This document shows positions 1 to 64,000 of a stretch of 64,000 nt of DNA, in pieces. Numbering within the stretch: the first letter of the stretch is position 1; the number at the start of each line of letters is the position of its first letter. Position numbers and translations under genes: made by a program. The notes beneath the pieces are model-generated. The model made no database searches and was not told the origin of the DNA. It saw nothing but the letters and a program-made list of their open reading frames with translations. This DNA is from Nemertoderma westbladi (lineage: Eukaryota; Animalia; Xenacoelomorpha), in contig JAUCBJ010008854.1 of the NCBI GenBank assembly GCA_032718475.1, forward strand, positions 1-64,000, written 5' to 3'.

Positions 1-133
1 CTATAAATGAACATGCTGACGTCAGATTTTGGCTGACCCCCTCCCCTCCCCTCATCAGCACGTCATCAGATTTTCCCAACCCCCCCCCCCCCCCCCCCCC
101 CCTAAAGTGCTGACGTCATACTTGGACGGCCCC
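1..133. mobile_element. Right end of a PIF/Harbinger-like MITE (runs off the window start)
   Basis: Ends ...GTGCTGACGTCATACTTGGACGGCCCC followed by TAA. GGGGCCGTCC-type terminus with a TAA flank and internal TGACGTCA repeats. Left end not in the window. Confidence 0.4.
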
Positions 134-481
134 TAAGTGTTGTACAGTAGTACCGCAGTACCGGCATTTGGAATCTCAATTAGGCCTACATGACAAAAAA
201 GTAACGTTTTTTTGTGATTTTTTTGGTGTGATTTGTTGTGATTCTGAAATCAGCATTCAGGGGGTCCCCTGTATTTAACCTGTATTTAACCAGTGCCCGG
301 AAACCAAGTTAAAATACTTAATTAGCGTAGCCGTGGTAGCGTAGGACAGTTAGGGCCTAATGAATTTTGAACAACATCTTTGTTCTGGGTTTTAAGCATA
401 CAGTAGTACCGGTATACTACCAATATTATCTTGCCAGCTTGTTGTTGGCCTAACTGTGAGTGCGACTTACTACAGTACTAC

Positions 482-1424
482 GGTGGCGCGAAATTTGTTC
501 CTATTGATATATTGCGAATTTTGTTCTTATTGCATTTTTGCGAATTTTGTTCCAACGCATAGCGAACTGTTATTTCTCTACTTGCGAACTATGTTCCTAT
601 CGAATTTTTAAGGATAATTATGTTCCAATTATTGGGAACTTTGTTCCTATCATTGCGAACTTTGTTCCTATTATTGCGACTTTATTGTTCCAATCTCTGT
701 AAGTTACTTTCAGATTGTTTATTACTAAGTTATATTTAGTGTATCTTACTTAATGCGTAGTTTACATTTAATCCAACTATGCAATATGCATAGGATGGAA
801 AAATTCGAAATCAAACAATAATTATTTTTTACAGTATCTATATATAATAATAGGCCAGTTTTCGAATAGGACACTTGCCCAATACTTTGAGATTTAGCTT
901 CATTTAATTAAGAACATTAATGGAAAGGAGCAGGTTACAGTGGCGGTGTTTTCTAACCAAAACAATAAACTATAAATTTATTTCACTTGCGCTCAATGTG
1001 CGCTACTATAGCGGGGTGAGAATACTGGCGGTAAGATAATTTCTAAAGTAAAATTAATTTATATTAATGATTCTCCAAATAAGTAAAAGTTTGCTATTCA
1101 ATCTAATACTACCGGTACTGTATTATGTTAAATCGTGGGAAAGTTAATTTCAGAATGCGTGTGGTTTTTCATCTACCCTAAGTCTAGCTACTGCAGTACT
1201 GTAATTGCGAGTGGAACAAAATTCGCTGTCATAGGAACAAAATTCGCAGTCATAACAGAGTTCGCAATAGACTGATAGAATTGCGAGACAGACAGACTAA
1301 TTAAATTTCGTAGGAACAAAATTCGCTCAAATAGGAACAAAATTCGCAAAAATATGAACAAAGTTCGCTGTGAATTGGAACAAAATTCGCATTTTCACAT
1401 TTTAGGAACAAAGTTCGCGCTCTG
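482..1424. mobile_element. Non-autonomous DNA transposon (MITE) with inverted arrays of GCGAATTTTGTTCC subrepeats
   Basis: GCGCGAAATTTGTTCCT (487-503) is nearly the reverse complement of AGGAACAAAGTTCGCGC (1404-1420). Subrepeats lie at 487-690 and, inverted, at 1210-1420. AGTACTAC flanks both sides (474-481, 1425-1432), a possible TSD. Confidence 0.65.
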
Positions 1425-1580
1425 AGTACTACTGTACTTCTGTACTACCCGTCACACGTAGGTTGCTATGCAGTTCAGTTCTGCAGTTAGCAGTTAGGGC
1501 CTATTTATGTACTTCCGGTATTCTAGTACTGTAGTACCGCTGCGGTGCTACTGTCATAAATTAACAAGAACCGCCTACAT

Positions 1581-1985
1581 ATGGGATTGTTTCTTCGTTT
1601 CGGTACTCGAACTCGTTTGAGTTTCCAAAGCAAGCCTGTATTATTATCATGCACAATTCACCCACACAAACGGGTAATTTACCAACCTAAGCCGCCATGC
1701 TGTACAGGTTCTATATGGGCATCTTCATACTATCATTACAATACATCAATTAAGGACGACGACGCCCCAATACAATATTCAAAAACACCAGCAGCAACAT
1801 GGAAAGCAAGTCAAACAGCAGGTTACGGCCTACCGGTACACCGTGGTAGATTTTTTGGACGGATGCTATTTGCGTTTCTTCCTGTGATCTTCATGGTCGC
1901 AATATTTGTTACAATAATACAAACTGAACTCGCAAAAAAGGAAAAATTAGCAAATTTAGAGAACCCCAGTTGTAGTCCGAGGTGA
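1581..1985 (+). CDS. Small single-pass membrane protein, probably UQCC4/CCSMST1 (C16orf91)-like mitochondrial complex III assembly factor
   Basis: 134 aa. Arg/Ser/Leu-rich N-terminus resembles a transit peptide. PIQYSKTPAATWKA followed by one hydrophobic helix (MLFAFLPVIFMVAIFVTII) resembles the CCSMST1 family. Family call is from recall only. Confidence 0.5.
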   Translation: MGLFLRFGTRTRLSFQSKPVLLSCTIHPHKRVIYQPKPPCCTGSIWASSYYHYNTSIKDDDAPIQYSKTPAATWKASQTAGYGLPVHRGRFFGRMLFAFLPVIFMVAIFVTIIQTELAKKEKLANLENPSCSPR

Positions 1986-4027
1986 GGAGGGCCTGTTCCG
2001 GTCCCGGCCTACCCTACATACTGCAGTACTGGCCATACTGTTGTACTGTACTGCTGTATCTTTTTAAATCTAAATATTATACTGTTAAACTTTATAATAC
2101 ATACCGGTATGCCAAAGAGTAGAGAAAATTACCTTTACGACTACATCAGTACATAGTAACCGATGAAGACTGAAAGCACGTTAAGTAAAAAACCGTTCAG
2201 TATAAACTGTAAACGTTAAGTTAGTGAAGAAAGTAAGCAACAAAGTCCCGCCCAGGTCCAGTTGCTTTTTAGTTTTTATATACTTTGTTTCGTGACTCCG
2301 TGCATGCATACTGCATATGTACCATCGGTATGGTTTTTTACTTAACGCGCTTCACTTGATTTACAGTATAAACTACCGGCCTGGTACCGGTAACTTGTAA
2401 CATATTATTTGTACATAAACAAATCACAAATAAGCGGGTGTTAACTGTTAAATAAAATGATTAATCATGTAATTAAATGTAAATCATTAATATTAATTAT
2501 GAATTTAAATTATTACTTTTATGATAGAAATCACCTCGAAAACTTCATATTGCACAATTATTATATTATATTTCGAACTATGATACAAAGATACACCTTC
2601 GTCATTTATAGTCCAGCAGCTGTCCGGTTTTTAGTCCGTTTTTTTAATAAACCTAGGGTGGAGTGGGAGTGAATCTGAATAGTAAATGTTTTATGTGATA
2701 TTAATTAGTAGATAATCTAATTGGAATCGATAATTCGACTGATGCCCACGCCCACCTGGTATTATAATTTTATAATTTTTGCGTAATTGCCATTCAAATA
2801 TCGTATTCAGGAACAATTTAGACATTGCTTCCATACATTTTATCAATAAATAGTAGAAAGATTATACATTATAGAAGTCCTCCGTCCGTGGCCCATGTAG
2901 TCCATTATAGACATTCAATCCACGACACGGAAACTATATCAAGAGCATTAAGTATCTAGGGCATTCATCAACAGTTTTTTGTCGAGTGCATTGCTTGGCA
3001 ATTGATCTGACACTCGTGATCGACTCTGTAAGCATGTGGTCTCGGATTAGGTTTCCGGTAAAGTAATTTAACCCTTTATAGGAGGGGGGGGGGGGGTGGG
3101 GGGGGGGGGGGGGGGGGGGGGTGGTGGTGGAGGGGATCCTTATATTTTTTTACTATAAAAAATGAATATATTTTTTCTGCTTATTCTCCTATATAAGATA
3201 CTTTATGAATTCTGCGCACGGTAGACCTCTAGACAGCGCAGTGACGGCCACCGCCTTCCTAACCAACAAATAGTAACTTCGTTCGCTACAGTCCAAGAAA
3301 GAAAAAGGAGATAAAAGCATGTTTTTTAAATAATATTTTCCATGGTGCATAGCTCACGACTTATTTACAGAGTGTAGCTGATTTATAATGTTACTGTAAT
3401 GTTCGGGAACGCACTGCTCTGGATGCGTTCCACATCTACTGGTATTGGTTACTTTTGACTTTGGGGAATTCCTAATGACGCCTTGCCAACTGCAGATAGG
3501 GGCTGTACGCAATAATTCATCCCTCTCCAGGGGAAATTCGACGCAAATAACAGCTGATTACTCTCAAGAATAAAACTGTTACCTGTTCTATTGTTCTTAG
3601 TTTATTGTTTTGGTTAAAATAACGTGCTCCTTGTAACCTGCTCCTTTCCCTAAATGGAGAATATTAATTCGCCAAGGCCGGTTTTGCGTCCAGTCCCCCC
3701 CCCCCGCCCCCCCCCCCTCCTGTCTCGCCAACTGAGCTGGATCAGTCGGATTATTGATATTACGTACCAAAGCACCTAAAAGGGTCATACAAGATCCAAC
3801 GAATACGGAATATCTGCAGGACTATACTAGTAAGCAGCAAACCAGTAACTTAATAATTGTTTACTAATTAGTGAAAATACTTTATTAATGTTTATTGTCA
3901 ATTATATTTCACGAAATTCATGATTAACAATATACACAATAAAAGTAAAAAACATTTATGCAAATCTAATCAAATTTAGTTAGTTTATTATTATTTGCCA
4001 AACAAAAAGCAACTAATTATTGGCGGG

Positions 4028-5182
4028 ATGGCCGGCCCGCTATCCCGTGGTGTATTCCGCCAGTCGGCGACGGTAATACTCGTGCGGAAATCCAAACAAC
4101 TCAGTCGGCAGAGTGGCCTTGCCGAGGTACTGCTAATCCAACGCAGTCGAAAGCTCAAAACCTTCGGTAACGATTACGTTTTCCCCGGAGGAAATCTTGA
4201 CGCAGCTGACTGCGATAGCAACTCGTGGAACTCGGTGTTCGAGTTCGACAACCCGTCCTCCTATTCTTCTCTCATCAAGGTATTCAACCCAACCCGACAC
4301 AGACCAAGAGTACTCCTTAACAACCAATCCGATGCCATCCCCGCCGACATTACCTTTAGGATATGCGCACTGAGAGAATTGTTCGAAGAGACGGGTTTAC
4401 TCCTCGCTATCCCTAAAGGAAACCTCCGTAACTCCGTAGCCAACCATCCGATCGGAAACTCGGCTGTTTCGCCCCGGATACCCTCCGCCGAACTCTGCCG
4501 TTGGCGTCGCCAAGTAACGAATGACCCAGCCGGTTTCCCAGCACTCTTTATCAACTACAATCTACTTCCAGATATTCATTCTCTTTACGAATGGACCAAC
4601 TTAGTTACTCCGAAAGCAGCCCCCGTAGCGAAGTTGCGTCGCTACGACACCATGGTATACATCGTATTTATGGACGAGCACTGTGACGTCACTCCCTCGT
4701 TAGACCCACAGGAATCAGTCAACTTACAATGGTTGACCCCGGAGAAAACTGTAGAGGAATGGGTTAATGGTATGCCAGTCGCAGTGCCGACGATGTACGA
4801 GTTGTTAAAACTCACAAATATTCCCGAATTTGACAAAGTTCGAACTTACGCCGTGGCTCGCTCCCGTTTAGGCTGCGAGCGTTGGTGTCCGATTATAATC
4901 AGCCGCCCGGTCTGGCCCCAGAGCGTGAAGATTTTCAACGGGGACGAGTTATACCCTTCCGATGGGTCTGACGTCATTGATGATGATGCTATCGCCATGG
5001 CAACATGGGAACAGGGTACTGTAACCAACCGTGTGTTGGATGTTCAGTTCCTACCACCCACACGTAACCGCGTTTTACTATGTAATTACAATCCGCGTTT
5101 CGGGTATTTAAAACCCAATCAGGAGATAGCATATAAATATCAGCGACTTTTAGAGGATTCTATTCCAAATAGTAAAATATAA
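4028..5182 (+). CDS. NUDT19: Nudix hydrolase 19-like acyl-CoA diphosphatase, intronless, ~384 aa
   Basis: SATVILV...LLIQRS...YVFPGG..DAAD, split Nudix box FRICALRELFEETGLLL, WTNLVTP...RRYDT, and C-terminal SKI (PTS1-like). First ATG is at 4028; the duplicate begins at the equivalent ATG. Confidence 0.9.
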   Translation: MAGPLSRGVFRQSATVILVRKSKQLSRQSGLAEVLLIQRSRKLKTFGNDYVFPGGNLDAADCDSNSWNSVFEFDNPSSYSSLIKVFNPTRHRPRVLLNNQSDAIPADITFRICALRELFEETGLLLAIPKGNLRNSVANHPIGNSAVSPRIPSAELCRWRRQVTNDPAGFPALFINYNLLPDIHSLYEWTNLVTPKAAPVAKLRRYDTMVYIVFMDEHCDVTPSLDPQESVNLQWLTPEKTVEEWVNGMPVAVPTMYELLKLTNIPEFDKVRTYAVARSRLGCERWCPIIISRPVWPQSVKIFNGDELYPSDGSDVIDDDAIAMATWEQGTVTNRVLDVQFLPPTRNRVLLCNYNPRFGYLKPNQEIAYKYQRLLEDSIPNSKI

Positions 5183-6103
5183 TTTATTAAATTAAATGTG
5201 TATCTTATAAAATCCATAATTTCTAATCAATAATAATAAATAATACTGTAGCAGTACCTCTTCATGTTAGAAAGAACTTATGGTGTGTTTAACTTAGGAT
5301 GGGAGGAAGTACCATGTTTAATTTAGGGTGAGAGTTACTGCTGCTGGTAGAAGTCAGGTGGACCCATATACTCGGCTGCAGGGTTACATGTCCTGACCAG
5401 GAAGATGGTAATCCACCAATGGCTGATCAGGGATAGAGTGCTCTTATCGCCAAGTATGTACTCCACTGCGACCTGCACCTGGCAGCAGGGGAGCAGGACA
5501 TGGCCCAGCAGATGAGCTGCATAGCCAATGGGTGGACATGTCCTACAGAGTAGGTATGGTGATGGGCCCCAAACCTGACTCAACTGCGACATCGTCCCTG
5601 TGGAATGGCAAACCAGGATGAGGTGTTTGCCCCGAGAGCTGAATCGGCAAAAAAGCGCCGCAACCCCTACTATGGATTACATTAGTAATGCGAAGGTCCG
5701 GCCAGTGGAATTACCGGTCAGTTAATACCCTAACACTGAGTCCCCAATGCGACAATGGGAGCATACTGTCCCAGACAGACCATATTCTGTTTCGTAGACT
5801 TAGTCTCCGCGCTAGCAGAACAACGAAATCTACCTTGCCGCGGCATGACTGGTCCTCTCTGTTGCAACAGCCAAGTGTGCGATCCAACACTGTGCGACAC
5901 AACAGCTTAGCAATAGGTACAGTATGCGGTTGTCACGATTTAGTGCCGTCGGTAATCCCGGGTTACAGTAGTCAGGAGTTACAAAGTAAATTAATGTTTT
6001 GTTCGACCGTTAGGCCAGGGATTACCATCAAATATGTCGACTTATTTCCAGTGCGGTTCCCCCAGAACTACTAGGATCGGCATGCTGCATTGCAGCTGTA
6101 TTT

Positions 6104-6320
6104 TTAAGAATGCTGTGCCGGCTTGTCGACAAAATTGCGCCGCCACAACTCCCTATCACCCATGACATTTGCTAGATCATCCACATCTTCAAGGCCAGTG
6201 TCCTTTAAGATGCGTCTCAAGAAAGTCATGGGCTGTCCACCATGCTTATTCACTCCATGAGGTCGCCAAACCACAAGATTATGCACTGGCTGGTCCTCAC
6301 GGCGAAAGCAGCCTGAAGTA
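6104..6320 (-). mobile_element. 3' fragment of RTE-type LINE
   Basis: CFRREDQPVHNLVVWRPHG..KHGGQPMTFLRRILKDTG...MGDRELWR, the same C-terminus as the copies at 28.7 kb and 57.4 kb. Confidence 0.8.
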
Positions 6321-8313
6321 TGGCCCCCAGAACATATTTAGCCACCATTAAAGGATGCAAGGCAGAGATCCGCCCTTGCTAGTCCCTTTAAAGCATTCGT
6401 GCCGAAACGAATACATCCCTCCTGGCCTGTTGCCGTTATTCCCGTCACCAAGGGGGAAAACGCCGATGCTGGAGGCGGAATTTTCAGACCACTTTATTCC
6501 GGTGAGTCACCGGTTATTGGGAGTGGAGAAGGATGTTATCTGAGATGCAGAATTGCGGTTAGAGAAAAGTTTCATTGGTTGGATATAATCTTTAATGTAA
6601 CTTGAACTCTGATTGAGAATAATTTGGGCTTCCCCACACCAATATACCAAATATTCACAATAATACACAATATGAAATTCCTACAGTAAATTATTTAATT
6701 ACCCACTGTTCGCTTAACTTTCAGATTTTGACCTAACTAATGTTCCCCATTTTCCCTCGGTCCTAGTCCCGGAACCATAGTGTCAGCGTCGGTCGATCCT
6801 TTGCTTGTCCGTCCCACCCTTCCCGAACCCTGACGGGATGGATCGGTCATCAGGAAAGCGGTACGGCTTAGCTAGGGGTCTGTCGGTTCATCGCAGGGTC
6901 CCAACCACCTAAGCTTCCCGGTTGCAAATCCCTAGCGCATCGAGCAACACCCAAGTCCTTTTCAGGCTCAGTCGCCACTGATGGCCAGGGACCGCTAAGG
7001 GCAGTCCTTGTCCCCAGACCTAGCGGGTTACCAACTACCGAAGTAGAAGGAGGTTGTCTAGGCCTCCAGTAACTATCTGGAAACCCTGACAATAATCGAG
7101 AGTATTGTTTGATTTTACCCCCCATCCATGGCCCTTAAATATCTGAGATGGTTCCCGCGCCCCGTAAGTCCGCCCAAGTTTCGCCTGTAAATCGCCCCCC
7201 GTCTATTGAATGTGCCCAAATTTTGTGTTCCCGCACCCACCGCTGATATTGGCACATTCATAAAATATAAATCCAAAAAATATGTAACTCGCGTTATGAT
7301 AAATTGAAATACCGCGAACATGGCCCACATGTGGGGGTGTAGCCACGTTTTATGGAGTGGTGAGAATTCAAGGCAACTGATTTAAGCCACCGCGCCAACG
7401 TGTGAGTTACTTTCCCAATGTATTTGTATTCCTAATCCGTAGCCAATTTTCTAGCCGTTGCCGGAATTTTCTTGGGTGGATGGATGCATTTGGTTGAAAT
7501 AGTGTAGTTCGGTGTAGGTGTGTATGTATTCTTCTTCCAAGGGCCTTTCTGTGCCAGAAAATGAGATAATTCATAATCCTTTGTATCGTTTATTTGCTAC
7601 AGTAATTGTATTTGGCAAAGAAAACAAATACACTATTAATGTTCGGATTCAGTTTACTTCACTGCCGCGCCGGATGTACGATAGCTCTTTGATCTTGACC
7701 TAAAGTGTGTTTACGTTATAGAATTATATTCGTTTTAGAATTAAGGCTAGTTATTGGAAATAGTTTGGTTGAAGGTGTCGTTAATTAATACATTCATTCC
7801 ATTTTGGGAAGTAGTTTTATTTCTTATATTATTTAGACAAAACGAGGAATAATTTAAGATACCCAGATATCGATGAATGAATTTTTAAAAACTGATTTCA
7901 CCCTATCGTACCGGAATTTTTACCTTGGAAACGCTAATAATGTTCTGGAATACATGCCTAGGACGCTAGGGGCATTGAAATTGATATTGGTTACCGATTC
8001 AGGGTCAGATAATTTAAAAAGTTCATGTTTTTCCCAATGTTTTGTACATAATACATAATGTTTAACTATAGTAAACACACAGTTAAACACAGTCCTTTAA
8101 TAGAAAACAAAAATAATGTTACAACATAAAATTTATTAAACTGTAGTATTTACAATTGATTCCCAGATAGGGGAGGGGGGGGGGGGGGGTACTTTCGACG
8201 CAAACAAAATTAATCACTCTCACAAGGGTGAAATCGACGCAAATAACAGCTGATTACTCTAAAAAATACAAATAAATGAATTGGTGTTGAGCTGTTAATG
8301 CAACTGTAATTAA

Positions 8314-8626
8314 AGATGTAATATTATGGTTTTGTTCAGAAATGGAAAAAATGAGAAAGCGCGTCACCGGGGGTTGAACCAGCGCTATACGTAACTGTAA
8401 GATGACAGTCTAACAGTTTGTACACAGTTAGAGATAGGATAATGCAACTTATGACTGCAGAAGTGGATTTGGCGGGACTGTGAGTGTCAGGGGCTAGTGG
8501 CTGAGCTGGTTAGCGCTACTGATGAGGCCTGTTAAGGCCGAAACGTACGTATAGCGCTGGTTCAACCCCCGGTGACGCGCTTTCTCATTTTTTTCAATTT
8601 CTGAACAAAACCATAATATTACATCT
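8314..8626. repeat. ~80-bp inverted repeat overlapping the hammerhead (Penelope-like terminal repeat remnant)
   Basis: 8314-8393 is the near-perfect reverse complement of 8546-8626. The inverted copy stops inside the ribozyme stem III palindrome. Confidence 0.8.
8502..8565 (+). ncRNA. Minimal type I hammerhead ribozyme
   Basis: Stem I AGCGCTA (8512-8518)/TAGCGCT (8552-8558); core CTGATGA (8519-8525); stem II GGCCT-GTTA-AGGCC; GAAA (8540-8543); short palindromic stem III ACGTACGT; cleavage triplet GUA (8549-8551). Confidence 0.85.
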
Positions 8627-9426
8627 AAAAAATACAACTGTAACCTGTTAGATTGATTCAAGTTTATTGTTTTGTTTTTGTTAGTATAACGTAGTACTGT
8701 AACCTGTTCCTTTCCCTTAATTGGTAATTTAACCTTGAGGTGGGATATCAATTCACCGAGATGGGATTTGCGTTAAGTTTTTCCCCCTGTCTCTTGCTTC
8801 CATAGTTATAAATATTCTAATTATTGTACTTTTCAACTCATGATGCTTCCTTACTCAATTTTAAATACGAATGTTCTGGAATATTTATGACGTAAGTGAG
8901 AGTTGCTTAACTATAAACCAATATTGGATATTGAGTTCCGTTTTGGAGTACGCCTTGCAGACACTAAAGTTGCAAAACACTTTTTGAGTTTTTTGCATGG
9001 ATATTGCTCAAATTACGGTCAACACATGTAATAATATTTTGTTTCGTGGGAAACAGAGTGGAATGGTTTACCGTGGATGACCACCAATGGTGGTAAACAG
9101 GCATTCCTTTGCTCAATGAGCCTAAAAGATTCTCCCATTCGTAATCAAATTTTTGAAATTCCACCAAAATTATTTTCACATTTTCTTATTATTTTACTAT
9201 TTGTCGCCGGGAAAAAAGTAAACTAAATGCAATCTAATGGGTGACGTTTCTTTCCCTAGTGAACAAATTTCTCATTTTCTTCACGATTTCGCGGTATATT
9301 CTAGCGAAAATGTAATAATTTAGAAAAAATATATTTATTGTTTATTTTTTTATTCATTGCCAAAAATTTCAATTCACGAAATTCATGATTTACAAAAACT
9401 ACCCATTAAGGTAATGTTTATTAGTT

Positions 9427-10530
9427 ATGGCCGACCCGCTATCCCATGGTGTATTCCGCCAGTCGGCGACGGTAATACTCGTGCGGAAATCCAAACAACT
9501 CAGTCGGCAGAGTGGCCTTGCTGAGGTACTGCTAATCCAACGCAGTCGAAAGCTCAAAACGTACGGTAACGATTACGTTTTCCCCGGCGGAAATCTCGAC
9601 GCAGCTGACTGCGATAGCAACTCGTGGAACTCGGTGTTCGAGTTCGACAACCCGTCTTCCTATTCTTCTCTCATCGAGGTATTCAACCCAACCCGCACAG
9701 ACCAAGAGTACTCCTTAACAACCAATCCGATGCCATCCCCGCCGACATTAACTTTAGGATATGCGCACTGAGAGAATTGTTCGAAGAGACGGGTTTACTC
9801 CTCGCTATCCCTAAAGGAAACCTCCGTAACTCCGTAGCCAACCATCCGAACGGAAACTCGGCTGTTTCGCCCCGGATACCCCCCGCCGAACTCTGCCGTT
9901 GGCGTCGCCAAGTAACGAATGACCCAGCCGGTTTCCCAGCACTCTTTATCAACTACAATCTACTTCCAGATATTCATTCCCTTTACGAATGGACCAACTT
10001 AGTTACTCCGAAAGCAGCCCCCGTAGCGAAGTTGCGTCGCTACGACACCATGGTATACATCGTATTTATGGACGAGCACTGTGACGTCATTCCCTCGTTA
10101 TACCCACATGAATCAGTCAACTTACAATGGTTGACCCCGGAGAAAACAGTGGAGGAATTTATTAATGGTATGCCAGTTGTTAAAACTCACAAATATTCCC
10201 GAATTTCACAAAGTTCGAACTTACGCCGTGGCTCGCTCCCGTTTAGGCTGCGAGCGTTGGTGTCCGATTATAATCAGCCGCCCGGACTGGCCCCAGAGCG
10301 TGATGATTTTCAATGGGGACGAGTTATACCCTTCCGATGGGTCTGGCGTCATTGATGATGCCTTCATCGCCACGGCAACATGGGAGCAGGGTACTGCAAC
10401 CAACCGTATGTTGGATGTTCAGTTCCGACCACCCACACGTAATCGCGTTTTACTATGTAATTACAATCCATGTTTCGGGTATTTAAAACCCAATTTCCGT
10501 CTTCTAAAATTCATCATTTCTAATTTATAA
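9427..10530 (+). pseudogene. NUDT19: Frameshifted duplicate of the NUDT19-like gene
   Basis: Highly similar to 4028-5182 but split over three ORFs by a 1-bp deletion near 9696 and a 23-bp deletion near 10178. It diverges after LKPN and loses the SKI terminus. Confidence 0.85.
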
Positions 10531-10694
10531 TAATCTCAAATAAAATGTACACTGAACTGTCACACATTAATATTGCTGCCGCGGTGTATCTCCGTAATTA
10601 GAAGTTGTACGTTATCTTTAATTAAATTTATCAAAAATTACCCAATATATAAAGGTAAACTCATATAAAAAAAATTATACAATTCCGCTACAAG

Positions 10695-11740
10695 GGGAAT
10701 TCGCCCGGGGGAATCCTTCACCCGGGGGAATCCTTCGCCCGGGGGAATCCTTCGCCCGGGGGAATCCTTCGCCCGGGGGAATCCTTCGCCTGGGGGAATC
10801 CTTCGCCCGGGGGAATCCTTCGCCCAGGGGAATCCTGCGCCCGGGGGAATCCTTCGCCCGGGGGAATCCTTCACCCGGGGGAATCCTTCGCCCGGGGGAA
10901 TCCTTCGCCCGGGGGAATCCTTCGCCAGGGGGAATCCTTCGCCCGGGGGAATCCTTCGCCCGGGGGAATCCTTCGCCCGGGGGAATCCTTCGCCCGGGGG
11001 AATCCTTCGCCCGGGGGAATCCTTCGCCCGGGGGAATCCTTCGCCCGGAGGAATCCTTCGCCTGGGGGAATCCTTCGCCCGGGGGAATCCTTCGCCCGGG
11101 TGAATCCTTCGCCCGGAGGAATCCTTCGCCCGGAGGAATCCTTCGCCCGGAGGAATCCTTCGCCCGGAGGAATCCTTCGCCCGGAGGAATCCTTCGCCCG
11201 GAGGAATCCTTTGCCCGGGGGAATCCTTCGCCCGGGGGAATCCTGCACCCGGGGGAATCCTTCGCCCAGGGGAATCCTTCGCCCGGGGGAATCCTTCGCC
11301 TGGGGGAATCCTTCGCCCAGGGGAATCCTTCGCCCAGGGAATCCTTCGCCCGGGGGAATCCTTCGCCCAGGGGAATCCTTCGCCCGGGGGAATCCTTCGC
11401 CCAGAGGAATCCTTCGCCCGGGGGAATCCTTCGCCCGGGGGAATCCTTCGCCCGGGGGAATCCTTCGCCCGGGGGAATCCTTCGCCCGGGGGAATCCTTC
11501 GCCCGGGGGAATCCTTCGCCCGGGGGAATCCTTCGCCCGGGGGAATCCTTCGCTCGGGGAATCCTTCGCCCGGGTGAATCCTTCGCCCAGAGGAATCCTT
11601 CGCCCGGGGGAATCCTTCGCCCGGAGGAATCCTTCGCCCGGGGGAATCCTTCGCCCAGGGAATCCTTCGCCCAGGGAATCCTTCGCCCAGGGAATCCTTC
11701 GCCCGCAAGGCAATCTTCGCCCGCGAGCATCCTTCGCCCA
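10695..11740. repeat. 17-bp minisatellite GGGGGAATCCTTCGCCC, ~60 copies, probably the expanded subterminal repeat of a MITE extending to ~11990
   Basis: Direct reading of the array; the 17-aa periodicity of the ORFs equals 3 units. Degenerate inverted GGGCGAAG units lie at 11882-11985. Confidence 0.95.
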
Positions 11741-11989
11741 ATAAAATTTGTGTTAGTGACCATTTTAGTAACATAGGCGGCTTTTTTTAAACCAAAACAA
11801 TAAACGATGGTGTTACTAATTGAGGGAAAGGAGCAGGTCACAGAGACGGTTTTTTTCTAACCAAAACAATAATTGTTTATTGGGCGAAGGTTGCTCGTGG
11901 GTGAAGGTTTCCGCCGGGCGATAGTTGCTCATTTTGAGGGCGAAGATTGGACGCGGGCGAAGCTTTCTCGTGGGCGAAGTTTGCTGCGT

Positions 11990-12663
11990 AACAGTAAAAG
12001 TGTCCGAGTCTGTACTCCCACATATTCCCATAGGCGATATCGCCTTTGCTGAAGTGAAGGCTGCTGCAAAGAGCATTAAGACCAATCGTGCCAGTGGAGT
12101 AGATGGTGTTCCCCCCGAGGTCTTTTAAATTCCTGAGTGTTTAAAGCTCATCATAGTAGGCATGTACAGAACAACGAGAGTCCCGCAAGAAATGAAAACA
12201 AATAAGTTGGTGCCAGTTCCCAAGAAGGGCAACCTAACACTCTATGGTTCTTTTCGGGCAATCTCATTGATCTCGATTGCTGCAAAGCTATACAATAGAA
12301 TTCTATTAAATCGCATCAGGGATCCCATTGAAAGACTGCTACGTGGAAATCAGAATGGGTTCCGTAAAGGTTAGTGGGACCAAGGACAACTAAGGTTATG
12401 GAGGACCTGTCTGTTTAACTTTATTGACTTCTTCAAGGCCTTTGATTCAGTCACTCGCTCACGTATGTTCAGCATACTTTCATTATATGGGATTCCTGAT
12501 GAAATTATTGCAGCAATCAGATCAGTATACGATGGTTCGACAACATTTGTGTCTACTGTTGACGGTGACAGAGAACCATTAGAAGTGTTATGGGGAGTCC
12601 TCCAGGGAGACACAGTTGCACCATTCTCATTCATAATTGTGGTTGACTATGTTCTACGCATGG
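11990..12663 (+). mobile_element. Degenerate RTE-type LINE RT region, 5' part, interrupted by the LTR element
   Basis: EVKAAAKSIKTNRASGVDGVPPEVF, PKKGNL...FRAISL, QNGFRKG, DFFKAFDSV, GVLQGDTVAP. Stops are present; the frame is cut at YVLRM by the LTR. Confidence 0.9.
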
Positions 12664-13865
12664 TGTAAAAGCTTTTGCTGAATTGCCCGGTTATTTTTCC
12701 TTATTTTTCCCGTAAAATACTCTGTAGTTGGTTTAATAGGCGTAAGAGGCCGTATTATTGCTGTATCGGTGTTTTTAGAGGATCTAAGAGCTATTTCTTC
12801 CGTATGTGTACTGTGGAAGGCATAGTTGATGATTCTATGGCAATTCCGTGACGCAAAAGGGGATAGCTACTCTTGAACAGTAGTTACTATGACGACGGTT
12901 AACAGATGATATTCATACGTGTCGATTTTCTTTGTTCTACGGCATCTCTCAGTTCAGTCAACCAATCAGAGCGTTTTTACTGTTCTTGTATAGAAATTTC
13001 CTAGAAATCACGCAATGCTGTATGGGCAGTGTTGACATTCTGTCCTGAGCCAGGAGAGAGCGGCTTTGGAATATTTTGTGCTTTTCTGCTTTAGCCTAAC
13101 ACTAGTAGGCTTAATTATAAGGGCATATATCCGTTATCACACTTAATATCTCACTGGTTATCACTGGTTAACTGGCCCATACTGTGCAACTTAACTTAAC
13201 AGTACTGCTCTGCTGTCGGTTATTCATTATATTTGTTGATGAATTATTATATTTGGAATAACGAGAAATAACCCCGAAACCCAATATTATTGATATACCG
13301 AAGGTAAGAGAGAAAGGTTACATATAACGATTGCGACTTATGTTAAAGTGGTTTGAAGTGAATCTAATGTTATTTGATAGACCCTACATGAGTCGGTCTG
13401 TGTTCCTTTTATATGTGACTAAAATCAGTGAAGATCGGCAGATTAGTGTGCAGTATTGTGCAGCATTGTGTATGAGTGAGACTGATAACGAAGCATTTCC
13501 TAAAGAATGCGCCATATATGTGAATTGTAACTAAGCCATATCGTTGTGAGTAGTTTAAGTCATAACTCTGTTTATATAGATAGAGCGCCACGTCCTAAAG
13601 GAACTGTTAATATTCCCCGAAGGTGAATAATATTGTCAGAGATTATATAATGCTGTCAGTCGAATAATACATTAGGCTTACATAGCAATACGATTAAGCC
13701 CTCGAAGTCAATCTCCCGGGTATATCCAACGGGTGAATGATCGCGCACAGATTGGTTTCAACTAGTGTAGTGAATCAAATACTTGTTAGAGGCTAAAGCG
13801 ATTTATTATCTAGAAGACATCCTAATTTGGCGGGTTAAACTGCCAAAGGTCTGAAAGCGCGAACA
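12664..13865 (+). repeat. 5' LTR (1202 bp)
   Basis: TGTAAAAGC...GCGCGAACA; about seven differences from the 3' LTR seen by eye. Confidence 0.97.
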
Positions 13866-14146
13866 ATAACGGATATAGCTTCTGTATTGCAGTAGGCAAT
13901 AAAGCTGAAGTACCGGCAACCGGTACCCAGTAGGCCTGACTACCTAACCACCCGGACCGGTACCTACAGCAGTACAGGTACAGCAGTATTATTCGATTTT
14001 GATAATTATATACCGGTAGGCCTTAATAATTAATCAGGGACTGCAGCCTTGGTTTTTTATTGAGATTTTTACTTATTTCTGTCAAGTTTTATTTGTTTGT
14101 AGGCCAGTATTGAACAGAAGGCGTGTAAGCCTGATCAGATTGTACA

Positions 14147-14720
14147 GACAATTTGTAGGCTGAGCTGTTGTCTGATTGCTGTTAAGTCTGAACGGATTGC
14201 AGTGTGTGTAGATCACCTGTCCGATAAAGAACGGTTAGGAAGTAGGGGCAGCCAAAGCTGTAAGGTAAACCCCCAACTAAAGAATAAGTCGTACTACTGG
14301 GTTAGAACGCATACTACCTAATCATTTCGGAGTCTGCATGTCCTGTAGTTTATTTAGGCTTGAGAGTAGTCTGCCATCGTTTAGTCTGTACTTTGTTTGT
14401 GTAGTCTGTACAGGTAGCGTATAATATTTATTTAGATAATTTGTAGGCTGGATAGTTGTCTGGCTGTTATTAGGTCTGAAGGATTGCAGTGTGTGTAGAT
14501 CACCTGTCCGATAAAGAACGGTTAGGAAGTAGGGGCAGCCAAAGCTGTAAGGTAAACCCCCATCTAAAGAATAAGTCGTACTACTGGGTTAGAACACATA
14601 CTACCTAATCATTTCGGAGTCTGCATGTCCTGTAGTTTATTTAGGCTTGATAGTAGTCTGTCAGTATTTGGTCTGCATTTTGTTTGAGTAGTTTGTACGC
14701 GTAGCGTAATATTTATTATT
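14147..14720 (+). repeat. ~290-bp tandem duplication in the LTR-element leader
   Basis: GGATTGCAGTGTGTGTAGATCACC...TTTATTTAGGCTTGA occurs twice (units start near 14147 and 14435). Confidence 0.85.
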
Positions 14721-16036
14721 CAGAGTTTATGCGATTATTCGCAACATTCATTCCCCAAGTTTGTTCCTACAATAATTGTGTTTGTTATACATACCGCTAT
14801 AGTTAAATTAACCCCGGTACTACACGGGCTGCTTGGCGTAGGTAAAGACTGGTGATTTTGTGCACCGGTCACTCCAGCAGATGCCGTGGTTCTTTTAGCT
14901 GTTCAAGTATATTTAACTACTGATTATCTGTTGTACAAGTACTCGTACCTAATTTAGGGTTTAGTGTACAGTGCTTTCCGAAAGTAATTAGTGTAGGCAT
15001 TATATTTGTGTTGTAAAGTGGTTGATAGGCACGTTCGATTAGCTCTATTAACTTCTAGGTAGGAACACTCCGTGATACATAACGTAGTACCTATAGCGAT
15101 ACGGCTATAGGTCGTCAGGCGGTGGTATTTTCCTATCTGGACAACGCAGTGTATTTACTACTACTTATTATTTTCAAATACCGTAGTACCCTGTCCGTTG
15201 TAATAACCAGATTTCTAACCCTTTGTTAGGCTGGTTTGTAGACTTCTTGTAAAATTACCCTGAAAATTCGTATTTTGTGTTTTTGTAAATTTTTGTGTTT
15301 ATTTAGAGATTGTAATCTCACCCGAATTGTACGTAATTTGTAGTATTAAGTAACTTAGGTAAATTAGAATTATTTGTTTTAGTGTCCTATAAGTAACACT
15401 TCACTGAAAGCGCACCGCTTTGTGTAGTGATTACTCCCCAGAAATAATAACATTTATTTCAAACATAGACAAAACCCATTAAAACGGGTATATATATATT
15501 ATAAATCAAATCTAACGATTTATAAATAGTAGGCCTACCATACAACCATTAGGTCTCAATATCAGTTGGATTACTGCTCAAATAATGGTAATAAAGTAAG
15601 TAAAGTAACCAAGTAACCCTAAAATTCAGAAATTCAATTATTTAAAATAATTGATATACCGGTATTTACGATAGGCCTATTATCTTTATTTCTATAAATT
15701 TAGGCTGAAATTATACCGGTACTTGTAATTAATTCTAGTCCAGAATTATATATACTACAAACTGTAAGCTGTATACCGGTATTCTCGATAGGCCTATTAT
15801 ATATTTATATATATTTGTGCTAAAATTATACCGGTATTCTGTGATAAACCTAGTCTGTAATAATACTTATATAGTTATATATGCTATAAGCATACCGGTA
15901 TCCTAATATATTATATATATCACGCTACACTGAGTAGCAGTATCGGTAATTAATTACTAGGCTAGCAGTTAATACTGAGTTACTAGACTTGCTCAGACTG
16001 TAATATAGCAGTAGGCATTCAACTGTACACATAAAC

Positions 16037-19000
16037 ATGTCTGATACTAAGCAGAACCTGTCGGACAGTTTATTAGATGTAACTATCTGCGACTCAGATA
16101 GAGGCGTAGAACCGTCTAGTCGTAAGTTCAGTTCACCTCCCACTGTGAGGAAGGTCATCCCTCCTGTAGTAATAACAGAACCTAGGCTGGTCCAACATCG
16201 TAGGTCTATCATAGGCACTCGAGCTCAGGTCAAGCGGGACCAAGAAGCAGCAGAACAGCAACCACCCGCGAGCCAAGAACTTATTTCTCAGCGGCCCGAC
16301 AGCTCCAGTAGTGAAGATACTGTAGAACTGACACCCGAGCGCGGAGCAAGGATGACGGATGCGGTTTATTCGGATCCCCTTCTCATCCTTCCTGCAGCCG
16401 TACTCACTAGGCTATTGATCGCGGTGGAAGAACACCAGATCGATTGGGCGAGAAGTAAGCGCTCAACTAAAGATAGTTATGCGGGATACACAAGGGAAGA
16501 ACTGAAGTCCATGGTCGAGTCGCAATGGAACTTCCCCGGACCCGGACTCCCGTTTGATTTATCAGAAGCTGCCTGGGAAGACATACACCGGATGGGAGTA
16601 GCCAAGGAAACCATCGATCCAGCTGTGTGGAAGAGGTCCGCAGCCGGATACGCACAGGGATTCTTCAGCTCTATGGAGCGAGTAGAAAAACAACTGTTAC
16701 AACAACCTCAAGGACCTCAAGAGCAGGGACAACTGCTTTATCAAGTTAGAGAAAGAATTCTGCGAATCAGGCTAATATTATCGGCCTTTGAGGAGGCTTC
16801 TAAACGAAGGCAAGACACGTCGTTGCAAGTTGCCGTAAAGACTTGGTTTCAACGGGTGAGTCGCCAGGTTCAAGGAACAGCTCAGTGGAAAGCTCAGCTG
16901 GAGGAGCTCTCAACCCATGGAGAATCAACAGACGCTACTTTTTCCCAAGTGGAAAGTGAAGCGACGGCAGAGAAGCCGCATAAGAGGGATGCCATTGACA
17001 TCTATCTGTCAGACTATCAACGTTTTTTAGGTGATGAAGAGTTGAGGAGAAGGTTAGATGGACTTAGCCCTAATAGTGAAGGAACTCAGCGTGTGTTGGA
17101 TGCCATCGATGTGGAAATGAGGGCTGCGAACCAGGCTAAATTTGATGAACAACTCCGCATCACAAGAGTCCAAGAAGAACAAGTAAAGAAAAAACGTATA
17201 GAAGACAGAAAGGCAGCGGCAGTAGCAGCAGCAGTGGCATCTGCAGAAGTAGAAAGAAAAGAGGCAGCGGCAGCGGCAGAGGCAAAAGCGGCAGAAGCAG
17301 AAAGAAAGGCGGCAATGGCAGCGGCCAAAGCGGAAAGAAAGGCGGCAGAGGCAGTGGCAGAAGCAGAACGGAAAGCGGCTGAAGAAACCACCCAATTAGA
17401 ATTGGAAAATATTCAGGAGAATCAAGACTGCATAAATAAACAGTTAACAGCTAGTAATATGCAGATGATGAATCGATCTACTCCCAAAAGACAGGGATAT
17501 ACATCATCTGAGGAAGGCGATACCACCGATACTGAAGGCAAAGGAAATAGATCTCGTCTAAGCAGACGTAGAAGAACATCCCACCGTCATAAATTGCCTG
17601 ATTTGCCTCCAGCTGTTAGAAGGCAACTAAATAACACCAACTTAGGTAGTACAGAACCCGTAGACCAGGTGGTTAAAATAGAAAGACTCCCTACTATAGT
17701 AGATGAGCCTGAAATAATTAGGCCTGTTCTTGAAATCACCCCTTCGGTGATAGACACACCTGTGCTCCCTGAAGTTACCTCTAAATTCCCTCTGCACAGC
17801 ACTAAGCTACCTGTGCCCAGTAGAACAGCCCATGAGACAGTTCAGGTCCTGGACCCCGAGCGAAATATTCATGATTTGTCGCCCGTTGTCCCTCGTCCGC
17901 CCGCTACAACGTTGGCGACTCCCGCTTCTGCGGTCGAATGGGTGGACGAGAGACGGCGGGGGATGGATCTCCTGCTCGGGCAGATGCAGGAGACTGTTCA
18001 GCAATTCAAGGGCACAGTAAGGGAAAGTAGGCTAGAGTTGCAAGAAGTGCAGCAAAGTATCGCGCTAGAACGCGATAAATTAGTAAATACACAAAGGGGT
18101 ATACCACCACCCTTGGTAACAATGTGTCAACCTGTTAGGTCTGAAGTATCTCATGCGCAAGGTGTGGAGCCTACACGCATATATACTGCTAGCGAAGTAG
18201 AAACTCCTATAGTGAACCCTATTAAGGGTAATTATAGACCTGTTGATAATGACATTCCCTATAGACCTGATCATAATCCGAGAAATTTATATACCGATAA
18301 CTCGATATTAAATAACACGATGGCCCAAGAAAGTTTTACGCGTCAAATGGCTAGAACCGAAGCCCGGCAAGCGGTGAAGGTGGGAGAGATCGTCAAGTTC
18401 AATGGAGATGAGATGAAATGGTTACCTTTTAATGAATATTACAAAGATAACATACAGAACTCTGTACTATCTAATGGAGAGAAACTTAGATTCCTCATCG
18501 AGTGCTTGGAAGGATCTCCCAAGTTAATGGCGTTAAAGTTTATTGGACATCCAGACGGATTAAGACAAGTTTGGGATACACTAAACATCAGCTATGGTAA
18601 TAGGAATAACATAGCTGGGTATTTGTATGCAAAGTTGGTAGCGCCCCGAAAGTTTATTAGCAACGGGATTATAGAGTTTTCCGATGAAATTCAGGAGATC
18701 TGCAGACAATTAGATTGGCTAGGTAAGTCTCATGAGTATCAGAGTGCTATGGTTATTAGAGCAGTGGCCTCTACTTTACCGAAGGGTGGAGTAGGTACAC
18801 GCTGGGACAAGAAAGTGTTATACATGATGGAACAACAACAACGAGACCCTACCATGACTGATCTCATGACATTCTTGGATGGCGAAGTGAAATTACAGCT
18901 CATAAAGCAGTCCAGAGAGAAGACATCGGAAAACAAGGTAAGTGAGAAACCCGTCTCCAGAAGAAAGGTAACACCAGTGTGTTATACCGACGACGGCGAA

Positions 19001-22000
19001 AGCCAAGCTTCCCAAGAGGAGGACAGCGGGAAAGACACTGAAAGATCTTATTATGTCAATAAAACACCTAACGAACAGGGAAGTAAATTTAAGTCTCGAT
19101 CCAATGACAAGAGAGAACAGGTAAGAAAAACTCCTCCTACGTCTCCCAAGAGAATTCAGGTGAGAAAGCCCGAAGAAAGAACGAGAGTGCACCATGTTAC
19201 CCAAAATAAGGTAAGTAACATCAAACCGAAATGTGCGCTATGTGACGGGACCCACCGTTTGAATATGTGTGATGAATTCCTGAAGAAATCATTAACGGAG
19301 AGACGAGAAGTCATGTGGGATAAGCGGTTATGTTATAATTGCCTCAGACAAGGACACCAACGGCGAACCTGTTACTCAGACATAAGGTGTGCAAAGTGTG
19401 GTGCGAAACATCATATCTTGTTGCACGCTGAATTCGATCGAAATAGTCCGAATCAGGTAAGTGATTCCGAACTACATGTCCAATTCAGTGATGTGAACGA
19501 CACTGATCAATCTGAGATGGAAGGATTCTATACGGACGAGTTCTCCGACGAAAACAAATCCTGTTACATGATAAATACCGCAGTGTATCGAGCACTCACA
19601 TATGAAAAAGATACAGACAGCGACCTCACTCTAACTACTTCTGATCGACAACCATCTTGGAAAGAGCCATCTTCCAATGTAGGGATCCGAGAGTTTCCTG
19701 TGGTGCAAGTAAGGGTTCACGGACCTAAAAGGAGTTATGTAGTGAACGCCCTCCTTGACTCCGGTAGTACAGGAACATTCATCGACAAAGAGCTAGCCGA
19801 AGACATATTTGCTGGACAACCCAAGTTCCGAACTAAGCTAAACATGTCAGGCATTATGCAAGTTTGGAAATCTACAGTAACAGCTGATTATTATGTAGGC
19901 GCGTTGTCCACCCCACAGGACGAACTAGGAGAACATAGCATAAGGTCAGTGAAAATGGTGGCTATAAAGAACTTCGCTACTACTCAAGCAGACCTTTATA
20001 ATTGGGACGAGGATGAGAGCATCCAACATCTTAAGATACCTCGATTCCAGACTGATTATCCTGGAGTGCAAATACTCATCGGCCAAAACGCGCATGAGGC
20101 GCTGGAGACATTAGAGAAACGGCCTGCTCAACCACAGCCACTACAGACCTATGCGGTAAGAACTAGAGTAGGTTGGTACTTTACTGGCCCTTCCCGTAGA
20201 ACACTCAGAGAAAGACTACCGCAAGAGCTCGTCTGCCAGGTGAGTGAATGGGAAGATGATACTAGTGAGGGAGACGATTTAACTGAGGGAACTCCATACT
20301 CCTCAGATAACGACGACATTCACCAGCTTTTTGATGAGGAGAATACCATCGATCTCCTTAAGGAAAACGAGGCTTGGCAAAACCAAGTGAACTTATGTCA
20401 ACTTCTTTATCCATCTGAACGAGAAGCTTATAACGACGAGTTAAATGACGTCATTGAGCGTTGTAATGCCAAGACTCGAGATGAACATGCCGTACGATTC
20501 TTTACGCAAGAGGCGGTAGAGCCCAATTCCTACGATAAAGCCTTATCGGTGGAAGAGGAAAGGGCCAAGCAGATCCAAGAGACAACTACACGTTTCCTCA
20601 AAGATCAAGGTAGGTATGAAGTCGGTCTACCTTTCCGCAAGAGAGAACCGAAGTTCATCAATAACAGACCCTTGGCGGAAAAAAGAATCGCGCAACTCCA
20701 TCGACGCCTTACGGCCAATTCTTCAGCCAAAGAAATGTATCAAACACAGCTGAAGAAATTTATTAGTAAGGGATACGCGGAGAGAGTACCGGAAGAAACA
20801 CCTGTGACTGAAAGAACGTATTACTTAACTCACCATTACGTTCCTAAACCCGGTAAGCCACATGAAGTGAGAGTAGTGTTTGATGGCTCCGCTCTTTACA
20901 TGGGTCAATCCCTTAACTCTGAATTGTTACCCGGACCCAACTTACTTCAATCTTTGTTGGGAATTCTTTTAAGATTGAGACAATATTCGATTGCTTTCGC
21001 CTCCGATATAGAAGGCATGTTCTTACAAGTCAAGGTGTTAGATAGGGATCGAGATAGTCTACGATTTCTGTGGTGGCCCGAAGGAGACCTCAACCAGAAA
21101 CCGGTGGAGTACTGGATGACCATCCAGGCCTTTGGGATAATCTCAAGCCCTTCCAACGCCTGTTCGGTAGTGCGTACCACTGCAGAGGACAACCGAGAGG
21201 CCTTCTCTAAGGAAGTGATCGACAACATCAAGCGGGACATATACATGGATGATAATCTGAAGTCTCTCCCATCAGTTGAAGAAGCCATCGAGGTCGCTAA
21301 AGGAACGGTAGAGTGCTTAAAAAGAGGTGGGTTTCGATTAACGAAATTCACCAGCAACTCCCGTGAGTTTCTGGAGTCGATCCCTGCGGAAGATCGAGGG
21401 GCGAAAGATCTAGATTTGATCAAAGATGATCTGCCAGAAACCAAGACACTCGGCTTGAAATGGGACACAGAGCGAGATATCCTGTTTTTCCAGCTAAAAC
21501 AGCGAGATAATCCAGTTCGAACCAAACGGATTTGCTTAAGTATACTGAGCACTTATTTCGATCCATTGGGATTTATTAGCCCAGTTATATTGATTGCTCG
21601 TAGTTTGGTACAACAAATGTGGCTTGAAAACCACTCATGGGACGATCCACTTAAGGGAGAATTATTAAAGAAGTGGATGAAATGGGAAGATTCTCTGCCG
21701 GCTATCGAGGATTTTATAATTTCCCGTTCATATTTTGGTCATGTTCTCCCTACGTATTCCTATCAACTCCATGTGTTTGGAGACGCCAGCGATATGGGAA
21801 TAGGTATAGTAGCCTATCTAAGAGTGGAAACTCCGGATGGAATCAAAGTCGCCTTGGTTACTTCTAAGGCATTAATCAACAACAAGTTGAAAGTTCCTCG
21901 AGCGGAGTTAAAAGCGGCTCTATACGCTACAGCCATCGGCCGGAATGTAACAGAACAGATTGACTATCCATTAGAGAAAACTGTCTATTGGACCGACGCT

Positions 22001-22603
22001 TTACTCGTGTTAGAGTATATAACCAATGAAGTCTGTCAGTTCAGCGTCTTCGTTACCAACAGAGTAGCCATCATACTTAGTCGCACGACGATGGACCAAT
22101 GGAGACATTGCCCCGGAACGATTAATCCAGCAGACATCGCTTCCCGAGGAGCGACTCCAAAGGAATTGGTAAATACTCCCGAATGGTTAGGTGGACCCGA
22201 CTTTCTCTACCAAGAAGAAGAAGAATGGCCTCCCCATCTCACAACAGCAGAGATCAGACAGGCCAAGGGAGTGGAGAAAGTTAAACCCAAAACTCGAGCG
22301 AGTAAATCGAAGTTGTTTAAACCTGCGGTTGATCTATCTGTATTATTTACTTCCGGAGAGGATGCTTTGGATCAGAAACCCACCGCCACGACTAAAGAAG
22401 TCTTGGAAATCCGTGACAAGGATTGGAAATCTGGAATACCAGATATCGCGCAAGGACTCTCACCCCTCTTGCAGAGAGCGATACGTCACTACAGCTCCTG
22501 GAATCGGCTCTGTAAAGCCGTCACCTATTTAAAACGATGTTTTCATCATCGTTACTCCGGGACAAAGACCAATAGTGATGATGCTCCATCAACGTCTGCA
22601 TGA
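16037..22603 (+). CDS. BEL/Pao Gag-Pol polyprotein (Gag, zinc knuckles, aspartic protease, RT, RNase H), 2188 aa
   Basis: KFNGDEMKWLPF Gag motif; CALC..H...C, CYNC...H....C, CAKC...HHILLH; LLDSGS; RVVFDGS, DIEGMFLQV, YMDD; FDPLGF; LHVFGDAS...PRAELKAA...WTDA...NPADIASRG. Confidence 0.95.
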   Translation: MSDTKQNLSDSLLDVTICDSDRGVEPSSRKFSSPPTVRKVIPPVVITEPRLVQHRRSIIGTRAQVKRDQEAAEQQPPASQELISQRPDSSSSEDTVELTPERGARMTDAVYSDPLLILPAAVLTRLLIAVEEHQIDWARSKRSTKDSYAGYTREELKSMVESQWNFPGPGLPFDLSEAAWEDIHRMGVAKETIDPAVWKRSAAGYAQGFFSSMERVEKQLLQQPQGPQEQGQLLYQVRERILRIRLILSAFEEASKRRQDTSLQVAVKTWFQRVSRQVQGTAQWKAQLEELSTHGESTDATFSQVESEATAEKPHKRDAIDIYLSDYQRFLGDEELRRRLDGLSPNSEGTQRVLDAIDVEMRAANQAKFDEQLRITRVQEEQVKKKRIEDRKAAAVAAAVASAEVERKEAAAAAEAKAAEAERKAAMAAAKAERKAAEAVAEAERKAAEETTQLELENIQENQDCINKQLTASNMQMMNRSTPKRQGYTSSEEGDTTDTEGKGNRSRLSRRRRTSHRHKLPDLPPAVRRQLNNTNLGSTEPVDQVVKIERLPTIVDEPEIIRPVLEITPSVIDTPVLPEVTSKFPLHSTKLPVPSRTAHETVQVLDPERNIHDLSPVVPRPPATTLATPASAVEWVDERRRGMDLLLGQMQETVQQFKGTVRESRLELQEVQQSIALERDKLVNTQRGIPPPLVTMCQPVRSEVSHAQGVEPTRIYTASEVETPIVNPIKGNYRPVDNDIPYRPDHNPRNLYTDNSILNNTMAQESFTRQMARTEARQAVKVGEIVKFNGDEMKWLPFNEYYKDNIQNSVLSNGEKLRFLIECLEGSPKLMALKFIGHPDGLRQVWDTLNISYGNRNNIAGYLYAKLVAPRKFISNGIIEFSDEIQEICRQLDWLGKSHEYQSAMVIRAVASTLPKGGVGTRWDKKVLYMMEQQQRDPTMTDLMTFLDGEVKLQLIKQSREKTSENKVSEKPVSRRKVTPVCYTDDGESQASQEEDSGKDTERSYYVNKTPNEQGSKFKSRSNDKREQVRKTPPTSPKRIQVRKPEERTRVHHVTQNKVSNIKPKCALCDGTHRLNMCDEFLKKSLTERREVMWDKRLCYNCLRQGHQRRTCYSDIRCAKCGAKHHILLHAEFDRNSPNQVSDSELHVQFSDVNDTDQSEMEGFYTDEFSDENKSCYMINTAVYRALTYEKDTDSDLTLTTSDRQPSWKEPSSNVGIREFPVVQVRVHGPKRSYVVNALLDSGSTGTFIDKELAEDIFAGQPKFRTKLNMSGIMQVWKSTVTADYYVGALSTPQDELGEHSIRSVKMVAIKNFATTQADLYNWDEDESIQHLKIPRFQTDYPGVQILIGQNAHEALETLEKRPAQPQPLQTYAVRTRVGWYFTGPSRRTLRERLPQELVCQVSEWEDDTSEGDDLTEGTPYSSDNDDIHQLFDEENTIDLLKENEAWQNQVNLCQLLYPSEREAYNDELNDVIERCNAKTRDEHAVRFFTQEAVEPNSYDKALSVEEERAKQIQETTTRFLKDQGRYEVGLPFRKREPKFINNRPLAEKRIAQLHRRLTANSSAKEMYQTQLKKFISKGYAERVPEETPVTERTYYLTHHYVPKPGKPHEVRVVFDGSALYMGQSLNSELLPGPNLLQSLLGILLRLRQYSIAFASDIEGMFLQVKVLDRDRDSLRFLWWPEGDLNQKPVEYWMTIQAFGIISSPSNACSVVRTTAEDNREAFSKEVIDNIKRDIYMDDNLKSLPSVEEAIEVAKGTVECLKRGGFRLTKFTSNSREFLESIPAEDRGAKDLDLIKDDLPETKTLGLKWDTERDILFFQLKQRDNPVRTKRICLSILSTYFDPLGFISPVILIARSLVQQMWLENHSWDDPLKGELLKKWMKWEDSLPAIEDFIISRSYFGHVLPTYSYQLHVFGDASDMGIGIVAYLRVETPDGIKVALVTSKALINNKLKVPRAELKAALYATAIGRNVTEQIDYPLEKTVYWTDALLVLEYITNEVCQFSVFVTNRVAIILSRTTMDQWRHCPGTINPADIASRGATPKELVNTPEWLGGPDFLYQEEEEWPPHLTTAEIRQAKGVEKVKPKTRASKSKLFKPAVDLSVLFTSGEDALDQKPTATTKEVLEIRDKDWKSGIPDIAQGLSPLLQRAIRHYSSWNRLCKAVTYLKRCFHHRYSGTKTNSDDAPSTSA

Positions 22604-24127
22604 GTCCATGTTGTTAAAGATCTTCCCAAATACAAGATATCCGACAGGTTTCTAAAGGAGAAGATCAGTTACCAGGAGCATGATGAAACCAACAAACAGA
22701 TGCTAAGACTCCTACAATGCTATGAGGATTCCGATAAGTATTTCCTGTTGTTAAGAAATCCGCAGATGCGCTTAAGGGATCGCTTCTCTAGTACCATGAT
22801 AGATGGATTAATACGTGTTGGAGGTAGGCTTACCAACGCCCCATTATCCTTTGACACTAAATTTCCCATACTCATTAGAAATCTTGACATACAAATCAAG
22901 ATGATTGTAGATGTTCATAGCAAACTGTATCATGCTGGAAGAGAACGAGTTCTGAGCGAAATTCGAACTCGCTTCTATTTTTATAAACCCCGTAGGGCTC
23001 TGAACCAAGTCCTTAGGAACTGCATACCCTGTAGGAAAGCATTCAGTAGGCCTTTGACACAGCGAGAGGCAGAATTACCTAGGGAAAGAGTAAGCTTCTA
23101 CGAACCACCCTTTACTAATACCGGTGTGGATTTATTTGGCCCTATTGAAGTATATCGTGCCCGGACTATAGTCAAGAGATGGTGTGTCATCTTCGTTTGT
23201 ATGACTTGTAGAGCTATCCATCTCGATATGGTAAACGATCTATCCACCAACAGCTTCGTGTTGAGTCTACGACGACAGATCGCTCGTTTCGGAACCAGTA
23301 ACACGATGAGATCGGATAAGGGAACGAACTTCATTGGCGCCAACAACGAAATTCAAGCTTACGTAAAGGACTGGAACAAGAGACAGGTGGACGATCAGCT
23401 AAAGATAACAGCGTCTAGCTGGACCTTCAACGCCGCCGACGCCCCTTGGTGGGGAGGAAGTTGGGAGAGATTGATTAGGAGCGTGAAGACTGCGTTCCAC
23501 TTTATTGTACCTTGTCGCGTTTATCTCACCGACGATCTATTGCGGACGTTAATGGAGGAAATTGCCGCTTATCTCAACGAGAGACCGCTTATGCCAGTCT
23601 CATCGAGTCCCGATTCCCTGGAAGCGCTAACACCCGCGCACTTCCTACTGAAGAAACCTGTAGCCATGCTCCCACAATCGGAAATCACAGACGGAGACGA
23701 ATACTGCCGACAAACTTGGCAACTCATGCAGTTGTTATCCCGTCGTTTCGCTGACCATTTCGAAAAACATTATCTGCCCACGCTACAACTTCGAACTAAG
23801 TGGTTTGCGCAGCAAGAAAACGTCAGCGCTGGAGACATGGTGCTTATTGTGGACCCCGATCTCCCACGTAAGCGATGGCAAACAGGTCGTATCATCGAGA
23901 CTCATATCTCGAGCGATGGTTTGGAACGATCAGTAGAACTCGTCGTCATGCGGCGTAACTTTAAGAAACCAGGGATAGTCTTTGAGACTCAACAGCTCAA
24001 CCGCCCAGTGGGTCGTTTATGTTTACTGGAAAGAGACAGAGAGCTCTCCGGAAACTATGGAAGGCAAGAAACTCTTCCCACGACCACTTCCCTAATTCAA
24101 CCGACATCTAGGGGCTCCCCAACTTAA
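22604..24127 (+). CDS. BEL/Pao integrase region, same frame as Gag-Pol, after a single in-frame TGA
   Basis: GLIRVGGRL; HSKLYH...CIPC zinc finger; GVDLFGP; SDKGTNF; GGSWERLIRSVK. The frame is open from 22604. Confidence 0.92.
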   Translation, partial: VHVVKDLPKYKISDRFLKEKISYQEHDETNKQMLRLLQCYEDSDKYFLLLRNPQMRLRDRFSSTMIDGLIRVGGRLTNAPLSFDTKFPILIRNLDIQIKMIVDVHSKLYHAGRERVLSEIRTRFYFYKPRRALNQVLRNCIPCRKAFSRPLTQREAELPRERVSFYEPPFTNTGVDLFGPIEVYRARTIVKRWCVIFVCMTCRAIHLDMVNDLSTNSFVLSLRRQIARFGTSNTMRSDKGTNFIGANNEIQAYVKDWNKRQVDDQLKITASSWTFNAADAPWWGGSWERLIRSVKTAFHFIVPCRVYLTDDLLRTLMEEIAAYLNERPLMPVSSSPDSLEALTPAHFLLKKPVAMLPQSEITDGDEYCRQTWQLMQLLSRRFADHFEKHYLPTLQLRTKWFAQQENVSAGDMVLIVDPDLPRKRWQTGRIIETHISSDGLERSVELVVMRRNFKKPGIVFETQQLNRPVGRLCLLERDRELSGNYGRQETLPTTTSLIQPTSRGSPT

Positions 24128-27100
24128 TATCGTTCGGAGTGGGCGTGTGACTCTATTATTTTATATTATTTTATTATTTTTATATTTATGTATGTATTAC
24201 TACGTAATTTTATTATAATCGTTTTATTTAATTTAGTAGAATCTTATTTAGCGATTATTTAGTAGAATAGTGCAATATATTCGTGTTTATTGCGTACGTA
24301 ATTACGTATATATTATATTTAGTGCGACGGCAAGAAATAATTCTTTTCCTTCTTCCTTACTGTCCGTATTACATTACAAATACGTAACTACAGTAAGATG
24401 AAATGTCCGTACTTATTAAAGTACAATAAAGCCACTACTATATTCAAGTATTATTGGTAGGCAGAGTATTAGGAATGCAAAGTTCAGATCCTCGTGTCTC
24501 GGCTAAACCAAGCTCTGGGTAGACCTTGGAAACGACTTGCCTCTTCACACTGACATTGCTTCGTGCGATATTGCTCTCATACCGTATATTAAATAATACA
24601 TATAGTAGCGTGATGTCCCTTTAACAGTAGCGTATAAAGCAAAATAAATCTGTTAAACCCTTTGACCATCTGTAATTCTAGTCGATTAAGATATCGCGGC
24701 ACCCACCGATATACTTGAAAGACAAATTTTAGAATCAGTGGTTAACGTCCCCAGACAAGTTCTGGAATAAATCGGTGCCCATCTCAAATATTAATTATTT
24801 AATATTTGCAAATCTAATAAATCAACTCTGTAAAATTCAGATCCTTCAACAATTCTAGTCAATTAAGATATCGTAGCATTTACCGATATTCTTAAAAAGG
24901 ACAATTTTCATAGAATTAAGGATCTTGTGTCCCCAGACATGTTCTAGAATCAAAATATGTCAATTTAATTATCAAATAATAAAATTTCAGGGAATAAATT
25001 TAAATTCATGCCTTTTAATGAATTTAATAAATTGCCATTTTTACGCAATTTATAACATTCCCAAAATTCCATTAATTAATAGATCAAGGGAGCGGAGATT
25101 TATCTTATTATGCGTATGAGTGTGCGAAAGTCTCCCAAACATAGTCAATAGCCGATAAAATTCATAAAGTCATGTATAAAACAGGCCATTGACCATTAAA
25201 GAATTACTATTAAATAACATCCCAGATCTGTATGCATTGGAATTACCCTAATTCTACCGCTAGCTTTGCATAATGTCACCATAGCAACAACCACGCTAGA
25301 ATTAGAATTGAGTTAAAAGAATAATAGACAGCTTGTCCCATTGAATAACATAGGGAATCAACAGTGCACTGCTAGTATCCAAGGATACATAATAATAACG
25401 TGACATTCTGGAAGGCACTGACTAACGGACAAGTGACCCGAGTGTGGGTAATTTGTGACAAGTTGTGTGTGTGGTATTTGTGAGTTTATAGGCGAATGTT
25501 ACTACTAAGGTGTGTTTACAGTAGCGAGTCGCAATTGTGAAAGTAACCCTAACTCTCCAGTAAGAACCTGAGGTGTATCTAAGCCTTTGGGACGGACAGT
25601 CGAGTGACTTGTGCCGGTTGTCGTTGTCGTTGTGCGGCTACGTCGTTGGCGAAAGTACAGCGGCGACGACACATCGGTGCTGAGGATCTCGCACTGTCCG
25701 GGGGCTGATTGGGGTAGGCAGCGACGCTCGCTAGCCTAAATATAAACTCATTATAATATTAATAAACTCATATATAGCAGATATGACGGAGTTGATAGAA
25801 GATGGTCTTGGTATCAGGGAGCGATATACTCTACTTTCAAGCGTTTGTTGATAGCTTGATACGCGGTGATACTAGTCCAACTACTACGAAGGATGATGGT
25901 CGTTATATCGAACCTACGATTTCCTGGAAGTAACTTACGCGTGAATTGGGCTATGGAAAATTCACCGCTCGCTACATGCATTGTAATGGTATGTATATGG
26001 ACTTCTTAACCATTGGCCATTCTATCGATTTACACGATACGGGCTATGTCGAACATATCCTACCCAGAGGAGTCGAAACGATAAACCAAAATTCTAATGC
26101 GAAAATCCTATTCGAAATCGACTCGAAAGAAAAGACATTAAAGAAACAAATAAACGCGGTAACTCCAACATATATTTGGAATTCTTGATAGAAGCATTGT
26201 AACAACAAATAAATATCACCCGCGTTTTCCCTTCAAGACGTGCGTCTTTGGTATTATTGCGATAAATGCCCTAGACCCAGCCAATAAACGGAAAGACATA
26301 AACATCCACGGAAACGTTGTGTTAAACACAGTTGTGCTCGTTATATTTACTGGAGTTTCGAGCGAAACTTGTTTGACGTATCACCTATGCTCACTCGGCT
26401 CGAACGATCCTGGAGTAAACCTACGATCAGAGTCCCGGAATACTCGGTCAAACCTCCTCATTCCTTAGTTGGACCTCAGACCTGCGATCCTGGTGGTGTC
26501 GCGGATCCTCGCGGACTGTATTCACTGTTCAAAGATCTAGTGCTACCCTAACAATTAATCGGTAACACTCCGACAGTGATTTCTAGCTAGCCGCCCATCT
26601 TACCTAGCCGGATTGTGACGCGGACACCTAATATCACTATCCAACCGTATGGTCGTCCCCATTTAACGCGATACAACCCTTCATCAAGGTGAAGGAGAGC
26701 GTTGTACGAAACGAGTTAAACGCTATTCTATAAAGATCAAAAAAGAAATCTGCGTTTGTTCAGATAAACGTAAGTTATAACAGTAAGTCCAATCGATAAA
26801 CGAATTAGCCTTATCTCAGTTCGATTGGGAAATCTCGAATCTCTAAGAAGATATCAAGCTTAGAAAACCCTATTCTCTGCGAGAGTTTTGGACGAACGTA
26901 TCCCATGACAAGCGGAGGAAAATCAGCTCGAGGAGAAGCATATCGAACTGGACGAGACACCGACCGTAAACCCAAACCTTCTAATGCAATTGTATTGCAT
27001 CCTTTACCCAGGAGTTATAGCCTTCCTAGTAAAGTGGCTCGCCCCAAAGAGAAAAGGACTCTGGCTAGCCTCGGGAAACTGCGTAAACGCCGTCCGCGCA

Positions 27101-27189
27101 AAGAAAACTAACTGTTTAGAGTATCTTTATGTTTTAGAAACTGTGATTTTTATATTTTATAGACTGAAAATCCCATTTTCTGGGAGCGG

Positions 27190-28390
27190 TGTAAAAGCTT
27201 TTGCTGAATTGCCCGGTTATTTTTCCTTATTTTTCCCGTAAAATACTCTGTAGTTGGTTTAATAGGCGTAAGAGGCCGTATTATTGCTGTATCGGTGTTT
27301 TTAGAGGATCTAAGAGCTATTTCTTCCGTATGTGTACTGTGGAAGGCATAGTTGATGATTCTATGGCAATTCCGTGACGCAAAAGGGGATAGCTACTCTT
27401 GAACAGTAGTTACTATGACGACGGTTAACAGCTGATATTCATACGTGTCGATTTTCTTTGTTCTACGGCATCTCTCAGTTCAGTCAACCAATCAGAGCGT
27501 TTTTACTGTTCTTGTATAGAAATTTCCTAGAAATCACGCAATGCTGTATGGGCAGTGTTGACATTCTGTCCTGAGCCAGGAGAGAGCGGCTTTGGAATAT
27601 TTTGTGCTTTTCTGCTTTAGCCTAACACTAGTAGGCTTAATTATAAGGACATATATCCGTTATCACACTTAATATCTCACTGGTTATCACTGGTTAACTG
27701 GCCCATACTGTGCAACTTAACTTAACATTACTGCTTTGCTGTCGGTTATTCATTATATTTGTTGATGAATTATTATATTTGGAATAACGAGAAATAACCC
27801 CGAAACCCAATATTCTTGATATACCGAAGGTAAGAGAGAAAGGTTACATATAACGATTGCGACTTATGTTAAAGTGGTTTGAAGTGAATCTAATGTTATT
27901 TGATAGACCCTACAGAGTCGGTCTGTGTTCCTTTTATATGTGACTAAAATCAGTGAAGATCGGCAGATTAGTGTGCAGTATTGTGCAGCATTGTGTATGA
28001 GTGAGACTGATAACGAAGCATTTCCTAAAGAATGTGCCATATATGTGAATTGTAACTAAGCCATATCGTTGTGAGTAGTTTAAGTCATAACTCTGTTTAT
28101 ATAGATAGAGCGCCACGTCCTAAAGGAACTGTTAATATTCCCCGAAGGTGAATAATATTGTCAGAGATTATATAATGCTGTCAGTCGAATAATACATTAG
28201 GCTTACATAGCAATACGATTAAGCCCTCGAAGTCAATCTCCCGGGTATATCCAACGGGTGAATGATCGCGCACAGATTGGTTTCAACTAGTGTAGTGAAT
28301 CAAATACTTGTTAGAGGCTAAAGCGATTTATTATCTAGAAGACATCCTAATTTGGCGGGTTAAACTGCCAAAGGTCTGAAAGCGCGAACA
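27190..28390 (+). repeat. 3' LTR (1201 bp)
   Basis: Near-identical direct repeat of 12664-13865, followed by TSD CATGG. Confidence 0.97.
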
Positions 28391-28950
28391 CATGGCCTTA
28401 GATCGTCATAATGATGATGGGTGATGGTAACTCCACCTACTGGCTCCAGAAGTCGAGGAAAGGCACATTAAAAAAAATGCTACGTCGGGTTCACAGTGTC
28501 AGGTACACTGCATTGGAGTCCCTATACAGCATTGAAGGAGTCTTAATATGCCCCCCAAGTGTGACACTCGAACAGAAGCGCATCTGCTCTGCTTTCGCAG
28601 TAATGACCAGTCTGTGAATGATGACTTGGTTCTTGGGTGGCTTTATGGAGATAATAATTAAAGACACTATATAACATTGGAGGTGTCTCATTGGTTCCCC
28701 AAAGCTTGACGGTAGAACAAAGCCGCCTCCGCTATACGGGACATTGTTTTCGCAGGGAGGACCAACCTGTGCACAATCTTGTGCTTTGGCAGCCCCATGG
28801 AGAAAATAAGCATGGTGGCAGCATGACTTTCGTGAGATGCCTCCTAAAGGACACTGGCCTTGAAGGTGCGGATAATCTCGCGAAAGTCATGGGAGATAGG
28901 GAGTTGTGGAGGTGCAATTTTGTTGATATGCCGGCATATCATTCTTATTG
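28391..28950 (+). mobile_element. Continuation (3' part, internally deleted) of the RTE LINE split by the LTR element
   Basis: Resumes MALDRHNDDG..TPPTGSRSRG, collinear with the 58-kb copy, and ends RLRYTGHCFRRED...GDRELWR. Confidence 0.85.
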
Positions 28951-29574
28951 CACGCTGCATTGGACTTGCCAATTGTGGATTGCATGGTGGTGACAAAATG
29001 TTTTTGGTATGCTGGTATAGAATCTAATGTGCAATTTCAATGCTGCAGGCCGATTATAGTAATAGTATTTAGTACAATTAATGTCAGCGGATATTTTTTA
29101 CGTAATAACATTGTGATTGATTTAAGGTGTAATTTATTTAGTTGAAAAACCACAATAGTATTCGGTAATTATTTAAATTTATTTTAATAATATATATGAA
29201 TAACCTTTCACGGCACGCACCTGTTTCTGCTAACTGCTACAATACAACGGATATTGTTTTGATTATAATTAGCAGAGCAGAGGATTAAGTACTTCACAAT
29301 AATTAATAATTGCACAAGGAATTCTTAAATATGATTTTATACTCCATAACGAAAAACACGATGAGAAGAGTTCATATAAGTTTATTAAGTACCTTTTCAA
29401 CCCGGGTAACTTTTTTAAAATATATTTTATATTTATATTATAAACGTTTACAAATAATTTCATTAACTCATTATTCTACAAACAGAAAATATGAAGTGGC
29501 GATAGAACAATTAAATTCAGCACATAAAGAAATTGCAGGGTGGTGTCGGTATTTGGGCGAGTTACTGGCTGGCA

Positions 29575-32335
29575 GTAGTCACGAGTTACTACTGCTGGTA
29601 GTCACGAGTTACTACTGCTGGTAGTCACGAGATAGTACTGCTGGTAGTCACGAGTTACTACTGCTGGTAGTCACGAGTTACTACTGCTGGTAGTCACGAG
29701 TTACTACTTCTGGTAGTCATGAGTTACTACTGCTGGTAGTCACGAGTTACTACTCCTGGTAGTCACGAGTGCTGGTAGTCACGAGTTACTACTGCTGGTA
29801 AACACGAGTTACTACTGTTGGAAGTCACGAGTTACTACTGCTGGTAGTCACGAGTGCTGGTAGTCACGAGTTACTACTGCTGGTAGTCACGAGTTACTAC
29901 TGCTGGTAGACACGAGTTACTACTGCAGGTAGACACGAGTTACTACTGCAGGTAGACACGAGTTACCACTGCTGGTAGTCACGAGTTACTACTGCTGGTA
30001 GTCACGAGTTTCTACTGCTGGTAGACACGAGTTACTACTGCAGGTAGACACGAGTTACTACTGTTGGTAGTCACGAGTTACTACTGCTTGTAGTCACGCG
30101 GTACTAGTGTTGGTAGTCACGAGTTACTACTGCTTGTAGTCACGAGTTACTACTGCTAGTAGTCACGAGTTACTACTGGTGGTAGACACGAGTTACTACT
30201 GTTGGTAGTCACGAGTTACTACTGCTTGTAGTCACGAGTTACTACTGGTGGAAGACACGAGTTACTACTGCTTGTAGTCACGCGTTACTACTGTTGGTAG
30301 TCACGAATTTCTACTGCTTGTAGTCACGAGTTACTACTGGTGGGAGACACGAGGTACTACTGTTGGTAGACGCGAGTCACTACTGCTGGTAGTCACGAGT
30401 TACTACTGCTGGTAGTCACGAGTTACTACTGCTGGTAGTCACGAGTTACTACTGCTGGTAGTCACGAGTTACAACTGCTGGTAGTCACGAGTTACTTTTG
30501 CTGGTAGTCACGAGTTACTACTGCTGGTAGTCACGAGTTACTACTGCTGGTAGTCACGAGTTACTACTGCTAGTAGACGTGAGTTACTACTGCTGGTAGA
30601 CACGAGTTACTACTGCTTGTAGTCACGAGTTACTACTGCTGGTGGTGAAGAGTTACTACTGGTGGTAGTCACGAGTTACTACTGCTGGTAGTCACGAGTT
30701 ACTACTGGTGGTAGTCACGAGTTACTACTGCTTGTAGTCACGAGTTACTACTGCTGGTAGTCACGAGTTACTACTGTTGGTAGTCACGAGTTACTACTGG
30801 TGGTAGTCACGAGTTACTAATGCTGGTAGTCACGAGTTACTATTGTTGGTAGACACGTGTTACTACTGCTGGTAGACACGAGTTACTACTGGTGGTAGTC
30901 ACGAGTTACTACTGCTGGTAGTCACGAGTTACTACTGCTGGTAGTCACGAGTTACTACTGGTGGTAGTCACGAGTTACTAATGCTGGTAGTCACGAGTTA
31001 CTACTGCTGGTAGACACGAGTTACTACTGCTGGTAGACACGAGTTACTATTGCTGGTAGTCACGAGTTACTACTGGTGGTAGTCACGAGTTACTAATGCT
31101 GGTAGTCACGAGTTACTACTGCTGGTAGACACGTGTTACTACTGCTGGTAGTCACAAGTTACTACTGGTGGTAGTCAAGAGTTACTACTGCTTGTAGTCA
31201 CGAGTTACTACTGCTGGTAGTCACGAGTTACTACTGCTGGTAGTCACGAGTTACTACTGGTGGTAGTCACGAGTTACTAATGCTGGTAGTCACGAGTTAC
31301 TACTGCTGGTAGACACGTGTTACTACTGCTGGTAGACACGAGTTACTACTGGTGGTAGTCACGAGTTACTACTGTTGGTAGTCACGAGTTACTACTGCTG
31401 GTAGTCACGAGTCACTACTGGTGGTAGTCACGAGTTACTAATGCTGGTAGTCACGAGTTACTACTGCTGGTAGACACGAGTTACTACTGCTGGTAGACAC
31501 GAGTTACTATTGCTGGTAGTCACGAGTTACTATTGCTGGTAGTCACGAGTTACTACTGCTGGTAGACACGAGTTACTACTGCTGGTAATCACGAGTTACT
31601 ACTGCTGGTAGTTACGAGTTACTACTGCTGGTAGTCACGAGTTACTACTGCTTGTAGTCACGCGTTACTACTGTTGGTAGTCACGAGTTACTACTGCTTG
31701 TAGTCACGAATGACTACTGCTGGTAGTCACGAGTTACTACTACTGGTAGACACGAGTTACTACTGCTTGTAGTCACTAGTTATTACTGCTGGAAGTCACG
31801 AGTTACTGCTCTAGTAGTCAAGAGTTACTATTGCTGGTAGTCACGAGTTACTAGTGCTGGTAGTCACGAGTTACTACTGCTGGTAGTCACGAGTTACTAC
31901 TGCTTGTAGTCACGAGTTACTACTGGTGGTAGTCACGAGTTACTACTGCTTGTAGTCACGCGTTACTACTGTTGGTAGTCACGAGTTACTACTGCTTGTA
32001 GTCACGCGTTACTACTGTTGGTAGTCACGAGTTACTACTGCTTGTAGTGACGAGTTACTACTGCTTGTAGTCACGAGTTATTACTGCTGGAAGTCACGAG
32101 TTACTGCTCTAGTAGTCAAGAGTTACTATTGCTGGTAGTCACGAGTTCCGATTGCTGGTAGTCACGAGTTACTAGTGCTGGTAGTCACGAGTTACTAGTG
32201 CTGGTAGTCACGAGTTACTGCTCTAGTAGTCAAGAGTTACTATTGCTGGTAGTCACGAGTTCCGATTGCTGGTAGTCACGAGTTACTAGTGCTGGTAGTC
32301 ACGAGTTACTACTGCTGGTAGTAACGAGTTACTGC
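29575..32335. repeat. 23-bp minisatellite ACGAGTTACTACTGCTGGTAGTC, ~120 copies
   Basis: Direct reading; the array abuts the NAP1 stop codon. Confidence 0.97.
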
Positions 32336-34256
32336 TGTCTGCATTCCGGTGGATTTTCGCCTTTAACCTCGTTTTTCCCGGGCTTGTAATCGGGATCATC
32401 TTCATCTTCGTCCTCACCTTCGTACTCATCACCCTCGTCCTCCTCTTCCTCAATATCCTCATCAACCTGGGCTTCCCCGGTGAAGTAGAACACGGCCTGT
32501 AAAGAATCAGATTAACATTATTAACTAGGCCAATATTTGTAATATAATCTCACCAACATATTGGTGTTGCGTAATTACATTACATACAAACAAGCAAGCA
32601 AACAGTCGGCCGAGGCCTGAGGCGATAGCTGCTACCCGAAGGTGGGGGTGGGCGCAACTCATAACTCATTTTCAGGTCCCAGTAATTCAACTGGTCGTTA
32701 TATTATCGACCCCACTATTAACTTGTTTATAAACGAAGCTACGATTTAAGACTAGCATGTTAGGCTAATTACTAATTAGATATTATTAATATCTTTAACA
32801 TCCAAAGATTGGGAAAATATGCATTTTAAGTGCGAAGGGAAGGGAAGTTTATTTACAAGAAGTAGAATTCGAAAATCACGATATACAGTAAATAACAAAT
32901 GGCGAACAACTAACTTTTCTTTTTCAAGTCAGATCTGCATAAACGTAAGACTAAATGGATGAATTTAAACAATAGATTAGGCAGTAGGCAGTAGGAGGGT
33001 TTACCTTGGGGAGAATCCTGTCCCGGAACAGAATCGCGATATCGAAATCGGCCTCCATCATCTGTTCGAGTTCGGGGCCCTCGTCACCGCCGTCCCCCCG
33101 GGGCCCCTCGAAGAAGTTAAAGAAACTGCAGTTGGGTACTGTCTTGGATACAGTCCTCGTCTGCCCTTGCGATTTGTGTTTCTGCTTCTTCTTTATGGTC
33201 TTTACCGTCACGTTCTTCCCTTTCTTCCAATCGATTTTACAACCGATTAGACTCTTTATCTGCGCGCCCTCGTAATTAATAACGTCCTCCAATGTGTCGG
33301 ACGGCCCGTATTCCATAAGGTAGAGTTTGCTAAGGACAGTGTTGTTAAAGAACTCGTTGGGAGAGAAATGGAAGTCTAGAGAGAAGTTAGGAGAGACGTG
33401 TCCGGGACAATCCAATCGCACTCGAATGTCTACGAGGTTCTTCAGAATGGGTTCATCGTGTTCCAAGATGAGTTCCGCTACCATTTCAATGCTCTTTAAG
33501 GTTGTCAACCAGAACTCCGGGATGCCAACCTCGGCGTCTCTCTTCTCCTCCGTCTCCTCCCCAACAACCTCCGGCCATTCGCTCAACTCCCACTTGGATT
33601 CCTCCTCGGATGGTTCCACCGCCCCGGTGATAAACCCTCGTCGTTTCTCGTAGATTTCGTCGAACTTTGCCTGGAATCTCTTCTCTAACTCGTGGACTTC
33701 CTTGTAGAAATCCGCCTCAACTGTCACCTGTCGAAAGGAATGAATATGCAATGCAGATAGGCCTACGCAGATAGGGATAACAAGAAAAAAAGATAACTAA
33801 AGTTTACATTAAAGTCATTAAACAAATATTAATGCATGAAATATCGTAGACATGGGCTTAACGAATGACATTATGATAGTGATACTTATTATTATTAAAC
33901 ATAGGCCCTAATGCATAAAGCGCCATATATCGGTATACGGTTCAGTTGACATGCTTATGTTAGGTTAGGCCTACCTGTTTGTGACACAGACATCTCAGAG
34001 CATCAACTCGTCTCTTTACTTCCGTCGGTAGACTCTCAATGTATCCGCTACTCTGGCCAACCAGAGCGTCCAGTTTCCCTTGGATCGCGGCCAGAGCTTG
34101 AGGAGATTTCAGGAGGTCCGGTATCACGGTCGACTTCTCGCCGGGGCCCTTCGCCGGAGAGGGTTCTGAACTTGCCGCGTCGCCGGATTCCGTCGGTACG
34201 TCTTCTTCGCACTGGTTTGGTGCGTCGATTAAGGGTTCACCGTCGTTAGCTGACAT
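32329..34256 (-). CDS. NAP1: Nucleosome assembly protein 1-like, 3 exons (34256-33975, 33727-33005, 32496-32329), 390 aa
   Basis: YIESLPTEVKRRV, GIPEFWLT, DEPILK.L.DI, F.PNEFF.N.VL.K.Y, GCKIDWKKGKNVT..KKKQKHK, SFFNFF, LPK|AVFYFTGEA, acidic tail, terminal CRQQ CaaX-like motif. Both introns are GT-AG and phase 0. Confidence 0.95.
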
Positions 34257-34596
34257 CTTAAGGTCTTATAATTAATTATACACTCGATAACACTAGTTAA
34301 CCTTTTTACCAGTACTGCAGTACTGCAGTTAGGTGCTTACAGCTTACTTTTCTGTCTGACTACAGACTAAGCTACAGTCCATTCGCACTTACGACCCTGA
34401 ACAATATCGTATTCCATCAGCAAACTCGACTGAATTGTCAAAAATAAATTATCACAAAGGGTAGTTCCGATATGGAACTATGGCTTCCACCACGTAGTCA
34501 ATGCCAATAATAAAATAACTAAGTTAACTTTTATTTTGCCGTTGCAACAGGTTCATGAAATTATTGATTATATTATCAATACTACTTATTGCGGTA

Positions 34597-37160
34597 GGTG
34601 CTAAAATGCACAACGAGCAACAATGACCAACAACGAGCTGACGAGCAACAATGATCAACAATGAGCAACAACGAGCAACAACCAACAACGAGCAACAATG
34701 ACAAACAACGAGCAACAATGACCAACAATGAGCAACAACGAGCAACAATGACAAACAACGAGCAACAACGAGCAATAATAAAGTACAACAACGACAGAAC
34801 GAGTAACAATGAGAGCAACAACGAGCAACAATGAGCAACAATGAGCAACAACGAGCAATAATAAAGTACAACAACGAGTAACAATGAGTAACAACGAGCC
34901 ACAATGACCAACAACGAGCAGTAATAATGTACAACAACAAGCAACAATGACCAACAATGAGCAACAACGAGCAACAATGAGAAATAATGAGCAACAACGA
35001 GCAATAATAAAGTACAACAACGAGTAACAATGAGCAACAATGAGCAACAACGTCGCGTTAATTTAATTGTTAATTGTCGCGTTATGGCTAATCTATTGTC
35101 TTGGTTTTACATAGGGAATCATCAACATCAATCATCATCAATATTGTTCTGTTCCAAGTCAAAAGAATCCCGTAATCTTACTACATATATATCTACTTGT
35201 GGCGGTTAACTTCAAAGTCCTAAGTCCTAAATCCTAAGTCGTAATCGAATAAATTTAGTTGAATTTCCGTTAGTTCGATCTACTGTAAACTGCCCAACAA
35301 AATGCACTGTAGATAGGCCTAACCCAATCGTGACATTCCCCTAACATTAAGCAATAATACTAATACAGTAAGAAGTGCTGAAGTAATGAACAATGAAGCT
35401 ATTAGCAGGGGCGTAGGCTGGCAGACAGGGGGGTAGATACTGGTTTCTAGGCCCGAATGATGTCCGTTAACCTTAACTCTGTAATACAGTAGGCCTAACA
35501 CCTAACTGGGCACAATCTACTGAACGGAACCTTTGCTCAATTGACCAGGACCCGTTGACCGGACCCATTGATATTTAAAGGCAGAAAAGAGCAGGCAGCA
35601 GATTAGTAAAGGACCAGGTTACAGAGGCGTGTTCAAGTGTTGGCGTTGGTGGGAACCAAAACAATAAACGAAAGTTAAGACATGTTACAAGATTATGGGT
35701 ACGGTCACAAAAGGCTGAGGTAATAAGGGTCCGGTCAACACAAGTAAAATATAAATCAAATATAAAGCTTCAACATATAAATAAAAATTTAATAGGCCTA
35801 AAGTAAATAACTAATCAAATACAAAATAGGCTTGGCCTACCCCCATCCCCCAAGCTATACAGTAGTCTGTAACTGTAATATAGAAATAGAAACGCTAGGC
35901 AGACTTCAGCTTCAGGACTGCCGGGCAATCAGGTCACTGTCCAAGTCCAACTGTATAAAATACAAAATAATAATACGAAAACCAGTTCACACTTCACAGT
36001 ACCGTATATCAGACAGTCAGAACCAGATAATAGGTTGAGGTAAGTTTCAACGACACTACCCGAACAGAACAAGACTGAAATCAGGTAAACTGATAAATAT
36101 TTGTAGGCCTACCGGTCCATACAGGTATAGCAGTATTGTGCACCATCTTGATGACATTGCGGGTATGGAAGCATTTTTTATTAAGTTCTTGGTTGGGAAT
36201 TTATTTATTGGATTACTGGGATACTTATACTGCATAAGTATAATGAATGTATTGCTCGTTGTTGCTCGTTGTTGCTCATTGTTGCTCGTTGTTGTTCATT
36301 GTTGCTCGTTGTTGTACTTTCGTTGTTGCTCATTGTTGCTCGTTGTTGCTTCATTGTTGCTCGTTGTTGCTCATTGTTGCTCGTTGTTGCTCATTGTTGC
36401 TCATTGTTGCTCGTTGTTGCTCATTGTTGCTCATTATTGCTCGTTGTTGATCATTGTTGCTCGTTGTTGGTCATTGTTGCTCCTTGTCGCTCATTGTTGC
36501 TCGTTGTTGCTCATTGTTGCTCGTTGTTGCTCATTGTTGCTCGTTGTTGCTCATTGTTGCTCGTTGTTGCTCATTGTTGCTCGTTGTTGCTCAGTTGTTG
36601 CTCATTGTTGCTCGTTGTTGCTCATTGTTGCTCGTTGTTGCTCATTGTTGCTCGTTGTTGCTCGTTGTTGGTCATTGTTGCTCATTGTTACTCGTTGTTG
36701 TACTTTATTATTGCTCGTTGTTGCTCATTGTTGCTAGTTGTTGCTCATTGTTGCTCGTTGTTACTCATTGTTGCTCATTGTTGCTCCGTTGTTGCTCATT
36801 GTTGCTCGTTGTTGCTCGTTGTTGCTCATTGTTGCTCGTTGTTGCTGCATTGTTGCTCGTTGTTGCCATTGTTGCATCGTTGTTGCTCGTTGTTGCTCGT
36901 TGTTGGTCATTGTTGCTCATTGTTACTCGTTGTTGTACTTTATTATTGCTCGTTGTTGCTCATTGTTGCTCGTTGTTGGGTGCTCATCGTTGTTGCTCGT
37001 TGTTGGTCATTGTTGCTCATTGTTACTCGTTGTTGTACTTTATTATTGCTCGTTGTTGCTCGTTGTTGCTCGTTGTTGCTCGTTGTTGCTCATTGTTGCT
37101 CGTTGTTTGCTCATTGTTGTTCGTTGTTGGTCATTGTTGCTCGTTGTGCATTTTAGCACC
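34597..37160. mobile_element. Foldback-type non-autonomous DNA transposon with inverted 10-bp satellite arms
   Basis: Termini GGTGCTAAAATGCACAACGAGCAACAATGACCAACAACGA and its reverse complement. Arms of TGTTGCTC(A/G)T lie at 34610-35050 and 36250-37145. Flanks are CGGTA / TACCG (TA TSD in a CGGTACCG target, or 5 more bases of TIR). Confidence 0.85.
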
Positions 37161-38056
37161 TACCGATAACCACTGGGAAAAGAAAAGGAGATACCAGTAC
37201 TGAAAATAGCGGGAACATTTGAAATATATTGTTCTTAAACTTTAAATGCGTTTATCTCGGAATTAAATTTTTCACATTCAAAATACTACTACTCAGCCAT
37301 TTCTTAACCAAATTTCGAAATTTTTTTTTGTTTGATTTCTTTTCGGGTTTTGATCAAAAGTAATCGGTTAGAATTTTGAATTGTGCCATATTAATTTCTT
37401 GAAATTAGTTAATATCTATTAAGTAATAATTAATATTAGTTAATAATGTTTAAAAAATATTTAAGACCTAAATAAAAAATGTAACCGATAAGTTTTGTGG
37501 AGCCGAGGATGCTGATTCAGAAAAACCAAGTTTGAAAATTTTCGCCCAAAATTGTGAGACTAGTAGTGTTTTTAGTGAAATTAACAATTTCGCTGGTGGC
37601 CGCTAGAGGGCCACTCAAATTTAAAATTTTTTTTTTGAACCCAATATTTGGCCATATGTTAATCCCCCGAAAGGTATAAAATATTCAAAACTACACACAA
37701 AGCAGAAAATATAGCCATTTGCAAAAAAGGTCCATAGGGGGGTGTACCCCCCCCCCCTCCCCCTCCCCCCCCCCCCCCCCCTTAACAGTACATTGGTGTA
37801 AATCAGTACTTTGACAATCAACTATGATTTCTACGCATCAGCCAACATGTTACAACAACAAAGCAGAATACTGAACAAAGAGATGTCGCAATGCAGCATA
37901 AAAAATGCCCAGCACTCGAATGCAAATAATTTTTAGAACCCTGAATCATAGCGATCTATTGTAGCAGCTTCCAATCAAAATCGTAGTTACTATATATTTG
38001 TTTACTAGAGTTCAACGGTGTGAAGAAAATAAAAAGGGCTCTTAATTGGCCTATAG

Positions 38057-40967
38057 GGGCTGTTGCGCTGTCAGTCAGAGAGGTAACAAACAGCCCATGG
38101 GGTAAGGATTTACCCATGGGGCACTAACTATCAGATAGTCTGATACCAACTGTCAGACAGTCTTTTTCAACTATCAGATAGATGATCGCCCAGTTACAAG
38201 TTGCCCGATAGTTGTATTTTTTAAACCCCGAGTGTTGTTGACCGAGTCTGTTACTTCAGAAACCGTTAAACGTGGTGCCGGTGCCGGAATTCTGGCTTTG
38301 ATTAAAAACACTGAACTGCTGAGCGATGGCGGAATCTACGAAACCCGGCTGGATTCCTAATCCTAGGAGGCGACGGAGTCAATTAAACGTAACAATGAAA
38401 CGATCGCGATGGACAATGGACTGATGGATTCTATTCAATGTATCCAGAACGATACGATGGCGGCGGAGTCTATTACAGTATTAAACACGCAACCAAAGTG
38501 ATCAGATGATGGCGAAGTAATCTACAAAACAGAGAACGACAGGAAGGCGATGGAGTTTCTGAGTTTATTAAACCCAGTAAGATGTGCATAGCGAAGCGAT
38601 CGAGACGGATAACGGAGTCTATTACAGTATTAACCACGTAACCAAAGCGATCAGACGATGGCGAAGTAATCTACAAAACAGAGAAAGGAAGGCGATGGAG
38701 TTTATTATACCCAGTAAGATGGTGCATAGCGAAGCGATCGAGACGTATAACATATAACGGAATCTATTACAGAATTAAACCTGGAATGAAGACGGTGGAA
38801 TCTATAGGCCTAAACCTGGAACAATGCGAACAAGGCTACTCTAAAGTTAGACTAGACTGGTTTGTGAGATTAACTTGCCAATACTAACTCAATACAATTT
38901 GCTTTCTTCGAATTCCTAATAATATATTTTAATCTTAATAATAAATTATTCAACATCAATTATTTTATAAGTCTTGTCAATGTATAAGATTGCTAAAGAC
39001 GAAAGAGCTAACTTTAGGAAGATCTGCCTTATATTTTTAGAATTATTATAATTAATTTTGTTATGTTTATAATGAATTGTATCTTTTGACAGACTACTTG
39101 ATGTGCGACCGTGATAATAAAATTTAATGGTGCCGAAATATTTTCACTTACTTAACTGCAGGGGGGGGCAATCAATATTCTTCCCTCTCCAGGTGAAAAT
39201 CGACGCAAATAACAGCTTGTTTACTACTAAAATAAAACTGCATCCTGTTCTATAGGAAAAAACATTATAAGGGAAACTTTAGCAAGTTGTGTTTATTTTA
39301 GCCGATAGACAAGACTACATGTTTACCAAGTTTGGTATAATTTAGTCAAAGATTGAATAAGTTACGATTTTAAATTATCAGTGGAGGGTGAAGGCGCCGG
39401 GCCAGGATTCAGTTATACTTGAATAAATAATAGTGATTAAACCAAGCAGCCAAGGGATACGCGATATATGACACTGCTGTATAAGTTCATTGAATGACTG
39501 TTGATTTCGAAACATTTAATTCAAATCTATATAAATGTTAATATAATGTTGGATTTTTTTTTGTAATAATTAACAGATGAATTATATTATTTCATTAATT
39601 TATTTTTTTTATCTAATCACATTATTAAATAACAAAGCACAGAAATAATACTACGATTGAATATTTAATTGAAGGTACAGTACCGAATTGAATATTTGAA
39701 TGGGAGTATCTTTTAGGCTCGTTAAGCCAAGGAATGCCTGTTCACCACCATGGGTGATCTTCCACAGTAAACCCTTCCACTCTGTTTCCCAAGTTGCCTT
39801 GGTTCCCAATCGACCACTGAAGGATGAAAGCCGGGGTTGGGCTAGGCTGCAGCATTTAAAGCACTGTGCCCAAACAGTACTGCCCCATCTAGGGATCGAA
39901 CATTGAATATTTGAGATTGCATAAGATAGAGTATTGAATATCTTTGGCCGTCATCCCGTTGGTGACTGCATTGCCTACCATTTCGACAGTTTCGATTGGT
40001 TTTGGCTCTTCAGTCCCCGAATAGACCGATGGTCGGCGTGGTTGCTGTCCCCATGACTGAGGCTGCATTACCAACCAAAATTGCCATCTCCAGGCGTTGG
40101 AGCAGAAACTGGTGTGACCGCGGTTCGTGGGTGGCACTGTGTAGACGAGCCCCGATCTCCCGTGGGAAGGTGGATGTCTCTGGACCAGGGCGGCCAAAGG
40201 TCTCAAAGGCCACAGGGTGAAATAAATGGCCCCGGTCCATTAGGTCGCGATACTTAGAGTTTTTAATGCGCTCCGCCCCCTTAGCTGAGTGCCCCTCGGC
40301 AATTATGGTTTGTTGAAGGTGGCTGGGGTCAGTGGATCTAGTAAGAATTAACGCAAAGATATGATTAAGTAGGCCTATGTGATATTACTGTATTAATTTC
40401 TCAAACCAAACCTATCCATTGACGTCAAATATATCCAATTTCTCCATCCAAACAAATCCGTATGTAATAATGCAGTAATGTACACTGTAATGCAATACCG
40501 GTAATGTCAATGTCCAACCAAACAATGCGTTGGTGTTATCAGACCAGCCTCTGACGTCTGAGAACCCCGTTGGTGTTATCGGACCAGCCTCTGAGAAATG
40601 TTAGGCTAACGGCACTTCGCTCTGTCGCATCAGTTTTGTAGTGGTCAGGTGGTCTATGGTCTAGTTCCAGGCTACCAGAATCCGTTAGGCCTAGTGCATG
40701 ACAGCATGATATAGAATCAGCATATTATCGTGACATCTGTGCAACTCCTGAACTCACGTGAGCATTTTACAGATGGTGGTCTAATTTATATGGTCTTGTA
40801 CCGCGAAACCGTGTATTATTTACAGATGTAGGCTAAATTTCGGGTCTTGTACCGTGCACAGTACTGGTGGGCCTACACAGCTACTGCTATTTTGCCTAAT
40901 ACAGGTCCCAGAGGTAAATCCTTACCCCACAGGCTGTTACCTCTCTGACTGACAGCGCAAACAGCCC
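38057..40967. mobile_element. Non-autonomous DNA transposon with ~55-bp imperfect TIRs
   Basis: GGGCTGTTGCGCTGTCAGTCAGAGAGGTAAC...GGGGTAAGGATTTACC versus GGTAAATCCTTACCCC...GTTACCTCTCTGACTGACAGCGCAAACAGCCC. No clear TSD; degenerate internal tandem repeats at 38330-38820. Confidence 0.7.
40010..40335 (-). mobile_element. 3' fragment of an RLE-type (CRE-like) non-LTR retrotransposon
   Basis: AERIKNSKYRDL...FHPVAFETFG..G....EIGARL....EPRSHQFLLQRLEMAILVGNAASVMGT, a typical C-terminal restriction-like endonuclease tail. Confidence 0.75.
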
Positions 40968-41749
40968 TCACTCTAATTGGCCGCATTCCAACCACTAAAA
41001 AAGAGGCAAGGGAATGCCGAAAGTGAATACCGAAAGTGAACACGGCAGGGCGTGTGGCTTTTATGCTTTTATAAACACTACTTAGATATTCATGAGTTTA
41101 TAAATCTTATCTAAATACTCCATCAGTTCTATGGCTTTGGAGTAGGATGGAGCATTGCTAATAAAATGTGAGTTTTTGTCGCAAAAGCTTTAACATATTA
41201 ACAAGTATATATCGAGTGTTAATAATAATAGTAGGCGTAGCGTTTACTTATGTTATAGTTATGATTTGCTGATATTTTAATAAATGTTTAATGTAGGACA
41301 CATTACACATCTTTCTTTATACCAAATACTTATACTGAATCGTCAATCGTTGTTTGTTTTGCACACATAAGTGATTTATAGCATGGTGCCTTCGCCTTGC
41401 CTATGGGTTGTCTAGCCTCCTCATCCTTATACATTTGTACTTTTATTTGCAATTTTCATATTAATATGTTTTAATAAAGAGTGTTGTGGTTATAAATAAC
41501 ATAATAATCAAGATATGTGCCAGTGCCACGCCATGTAGGCTGCGCGTAGAAGCGCAGGTTTACCCATACTTCCTTACAGTACATCATAGACTTGTCAGCC
41601 TGTACTACACTGCTGCTATACGGTAAAACGAACTTAGATCCCGCAAGGCCTGACTTTGATAAACTTAGATCTTTCCGAACTTTAATGTCCTATCTGAGTG
41701 AACTTAGATATCCTAACTAGGTGAATTTAGATCCTAACTAGGTGAACTT

Positions 41750-41911
41750 AGATTGATTTATGAGCGATTGGCGAACGATAACCATACTTTATTTATTTTT
41801 TAATAAATAATTAAATTTTTAAAATTTTTGAAAAACTCCGGCTCCGGCCAAATTGCTCAACTCCGGCTCCTGCTCCGGCACCGGCCAAATCCCAACTCTG
41901 ATCGAGCCCTA
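41750..41911 (-). mobile_element. Inverted partial copy (left end) of the hAT MITE at 43515
   Basis: Reverse complement of 43515-43690, ending ...GATCGAGCCCTA. Confidence 0.8.
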
Positions 41912-41916
41912 ATTTC

Positions 41917-43118
41917 GGGTAAATCTTTTCGACCTACGCGTAGGCCTACGCGTAGCTACGCGTAGCTACGCGTAGCTACGCGTAGTTTGTAACTTCCATT
42001 CCTGTCATTTACCGGCAGGGCCAGACTTACTGCCTATTTAACAACTACGCGTAGGTGTTTTAAAACTACGCGTAGTTATTTTGGAACTACGCGCAGGTAT
42101 TTTGAAACTACGCGTAGGTGCTACGCGTAGCTACGCGTAGGTGCTACGCGTAGCAGTCCTGATAACAATGATTTTTCATTTCAGGTCCGGTAGGGTTGAG
42201 TTGTTAGGCAAGTATCGGTATATTTCAGGTATCTGATTATCAGACAAATGTAATAACAGAATCGGAAACTCATATCTCGACATACAGCACTGGTAATAAA
42301 TAATATTCGGCTCTTTCACAAACAAACACAGAATGAATAAAAAGTAAACTTAAAATTCACGTCTCATGATTCAAGTATCTTTGTTTCCATTGGATTATTT
42401 AAATATTGAACAGTACTGTAGTAAATAAAGCGACCAGTCTACCGGTGAAGAGGTTAAACGAAAGCAGATAAATACTGCATATAATCAAATTGTTTGGTCA
42501 AATAACAAGTGCAACCAATCATGGTAGACAATTTAGTCTCCTCCTTCCCTTGTCAAGGGGTTTTAACATATTAAATACAGTATATCCTTGCCCTATCGTG
42601 AACAAAGGCAATAAAAAGCATAGAGAATCGATAAGAACCATCGGCCTATTTCCTTTGTAAACTATTTTTGAACTCTAAACATTAATTATTAACACATTTT
42701 AACGCCCGCAACGCATGAAGTGAAGAGTATGTAGTCTTAGCGTATTCCTCTATTGAGTAGAGTATACATGTATTACTGTTGAAAGCATTTGATGGTTGTG
42801 GGTTGTTTATTGAACATACCGTATTTGTGTCTTATTTTAGTACTGACTCGCTTCGAATACGTAGGCCTACTAATGATAAACGACGTATAGGCATAGTTAT
42901 GGGTAGCACCTACGCGTAGGTATACGTAGCAACTACGCGTAGTTATACGTAGCATCTACGCGTAGTTATACGTAGCATCTACGCGTAGGTCGCGTAGGAC
43001 CTACGCGTAGCTACGCGTAGCACTTACGCGTAGTTATTGTTAAAACTCTGAAACTGGTGATATATGACCCATTGTTGCGAACTACGCGTAGCTACGCGTA
43101 GGTCGAAAATATTTACCC
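41917..43118. mobile_element. MITE with palindromic CTACGCGTAG subterminal repeats
   Basis: TIR GGGTAAAT.TTTTCGACCTACGCGTAG / CTACGCGTAGGTCGAAAA.ATTTACCC; 8-bp TSD CTAATTTC (41909-41916, 43119-43126). Confidence 0.9.
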
Positions 43119-46100
43119 CTAATTTCCAGGTATTGGTATATACCGATACCCCTACCGGTATGCTGGTATACAGGTATAGGCTACCAGCAACCAGTACTGT
43201 AGACAGTCATAGTCAGACAGTAGCCTACTGCAGTACTGGTATACTAACTACTGAACTACTAACAGATTCGATTAGATTATGTATGTTATCATGTACGGTA
43301 CATTACTGCATTATGCATTACTGCATTATATGTTATACCTAGGTAAATTAGGCCTATTGTATTAGGCCTATAGGCCTACTGTATACATACACCCCACATA
43401 CTACTGCTGTACTGTAGCCAGGTAGCTATGTAATTGTTTTGTATTGTTCTGTACAGATTATGACAGATTGTACCGGTAATTGTTTTCTAACTAAATAGGC
43501 TACAGTATCAGTAGTAGGGCTCGATCGGAGTTGGGATTTGGCCGGAGCCGGAGCAGGAGCCGGAGTTGGACAATTTGGCCGGAGCCGGAGCAGGAGCCGG
43601 AGTTTTTCAAAAATTTTAAAAATTTAATTATTTATTTAAAAAAAAATAAAGTATGGTTATCGTTCGCCAATCGCTCATAATCAATCATACTGTAGGTCTA
43701 ATTAATTTCATATTTATAGATTTACGAATTTTCAATTTAAAATTTAAGTAATTAATTTATCACAGACAAACGGCACGGCACGGCTTGACGATGACGGCGA
43801 CGGCCTGATGCTGACGGCGACGGTGGACGGCCTGACGCTGACGGCTAAAAATTACCTACAGTACCTAACTCACTAACTCATAACTATCTACAGATCTAAC
43901 TGTGGTAGAGGTGTGTACCGTAGGTAGCCTACCGTACGCTGGTACGTGTACCAGTACCGCAGTACCAGAGTACAGTATGCTGGCATGACAGCAGTAAATG
44001 GCTGCAGTGGTACAGTCTGACAGTGTACAATCATAGCATTTACAATTTTTTAAAGTAGGGCCTATCTGTCTGTCTGTAACAGTCTGCTAGTCAGCCAGCT
44101 GGCCAGTACCAGTACTGCAGTACAGTCAGTCAGTCATTGACTTTAAGTAAATACTGCAGTATTATCAGATTATACTTGATATTGAAGGGTTTGACTAAAT
44201 ACGCCACCGACAACCACCGACACCTTTCGCATACCACCGACAACCACCGACAACAAAAGACACAAACCGACACAAACCGACAGGTAAGATCGCAAACCGA
44301 CAGTATACCGACAACTTCGGCAATGTTAGTAAACTATTTCAGTACATGATTATACAATTTTTATTTCCAGTCCAAATATTTATAACAAAGCATATTGTCC
44401 ACTGTCGGCCTGTTGTCGGTGGTGTAATTAGTCATGATAATTTCTTTAAAATATAATACCGCCTTCATATATTATCTTATTTTAAATTATTATATTGCAT
44501 AGCGTAATGGTAAAAATCGCTAGTGTTTTTCATATGTCGGTGTGTTGCTATTATTATTAGTTTTTGTCGGTGGTAGTCAGACTGTTGTCGGTGGTAGTCA
44601 GACTTTTGTCAGTGGTATATTTCTGCGGTATCCGTTCTTAAACTTGGACATACAGTACAGTGCGATAGGCCCCTACAATGCCGAAATTTATTACTTTACA
44701 TACAGCTGCACATTGTGTGACGTAATTGGTATTTACCTAAATGACGTAAAGTAAAGTGAAGGAAGGAAACAAGAAGCAACGGAAACTCGTTTCTCTCTTG
44801 GATGTTACCGGAAAAGAATGGTTGCCCAACACAATCTCCCAAGGATGACCACTTCATAACTATTCAACCTTTTCTGTATCCCCATAAGCCAGGCGGCATA
44901 TTGTACTGTTGGATTTGTTAACATAAGACTTTGCCTTAACTGGCTTTAAAATTTGACTAAATACTACACCGACAACCACCGACACCTTTCGCATACCACC
45001 GACAACAAAAGACACAAACCGACACAAACCGACAGTTAAGATCGCAAACCGACAGTATACCGACAGCTTCGGCAATGTTAGTAAACTTTTTTAGTACATG
45101 ATTATACAATTTTTATTCCCAGTCCAAATATTTATAACAAAGTATATTGTCCACTGTCGGCCTGTTGTCGGTGGTGTAATTAGTCATGATAATTTCTTTA
45201 AAATATAATATCGCCTTCATATATTATCTGTTTTAAATTATTATATTGCATAGCGTAATGGTAAAAATCGTTAGTGTTTTTCATATGTTGGTGTGTTGCT
45301 AGTATTATTAGTTTTTGTCGGTGGTAGTCAGACTATTGTCGGTGGTAGTCAGACTATTGTCGGTGGTATATTTCTGCGGTATCAGTTCCTATACTCTAAC
45401 ATACAGTACAGTGCAATACAATTCCGAAATTTATTACTTTACATACACCTGCACATTGTGTGACGTAATTGGTATTTACCTAAATGACGTAAAGTAAAGT
45501 GAAGGAAGGAAACAAGAAGCAACGGAAACTCGTTTCTCTCTTGGATGTTACCGGAAAAGAATGGTTGCCCAACACAATCTCCCAAGGATGACCACTTCAT
45601 AACTATTCAACCTTTTCTGTATCCCCATAAGCCAGGCGGCATATTGTACTGTTGGATTTGTTAACCTAAGACTTTGCCTTAACTGGCTTTAAAATTTATT
45701 GCTAATGCAGCTTTTTGTTTTCGTGTTGGCATTTACTGTATGGAATTTGCGCAACCGAAACAAAAAACGGTGCCAGTTTATTGATTGATGAGTTGGTGGA
45801 AAATAATATTGATCGATTGGAAGATTGATTCATTAAATTATATATTAGTTTAAGATATACCAGTTTTCCAAAATTAAATTAATTCTACATAACTGTAATA
45901 ACGAACCTGCATGTATACAGTACATACAGGCGGGGTGAGTATTTTGTCAAAACTTATTGTCTCATGTATCTATCTATGTATGTATCCATCTGCCATAAAT
46001 CAGCAGTTACTTACACAGTTTCGAGACTTCTCATACTGTAGTTATAAAGGTCGTCGCCTGCGTAGAAAAAATATTTTATGACAAAACAGGACGAGCACAA

Positions 46101-46234
46101 CGAGGCTTATAATGAAGAGTAGTACTAAATTGACTTTATACTTCTATAAACCACCTGGTTTCGGATATTATTGAACACAATATACCACAGTTAGTTCAGT
46201 ACCGGTAGTGGAATGTTGCATATATACATCTATA

Positions 46235-46550
46235 TTAAGAATGATATGACGTCTTGTCGACAAACATACCAACCATGACATTTGCTAGATCTTCCGCATC
46301 TTCAAGGCCAGTGTCCTTTAAGATGCGTCTCAAGAAAATCATGGGCTGTCCACTATGGCTATTCACTCCATGAGGCCGTCAAAGCACAAGATTATGCACT
46401 GGCTGGTCCTCACGGCGAAAGCAATATCCTGCAAAGCGGAGACGCTTACGTTCAAGTGTCAAGCTTTGGGGGACTAGAGACACTTCCAATTTTTTATAGT
46501 GTATTATTGGAGATGAGTTCATTATACTATACAGTGTACTTGACACAATT
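46235..46550 (-). mobile_element. Degenerate RTE LINE 3' fragment inside the MULE
   Basis: Matches 6104-6320 and 57400-57640 (TCAAGGCCAGTGTCCTTTAAGATGCGTCTCAAGAAA...GCACTGGCTGGTCCTCACGGCGAAAGCA). Confidence 0.75.
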
Positions 46551-47349
46551 AATGACTAAGGTCTAAAGTGTCCATTTATGTGCTACTGTAAAGACTTTGC
46601 CGTAATTGGCTTTAAAAATTATTGCTAATGTAGCTTTTTGTTTCCGCTTTCCGACAACCAGCCACATCGACAAACATAAACCGACAAGAAGGAATCACGA
46701 ATTATTCAGCGTCGGCATCGTCGGGTTATTGTCGGTGGTGCATTTAGTAAAGCCCCAAAGCCTCTACAATTGGCGGCAAATGACACAAACCGACAAGTAA
46801 AATGACAAACCGACATTCCGTCACTGTTGGTTGATTATATTAGCGCGAGTTTATAGAAGTTTAATTCTGAATTCACACTCAAAATATTTCAACATTTTAT
46901 AAATTCTCGGAACTGTCAGTTTACTACTGTCGGAGGCGTAATTAGTCATTCGTACAGTATAACCAAACGTTGTCTTGTTCTGTAAACATTAACTACGTTC
47001 TTCATTTAGTGTGGTCTATCGTGTAGTGAAGTGTAACCTCCCACGCACTGTATGTTTATGGCTGTCAGGTTATTACAAGGAGAAGCCTGATTGTTTATGA
47101 AATAATCAACCTAGCTGTCAACAGACTGTAACAGACTGTAAATATTCGCACAATAGCCAGAAAGTCAGTGAAGGTGTACAGTAGTCTGGTTATATTTTAT
47201 TTCCATTGAGACATAGTCTGCAATATAAAACACAATGAAAATTTTATTTTCACAACTCTAACTTTCTCTTGAAATATCATTACTTCAAAATGTTTTCATT
47301 GCAGAAATACAAAAAGTTAATTATTTTTTATGTTATTAATCATATTTAG

Positions 47350-50300
47350 ACAGCAAGGTGGCTTACCAGAAAGAAATCGAATTCCCTTGCCAGGTAAGTT
47401 TGCAGATTATGCATATTATATTATGTAAAATTAAATGAAAAGTTATCAGTACCCGCAGCATCAGTTAGCTATCAGTTTAGCTTATATAATACCGGTGCTG
47501 TTTACTGTCAAAAAAATATTTTATTACAAATTACAACAGTGAAGCGAGTGCAGAGTGCCACAATAATTTTATTTCGCCGAGAGCCGGATCGCTCAGGATG
47601 CGGCCTACAAGGCGAGACAGTTAGACGCCCTCCAAGCCATTCCCGCCGCATTCGACGCCGCACAGTGGAACATACGGTGTCCCACAAGACGGGGGGGGGG
47701 GAGGGTGGTTAACGGCTCAGCCCTCCGTGGTAGACCACACGGACCTGGACCAGGAGGTGTCTCGGCGGCTCGTCGGTCCAGTGGGAGGTAACTCTGTCCA
47801 CTGGTTACCTGGATAGATGGGGTCGCGAGGTCGGTGGGGTCAGGGCTGATCTTTTGGCGCGAGGAGTCTGGGCCAATCAGAGGGTGGCGTCTTTCGACAT
47901 TGCGGTTGTAATCGCCGACGCCCTCTCTTATTCCAACCGGTCCGTAGACTCCATTCAGGATTTACGGGTTCGCGCCAAGAAGGTCCCTTATAGCAGGTAC
48001 CACCGACGGGGTGTGGTGCAAGGGATCAGAGATCCTGAGCCGCCACCTCGCGGAGACCCTCGTTGCGCGGCGGCAAGGGATGCGGGAACGTGGCCTTGCT
48101 TGCGTTCTCGGGGGAGTTCGGAGGCGTCTTCAGTTCGCGCTCCTCCGCTCCAACTCGCTTTGTTTGCGTCGGTCCTGGAGGTGTCTCGGGTTCGGGGACG
48201 GAGCTGGTCTGCGTGGGTCTGACCTACCAGACAATTACTGATTTGGTGGTGGTATACGTGCTATTTATTGTTGGTGCGATTTTTAATTGTATTTATTGTT
48301 TGTTCTTATCTGTATAATATCATTTAATAAAAATATAATATGTAATATTTATTTTGTTTACAGATTTGTGGCAATGAGTGTGATTACTTCTCACCAAGCA
48401 TCGAATGCGATCGTTGTAAACTATGGACCCATACCGTATGTCTGGAAATGCCAGTCAGTTTAATAAATAGGTGGCAAACAAACCTAAGATTTCTCTGCAA
48501 GGATTGTACACACGTTCGAAATCGATTCGACTTCAAAGGTTCCTTAGAAAGGTACAGTAGGTTAAACTTAAAATAAATATTGCATTAGAAAATGTGCAAG
48601 GATGTCGTCAGAGCTCGAATCAGTGCGTTATAATCAGGGGCATATTGAGGCAAAATTTTATTATTGCCACTTCAAAATAATACTTTAAAATTCCTCAACT
48701 CAACACGCCTAATGTGCGTTATACTGACATATACTGTACATACATTAGTTCAGCTTGCAGCTGGAGTGACTTTATGGAGTAGGGGATAGTCACTACTGTA
48801 TGTATATAAATTGGAAGGTCCATGTTCGTTCGCAAGTAAATCCGGATTTTGTTTTGATTATTTTGTTGGTAAAGTTGGTCATATATCCCTAACATTTTGT
48901 ACCGGTGCAATTGTATTTTTCAACTATATTATTATCGTAGGGTGTTTTACATTAATTGCATTATCATTATATAAATTTATACGTTTTAGGATACATGAAG
49001 TGTACATAAAGACTCGATTAAATAAGGGGGACCTGACTGAGTTGAAGGAATGCGCAGCCTCTGAAGAATTGCTGTTACTTACATACAGAGTCGTCCTCCC
49101 GCCACTCATTAAAGAAACTTTGGTCGATAAGAAAATATACAATAAAGACAACCAAGCAAAGAAAATATTAGAAGAATGTCATCCACACATGCTGAGAGAT
49201 TACACGCCACTGCAAGTGGCTGGTGATGGAAACTGTCTCTATCGCGCTGTATCCTTGGCAGGTTTTAGGTGTGAATCTTATCATGTCCATTTACGCTTGC
49301 TAGTGGCTTTAGAGGTTATATGTCACAGGGAACAATATGATACAGAATGTGAGGTTTACAAAACCACCATTAAGAACAAGTATATAAATGAGCCCGGCTA
49401 TTTGGATCTCGTGAATACTATTGTACGTTACAAAGAATGGAGTGGTTTATTAGTGATGTATGCGCTATCTGCAGTTATTAGTAATCCTATTCTGTCGTAT
49501 ATGCCACCATTCGACCTTGGGACTATGGATTTAACAAGTGCATTTCGAGGTCGAATAGTTGGTAGGGGTGTTCGATCGGTTAAGGAGGCTCATATTATTG
49601 TAATGTGGAGTCAGTGCGGTTCAATGGACACTTCATATTATTCATCTGTCAATCATTTTGCCGTGTTGGCAAAGAAAGGAAGTAGTAAGGTAGTGATAGA
49701 AGTAGAAACATCAACTCCTGCTAGTGACGGAGGAAGTGAAGATCAACTAATGTCGCCTATTCCATATTCTGATGATATATTTTCAGATGCATCAAATGAA
49801 ACACCAATCCCATTTACTCAGGTACGATTTGACAGTCCATTATCTGGTGAAATCCGTTCTTCTTCAAGTGTTATATCTCCAAGCCCAATAATTGTTGAAG
49901 ATTTTATTGTTCAAAAGGAGCAAGACCTTAGAACGGGAGCTTTAGGATGCTTATTTTCCCATTCTGATAAGATATTAGAGTTACTAACATCAACATCCAG
50001 TCTAGACAAGGTACCTAGAGGAAAAAAGGAAAATTGTTACTTTATTGTCAATAATGAAAGAAATGTAGAATTAAGAAACGAAAATAAAAAACCTAGATAT
50101 GAAGATGACTGTGGAGCCTGGGACTCTGCACGCAGTTCTTCAAATTCATATTGGTATGAACTTCACGATGACAATAACAACATAAAGAAGAGACTCTATA
50201 CGAAATCTGGTACATTTTGCACAGAGGTACGGGAGGGTAAGAAAAAAAAATGATATCGATTGACCCTCAACCAATAAGGGTCCTAAAGTTGGGCCGCTAC

Positions 50301-51208
50301 TACTCCAAACTAAAATGTGATAACCGATATCAGAAAAGAATATCTTGGGTAATAGAGGCTCCTTCTAGTTGTGCTATCAAGAGCAATATTGCCGTATGGG
50401 AATATATAGGAGAATTCCCAGGCCTTTCCGTGCATGGAAATTCCTCTATAACTTCCAATAATTATGTGAGGACAACAGAAAACGCATGGGATGCAATGGA
50501 TAAAATAATACCTCTTGCTGCACCTAAGAAAGTGTATTCCGAACTAAGTAAAGGGGAACCAACCGATAAGTTTCCAAGAAACACAAAACAAATAAGAAAC
50601 CGTAAGTACCGATACTTAGAAAGGCAACAACAAGAAGGTTCTACTGATGTTATTCATAGAAGCAACTTTTCTGATCAATTGCAAATTATTTCGTCTATGG
50701 TGCAAGATCATCCGTTTGTGCAACATGTACTGCATTCTAAGAATGAAGTGCCAACAGTGGTACTCTTTACTGATGATCAAATGCGTGATGTTAATAATTA
50801 CTGTTGCACTGGTCGATGTGTCCTGGCGTTCGATAAGACATACAATTTGGGGGATTTGTATGTAACACCTTCAACATTTAAATGTATGTCTGTCATAAAC
50901 ACAGATAGCTTATTTATGGTGTTGTTGAAGTTATGTACCGCGACTTTCAACGTGCGTTATTAGGCCAGGGAAATTATTCCCTCTCAAAAGAAGCTAAACG
51001 GCTAGCCATTTCCCCGGAACAATGGTCCGAGTTGAACGAAGAACAAAGACGAAAGGCCATAGAAAAACTTGCCAGTTTCAAATCTCTGCGAAGGCACCAC
51101 CTTGTAGATTCAACCGATGGGAGACTAAAAACAATGTTTAAAAAGACAGGCCGAAAACCGGGACAAGGCCGACGAAAGAAAACTCGCTCAATGAAATCTA
51201 CGAAATAG
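47350..51208 (+). pseudogene. Spliced PHD finger + vertnin-like OTU + MULE-type transposase gene, frameshifted and internally deleted
   Basis: Exons 47350-47393, 48364-48551 and 48990 onward join in frame (FPCQ|ICGNEC...IECDRCKLWTHTVC...FLCKDC, C4HC3). OTU-like GDGNCLYRAVS...VNHF; YEDDCGAW; VLAFDKTYNLGDLYVT; frame change at A-run 50242-50250; C-terminal RALLGQGNYSL. Start exon not identified. Confidence 0.8.
47580..48245 (+). mobile_element. Degenerate CRE-like (RLE) non-LTR fragment within an intron of the MULE gene
   Basis: RADLLARGVW...ASFDIAV..ADALSY...KK..Y and TDGVW...HLAETL...VRRRLQFALLRSNSLCLR, RLE endonuclease motifs with a frameshift. Confidence 0.7.
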
Positions 51209-51249
51209 TATCATTGTAAACTGCACGATACCCACTCTAATTTTCTGTT

Positions 51250-52365
51250 TATTTTTCATAATGGCAAAATGCCACCAGCCCCTCCCCCAGAGAGACCACT
51301 ATCACCACAATTAGCTTTTCATTTCTTCCGGAGTAATTTTTATATTTTAGAATTACTTACAGTGTATTATGTAGAATGAATTTAATTTAGGAAAAATATT
51401 TTTGAAGACTATCTGTCAACCAATCTTTCTATCGATCAATATATTATTCCACCAACACATCAATCAATAAATCAATATATACTGTATACAGTAGGTACCT
51501 GAACTGTATAAAGAAAAAGAGTAACAAAAAAGTAAAACACATTATCTTATACAATGCTATATTGCGCCTCTGCATTCTCACGGGCTGGGCACCGTTTTTT
51601 GTTTCGGTTGCGCAAATTCAATACATTAAATGCCAACACGAAAACAAAAAGCTGCATTAGCAATAAATTTTAAAGCCAGTTAAGGCAAAGTCTTATGTTA
51701 ACAAATCCAACAGTACAATATGCCGCCTGGCTTATGGGGATACATAAAAGGTTGAATAGTTATGAAGTGGTCATCCTTGGGAGATTGTGTTGCGCAACCA
51801 TTCTTTTCCGGTAACATCCAAGAGAGAAAGGAGCTTCCGTTACTTCTTGTTTCCTTCCTTCACTTTACTTTACGTCATTTAGGTAAATACCAATTACGTC
51901 ACACAATGTGCAGGTGTATGTAAAGTAATAAATTTCGGAATTGTATTGCACTGTACTGTATGTTAGAGTATAGGAACTGATACCGCAGAAAAATACCACC
52001 GACAATAGTCTGACTACCACCGACAAAAACTAATAATAATAGCAACACACCGACATATGAAAAACACTAATGATTTTTACCATTACGCTATGCAATATAA
52101 TAATTCAAAACAAGATAATATATGAAGGCGGTATTATATTTTAAAGAAATTATCATGACTAATTACACCACCGACAACAGGCCGACAGTGGACAATATAC
52201 TTTGTTATAAATATTTTGACTGGAAATAAAAATTGTATAATCATGTACTGAAATAGTTTACTAACATTGCCGAAGCTTTCGGTATACTGTCGGTTTGCGA
52301 TCTTACCTGTCGGTTTGTGTCTTTTGTTGTCGGTGGTATGTCAAATGTGTCGGTGGCGTATTACT
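51250..52365. repeat. ~1.1-kb direct duplicate of the inner part of the MULE right arm (~52955-54100)
   Basis: TTTTTCATAATGGCAAAATGCCACCAGCCCCTCCCC... starts both copies and continues collinearly. Confidence 0.85.
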
Positions 52366-55249
52366 TTGAAGGCAATTTTCTCGGAATGACATTCTTTCAC
52401 GCAAATTTTTTATTAATTTCGTAAGATTTTATAATAATTCGAGTTATTTACAAATTAATTAATAACCGCAGGGGGTAGCCCCCCGTAATTAATATATCAT
52501 ATTTACACAATGCAAGACAATGTAACTGACAGACTTGGTTTGTCATTGTGACATTTTTTGCATTGTATCGAATGTATTTACATACACGTTGTACAACGCA
52601 AAAACGCTGTTAGTACAAAAGACAACCCTGAAGTCAAAATATTAATGGAAAGTGAAAAATAATACGCAGAAAAATTTCCCACCACCAGAAGAAATTAGAT
52701 ATTTACGGACATTTTAAACCAACAATCTGAAGACAAAAGGTAATTTGCGTTTTTCTCTGAGAAATTACTTATTTGACTTACGGTCTTTTTACATTGCACG
52801 GCAGAATTGGTGTTATAATATCTTCACAAGGAAATAAGCAGACAACCAACAGTGATAGAGTTGTCTAAGAGTGTCGGTTTGCCATTTTGTTTGTCGGTTG
52901 GTTGACTACCAAAGGCAACTTTTCACATACACCGATATAAACAAAGTAATTCAATTTTTCATAATGGCAAAATGCCACCAGCCCCTCCCCCAGAGAGACC
53001 ACTATCACCACAATTAGCTTTTCATTTCTTCCGGAGTAATTTTTATATTTTAGAATTACTTACAGTGTATTATGTAGAATGAATTTAATTTAGGAAAAAT
53101 ATTTTTGAAGACTATCTGTCAACCAATCTTTCTATCGATCAATATATTATTCCACCAACACATCAATCAATAAATCAATATATACTGTATACAGTAGGTA
53201 CCTGAACTGTATAAAGAAAAAGAGTAACAAAAAAGTAAAACACATTATCTTATACAATGCTATATTGCGCCTCTGCATTCTCACGGGCTGGGCACCGTTT
53301 TTTGTTTCGGTTGCGCAAATTCCATACATTAAATGCCAACACGAAAACAAAAAGCTGCATTAGCAATAAATTTTAAAGCCAGTTAAGGCAAAGTCTTATG
53401 TTAACAAATCCAACAGTACAATATGCCGCCTGGCTTATGGGGATACAGAAAAGGTTGAATAGTTATGAAGTGGTCATCCTTGGGAGATTGTGTTGGGCAA
53501 CCATTCTTTTCCGGTAACATCCAAGAGAGAAAGGAGCTTCCGTTACTTCTTGTTTCCTTCCTTCACTTTACTTTACGTCATTTAGGTAAATACCAATTAC
53601 GTCACACAATGTGCAGCTGTATGTAAAGTAATAAATTTCGGAATTGTATTGCACTGTACTGTATGTTAGAGTATAGGAACTGATACCGCAGAAAAATACC
53701 ACCGACAATAGTCTGACTACCACCGACAACAGTCTGACTACCACCGACAAAAACTAATAATACTAGCAACACACCAACATATGAAAAACACTAATGATTT
53801 TTACCATTACGCTATGCAATATAATAATTCAAAACAAGATAATATATGAAGGCGGTATTATATTTTAAAGAAATTATCATGACTAATTACACCACCGACA
53901 ACAGGCCGACAGTGGACAATATACTTTGTTATAAATATTTGGACTGGAAATAAAAATTGTATAATCATGTACTGAAATAGTCTACTAACATTGCCGAAGC
54001 TGTCGGTATACTGTCGGTTTGCGATCTTACCTGTCGGTTTGTGTCGGTTTGTGTCTTTTGTTGTCGGTGGTATGCGAAAGGTGTCGGTGGTTGTCGGTGT
54101 AGTATTTAGTCAAATTTTAAAGCCAGTTAAGGCAAAGTCTTATGTTAACAAATCCAACAGTACAATATGCCGCCTGGCTTATGGGGATACAGAAAAGGTT
54201 GAATAGTTATGAAGTGGTCATCCTTGGGAGATTGTGTTGGGCAACCATTCTTTTCCGGTAACATCCAAGAGAGAAGGGAGCTTCCGTTACTTCTTGTTTC
54301 CTTCCTTCACTTTACTTTACGTCATTTAGGTAAATACCAATTACGTCACACAATGTGCAGCTGTATGTAAAGTAATAAATTTCGGCATTGTAGGGGCCTA
54401 TCGCACTGTACTGTATGTCCAAGTTTAAGAACGGATACCGCAGAAATATACCACTGACAACAGTCTGACTACCACCGACAACAGTCTGACTACCACCGAC
54501 AAAAACTAATAATAATAGCAACACACCGACATATGAAAAACACTAACGATTTTTACCATTACGCTATGCAATATAATAATTTAAAACAAGATAATATATG
54601 AAGGCGGTATTATATTTTAAAGAAATTATCATGACTAATTACACCACCGACAACAGGCCGACAGTGGACAATATACTTTGTTATAAATATTTGGACTGGA
54701 AATAAAAATTGTATAATCATGTACTGAAATAGTTTACTAACATTGCCGAAGTTGTCGGTATACTGTCGGTTTGCGATCTTACCTGTCGGTTTGTGTCGGT
54801 TTATGTCTTTTGTTGTCGGTGGTTGTCGGTGGTATGCGAAAGGTGTCGGTGGTTGTCGGTGGCGTATTTAGTCAAACCCGATATTGAAGCTGTACTACAG
54901 TACTTCAGTACTTATAGTGTTAAATAATTGTTCAGATTAGAACATGCACGAAATATAATACTTTATTAAAAAATTAACTCCGGCAATATTTTTACCGGAG
55001 CCGGAGCAGGAGCCGGAGGTGCCAAAATGGCCGGAGCCGGAGCCGGAGGCTGGAGCTCCGATCGAGCCCTAATCAGTAGGCCTATACAATGTAAATCTAA
55101 AATATAATTCCTGAATTCTGTAATTAGGCCTAAATCGATATTTTGATGTTCTAGATGAATTATCTTGAGCTTGACTGTTATCTACAGTACAGTACTGCAG
55201 TACAGTCAGACAGTCTAACATCTAAGGCAGGGAGAGCGCCACACTCAGA

Positions 55250-55502
55250 CACTAAATCCCATGGGTGAACACACCGTCCGTACTGCCTCACTGCCAGACT
55301 GCCGTAAACATTACAGCATTAACCCAGTAACCCTTATCTGCTTATTCTTTACTCCCCCAGGTCCCAGCGCCAGCAGAAGCCAGCGCTCCATACAGCGATA
55401 TCATAAAGTTTGTCATAAACGTTTCGAAATTGTAACTGCCACGGCACGGGATCGAACCCGGGACCCCAGAGTTAGAAGCATAACAAAAGGGCTGCAAATC
55501 CA
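55250..55502 (-). mobile_element. Possible tRNA-derived SINE, interrupted by the MITE at 55503
   Basis: Minus strand reads GGTCCCGGGTTCGATCCCGTGCCGTGGCA (T-arm/B-box, ~55436-55465). No complete cloverleaf. Confidence 0.4.
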
Positions 55503-56613
55503 GGGTCCTACTAAATACTACAAAAAGCACAAAACAAGCACAAAAAAGCACAAAAAAGTCAAGAAAAGCACAAAAAAGCACAAAAAAAGCACAAAAAAGC
55601 ACAAAAAAAGTAAAAAAAAGCACAAAAAAGTAAAAAAAAAGCACAAAAAAACCTTCTCACATCAAGAGAGAGAGAGGGGGGGGGGGGGGGGGGGGCGAAA
55701 ATATGAGAGATATTGTTACAGACACCCCCTTCCCCCCCTGACATATAAGATAAGTACGCATGAACTCCTAAACAACATTGCAAACAATCTGGCAGTTATA
55801 GAAATTTCAAAGTATACAGTAGTTACAACAGCAGTGGTTAAACCCAGGCAGGAACTGTGTTTCCAACAGACGCAGATATCGTAACCAAGGCAGTTCCGAC
55901 CTAAGCTAGATTCTTGCAAGTATGACTATGACTAATATCATCATACTTGTCCTCAGACGTTATCGATCGCCCACTCGAGAGGTTCGGGCAGACCGTGATG
56001 TGATATAATTGTACAGTATGTCGATTTATCGGAGAATAAAGGCATTCCAATAACAGAATAATCGCGATTTCGGTCAACACTGACATATCCAGTTTACAAG
56101 CGCCTATCACCTATGCTGCGTCGCTACATCTCCCACATCGCTACATCCACATCGTTACAAGTAATTAACCAGAACGCTGATAAGTTGACATAATGTGACA
56201 AGACAATAACAAAGTCTATTACAGTATTATAAGTTCTATCCTGATATTTGAATTGAACCATCTTTACATACTGACATTAGCCTGATATTGCACTAGGGTG
56301 CTCGTGGTAGGGCTGTACCTGTAAGTGCTCGTGCTGGTACTCACTCACTGGCAGCTATATGACATGAAAGCATACTGGACGTGGACATGTGATTATCCTT
56401 CCGGTAGCCTAGACACTACTGCACTACATGATATTGCTTCTATCATCTGTTCTATTACAAGCTCAATAAACAGCTATCAGTTTGGTTTTTTGTGCTTTTT
56501 TTTTATTTTTTTGTGCTTTTTTTTTACCTTTTTTGTGCTTTTTTGTGCTTTTCTTGACTTTTTTGTGCTTTTTTGTGCTTGTTTTGTGCTTTTTGTAGTA
56601 TTTAGTAGGACCC
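55503..56613. mobile_element. Non-autonomous Mutator-like MITE with AAAAAAGCAC subrepeats
   Basis: TIR GGGTCCTACTAAATACTACAAAAAGCAC... (>80 bp) and its reverse complement; 9-bp TSD GCAAATCCA (55494-55502, 56614-56622). Confidence 0.92.
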
Positions 56614-57231
56614 GCAAATCCATGCCCGGTCAGCCGGTTAAATTTCCATAGTGTACGCTGTACGGTATTCTCACTCCCACGCCCACCACCCACTGGTGTA
56701 CTTTTTGGTATCGTCTACCAGTCTGCCAGTCGGTGAGAAGTCAAAAATTGGACTTCAAGTCCAATTTTAGACTTAAAGTCCAATTTTGGACTCCAAAGTC
56801 CAATATTGGACTTTAGTACAACTCCAAGTGTACCTACCCATGCTGCCATACTGTATATCGGTATTTAAATCAAAACTGCATCCCGTATCCGTACATATAT
56901 ATTACATAATTACAATGCAACATTATTTTAATGATCAAATTAATTATTATAAGTATTATAAGCAGGGATCGCACACATACAGTCAGACATCAGTAGTTAC
57001 TTTTTGCGGTAGTGGTATGGCTTTGCGGTAGCCTTACTGCCTTAATCTGTTAATGGTGTATACCGCGGTTCGCGGTAGCGGTAGTGGAGTTATAGCTGTA
57101 TAGTTCATTCATACCCATACCTGTGGCTGTGGTATTTTCGTATGGCAAAAATAAGACTATCGTATGGCAAATCTGTAACCTATTATGTTATTGAGTTAAT
57201 GTTTATGTTTATTGACTAATTGTTTTGATTA

Positions 57232-58900
57232 GGTTCACTGTGTCAAGTACAATGCACACATCTCCAACCAGACACTACAGCACTATATAACATTGGAGTT
57301 GGAGGTGTCTCTTGGTTCCCCCAAGCTTGACACTAGAACAAAGCCGCCTCCGCTTTGCAGGACATTGCTATCGCTGTGAGGACCAGCCAGTGCATCCGCA
57401 TCTTTAAGGCCAGTGTCCTTTAAGATGCGTCTCAAGAAAGTCATGGGCTGTCCACCATGCTTATTCACTCCATGAGGCTGCCAAAGTACAAGATTATGCA
57501 CTGGCTGGTCCTCACGGCGAAAGCAATGTCCTTCAAAGCGGAGGCGATTTTGTTCTAGTGTCAAGCTTGGGGGAACCAATGAGACACCTCCAATGTTATA
57601 TAGTGTCTGGTTGGAGATGTGTGCATTGTACTTTGACACAATGAACCCGGCGTAGCATTCTTGTGAATGTGCCATCCAGAGATTTGGTGTCCTCAGCAGT
57701 TAGAGCCCAGCATGGACTCCCGTAGAGGAGTACTGGAACTACTGCTGCTCTAAATAATCGGACCTTAAGTTTCCGATTAATTCTCAGTGACTTCCAAATC
57801 CTGGAAAGCCTATTCAAGGCTGCCCATGCCTTTCCCTTACGTATTCGAAGGTCCTCACCTGACTTCCGGATCCATAATCCCAGGTAACAGAAGTCGTCCA
57901 CATGCTCAAGCATACCATCCTTTGAGCTTATGCTCATCCGATCAGAGACTTGCTGAGGACTTTCAAAGTTAACGGTCAGAATTTTGGTCTTTCTGGAGTT
58001 AATAAAAAGACCAACACTAGAAGCAGCATGTTCTAATGAGCTGAGGAGCCGTTGGGCTCCCTCTAATGATTCTGAGAGTACTCCTAAGTCATCAGCAAAG
58101 TCTAGATCAGTTAGGTATTTGGCAGGATTTCCTCGACTTCTGGAGCCAGTAGGTGGAGTTATCATCACCCCATCATCATTATGATGATCTAAGGACATGC
58201 ATAGAACATAGTCAACCACAATAATGAACAAGAATGGTGCAAGTGTGTCTCCTTGGAGGACGCCCCATAACACTTCAAATGGTTCTGTCTCTGTGTCACC
58301 GTCAACAGTAGACACAAATGTTGTCGAACCATCGTATACTGATCTGATTGCTGCAATAATTTCATCAGGAATCCCATATAATGAAAGTATGCTGAACATA
58401 CGTGAGCGAGAGACTGAATCAAAGGCCTTGAAGAAGTCAACAAAGATAACAGCCAGATGCCTGTCTTTCTTTTTTGATAATTCTTCAATTATCCTTCTAA
58501 GTGCCAAAATGGGCTCCATGATCCCACGACCTTTACGGAACCCATTCTGATTTCCAAGGAGTAGTCTCTCAATGGGATCCCTGATGCGATTTAATAGAAT
58601 CCTATTGTATAGCTTTGCAGCAATCGATATCAATGAGATTCCCCGAAAAGAACCATAGAGCGTTAGGTTGCCCTTCTTGGGAACTGGCACCAACTTATTT
58701 GCTTTCACCTCCTGCGGGACTCCTGCTGCCCGATACACGTCCACCACGATGGGACAGACGAGCCCCAAACACCCAGGCACTCCAAAGACCCCAGGGGGAA
58801 CACCACCCACTCCACCGGCACGACTGGTCCCAACGCCCCCCGCAGCAGCCCTCACCCCTGCAAAGGAGACATCGCCAATGGGAACATCCGGGAACACTTA
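57232..58900 (-). mobile_element. 5'-truncated RTE-type LINE (RT ORF 58897-57596) with an inverted duplicated 3' piece
   Basis: FRGISL, QNGFRKGR, FVDFFKAFDSV, GVLQGDTLAP, LDFADD, INSRKTK, FCYLG, LLYGSPCW. 57232-57395 is a plus-strand copy of ~57497-57648. Confidence 0.92.
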
Positions 58901-59758
58901 CTGTCTTAAAGGACACTAATTGTTGGGGGGTGGTGCAGGAGGTGGACCACCCAGTCTGCCAGTCATGCCAGTGGCCATTTTTGGACAGATTTGTCTCAAA
59001 TTTCACACAGACACTCTCTGACCTATGTGTAACTTCATAGAAAAAAGTTTTAAATTAGGTGATTTTCCGCTTCGAGCAGCACGATTGAAAAGCATGAGTT
59101 TATGGCTTTTTTCTCGAAAAGTAAATTTTTGCCTGTTTTCAAATGTGCACTATTTCCTTAATTTTCCTTCAATTTGCCGGAAAATATACTGACAGACACC
59201 CCAGGTCGTGTATTTAGTGTGGTGTAAATTTTACGGCTGCAGACCCAGCTGTAACTGTGTGTGTGTGTAGTAGTAGGCTTATATCGAAGTCGAACTTAAA
59301 TTAGGCCCTATATTGACAGTTTTGAAATTTATAATATCATGGGGTATCTATCTGCATCTGGGTATGCTATGCTGGTATGTAAGAATATACTGAGGGGGGT
59401 TAAATTTTACTAAAAAATCACCCAGAGTAGTTTATCTCCGGGTTAAAATACCCCAATGAATTCTAACCGGGCTGCCGGGCAGCCGGGGGGTGAAAATACA
59501 CTCAGACACTAGGGAATTTTAACCGCGGGTGAATTTTTAGAGGGGTGGAAATTCTCTGCTACACCGGTACCTCTGTCAGCCTGTAGTCCAGTCCAGTAGT
59601 CTGGTAGTGCATAGTGTAGTCTGTAGTGTAATACTCGTTGTTGCCAGCTGACAGGCAGGCAGGTGGCAGCCAACCAGTGACCAGTGCACACAAAGCTGCA
59701 AAGTGTCTTATAAAGCAAAGCTATCCGGTAACAACTGACCAAGTGAACATACTGAACA

Positions 59759-62437
59759 ATGATTACGTTAGTTTTTTTGTGGAGGTTTGTAATGCTTTCT
59801 ATATGTGTTGCTTGTACATTCGTCATCCAATGTGCTTATGCCAATGAAGATACTGTTATTGCTAAGCCGGATAACAAAGTTCGTGTTTTAGAAAACCTAA
59901 TCTTAATAACCACGTTGGATGGCACAATATACGGGACCAGTTTATCTACTGGGGCGATCAAATGGCAGTTTAAGGATGGGCCACTCCTTCGAATGTCGTC
60001 CGTCATTCCAAAGAAAGGGCCGATGTTTTTACCTGACCCGACCGATGGCACTCTTTACGCTTTCGGAGGCCCCACAGCGGATTTTGAGAGGCTCAAGAAA
60101 TTGCCTTACTCGATACAGGAGTTAACAGCGGAGTCCCCTCTGCGCGGCGATGATGGGGTCCTTTACACCGGGAAAAAGTTAGATAAATGGTACGGGATAG
60201 ACCTAGAAACGGGATCCCGCAGTACAACGCTGAATGTAGACGGTTCGACTGAGTGTCCGAAGCTCGATGAGTCTGCAGGTAACCTCGTCTGGATCGGACT
60301 CACCGAGTACACCATGGCCACGTACGATGGGGCTACGGGTGTCCCATTATGGAACGTAAGTTACGTTGAATACAAGTCTAATGTGTGGCGACCAGGCGGA
60401 GTGGATCCGCCCACGCTTTACGCTAGCACCTCCAGTGGGCTCACGGTCGCCGTGGATACCGAACGGGTCGTCTGGGCTAACGAACTACACCCTGAATCCC
60501 CCGTGGTGGGTGCATACTTACTGGGTCCCCCGCGTGGTGTAACCCATCTACAGCGGGTCCCTTTTAAGTCGGTTCGCTCTCACAGACTCTTGGGTCTATC
60601 TGAGGGTGACCCCCTCCCCCAATGGATGTCCGGCGCGCCGCCCCTACTGCAGACTCTCTACGTCGCCCAGCAACCCCCGCTGCTGTTCGCCATGTCCGCC
60701 TTCGTGGACCAATCAGAGACGAGTATAATCCCACAGGATTCCTCGACCCCGCGAATCTCCGGCCCCTCCGACATCTCCGAGAGCGCCCCCATGCGGGGAG
60801 TAGAGGAATCCCAGGTGGCGGTGATGAGTCAGTGCGCGCGTAAACGCACGCCGCGCTCGTGCCGCGCGCAGCACATCCTGTTGCTAGGCTACCACGACCT
60901 CCCTCCCGCGGTCCCCACATCCGCCATGATCGCGTTACTGGGCAACCGAACGGTCGCCACGCAACCGCTGCCCGGCGACCAACCTGCCCCGCTAAACGTT
61001 TCCGCGACCCCCCAGATCGCCTCTCCCCCTGGAACTCTCCGAGACAACATCGCAACTTCGTCTCTAGTTATTATAATATCGGGAATATCCGGTGGTTTAG
61101 TCGCCTTTTTATTCCTCATTCTGAATAAACGTTTACTAAATAAACAATTATCTCCTGCGAACGTTTCAGATTACTCGTTACTTTCGTCGAATTCCTCCTC
61201 CTCGTACGACGGTTCCTATTCCGCGAGCAGCGGCGCGATTACCATCGGGAAGATCGGCTTCTTCCCGGACTCGATACTGGGCCGCGGGTGCGAGGGGACC
61301 TGCGTCTACCGGGGGCTGTTCGAGGAGCGACCCGTAGCGGTTAAACGCCTTCTGCCGGAGTGCTTCCAGCTGGCGGACCGGGAGGTCGCCTTGCTGCGGG
61401 AGAGCGACGCCCATCCCAACGTGGTCCGCTACTACGCGACCGAGACGGACCGGCAGTTTCGTTACATCGCCTTGGAGTTGTGCGACGCTACGCTGCAGGA
61501 TTACGTGGAGGATCCGTCGTACAGCGGGCCGCGAGTGTCCGACGCGTCGTCGTTACTGCGGGGCGCCACAACCGGGTTGCGACACCTCCACCATCTAGGG
61601 ATAATCCATCGAGATATTAAACCGCAGAATGTTCTTCTAATCTCTCGTCGTGGTTCTTCCGAGCCGATCACCGCGGTTATTTCCGACTTTGGGTTGTGTC
61701 GGAAGTTGTCGGTCGGTCGGGGGTCGGTCACGCGATCCGGTGGGATCGCCGGCACCTCAGGTTGGATCGCACCCGAGGTGCTAAACACCTCGTCTACGAC
61801 TCGATCCGTCGATATATTCTCCGCGGGTTGCGTTTACTATTACGTGTTGAGCGACGGCCACCATCCCTTCGGGGATCCCATCCACCGACAGACTAACATC
61901 GTGGACGGGACCTACAGCGTGTCGCGTTGCGCTCCTACCGCCGGGGACCTGATAGAGTGGATGGTCCGGCGTAGGGGACGTCCGTCGGCTCACGCTGTGC
62001 TGCTGCACCCCTTCCATTGGAGTCCCGAAAAACAGACGCAGTTCCTGATGGACGTGAGCGATCGTGTGGAGAAGGAGACGATGGATTCCTGTGGGTTTTT
62101 GCGCGATCTGGAATGCGAGACGATTATTGGGGGCAACTGGGTGGACCGGGTTACTCCCGATCTACAAGCTGATCTGCGTCGTTACCGCACCTACAGAGCC
62201 GAGAGAATCGCTCATCTACTTCGGGCCATTCGGAATAAGAAACACCATTACAAGGACCTCCCAGACGAACTGAAACTCAGTCTCGGAGACACGCCCTCCT
62301 CCTTTATCCACTACTTTACCTCCCGTTTCCCTCTGCTCATCACCCACACATACAAGGTGTGTTACTCTATCCGTCACGAGAACCGATTCCAGTCCTACTA
62401 CTCCTCTCAAGAGTCGACAGACGACCCACGACGTTAA
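59759..62437 (+). CDS. IRE1: Serine/threonine kinase/endoribonuclease IRE1, intronless, 892 aa
   Basis: Signal peptide; luminal domain (TLDGTIY, FLPDPTDGTLY, KLPYSIQEL...SP); TM helix; kinase LGRGCEGTCVY/VAVKRLL/HRDIKPQNVL/DFG/WIAPE; KEN RNase LLRAIRNKKHHY. Confidence 0.97.
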   Translation: MITLVFLWRFVMLSICVACTFVIQCAYANEDTVIAKPDNKVRVLENLILITTLDGTIYGTSLSTGAIKWQFKDGPLLRMSSVIPKKGPMFLPDPTDGTLYAFGGPTADFERLKKLPYSIQELTAESPLRGDDGVLYTGKKLDKWYGIDLETGSRSTTLNVDGSTECPKLDESAGNLVWIGLTEYTMATYDGATGVPLWNVSYVEYKSNVWRPGGVDPPTLYASTSSGLTVAVDTERVVWANELHPESPVVGAYLLGPPRGVTHLQRVPFKSVRSHRLLGLSEGDPLPQWMSGAPPLLQTLYVAQQPPLLFAMSAFVDQSETSIIPQDSSTPRISGPSDISESAPMRGVEESQVAVMSQCARKRTPRSCRAQHILLLGYHDLPPAVPTSAMIALLGNRTVATQPLPGDQPAPLNVSATPQIASPPGTLRDNIATSSLVIIISGISGGLVAFLFLILNKRLLNKQLSPANVSDYSLLSSNSSSSYDGSYSASSGAITIGKIGFFPDSILGRGCEGTCVYRGLFEERPVAVKRLLPECFQLADREVALLRESDAHPNVVRYYATETDRQFRYIALELCDATLQDYVEDPSYSGPRVSDASSLLRGATTGLRHLHHLGIIHRDIKPQNVLLISRRGSSEPITAVISDFGLCRKLSVGRGSVTRSGGIAGTSGWIAPEVLNTSSTTRSVDIFSAGCVYYYVLSDGHHPFGDPIHRQTNIVDGTYSVSRCAPTAGDLIEWMVRRRGRPSAHAVLLHPFHWSPEKQTQFLMDVSDRVEKETMDSCGFLRDLECETIIGGNWVDRVTPDLQADLRRYRTYRAERIAHLLRAIRNKKHHYKDLPDELKLSLGDTPSSFIHYFTSRFPLLITHTYKVCYSIRHENRFQSYYSSQESTDDPRR

Positions 62438-64000
62438 CTTACTAATCATTTCTATTTGTTTAAATATCCAGGGTTGGTGCCGGTTTTGGATTCATTGTTG
62501 CACAGTTTGGAGAAATAACTATTTTTCCTTCGTATTATTTTGGGTTACATTTATATTTTATATTGGTTAGTAAGATGAATAGCGTAGATGGTTAGTCTTT
62601 ACTGTATAGTTCATATATAGTTTGTTTATTATGTTGAGTATTTAATTAAATATTGATATTTAAAAGACACAAGTTTTGATAATAATGTAACTATTTAATT
62701 TACATATCTGATCTCGATTTAACGAACAATTAATTCCATTCCATTATGTGGATTTATTATGTGGAGTTGCCTCTGCGGTTTTTGCGGGAATACGGCAGAC
62801 CTGTATCAGCTAACACACTGCACAAAGAATAGGAAAGCGCTTTATCAATGGGCAAGTTTTTAAACTCTTTTTTAAATTAATATTTTCTAACTCTTAAACA
62901 TATTAAATTAATATTGTGTGCTTTTACTGTAACACATGCCTCCACTTGGCTTGATTACTATTATTGTTATTTGGATTTATCAGATTCGTCAACACATTAG
63001 TCGTCTTGTATCTACTTAGTACGGATCTCGTCCAGTTTCGTCACGATTTTAACATTGCGTAATACTCCACAGATAAAAGCGGTACCCTTCATCATCTCAG
63101 AGTTCTTTGTAGATTTTTATTACCAATAATCAGTCCATATTACGTCGCATAGGTTACAAGTTACAACAATATAGATATACTATCTCGCTCGCTAATCGTA
63201 CGGTCTCATTGTCTGGGTAGCACTAGCCGACCGTACGTACTAAACTAAACAAAATACTACCACTCACTTTTAGCCACCATCATCGTTCCCCTCCAATCAC
63301 CCATAACTTGGGTCATTAAGCTTAAAAGTGGTCAATGGTTTGTCCGGAAGTTACGATATAATTTTAAATGTTTTAATTTATTCGTATATAATAAAGTTAT
63401 ATATTATTTTGTAGCTAATTTATTTGCGCAGCTTACGCACTAAAAATTAACAAAATCTGTTAAGGCAGTCAAAAGATATGCCCCATTAAAGACTGAAATA
63501 TCGTGAAAATCAGTTGTCCCTTACATGACAAAACCACAAACAACTGTAAATTTTATTACCCCAAGTGGCAAATATATAGGAAACCTATTGTTGGGAAGCT
63601 TAGATGTTTTGCTTTTTTTCAGATTTATTTCAGGCCATAATATTCATGTTGAACCATTGAGATTGATACATAAAATGGGCATGGATTTTTCATTTTTTGT
63701 GTCACATCTGTAACATTTACGTCTAGAATCTGAAGTAGTAACTGTAGGTTTACAGTTTTGATATATTTAGAATCAACAGGGTTTCTAACATAGGCCAAAT
63801 ATCACATACAAAGGACAAGGTCATCTCATTTGGGAAGCATTTATGTTTAACAAAGTCAAATTTCATACAAGTATAATGATACGTGTGGAAAGGCAATTTT
63901 AATTTATGCCGCATCAACCCCAAGAGTTAATGTGATAAATAAACACCTAGGATGTATAGCGGTGGTAAGCGATTTAGTCAACTATCTGTAACGCGTCACC

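Follow-up and report, generated by a model that had tools for sequence, protein, structure and literature searches.

The LTR of the BEL/Pao retrotransposon analysed in this study pairs with the bases directly behind it, in a defined register relative to the LTR end, and this pairing covaries across distant families of related elements. Based on these sequence comparisons, the element, which occupies positions 12664–28390 (15.7 kb) of Nemertoderma westbladi contig JAUCBJ010008854.1, probably uses a fragment from the 5′ part of its own RNA, and not a host tRNA, as the primer for minus-strand synthesis. The window referred to below is the whole stretch of DNA that was analysed, i.e. the 64,000 nucleotides at positions 1 to 64,000 of the forward strand of this contig, and all features of the element lie on the plus strand.

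Self-comparison of the window delimited a 5′ LTR of 1202 bp (12664–13865) and a 3′ LTR of 1201 bp (27190–28390), both of the TG...CA type and 99.4% alike, differing by six substitutions and one indel. The element interrupts a LINE copy (12016–12663 and 28391–28461) and is flanked by a 5-bp target-site duplication (CATGG) at 12659–12663 on the left and 28391–28395 on the right. Since the two flanks join up where this LINE is present without the element (58128–58456), the LTR ends are fixed independently of the feature under test; the LINE copy at 57596–58897, on the minus strand, has an RT frame. The insertion is young, and the family is many-copy and variable, as judged from four sequencing runs, all of which consist of contigs. 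None of the 40 listed family differences, out of a total of 237, falls in either of the 12-mers discussed below, although this count derives from contigs only and is uninformative on the constancy of the 12-mer, while contig depth is uneven across the LTR and is likewise uninformative on the transcript start.

By its proteins the element is a member of BEL/Pao, as Pfam analysis identified DUF1759, Peptidase_A17 (E 8e-36), Integrase_H2C2 and DUF5641, which constitute the BEL/Pao set and are equally present in its homologues. The domain order of gag, protease, RT, RNase H and integrase with Pao-type domains, and the combination of TG...CA LTR ends with a short target duplication, are those by which BEL/Pao elements are recognised. 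A single frame of 2199 codons from stop to stop (16004–22603) encodes gag, protease, RT and RNase H, as deduced from DUF1759, three Cys-His motifs, LLDSGS, YMDD and Peptidase_A17, and is followed by an integrase frame (22604–24127), recognised by its Pfam domains (Integrase_H2C2 and DUF5641) and motifs, which lies behind the stop codon of the upstream frame; this stop codon (22601–22603) interrupts pol between RNase H and integrase. The 2.1-kb leader contains a tandem duplication of approximately 288 bp, the copies of which are 91% alike (14146–14717), while a purine-rich tract precedes the 3′ LTR (27182–27189). The integrase and this tract are separated by a 3-kb stretch (24127–27189) with several short plus-strand frames of 80–101 codons (e.g. 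25934–26185), which is possibly a decayed or spliced extra gene and to which the 15.7-kb length of the element is attributed. In two protein searches and among the fetched loci no relative of the RT-RNase H region exceeded 45–47% identity, and references for the named lineages (Bel, Pao, Tas, Suzu, Sinbad, Dan and Flow) were absent among the protein-search hits.

Elsewhere in the window, an uninterrupted frame of 893 codons (59756–62437) situated in a GC-rich patch (59%) combines beta-propeller, kinase and Ribonuc_2-5A domains in the layout of IRE1; a single-exon IRE1 would be unusual. At 48790–50963, a frame of 487 codons that contains an OTU protease domain precedes one of 240 codons with no Pfam match, and this region is perhaps part of another mobile element. 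A tandem array of a 23-bp unit extends over approximately 2.9 kb (29424–32341), and the two arms of a 1.6-kb inverted repeat (44187–45774 and 53291–54879) display 98% identity.

Concerning the primer-site position, an earlier note on this DNA had described a 12-mer directly behind the 5′ LTR (13866–13877) whose exact reverse complement is present inside the LTR (13126–13137), together with the lack of a TGG-type tRNA primer site, and both observations were confirmed. The reverse complement occurs in the whole window only at 13126–13137 and at the equivalent position of the 3′ LTR (27652–27663), no TGG is present in the 60 nt behind the 5′ LTR, and the pairing begins at offset 0 from the LTR end and comprises 12/12 bases. 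When the LTR was dinucleotide-shuffled 20,000 times, a match of at least 12 bases arose in 7 cases (p about 4e-4), or in 9 when offsets of 0–5 were allowed, while 0 of the 13,270 other internal positions of the element match the LTR over 12 bases. The chance of approximately 7e-5 that had been calculated under uniform base use thus proved too low, the shuffle rate being about five times that value, although a rate higher than the uniform one was expected in the same note under AT bias.

The 12-bp duplex forms in the folds of four RNAs with different ends, with a pair probability of about 0.9–1.0 in its core, and in the fold of 13126–13950 the per-pair probability ranges from 0.74 to 1.0. The hairpin that had been noted near the LTR end (13826–13847) is present, with a pairing probability of 0.68. 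As regards the TATA-like motif at 13116–13120, TATAA is indeed found, but it does not extend to the consensus, and no TATAWAW is present upstream of the 12-mer in the window LTR; nor does this LTR contain AATAAA or ATTAAA. The distance from the end of the partner to the end of the LTR is 728 nt in the window element as opposed to 44–203 nt in its relatives, and this distance, like the missing TATAWAW and poly(A) signals, counts against self-priming in the window element. Neither a search of the window for tRNA genes nor one of 12500–28600 for Rfam families gave a hit, so that no element-encoded tRNA-like primer was found.

Relatives were collected using a profile of the RT-RNase H region, which retrieved 96 loci, 80 from metagenomes and 16 from genome bins, while two scans of viral contigs found no relatives. 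The latter 16 loci (L081–L096) represent contigs of bacterial genome bins that carry BEL/Pao retrotransposons, and these contigs are most likely animal host DNA. A long-range direct repeat was present in 41 of the 96 loci, from which 18 loci with both LTR ends readable and a further nine with the LTR start alone fixed were chosen by eye. The remaining 14 repeat-bearing loci, including L095, L020, L044 and L083, were excluded; for ten of these, naive ends gave contiguous matches of 5–7 bases, their repeats being contig-end overlaps or belonging to another element, while L095, the sister of L007, has suffered damage in its 3′ LTR but exhibits the same junction in its 5′ LTR. At 80% RT identity the 27 selected relatives collapse to 22 families.

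Pairing was scored, as in the available text of PMC6317226, where at least 10 complementary bases begin 0–5 nt behind the LTR. A TGG-type site is present in two of the 18 relatives with readable ends (L052 and L079) and absent from the other 16, and in four of these 16 (L048, L059, L063 and L075) the LTR contains a contiguous complement of 10–12 bases. In the other non-TGG relatives the complement starts immediately behind a pyrimidine tract followed by AG, for which reason an intron was suspected, and a blind search of all GT and AG positions selected consensus-like donors and lengthened the pairing to 10–13 bases. Under a strict intron model (donor GTRAG, and acceptor YAG behind a pyrimidine-rich stretch), a match of at least 10 bases (10–13) to the element's own LTR was obtained for 13 of the 16 non-TGG relatives and for the window element, and for 15 of the 16 when any GT donor was permitted. 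Swapped site-LTR pairs reached 10 bases in only 6 of 342 cases under the strict model, four of these six falling between related elements (L003/L005 and L050/L056), and in 11 of 342 cases with any GT. For the flanks behind the 3′ LTRs (n = 18) the best match was 6 (strict) or 7 (any GT) bases, and both TGG-type elements displayed a match of just 4. In L088, 11 of 12 positions are paired across the predicted intron, the single mismatch causing it to be scored as a miss. No split partner could be identified in the window LTR, where strict donors gave a best match of 0, and any GT combined with pyrimidine-rich acceptors a best match of 5; an 11-base split match was dropped on the basis of its non-consensus donor and of an acceptor that is not preceded by a pyrimidine tract.

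Among the nine loci for which the LTR end had to be searched, eight pair over 10–15 bases across a predicted intron, as compared to 2 of 72 swaps, while L037 showed no match to its own LTR; the donor list for these nine loci was widened by two patterns after inspection of L039 and L066, and GTRAG is the donor in seven of the eight matches. The 22 families therefore comprise 18 positive ones (14 split and four contiguous), L088, L037 and the two TGG-type elements, and in the 14 split families a partner is obtained from the LTR only if a predicted GT-AG intron is taken out. The letters of the primer site vary between families while the pairing is maintained, as illustrated by L081 and L082 (90% RT identity), between which three changes before the donor are mirrored at the three matching primer-site positions, and the pairing terminates 0–5 nt from the LTR end in all positive cases. 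Covarying complementarity between LTR and primer site in related BEL families, which the earlier note had proposed as a check, was thereby found, and with different letters.

In phylogenetic terms, the window element is situated on a long branch outside a well-supported 18-row clade that contains most of the positive relatives, in an 8-row set that it shares with the TGG-type group and two elements of the split type, while contiguous-partner forms are scattered at several places on the tree. Since the window element is only distantly related to the others (RT identity of 47% or less), the relatives support it by analogy only, and it may constitute a separate origin of self-pairing.

In the proposed mechanism, transcription would start within the 5′ LTR, either at 13126 or further upstream. 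The stretch 13126–13137, the predicted 3′ end of the self-primer, would anneal with 13866–13877. The RNA would then be cut directly 3′ of 13137, presumably by the RNase H of the element, a step that is borrowed from Tf1, where it is established, and which would yield a 3′-OH paired to the first base behind the LTR. From here the RT would copy 13865 back to 13138, and the product would be transferred to the identical stretch at the RNA 3′ end. In most relatives the partner would be assembled by splicing the predicted intron out of the 5′ LTR, and the window element would represent an intron-less form. With its position on the primer side of the cut, the intron would reach the progeny through the unspliced 3′ LTR copy, while splicing of that 3′ copy would give rise to intron-less progeny, which would explain the occurrence of contiguous forms at several places on the tree. 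In 14 of 16 relatives the partner is followed, at a distance of 0–97 nt, by a poly(A) signal (AATAAA or ATTAAA), and a cut behind the partner would consequently leave a repeat for strand transfer.

The split forms possess just 3–7 paired bases upstream of the donor, from which we infer that the upstream exon is longer than its paired part, and a TATA box is located 130–240 nt upstream of the partner or donor in three relatives (L075, L081 and L082). Taken together, these observations suggest a longer 5′ fragment as the probable primer, and the transcript probably does not have to begin with the partner. The proposal of tRNA-independent priming that was put forward in the earlier note is thus strengthened by the covarying pairing in related families, but the accompanying requirement for a transcript 5′ end near 13126 is not supported in view of the mostly split partners and the upstream TATA boxes of the relatives, and the spacing of the TATA-like motif at 13116 is decisive neither way. 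On a wider scale, a substantial share of the marine BEL/Pao elements may have abandoned tRNA priming in favour of a primer derived from their own 5′ exon(s), the halves of which would be joined by the spliceosome, a proposition that we hold with evenly divided confidence; only the spliced 5′ copy would pair and be cut, the unspliced 3′ copy would pass the intron on, and elements of the window type would be intron-less or of separate origin.

Other explanations of the pairing were weighed against self-priming by a 5′ fragment. It is unlikely that a host RNA (a tRNA half or another small RNA) primes at this position and that the pairing, though real and selected, instead has a role in packaging, dimer formation or the control of translation. 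The primer sites of two relatives may resemble the T-loop motif of tRNAs, which was counted in favour of this explanation. Half-tRNA primers furthermore exist in Ty1/copia, according to the available text of PMC6317226, but the free variation of the primer-site letters between families is not compatible with a fixed host RNA, and both the position of the pairing, which in all positive families ends within 0–5 nt of the LTR end, and the two elements with TGG sites but no pairing argue against it. Slightly less probable is priming by the 3′ end of the genomic RNA, whereby the transcript would end at 27663, fold back and prime at 13866. This would fit the presence of the same 12-mer in the 3′ LTR, where it is followed by CA, a common cleavage dinucleotide, and the lack of a canonical poly(A) signal further down in the window LTR. 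In the 14 of 16 relatives with a poly(A) signal downstream of the partner, however, the RNA would extend past the partner, while split partners would necessitate a spliced 3′ copy, by which the intron would be lost from all progeny, and the poly(A) tail would have to be missing or removed.

We consider it very improbable that the 12-base match of the window element is due to chance, or is a one-off product of template switching, with the tRNA site having simply decayed. Although the element belongs to a distant lineage, and blind scans with no fixed LTR end do yield chance contiguous matches of 12–13 bases (L087), the LTR end is in this instance fixed by the target duplication and the empty site, and the shuffles give a p of about 4e-4. 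Moreover, the 12-mer is present in both LTRs of a young insertion and has therefore gone through replication, and an equivalent arrangement is found in 18 families. The explanation that we favour, and consider likely, is self-priming by a fragment from the 5′ part of the transcript.

According to the available portions of 10.1101/2022.12.06.519325, PMC4600332 and PMC5341516, self-priming is established in Tf1, and Tj1 and the Tf1/sushi group are proposed to use it as well; those of PMC6317226 predict it for Tcn1 and the TAR lineage of Ty1/copia. Tf1, Tf2, Tj1 and the Tf1/sushi group, which are Ty3/gypsy chromoviruses, are described in these portions as likewise having no tRNA site and an LTR stretch complementary to the bases behind the 5′ LTR. 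The window element, in contrast, belongs to another superfamily, and a Pfam search found no chromodomain in it, whereas the Tf1/sushi group is recognised by a chromovirus pol with a chromodomain. Judged by its sequence, the element resembles Tf1 in that the primer site finds its partner in the element's own LTR, and is no member of the Tf1/sushi group. Flanking duplexes resembling those of Tf1 can be drawn between 13674–13696 and the 20 bases behind the primer site (13878–13897), and between 13739–13753 and the LTR end (13848–13864); the former is marginal (14 of 300 shuffles being as stable) and the latter not significant (43 of 300). With such stems reaching p<0.05 in two of 16 relatives on the downstream side and in 0 of 16 on the upstream side, the pretzel structure was dropped as a common feature. 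For the TAR lineage (Houba and Osr-1) and Tcn1, the prediction of self-priming is based on a pairing of at least 10 bases starting 0–5 nt behind the LTR, as applied here, but these are plant copia or gypsy elements, and a split partner is unmentioned in the available text (PMC6317226). With the Belpaoviridae, for which the ICTV profile gives an 18-nt primer site for host tRNA-Arg or tRNA-Gly and a genome of 4.2–10 kb (PMC8742986), the window element has in common the LTRs, the domain order and the Pao-type RNase H and integrase domains, while it differs from the profile in its length of 15.7 kb and in having no TGG site in the 60 nt behind the 5′ LTR. A primer site for a tRNA 3′ end is a descriptive trait of the Belpaoviridae and not the basis of the grouping, and in this trait the element departs from the described members.

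No report of self-priming in BEL/Pao, or of a primer built by splicing, was encountered in the literature searched; subscription journals, Repbase entries, figures and supplements lie outside this scope and may hold an earlier mention. The available portions of PMC8220671, PMC5443660, PMC3601003 and PMC6934838 contain nothing on BEL/Pao self-priming, and a term search of those of PMC554778 and PMC3118150 returned no passage on primer sites and nothing on BEL/Pao self-priming. The reference description of BEL/Pao is one of priming by host tRNA, from which self-priming would depart. If self-priming holds, it would have arisen in all three superfamilies of LTR retrotransposons, and it would explain why primer sites are missing from the tRNA-based annotation of many marine elements. 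The split form, if true, would link reverse transcription with splicing in the host, and such a point of control is undescribed for retroelements in the literature searched. The finding also bears on the question, discussed in the available portion of PMC3601003, of which came first, self-priming or tRNA priming.

What the first reader, a model, noticed from the sequence alone, without database searches (positions are those of the whole stretch)
58700..58900. Fossil A-to-G hyper-editing fixed in a genomic LINE copy
Seen: aligned by eye to the sister copy at ~12012-12200, the sense strand here has roughly 35-38 A>G changes in ~200 nt and only about two G>A. Example: GAA GTG AAG GCT GCT GCA AAG AGC ATT AAG ACC AAT becomes GGG GTG AGG GCT GCT GCG GGG GGC GTT GGG ACC AGT. 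The bias stops abruptly near 58700. The A version encodes the canonical RT-upstream motif (EVK.A.K..K..RA.G.DG.P.E), so the G version is derived. Established: ADAR hyper-edits dsRNA A>I, which reverse transcriptase reads as G, whereas APOBEC leaves G>A. Inference: a hyper-edited transcript was retrotransposed into the germline, a rarely documented heritable record of RNA editing acting on a LINE. The 5' truncation falls right at the edited block.
Basis: partly seen in the sequence, partly recalled or inferred. Interest (0 to 1): 0.8.

Follow-up and report, generated by a model that had tools for sequence, protein, structure and literature searches.

The report
RNA-editing scar in genomic LINE copy
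One jumping-gene copy in this animal's chromosomes has 42 of 62 A letters changed to G in a single 194-base block on one strand, most likely because its RNA was edited by the enzyme ADAR before being copied back into DNA, which would make RNA editing a source of inheritable mutations in LINE elements.

Summary
The LINE copy at 58897-57395 (minus strand) has 37 A>G changes against the sister copy. Against the family majority it has 42 of 62 A changed to G and 0 of 49 T changed to C over 58895-58702. Downstream, 2 of 280 A are G.

G is the derived state: the family majority is A, and near-invariant reverse-transcriptase residues are lost. The block is in DNA: contigs from two studies match it with no differences (42 and 33 of the 42 sites) at about single-copy depth. 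It is no assembly artefact and no G-rich subfamily.

Editing by 5' neighbour is T 11/12, A 17/20, C 8/15, G 6/15 (A/T vs C/G p=0.0009), the ADAR pattern. Best reading: an ADAR-edited LINE RNA was reverse-transcribed into the genome (about 0.7; about 0.85 for ADAR origin by any route).

Not shown: a duplex partner, ADAR genes in this host, edited RNA reads, population fixation, or that editing caused the 5' truncation (the unedited sister ends 19 nt further upstream). Known precedent is A>G-edited avian retroviruses; my searches found no paper on germline LINE copies. This scan already noted 14 similar cases in at least 6 genomes.

The parts
58702..58895 (-). A-to-G hypermutated block at the 5' end of the LINE copy: 42 of 62 family A are G, 0 of 49 T are C; 25 codons change amino acid, 10 change silently, no stop is made
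57395..58897 (-). 5'-truncated non-LTR retrotransposon (LINE) copy; 433-aa open frame 58897-57596 with RVT_1, then a frameshift; the last ~75-80 nt of the family 3' end are missing
   Evidence: the family extends about 2 kb further 5' (2356-nt contig of run X5)
57232..57395 (+). Second piece of the same family in the opposite orientation, joined tail to tail with the edited copy; not A>G-biased
58904..58917 (+). 14-nt exact match to the family's 3' region, plus strand, 6 nt beyond the 5' junction; read as the far end of the plus-strand copy into which the edited copy inserted, or as a short templated insert
   Evidence: 4 matches in the window, the other three in family copies; 0 expected
57215..57224 (+). 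Left copy of a 10-nt direct repeat flanking the whole composite; candidate target-site duplication
   Evidence: 2 matches, 0.32 expected; 2 of 100 shuffles reach 2
58915..58924 (+). Right copy of the 10-nt direct repeat; overlaps the 14-nt family piece by 3 nt
11993..12662 (+). Unedited sister copy, 5' part (comparison copy; decayed, with its own deletions and a stop)
28391..28950 (+). Sister copy, 3' part, separated from the 5' part by an LTR element

Best explanation
This genomic LINE copy carries a one-strand block of 42 A-to-G changes, most likely because about 200 nt of the element's RNA were double-stranded, were deaminated A-to-I by ADAR, and were then copied into a chromosome by the element's own reverse transcriptase, which would read inosine as G. 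Steps. (1) Shown: the family is abundant and has copies on both strands. (2) Inferred: the sense RNA paired over about 200 nt or more with an antisense transcript or with a fold-back arm of the source transcript that is not in the insertion. (3) Inferred from the signature: ADAR converted about two thirds of the adenosines, sparing those after G and C. (4) Inferred: target-primed reverse transcription ran from the 3' end through about 1.3 kb of unedited RNA, then through the edited block, and ended there. (5) Shown: the result is chromosomal DNA at about single-copy depth in two samples, and near-invariant reverse-transcriptase residues are lost, so the copy is predicted to be dead. Germline origin is inferred from its presence at full depth in two samples.
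For: Strand and direction: 42/62 A>G, 0/49 T>C, binomial p=2.6e-11. Polarity: the family majority is A at all 15 block positions shown. In one search no A>G variant reaches 1% except at 12173 (1.5-2.3%), a site that is unedited in this copy. Among 120 homologous proteins E (91 of 92), D (98 of 98) and K (91 of 101) are G in this copy. DNA: X1 contig 58698-59009 has 0 differences at depth 21 (all 42 sites); X2 contig 58735-59012 has 0 differences at depth 29 (33 of 42 sites); X3 contig 58678-59023 has 3 differences at depth 32; a neighbouring flank contig has depth 29 in X1 and 26 in X2. Context: 5' T 11/12, A 17/20, C 8/15, G 6/15; A/T vs C/G p=0.0009; 5' G depleted p=0.012; UAG 3/3, AAG 7/7, GAC 0/2. 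This matches ADAR as described in PMC3113232 (Results part 1 read) and PMC9989829 (passages). Edits fall on all codon positions alike (18/11/13), so selection did not shape them. Other changes in the block are as few as in the body, which points to one burst. Edit density falls at the 3' edge (5 of 14 in the last 25 nt; small numbers). Host genes are animal-like (IRE1 51-56% to named animal IRE1 proteins), and ADARs were found in all animals surveyed except Trichoplax (PMC9989829, passage).
Against: No partner arm: a degenerate scan of the window found no second match to the block on either strand, and the unedited sequence folds no better than shuffles (z=0.35). The 3' G preference is not significant (15/18 vs 27/44, p=0.14). 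The 5' A/T preference is also the recalled WA motif of polymerase eta. No whole genome is held, so ADAR genes and other edited copies could not be sought. The copy has no 3' end or duplication of its own, so target-primed insertion is not shown directly. No contig listed bridges the block to the unedited body by 31 nt or more (X3 reaches 24 nt past the last edit), so the sharp boundary rests mainly on the assembly. In HeLa cells ADAR1 restricts L1 without its catalytic domain, and no edits were found in more than 2.5 kb of L1 RNA (PMC5224506, passages). One of the two samples may be the source of the window.
Confidence: 0.7

Rival explanations
1. Same ADAR origin, different route into DNA: the reverse transcriptase switched at about 58700 from an unedited RNA to a separate edited RNA fragment, or cDNA from an edited RNA patched the 5' end of an existing copy during repair.
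For: Sharp boundary with no edits beyond it (0 of 17 A in the next 75 nt). The junction is complex: 6 unmatched bases, a 14-nt inverted family piece, and a lost 3' end.
Against: A duplex of limited length on one RNA gives the same boundary with fewer steps. Non-A>G divergence is alike in block and body, which fits one age.
Confidence: 0.15
2. An error-prone DNA polymerase (iota- or eta-like, or the element's enzyme short of dATP) put G opposite T while making the second strand, starting at the element's 5' end; no RNA editing is involved.
For: The block begins exactly at the 5' end, where second-strand synthesis would start. It gives sense-strand A>G only. Pol iota puts G opposite template T more often than A (PMC3031609, abstract). 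Pol eta favours WA sites (recalled, not read).
Against: Pol iota has low processivity and tends to halt after template T (PMC3031609, passage), yet runs of three consecutive changes and 42 changes over 194 nt are present. Other error types are at background (2-3 of 194). 42 T:G mismatches would have to escape repair. The full 5' ranking T>A>C>G follows ADAR.
Confidence: 0.07
3. Adenines were deaminated directly in the sense DNA strand, for example in an RNA:DNA hybrid with an antisense transcript, at or after insertion.
For: Would give one-strand A>G with deaminase-type neighbour bias. ADAR activity on DNA in hybrids is recalled from the literature, not read here.
Against: During reverse transcription the hybrid's DNA is the antisense strand, which predicts sense T>C; 0 of 49 were seen. 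Converting 68% of A in DNA would have to outrun hypoxanthine repair (general knowledge).
Confidence: 0.05
4. Not a single hypermutation event: an assembly or polishing artefact, a G-rich subfamily, GC-biased conversion, or APOBEC-type G>A change in the sister.
For: All runs laid are assembled contigs whose DNA label is a guess, not raw reads; one sample may be the window's source.
Against: Two studies give contigs with 0 differences across block and junction. At 58764-58766 the only X2 contig laid at 80% likeness is the locus itself (depth 29.1 of 29.1), and in X1 157 of 178 depth reads the family base. The family majority and protein conservation favour A. No T>C, so not strand-symmetric GC bias.
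Confidence: 0.03

Closest known systems
ADAR-linked A-to-G hyperediting in avian retroviruses RAV-1 and avian leukosis virus, and in HTLV-2/STLV-3 in culture (as cited in PMC8586724, passage read; original papers not read)
   Same: Clustered one-way A>G changes recorded in a reverse-transcribing element and attributed to ADAR.
   Different: Those are exogenous retroviruses in infected cells. This is an endogenous non-LTR element in an animal genome, present in DNA of two samples.
APOBEC 'DNA editing' of genomic retroelements (PMC4866542 and PMC2873906, passages read)
   Same: A heritable, strand-biased, clustered deaminase scar in a genomic retroelement copy, found by comparing sister copies with the family.
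   Different: There the change is G>A on the sense strand, made on cDNA, mainly in vertebrate LTR elements, and at noise level in 19 invertebrate genomes. Here it is A>G on the sense strand of a LINE. [quoted passage not shown]
ADAR hyper-editing of young repeats in animal transcriptomes (PMC9989829, passages; PMC3113232, Results part 1)
   Same: Young repeat as target, clusters, 5' U/A preferred and 5' G avoided, weaker 3' G preference; sense-antisense pairing as a known source of duplex.
   Different: Those edits exist in RNA only; here the pattern is in DNA.
ADAR1/ADAR2 restriction of human L1 (PMC5224506, passages; PMC8677026, search listing only)
   Same: ADAR meets a LINE RNA.
   Different: In culture ADAR1 restriction is editing-independent and no L1 edits were seen; this copy points to heavy editing of a LINE RNA that still inserted.

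Membership tests
ADAR hyper-edited sequence | One-way A>G on the transcribed (sense) strand, without the mirror T>C | tested here: met
   42/62 A>G, 0/49 T>C
ADAR hyper-edited sequence | Dense cluster against low background | tested here: met
   42/62 vs 2/280, p=5.5e-36
ADAR hyper-edited sequence | 5' neighbour U/A preferred, G avoided | tested here: met
   T 11/12, A 17/20, C 8/15, G 6/15; p=0.0009 and p=0.012; feature from PMC3113232 and PMC9989829
ADAR hyper-edited sequence | 3' neighbour G preferred | tested here: inconclusive
   15/18 vs 27/44, p=0.14
ADAR hyper-edited sequence | Long double-stranded RNA substrate covering the edited interval | tested here: inconclusive
   No partner arm in the window, no own hairpin; the source locus and antisense transcripts are outside what is held
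ADAR hyper-edited sequence | Active ADAR in the host and edited RNA of this family | not testable with these tools
   No genome held; no RNA holder on record
Non-LTR retrotransposon (LINE) | Reverse transcriptase of non-LTR type | tested here: met
   RVT_1 E=2e-28 and weak DUF6451; 1363 homologs, 41-59% identity among the best 120
Non-LTR retrotransposon (LINE) | Apurinic-type endonuclease upstream of RT | tested here: inconclusive
   Lost from this truncated copy; present in 2 of 3 relatives scanned (L005, L008; 43-45% identity), not detected in L001. Clade not determined.
Non-LTR retrotransposon (LINE) | Many dispersed 5'-truncated copies | tested here: met
   Family pieces at about 6.1, 12.0/28.4, 46.3 and 57.2-58.9 kb; 47,777 contigs laid in X1
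Non-LTR retrotransposon (LINE) | Intact 3' end and target-site duplication of this insertion | tested here: inconclusive
   3' end missing; a 10-nt direct repeat flanks the larger composite, not the edited copy alone
APOBEC DNA-edited retroelement | Clustered G>A on the sense strand relative to the family | tested here: not met
   The family majority is A; neither copy shows a G>A cluster

The most novel reading that the evidence does not exclude
ADAR editing is a recurring germline mutagen of LINE elements in invertebrate animals, the RNA-level counterpart of APOBEC DNA editing: edited RNAs still insert, arrive dead, and are cut short where inosine-rich RNA stops or breaks reverse transcription. 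A genome-wide screen of this very large family would then find a measurable class of sense-strand A>G blocks sitting at 5' ends, a datable record of germline double-stranded RNA and ADAR activity.
Probability: 0.35. Interest if true: 0.8.

Novelty: new variant of a known kind. Interest (0 to 1): 0.6.

Why it matters
A review of retrotransposon restriction says that a role for ADAR editing in Alu subfamily evolution and in suppression by mutation has not been determined but is logical to assume (PMC4982230, 2016, passage read). Cell-culture work found no editing of L1 RNA (PMC5224506). A genomic LINE copy with a clean ADAR-type scar is direct evidence of the kind that question needs: RNA edits can be written into inheritable DNA and can destroy conserved residues of the new copy. 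It also gives a simple screen, polarised A>G clusters in repeat families, that can be run on any animal assembly. One copy does not show that the route is frequent or that it restrains the family.

Tried and rejected
(1) Whole-genome screen for more edited copies and for ADAR genes: not possible, no genome is held. (2) RNA evidence: no RNA holder listed. Run X5 (RNA is a guess, another organism label) gave one family-type contig with no A>G row; uninformative. (3) Run X4 lists no contig across the block and has no depth at 59241-59374; a hole proves nothing, so polymorphism is open. (4) Idea that the G-rich plus-strand stretch 58919-58972 is the upstream part of the element, inverted and also edited: rejected. 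It does not match the 30 letters that family contigs carry upstream of 11993, and it has no convincing match in 80 related loci. Parts of the family further upstream were not available. (5) Fold-back partner in the window or intrinsic hairpin: none. (6) The tail-to-tail arms at 57232-57647 as the edited duplex: rejected, they show no one-type cluster and lie 1 kb from the block. (7) Family copies in metagenomes: 0 exact matches; only relatives at 30-66% identity. (8) Atlas search gave only generic RVT_1 clusters, so the clade is not assigned. (9) Earlier notes on this genome or on look-alike sequence: none. (10) Literature: ten searches. Six sought prior reports of ADAR-edited genomic retrotransposon copies (21, 22, 32, 33, 41, 59) and one more sought links to truncation (47); no listed title or abstract opening described one. 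Most subscription papers are not in the library, and no supplements were read.

Full report
Question.

The observation. A self-comparison of the window pairs 12016-12662 with 58893-58196 on the opposite strand. In the pairwise alignment, columns 58690-58900 hold 37 A>G among 61 sister A, 2 G>A and no T>C, with all other types at 3 or fewer. Columns 58200-58689 hold 5 A>G and 4 G>A in 446. The last A>G of the cluster is at 58702. G+C rises from about 0.43 to 0.63-0.64 in the two 100-base bins of the block. Among 43 non-tandem repeat pairs in the window no other has such a cluster (21 against a next best of 6 per 100 columns).

The element. The copy lies on the minus strand from 58897 to 57395 and holds a 433-residue open frame with RVT_1. 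Relatives at 43-45% identity carry an apurinic-type endonuclease ahead of the reverse transcriptase in one long frame (2 of 3 scanned). A 2356-nt family contig reaches about 2 kb upstream of the sister's 5' end. So this is a 5'-truncated LINE of an abundant family: 47,777 contigs of run X1 lie on 2 kb of this region (summed depth is no copy number). I did not determine the clade. The host looks like an animal with no close relative among the candidates scored: the neighbouring IRE1 is 51-56% identical to named IRE1 proteins of cnidarians, molluscs, annelids, arthropods, nematodes, echinoderms and vertebrates (two of the 120 listed hits, not named IRE1, are at 41%), and a Pao-type LTR element is present.

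Direction of change. Three lines agree. In 120 homologous proteins, positions that are E in 91 of 92, D in 98 of 98 and K in 91 of 101 are G in the edited copy. Contigs laid on the edited copy show the family base A at all 15 block positions displayed. Contigs laid on the sister show no A>G variant at 1% or more except one site at about 2%. One search also shows where the sister itself departs from the family. This removes the two G>A and adds five edits, giving 42 of 62 A changed to G and 0 of 49 T changed to C over 58895-58702. For most sites the family base is taken from the absence of a variant row, not from a displayed row. The site at 58895 lies at the junction and could be outside the element. 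Downstream, 2 of 280 A are G (p=5.5e-36). Changes of other kinds in the block are 2-3 of 194, like the roughly 1.3% in the body, so the block is not a piece of an older subfamily.

Is it in DNA? Ten runs were listed, four holding half the words or more, none on record as RNA. I laid X1-X4 on the locus. X1 has a 312-nt contig over 58698-59009 with no difference, depth 21. X2, another sample and study, has a 278-nt contig over 58735-59012 with no difference, depth 29, covering 33 of the 42 sites. X3, the same sample as X1, has a 399-nt contig over 58678-59023 with 3 differences at places not shown. All three cross the 5' junction into the flank. For X4 no such contig is listed. Limits: these are contigs, not raw reads; the DNA label is a guess; one sample may be the window's source; and no listed contig reaches 31 nt into the unedited body.

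Signature. Edited fraction by 5' neighbour: T 11/12, A 17/20, C 8/15, G 6/15 (A/T vs C/G p=0.0009; G vs others p=0.012). By 3' neighbour: G 15/18, C 5/7, T 12/17, A 10/20 (G vs others p=0.14). PMC3113232 (abstract and Results part 1 read) reports the 5' neighbour as most influential, with U and A preferred over C and G. PMC9989829 (passages) finds 5' U/A favoured and G disfavoured across all animals studied, a weaker 3' G preference, young repeats as main targets, sense-antisense pairing as a real source of duplex in some lineages, and ADARs in all species studied except Trichoplax and unicellular relatives. Edits hit codon positions 1, 2 and 3 18, 11 and 13 times, changing 25 codons non-silently and 10 silently.

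What is missing. ADAR needs a duplex. The window holds no second match to the block on either strand even when A/G and T/C are pooled, and the unedited sister sequence folds no better than shuffles (z=0.35). The partner must therefore have been an antisense transcript or an arm of the source transcript that did not enter the insertion; this is inference. No genome is held, so ADAR genes and further edited copies were not sought.

Junctions. But the unedited sister is cut at 11993, only 19 nt upstream of the equivalent point, so one coincidence cannot carry a causal claim. Six bases beyond the junction lies a 14-nt plus-strand match to the family's 3' region (58904-58917). At the other end the copy lacks its last 75-80 nt and meets a plus-strand family piece tail to tail (57232-57395). 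A 10-nt direct repeat flanks the whole (57215-57224 and 58915-58924; 2 of 100 shuffles reach two matches, and the left copy lies at the edge of a small tandem repeat). My reading, inferred: the edited copy inserted in reverse into a short plus-strand copy, and the centre of the resulting inverted repeat was later deleted. The left side was not covered by the contigs I laid.

Mechanism and rivals. Most likely (0.7) a partly duplexed LINE RNA was edited by ADAR and inserted by target-primed reverse transcription. A template switch to, or patch from, a separate edited RNA (0.15) keeps the ADAR origin. The serious non-ADAR rival is G-opposite-T misinsertion in second-strand synthesis (0.07), because the block starts at the 5' end and the WA motif of polymerase eta (recalled) overlaps the ADAR 5' rule. 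Against it, polymerase iota has low processivity and tends to halt at template T (PMC3031609, passage), and other errors are at background. Direct DNA deamination (0.05) and artefact or subfamily (0.03) fit poorly.

Comparison with what is known. ADAR-linked A>G hyperediting is reported for RAV-1, avian leukosis virus and HTLV-2/STLV-3 in culture (PMC8586724, passage; originals not read; a 1996 title on retroviral A-to-G hypermutation seen only in the reference list of PMC4189041). Heritable deaminase scars in genomic retroelements are established for APOBEC G>A in vertebrate LTR elements (PMC4866542, PMC2873906, passages). For non-LTR elements, PMC4982230 (passage) calls a mutational role of ADAR undetermined, and PMC5224506 (passages) found no edits in L1 RNA. 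My searches listed no paper on ADAR-edited germline LINE copies; subscription papers and supplements were not seen. Earlier notes of this scan describe 14 similar cases in at least 6 genomes, of which 8 were shown, all marked as other genomes. They are unchecked AI notes and not support; they gave me paper leads.

Verdict. Real, genomic, derived, about single-copy, with an ADAR-type signature. It works like the known retroviral A>G hyperediting, but in an endogenous LINE. New variant of a known kind; interest 0.6.

Noticed in passing
window 12662-28390: A Pao/BEL-type LTR retrotransposon with 1204-bp LTRs 99.4% identical (12662-13865, 27188-28390) and long frames at 16004-22603 (2199 aa) and 22604-24127 (507 aa, same frame after a stop) splits the sister LINE copy; a young insertion.
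   Followed up: partly
window 57215-58924: Composite of a plus-strand family piece, the edited minus-strand copy and a 14-nt plus-strand piece, flanked by a 10-nt direct repeat; read as insertion into a short copy followed by deletion at the centre of the inverted repeat.
   Followed up: partly
window 57397-57429 (also about 6184-6214 and 46295-46327): A short imperfect inverted repeat near the family's 3' end that could form a stem-loop; both junction oddities of the edited copy lie in or next to it.
   Followed up: no
sister region 12035-12197, table 5: At least a dozen family contigs at about single-copy depth in runs X1 and X2 match on both sides but not over 50-90 nt in the middle; they may be old diverged copies or further edited blocks; their letters were not shown.
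   Followed up: no
window 59756-62437, 32951-33796, 3980-5182: IRE1 (893-aa frame), NAP-family and NUDIX-family genes read as long uninterrupted frames, suggesting an intron-poor animal genome; the NUDIX gene has a 94% identical partial duplicate at 9427-10494.
   Followed up: partly
window 58900-59400: Run X4 (a third sample) has little or no contig depth over the 5' junction and flank, while X1-X3 do; the insertion or its flank may be polymorphic, but a hole proves nothing.
   Followed up: no
window 44187-45892 and 51251-54879: A family of about 750-bp units in direct and inverted arrangement (94-98% identical) surrounds frames at 48790-50963, one with a weak OTU-like match; possibly a large DNA transposon with long inverted ends.
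   Followed up: no
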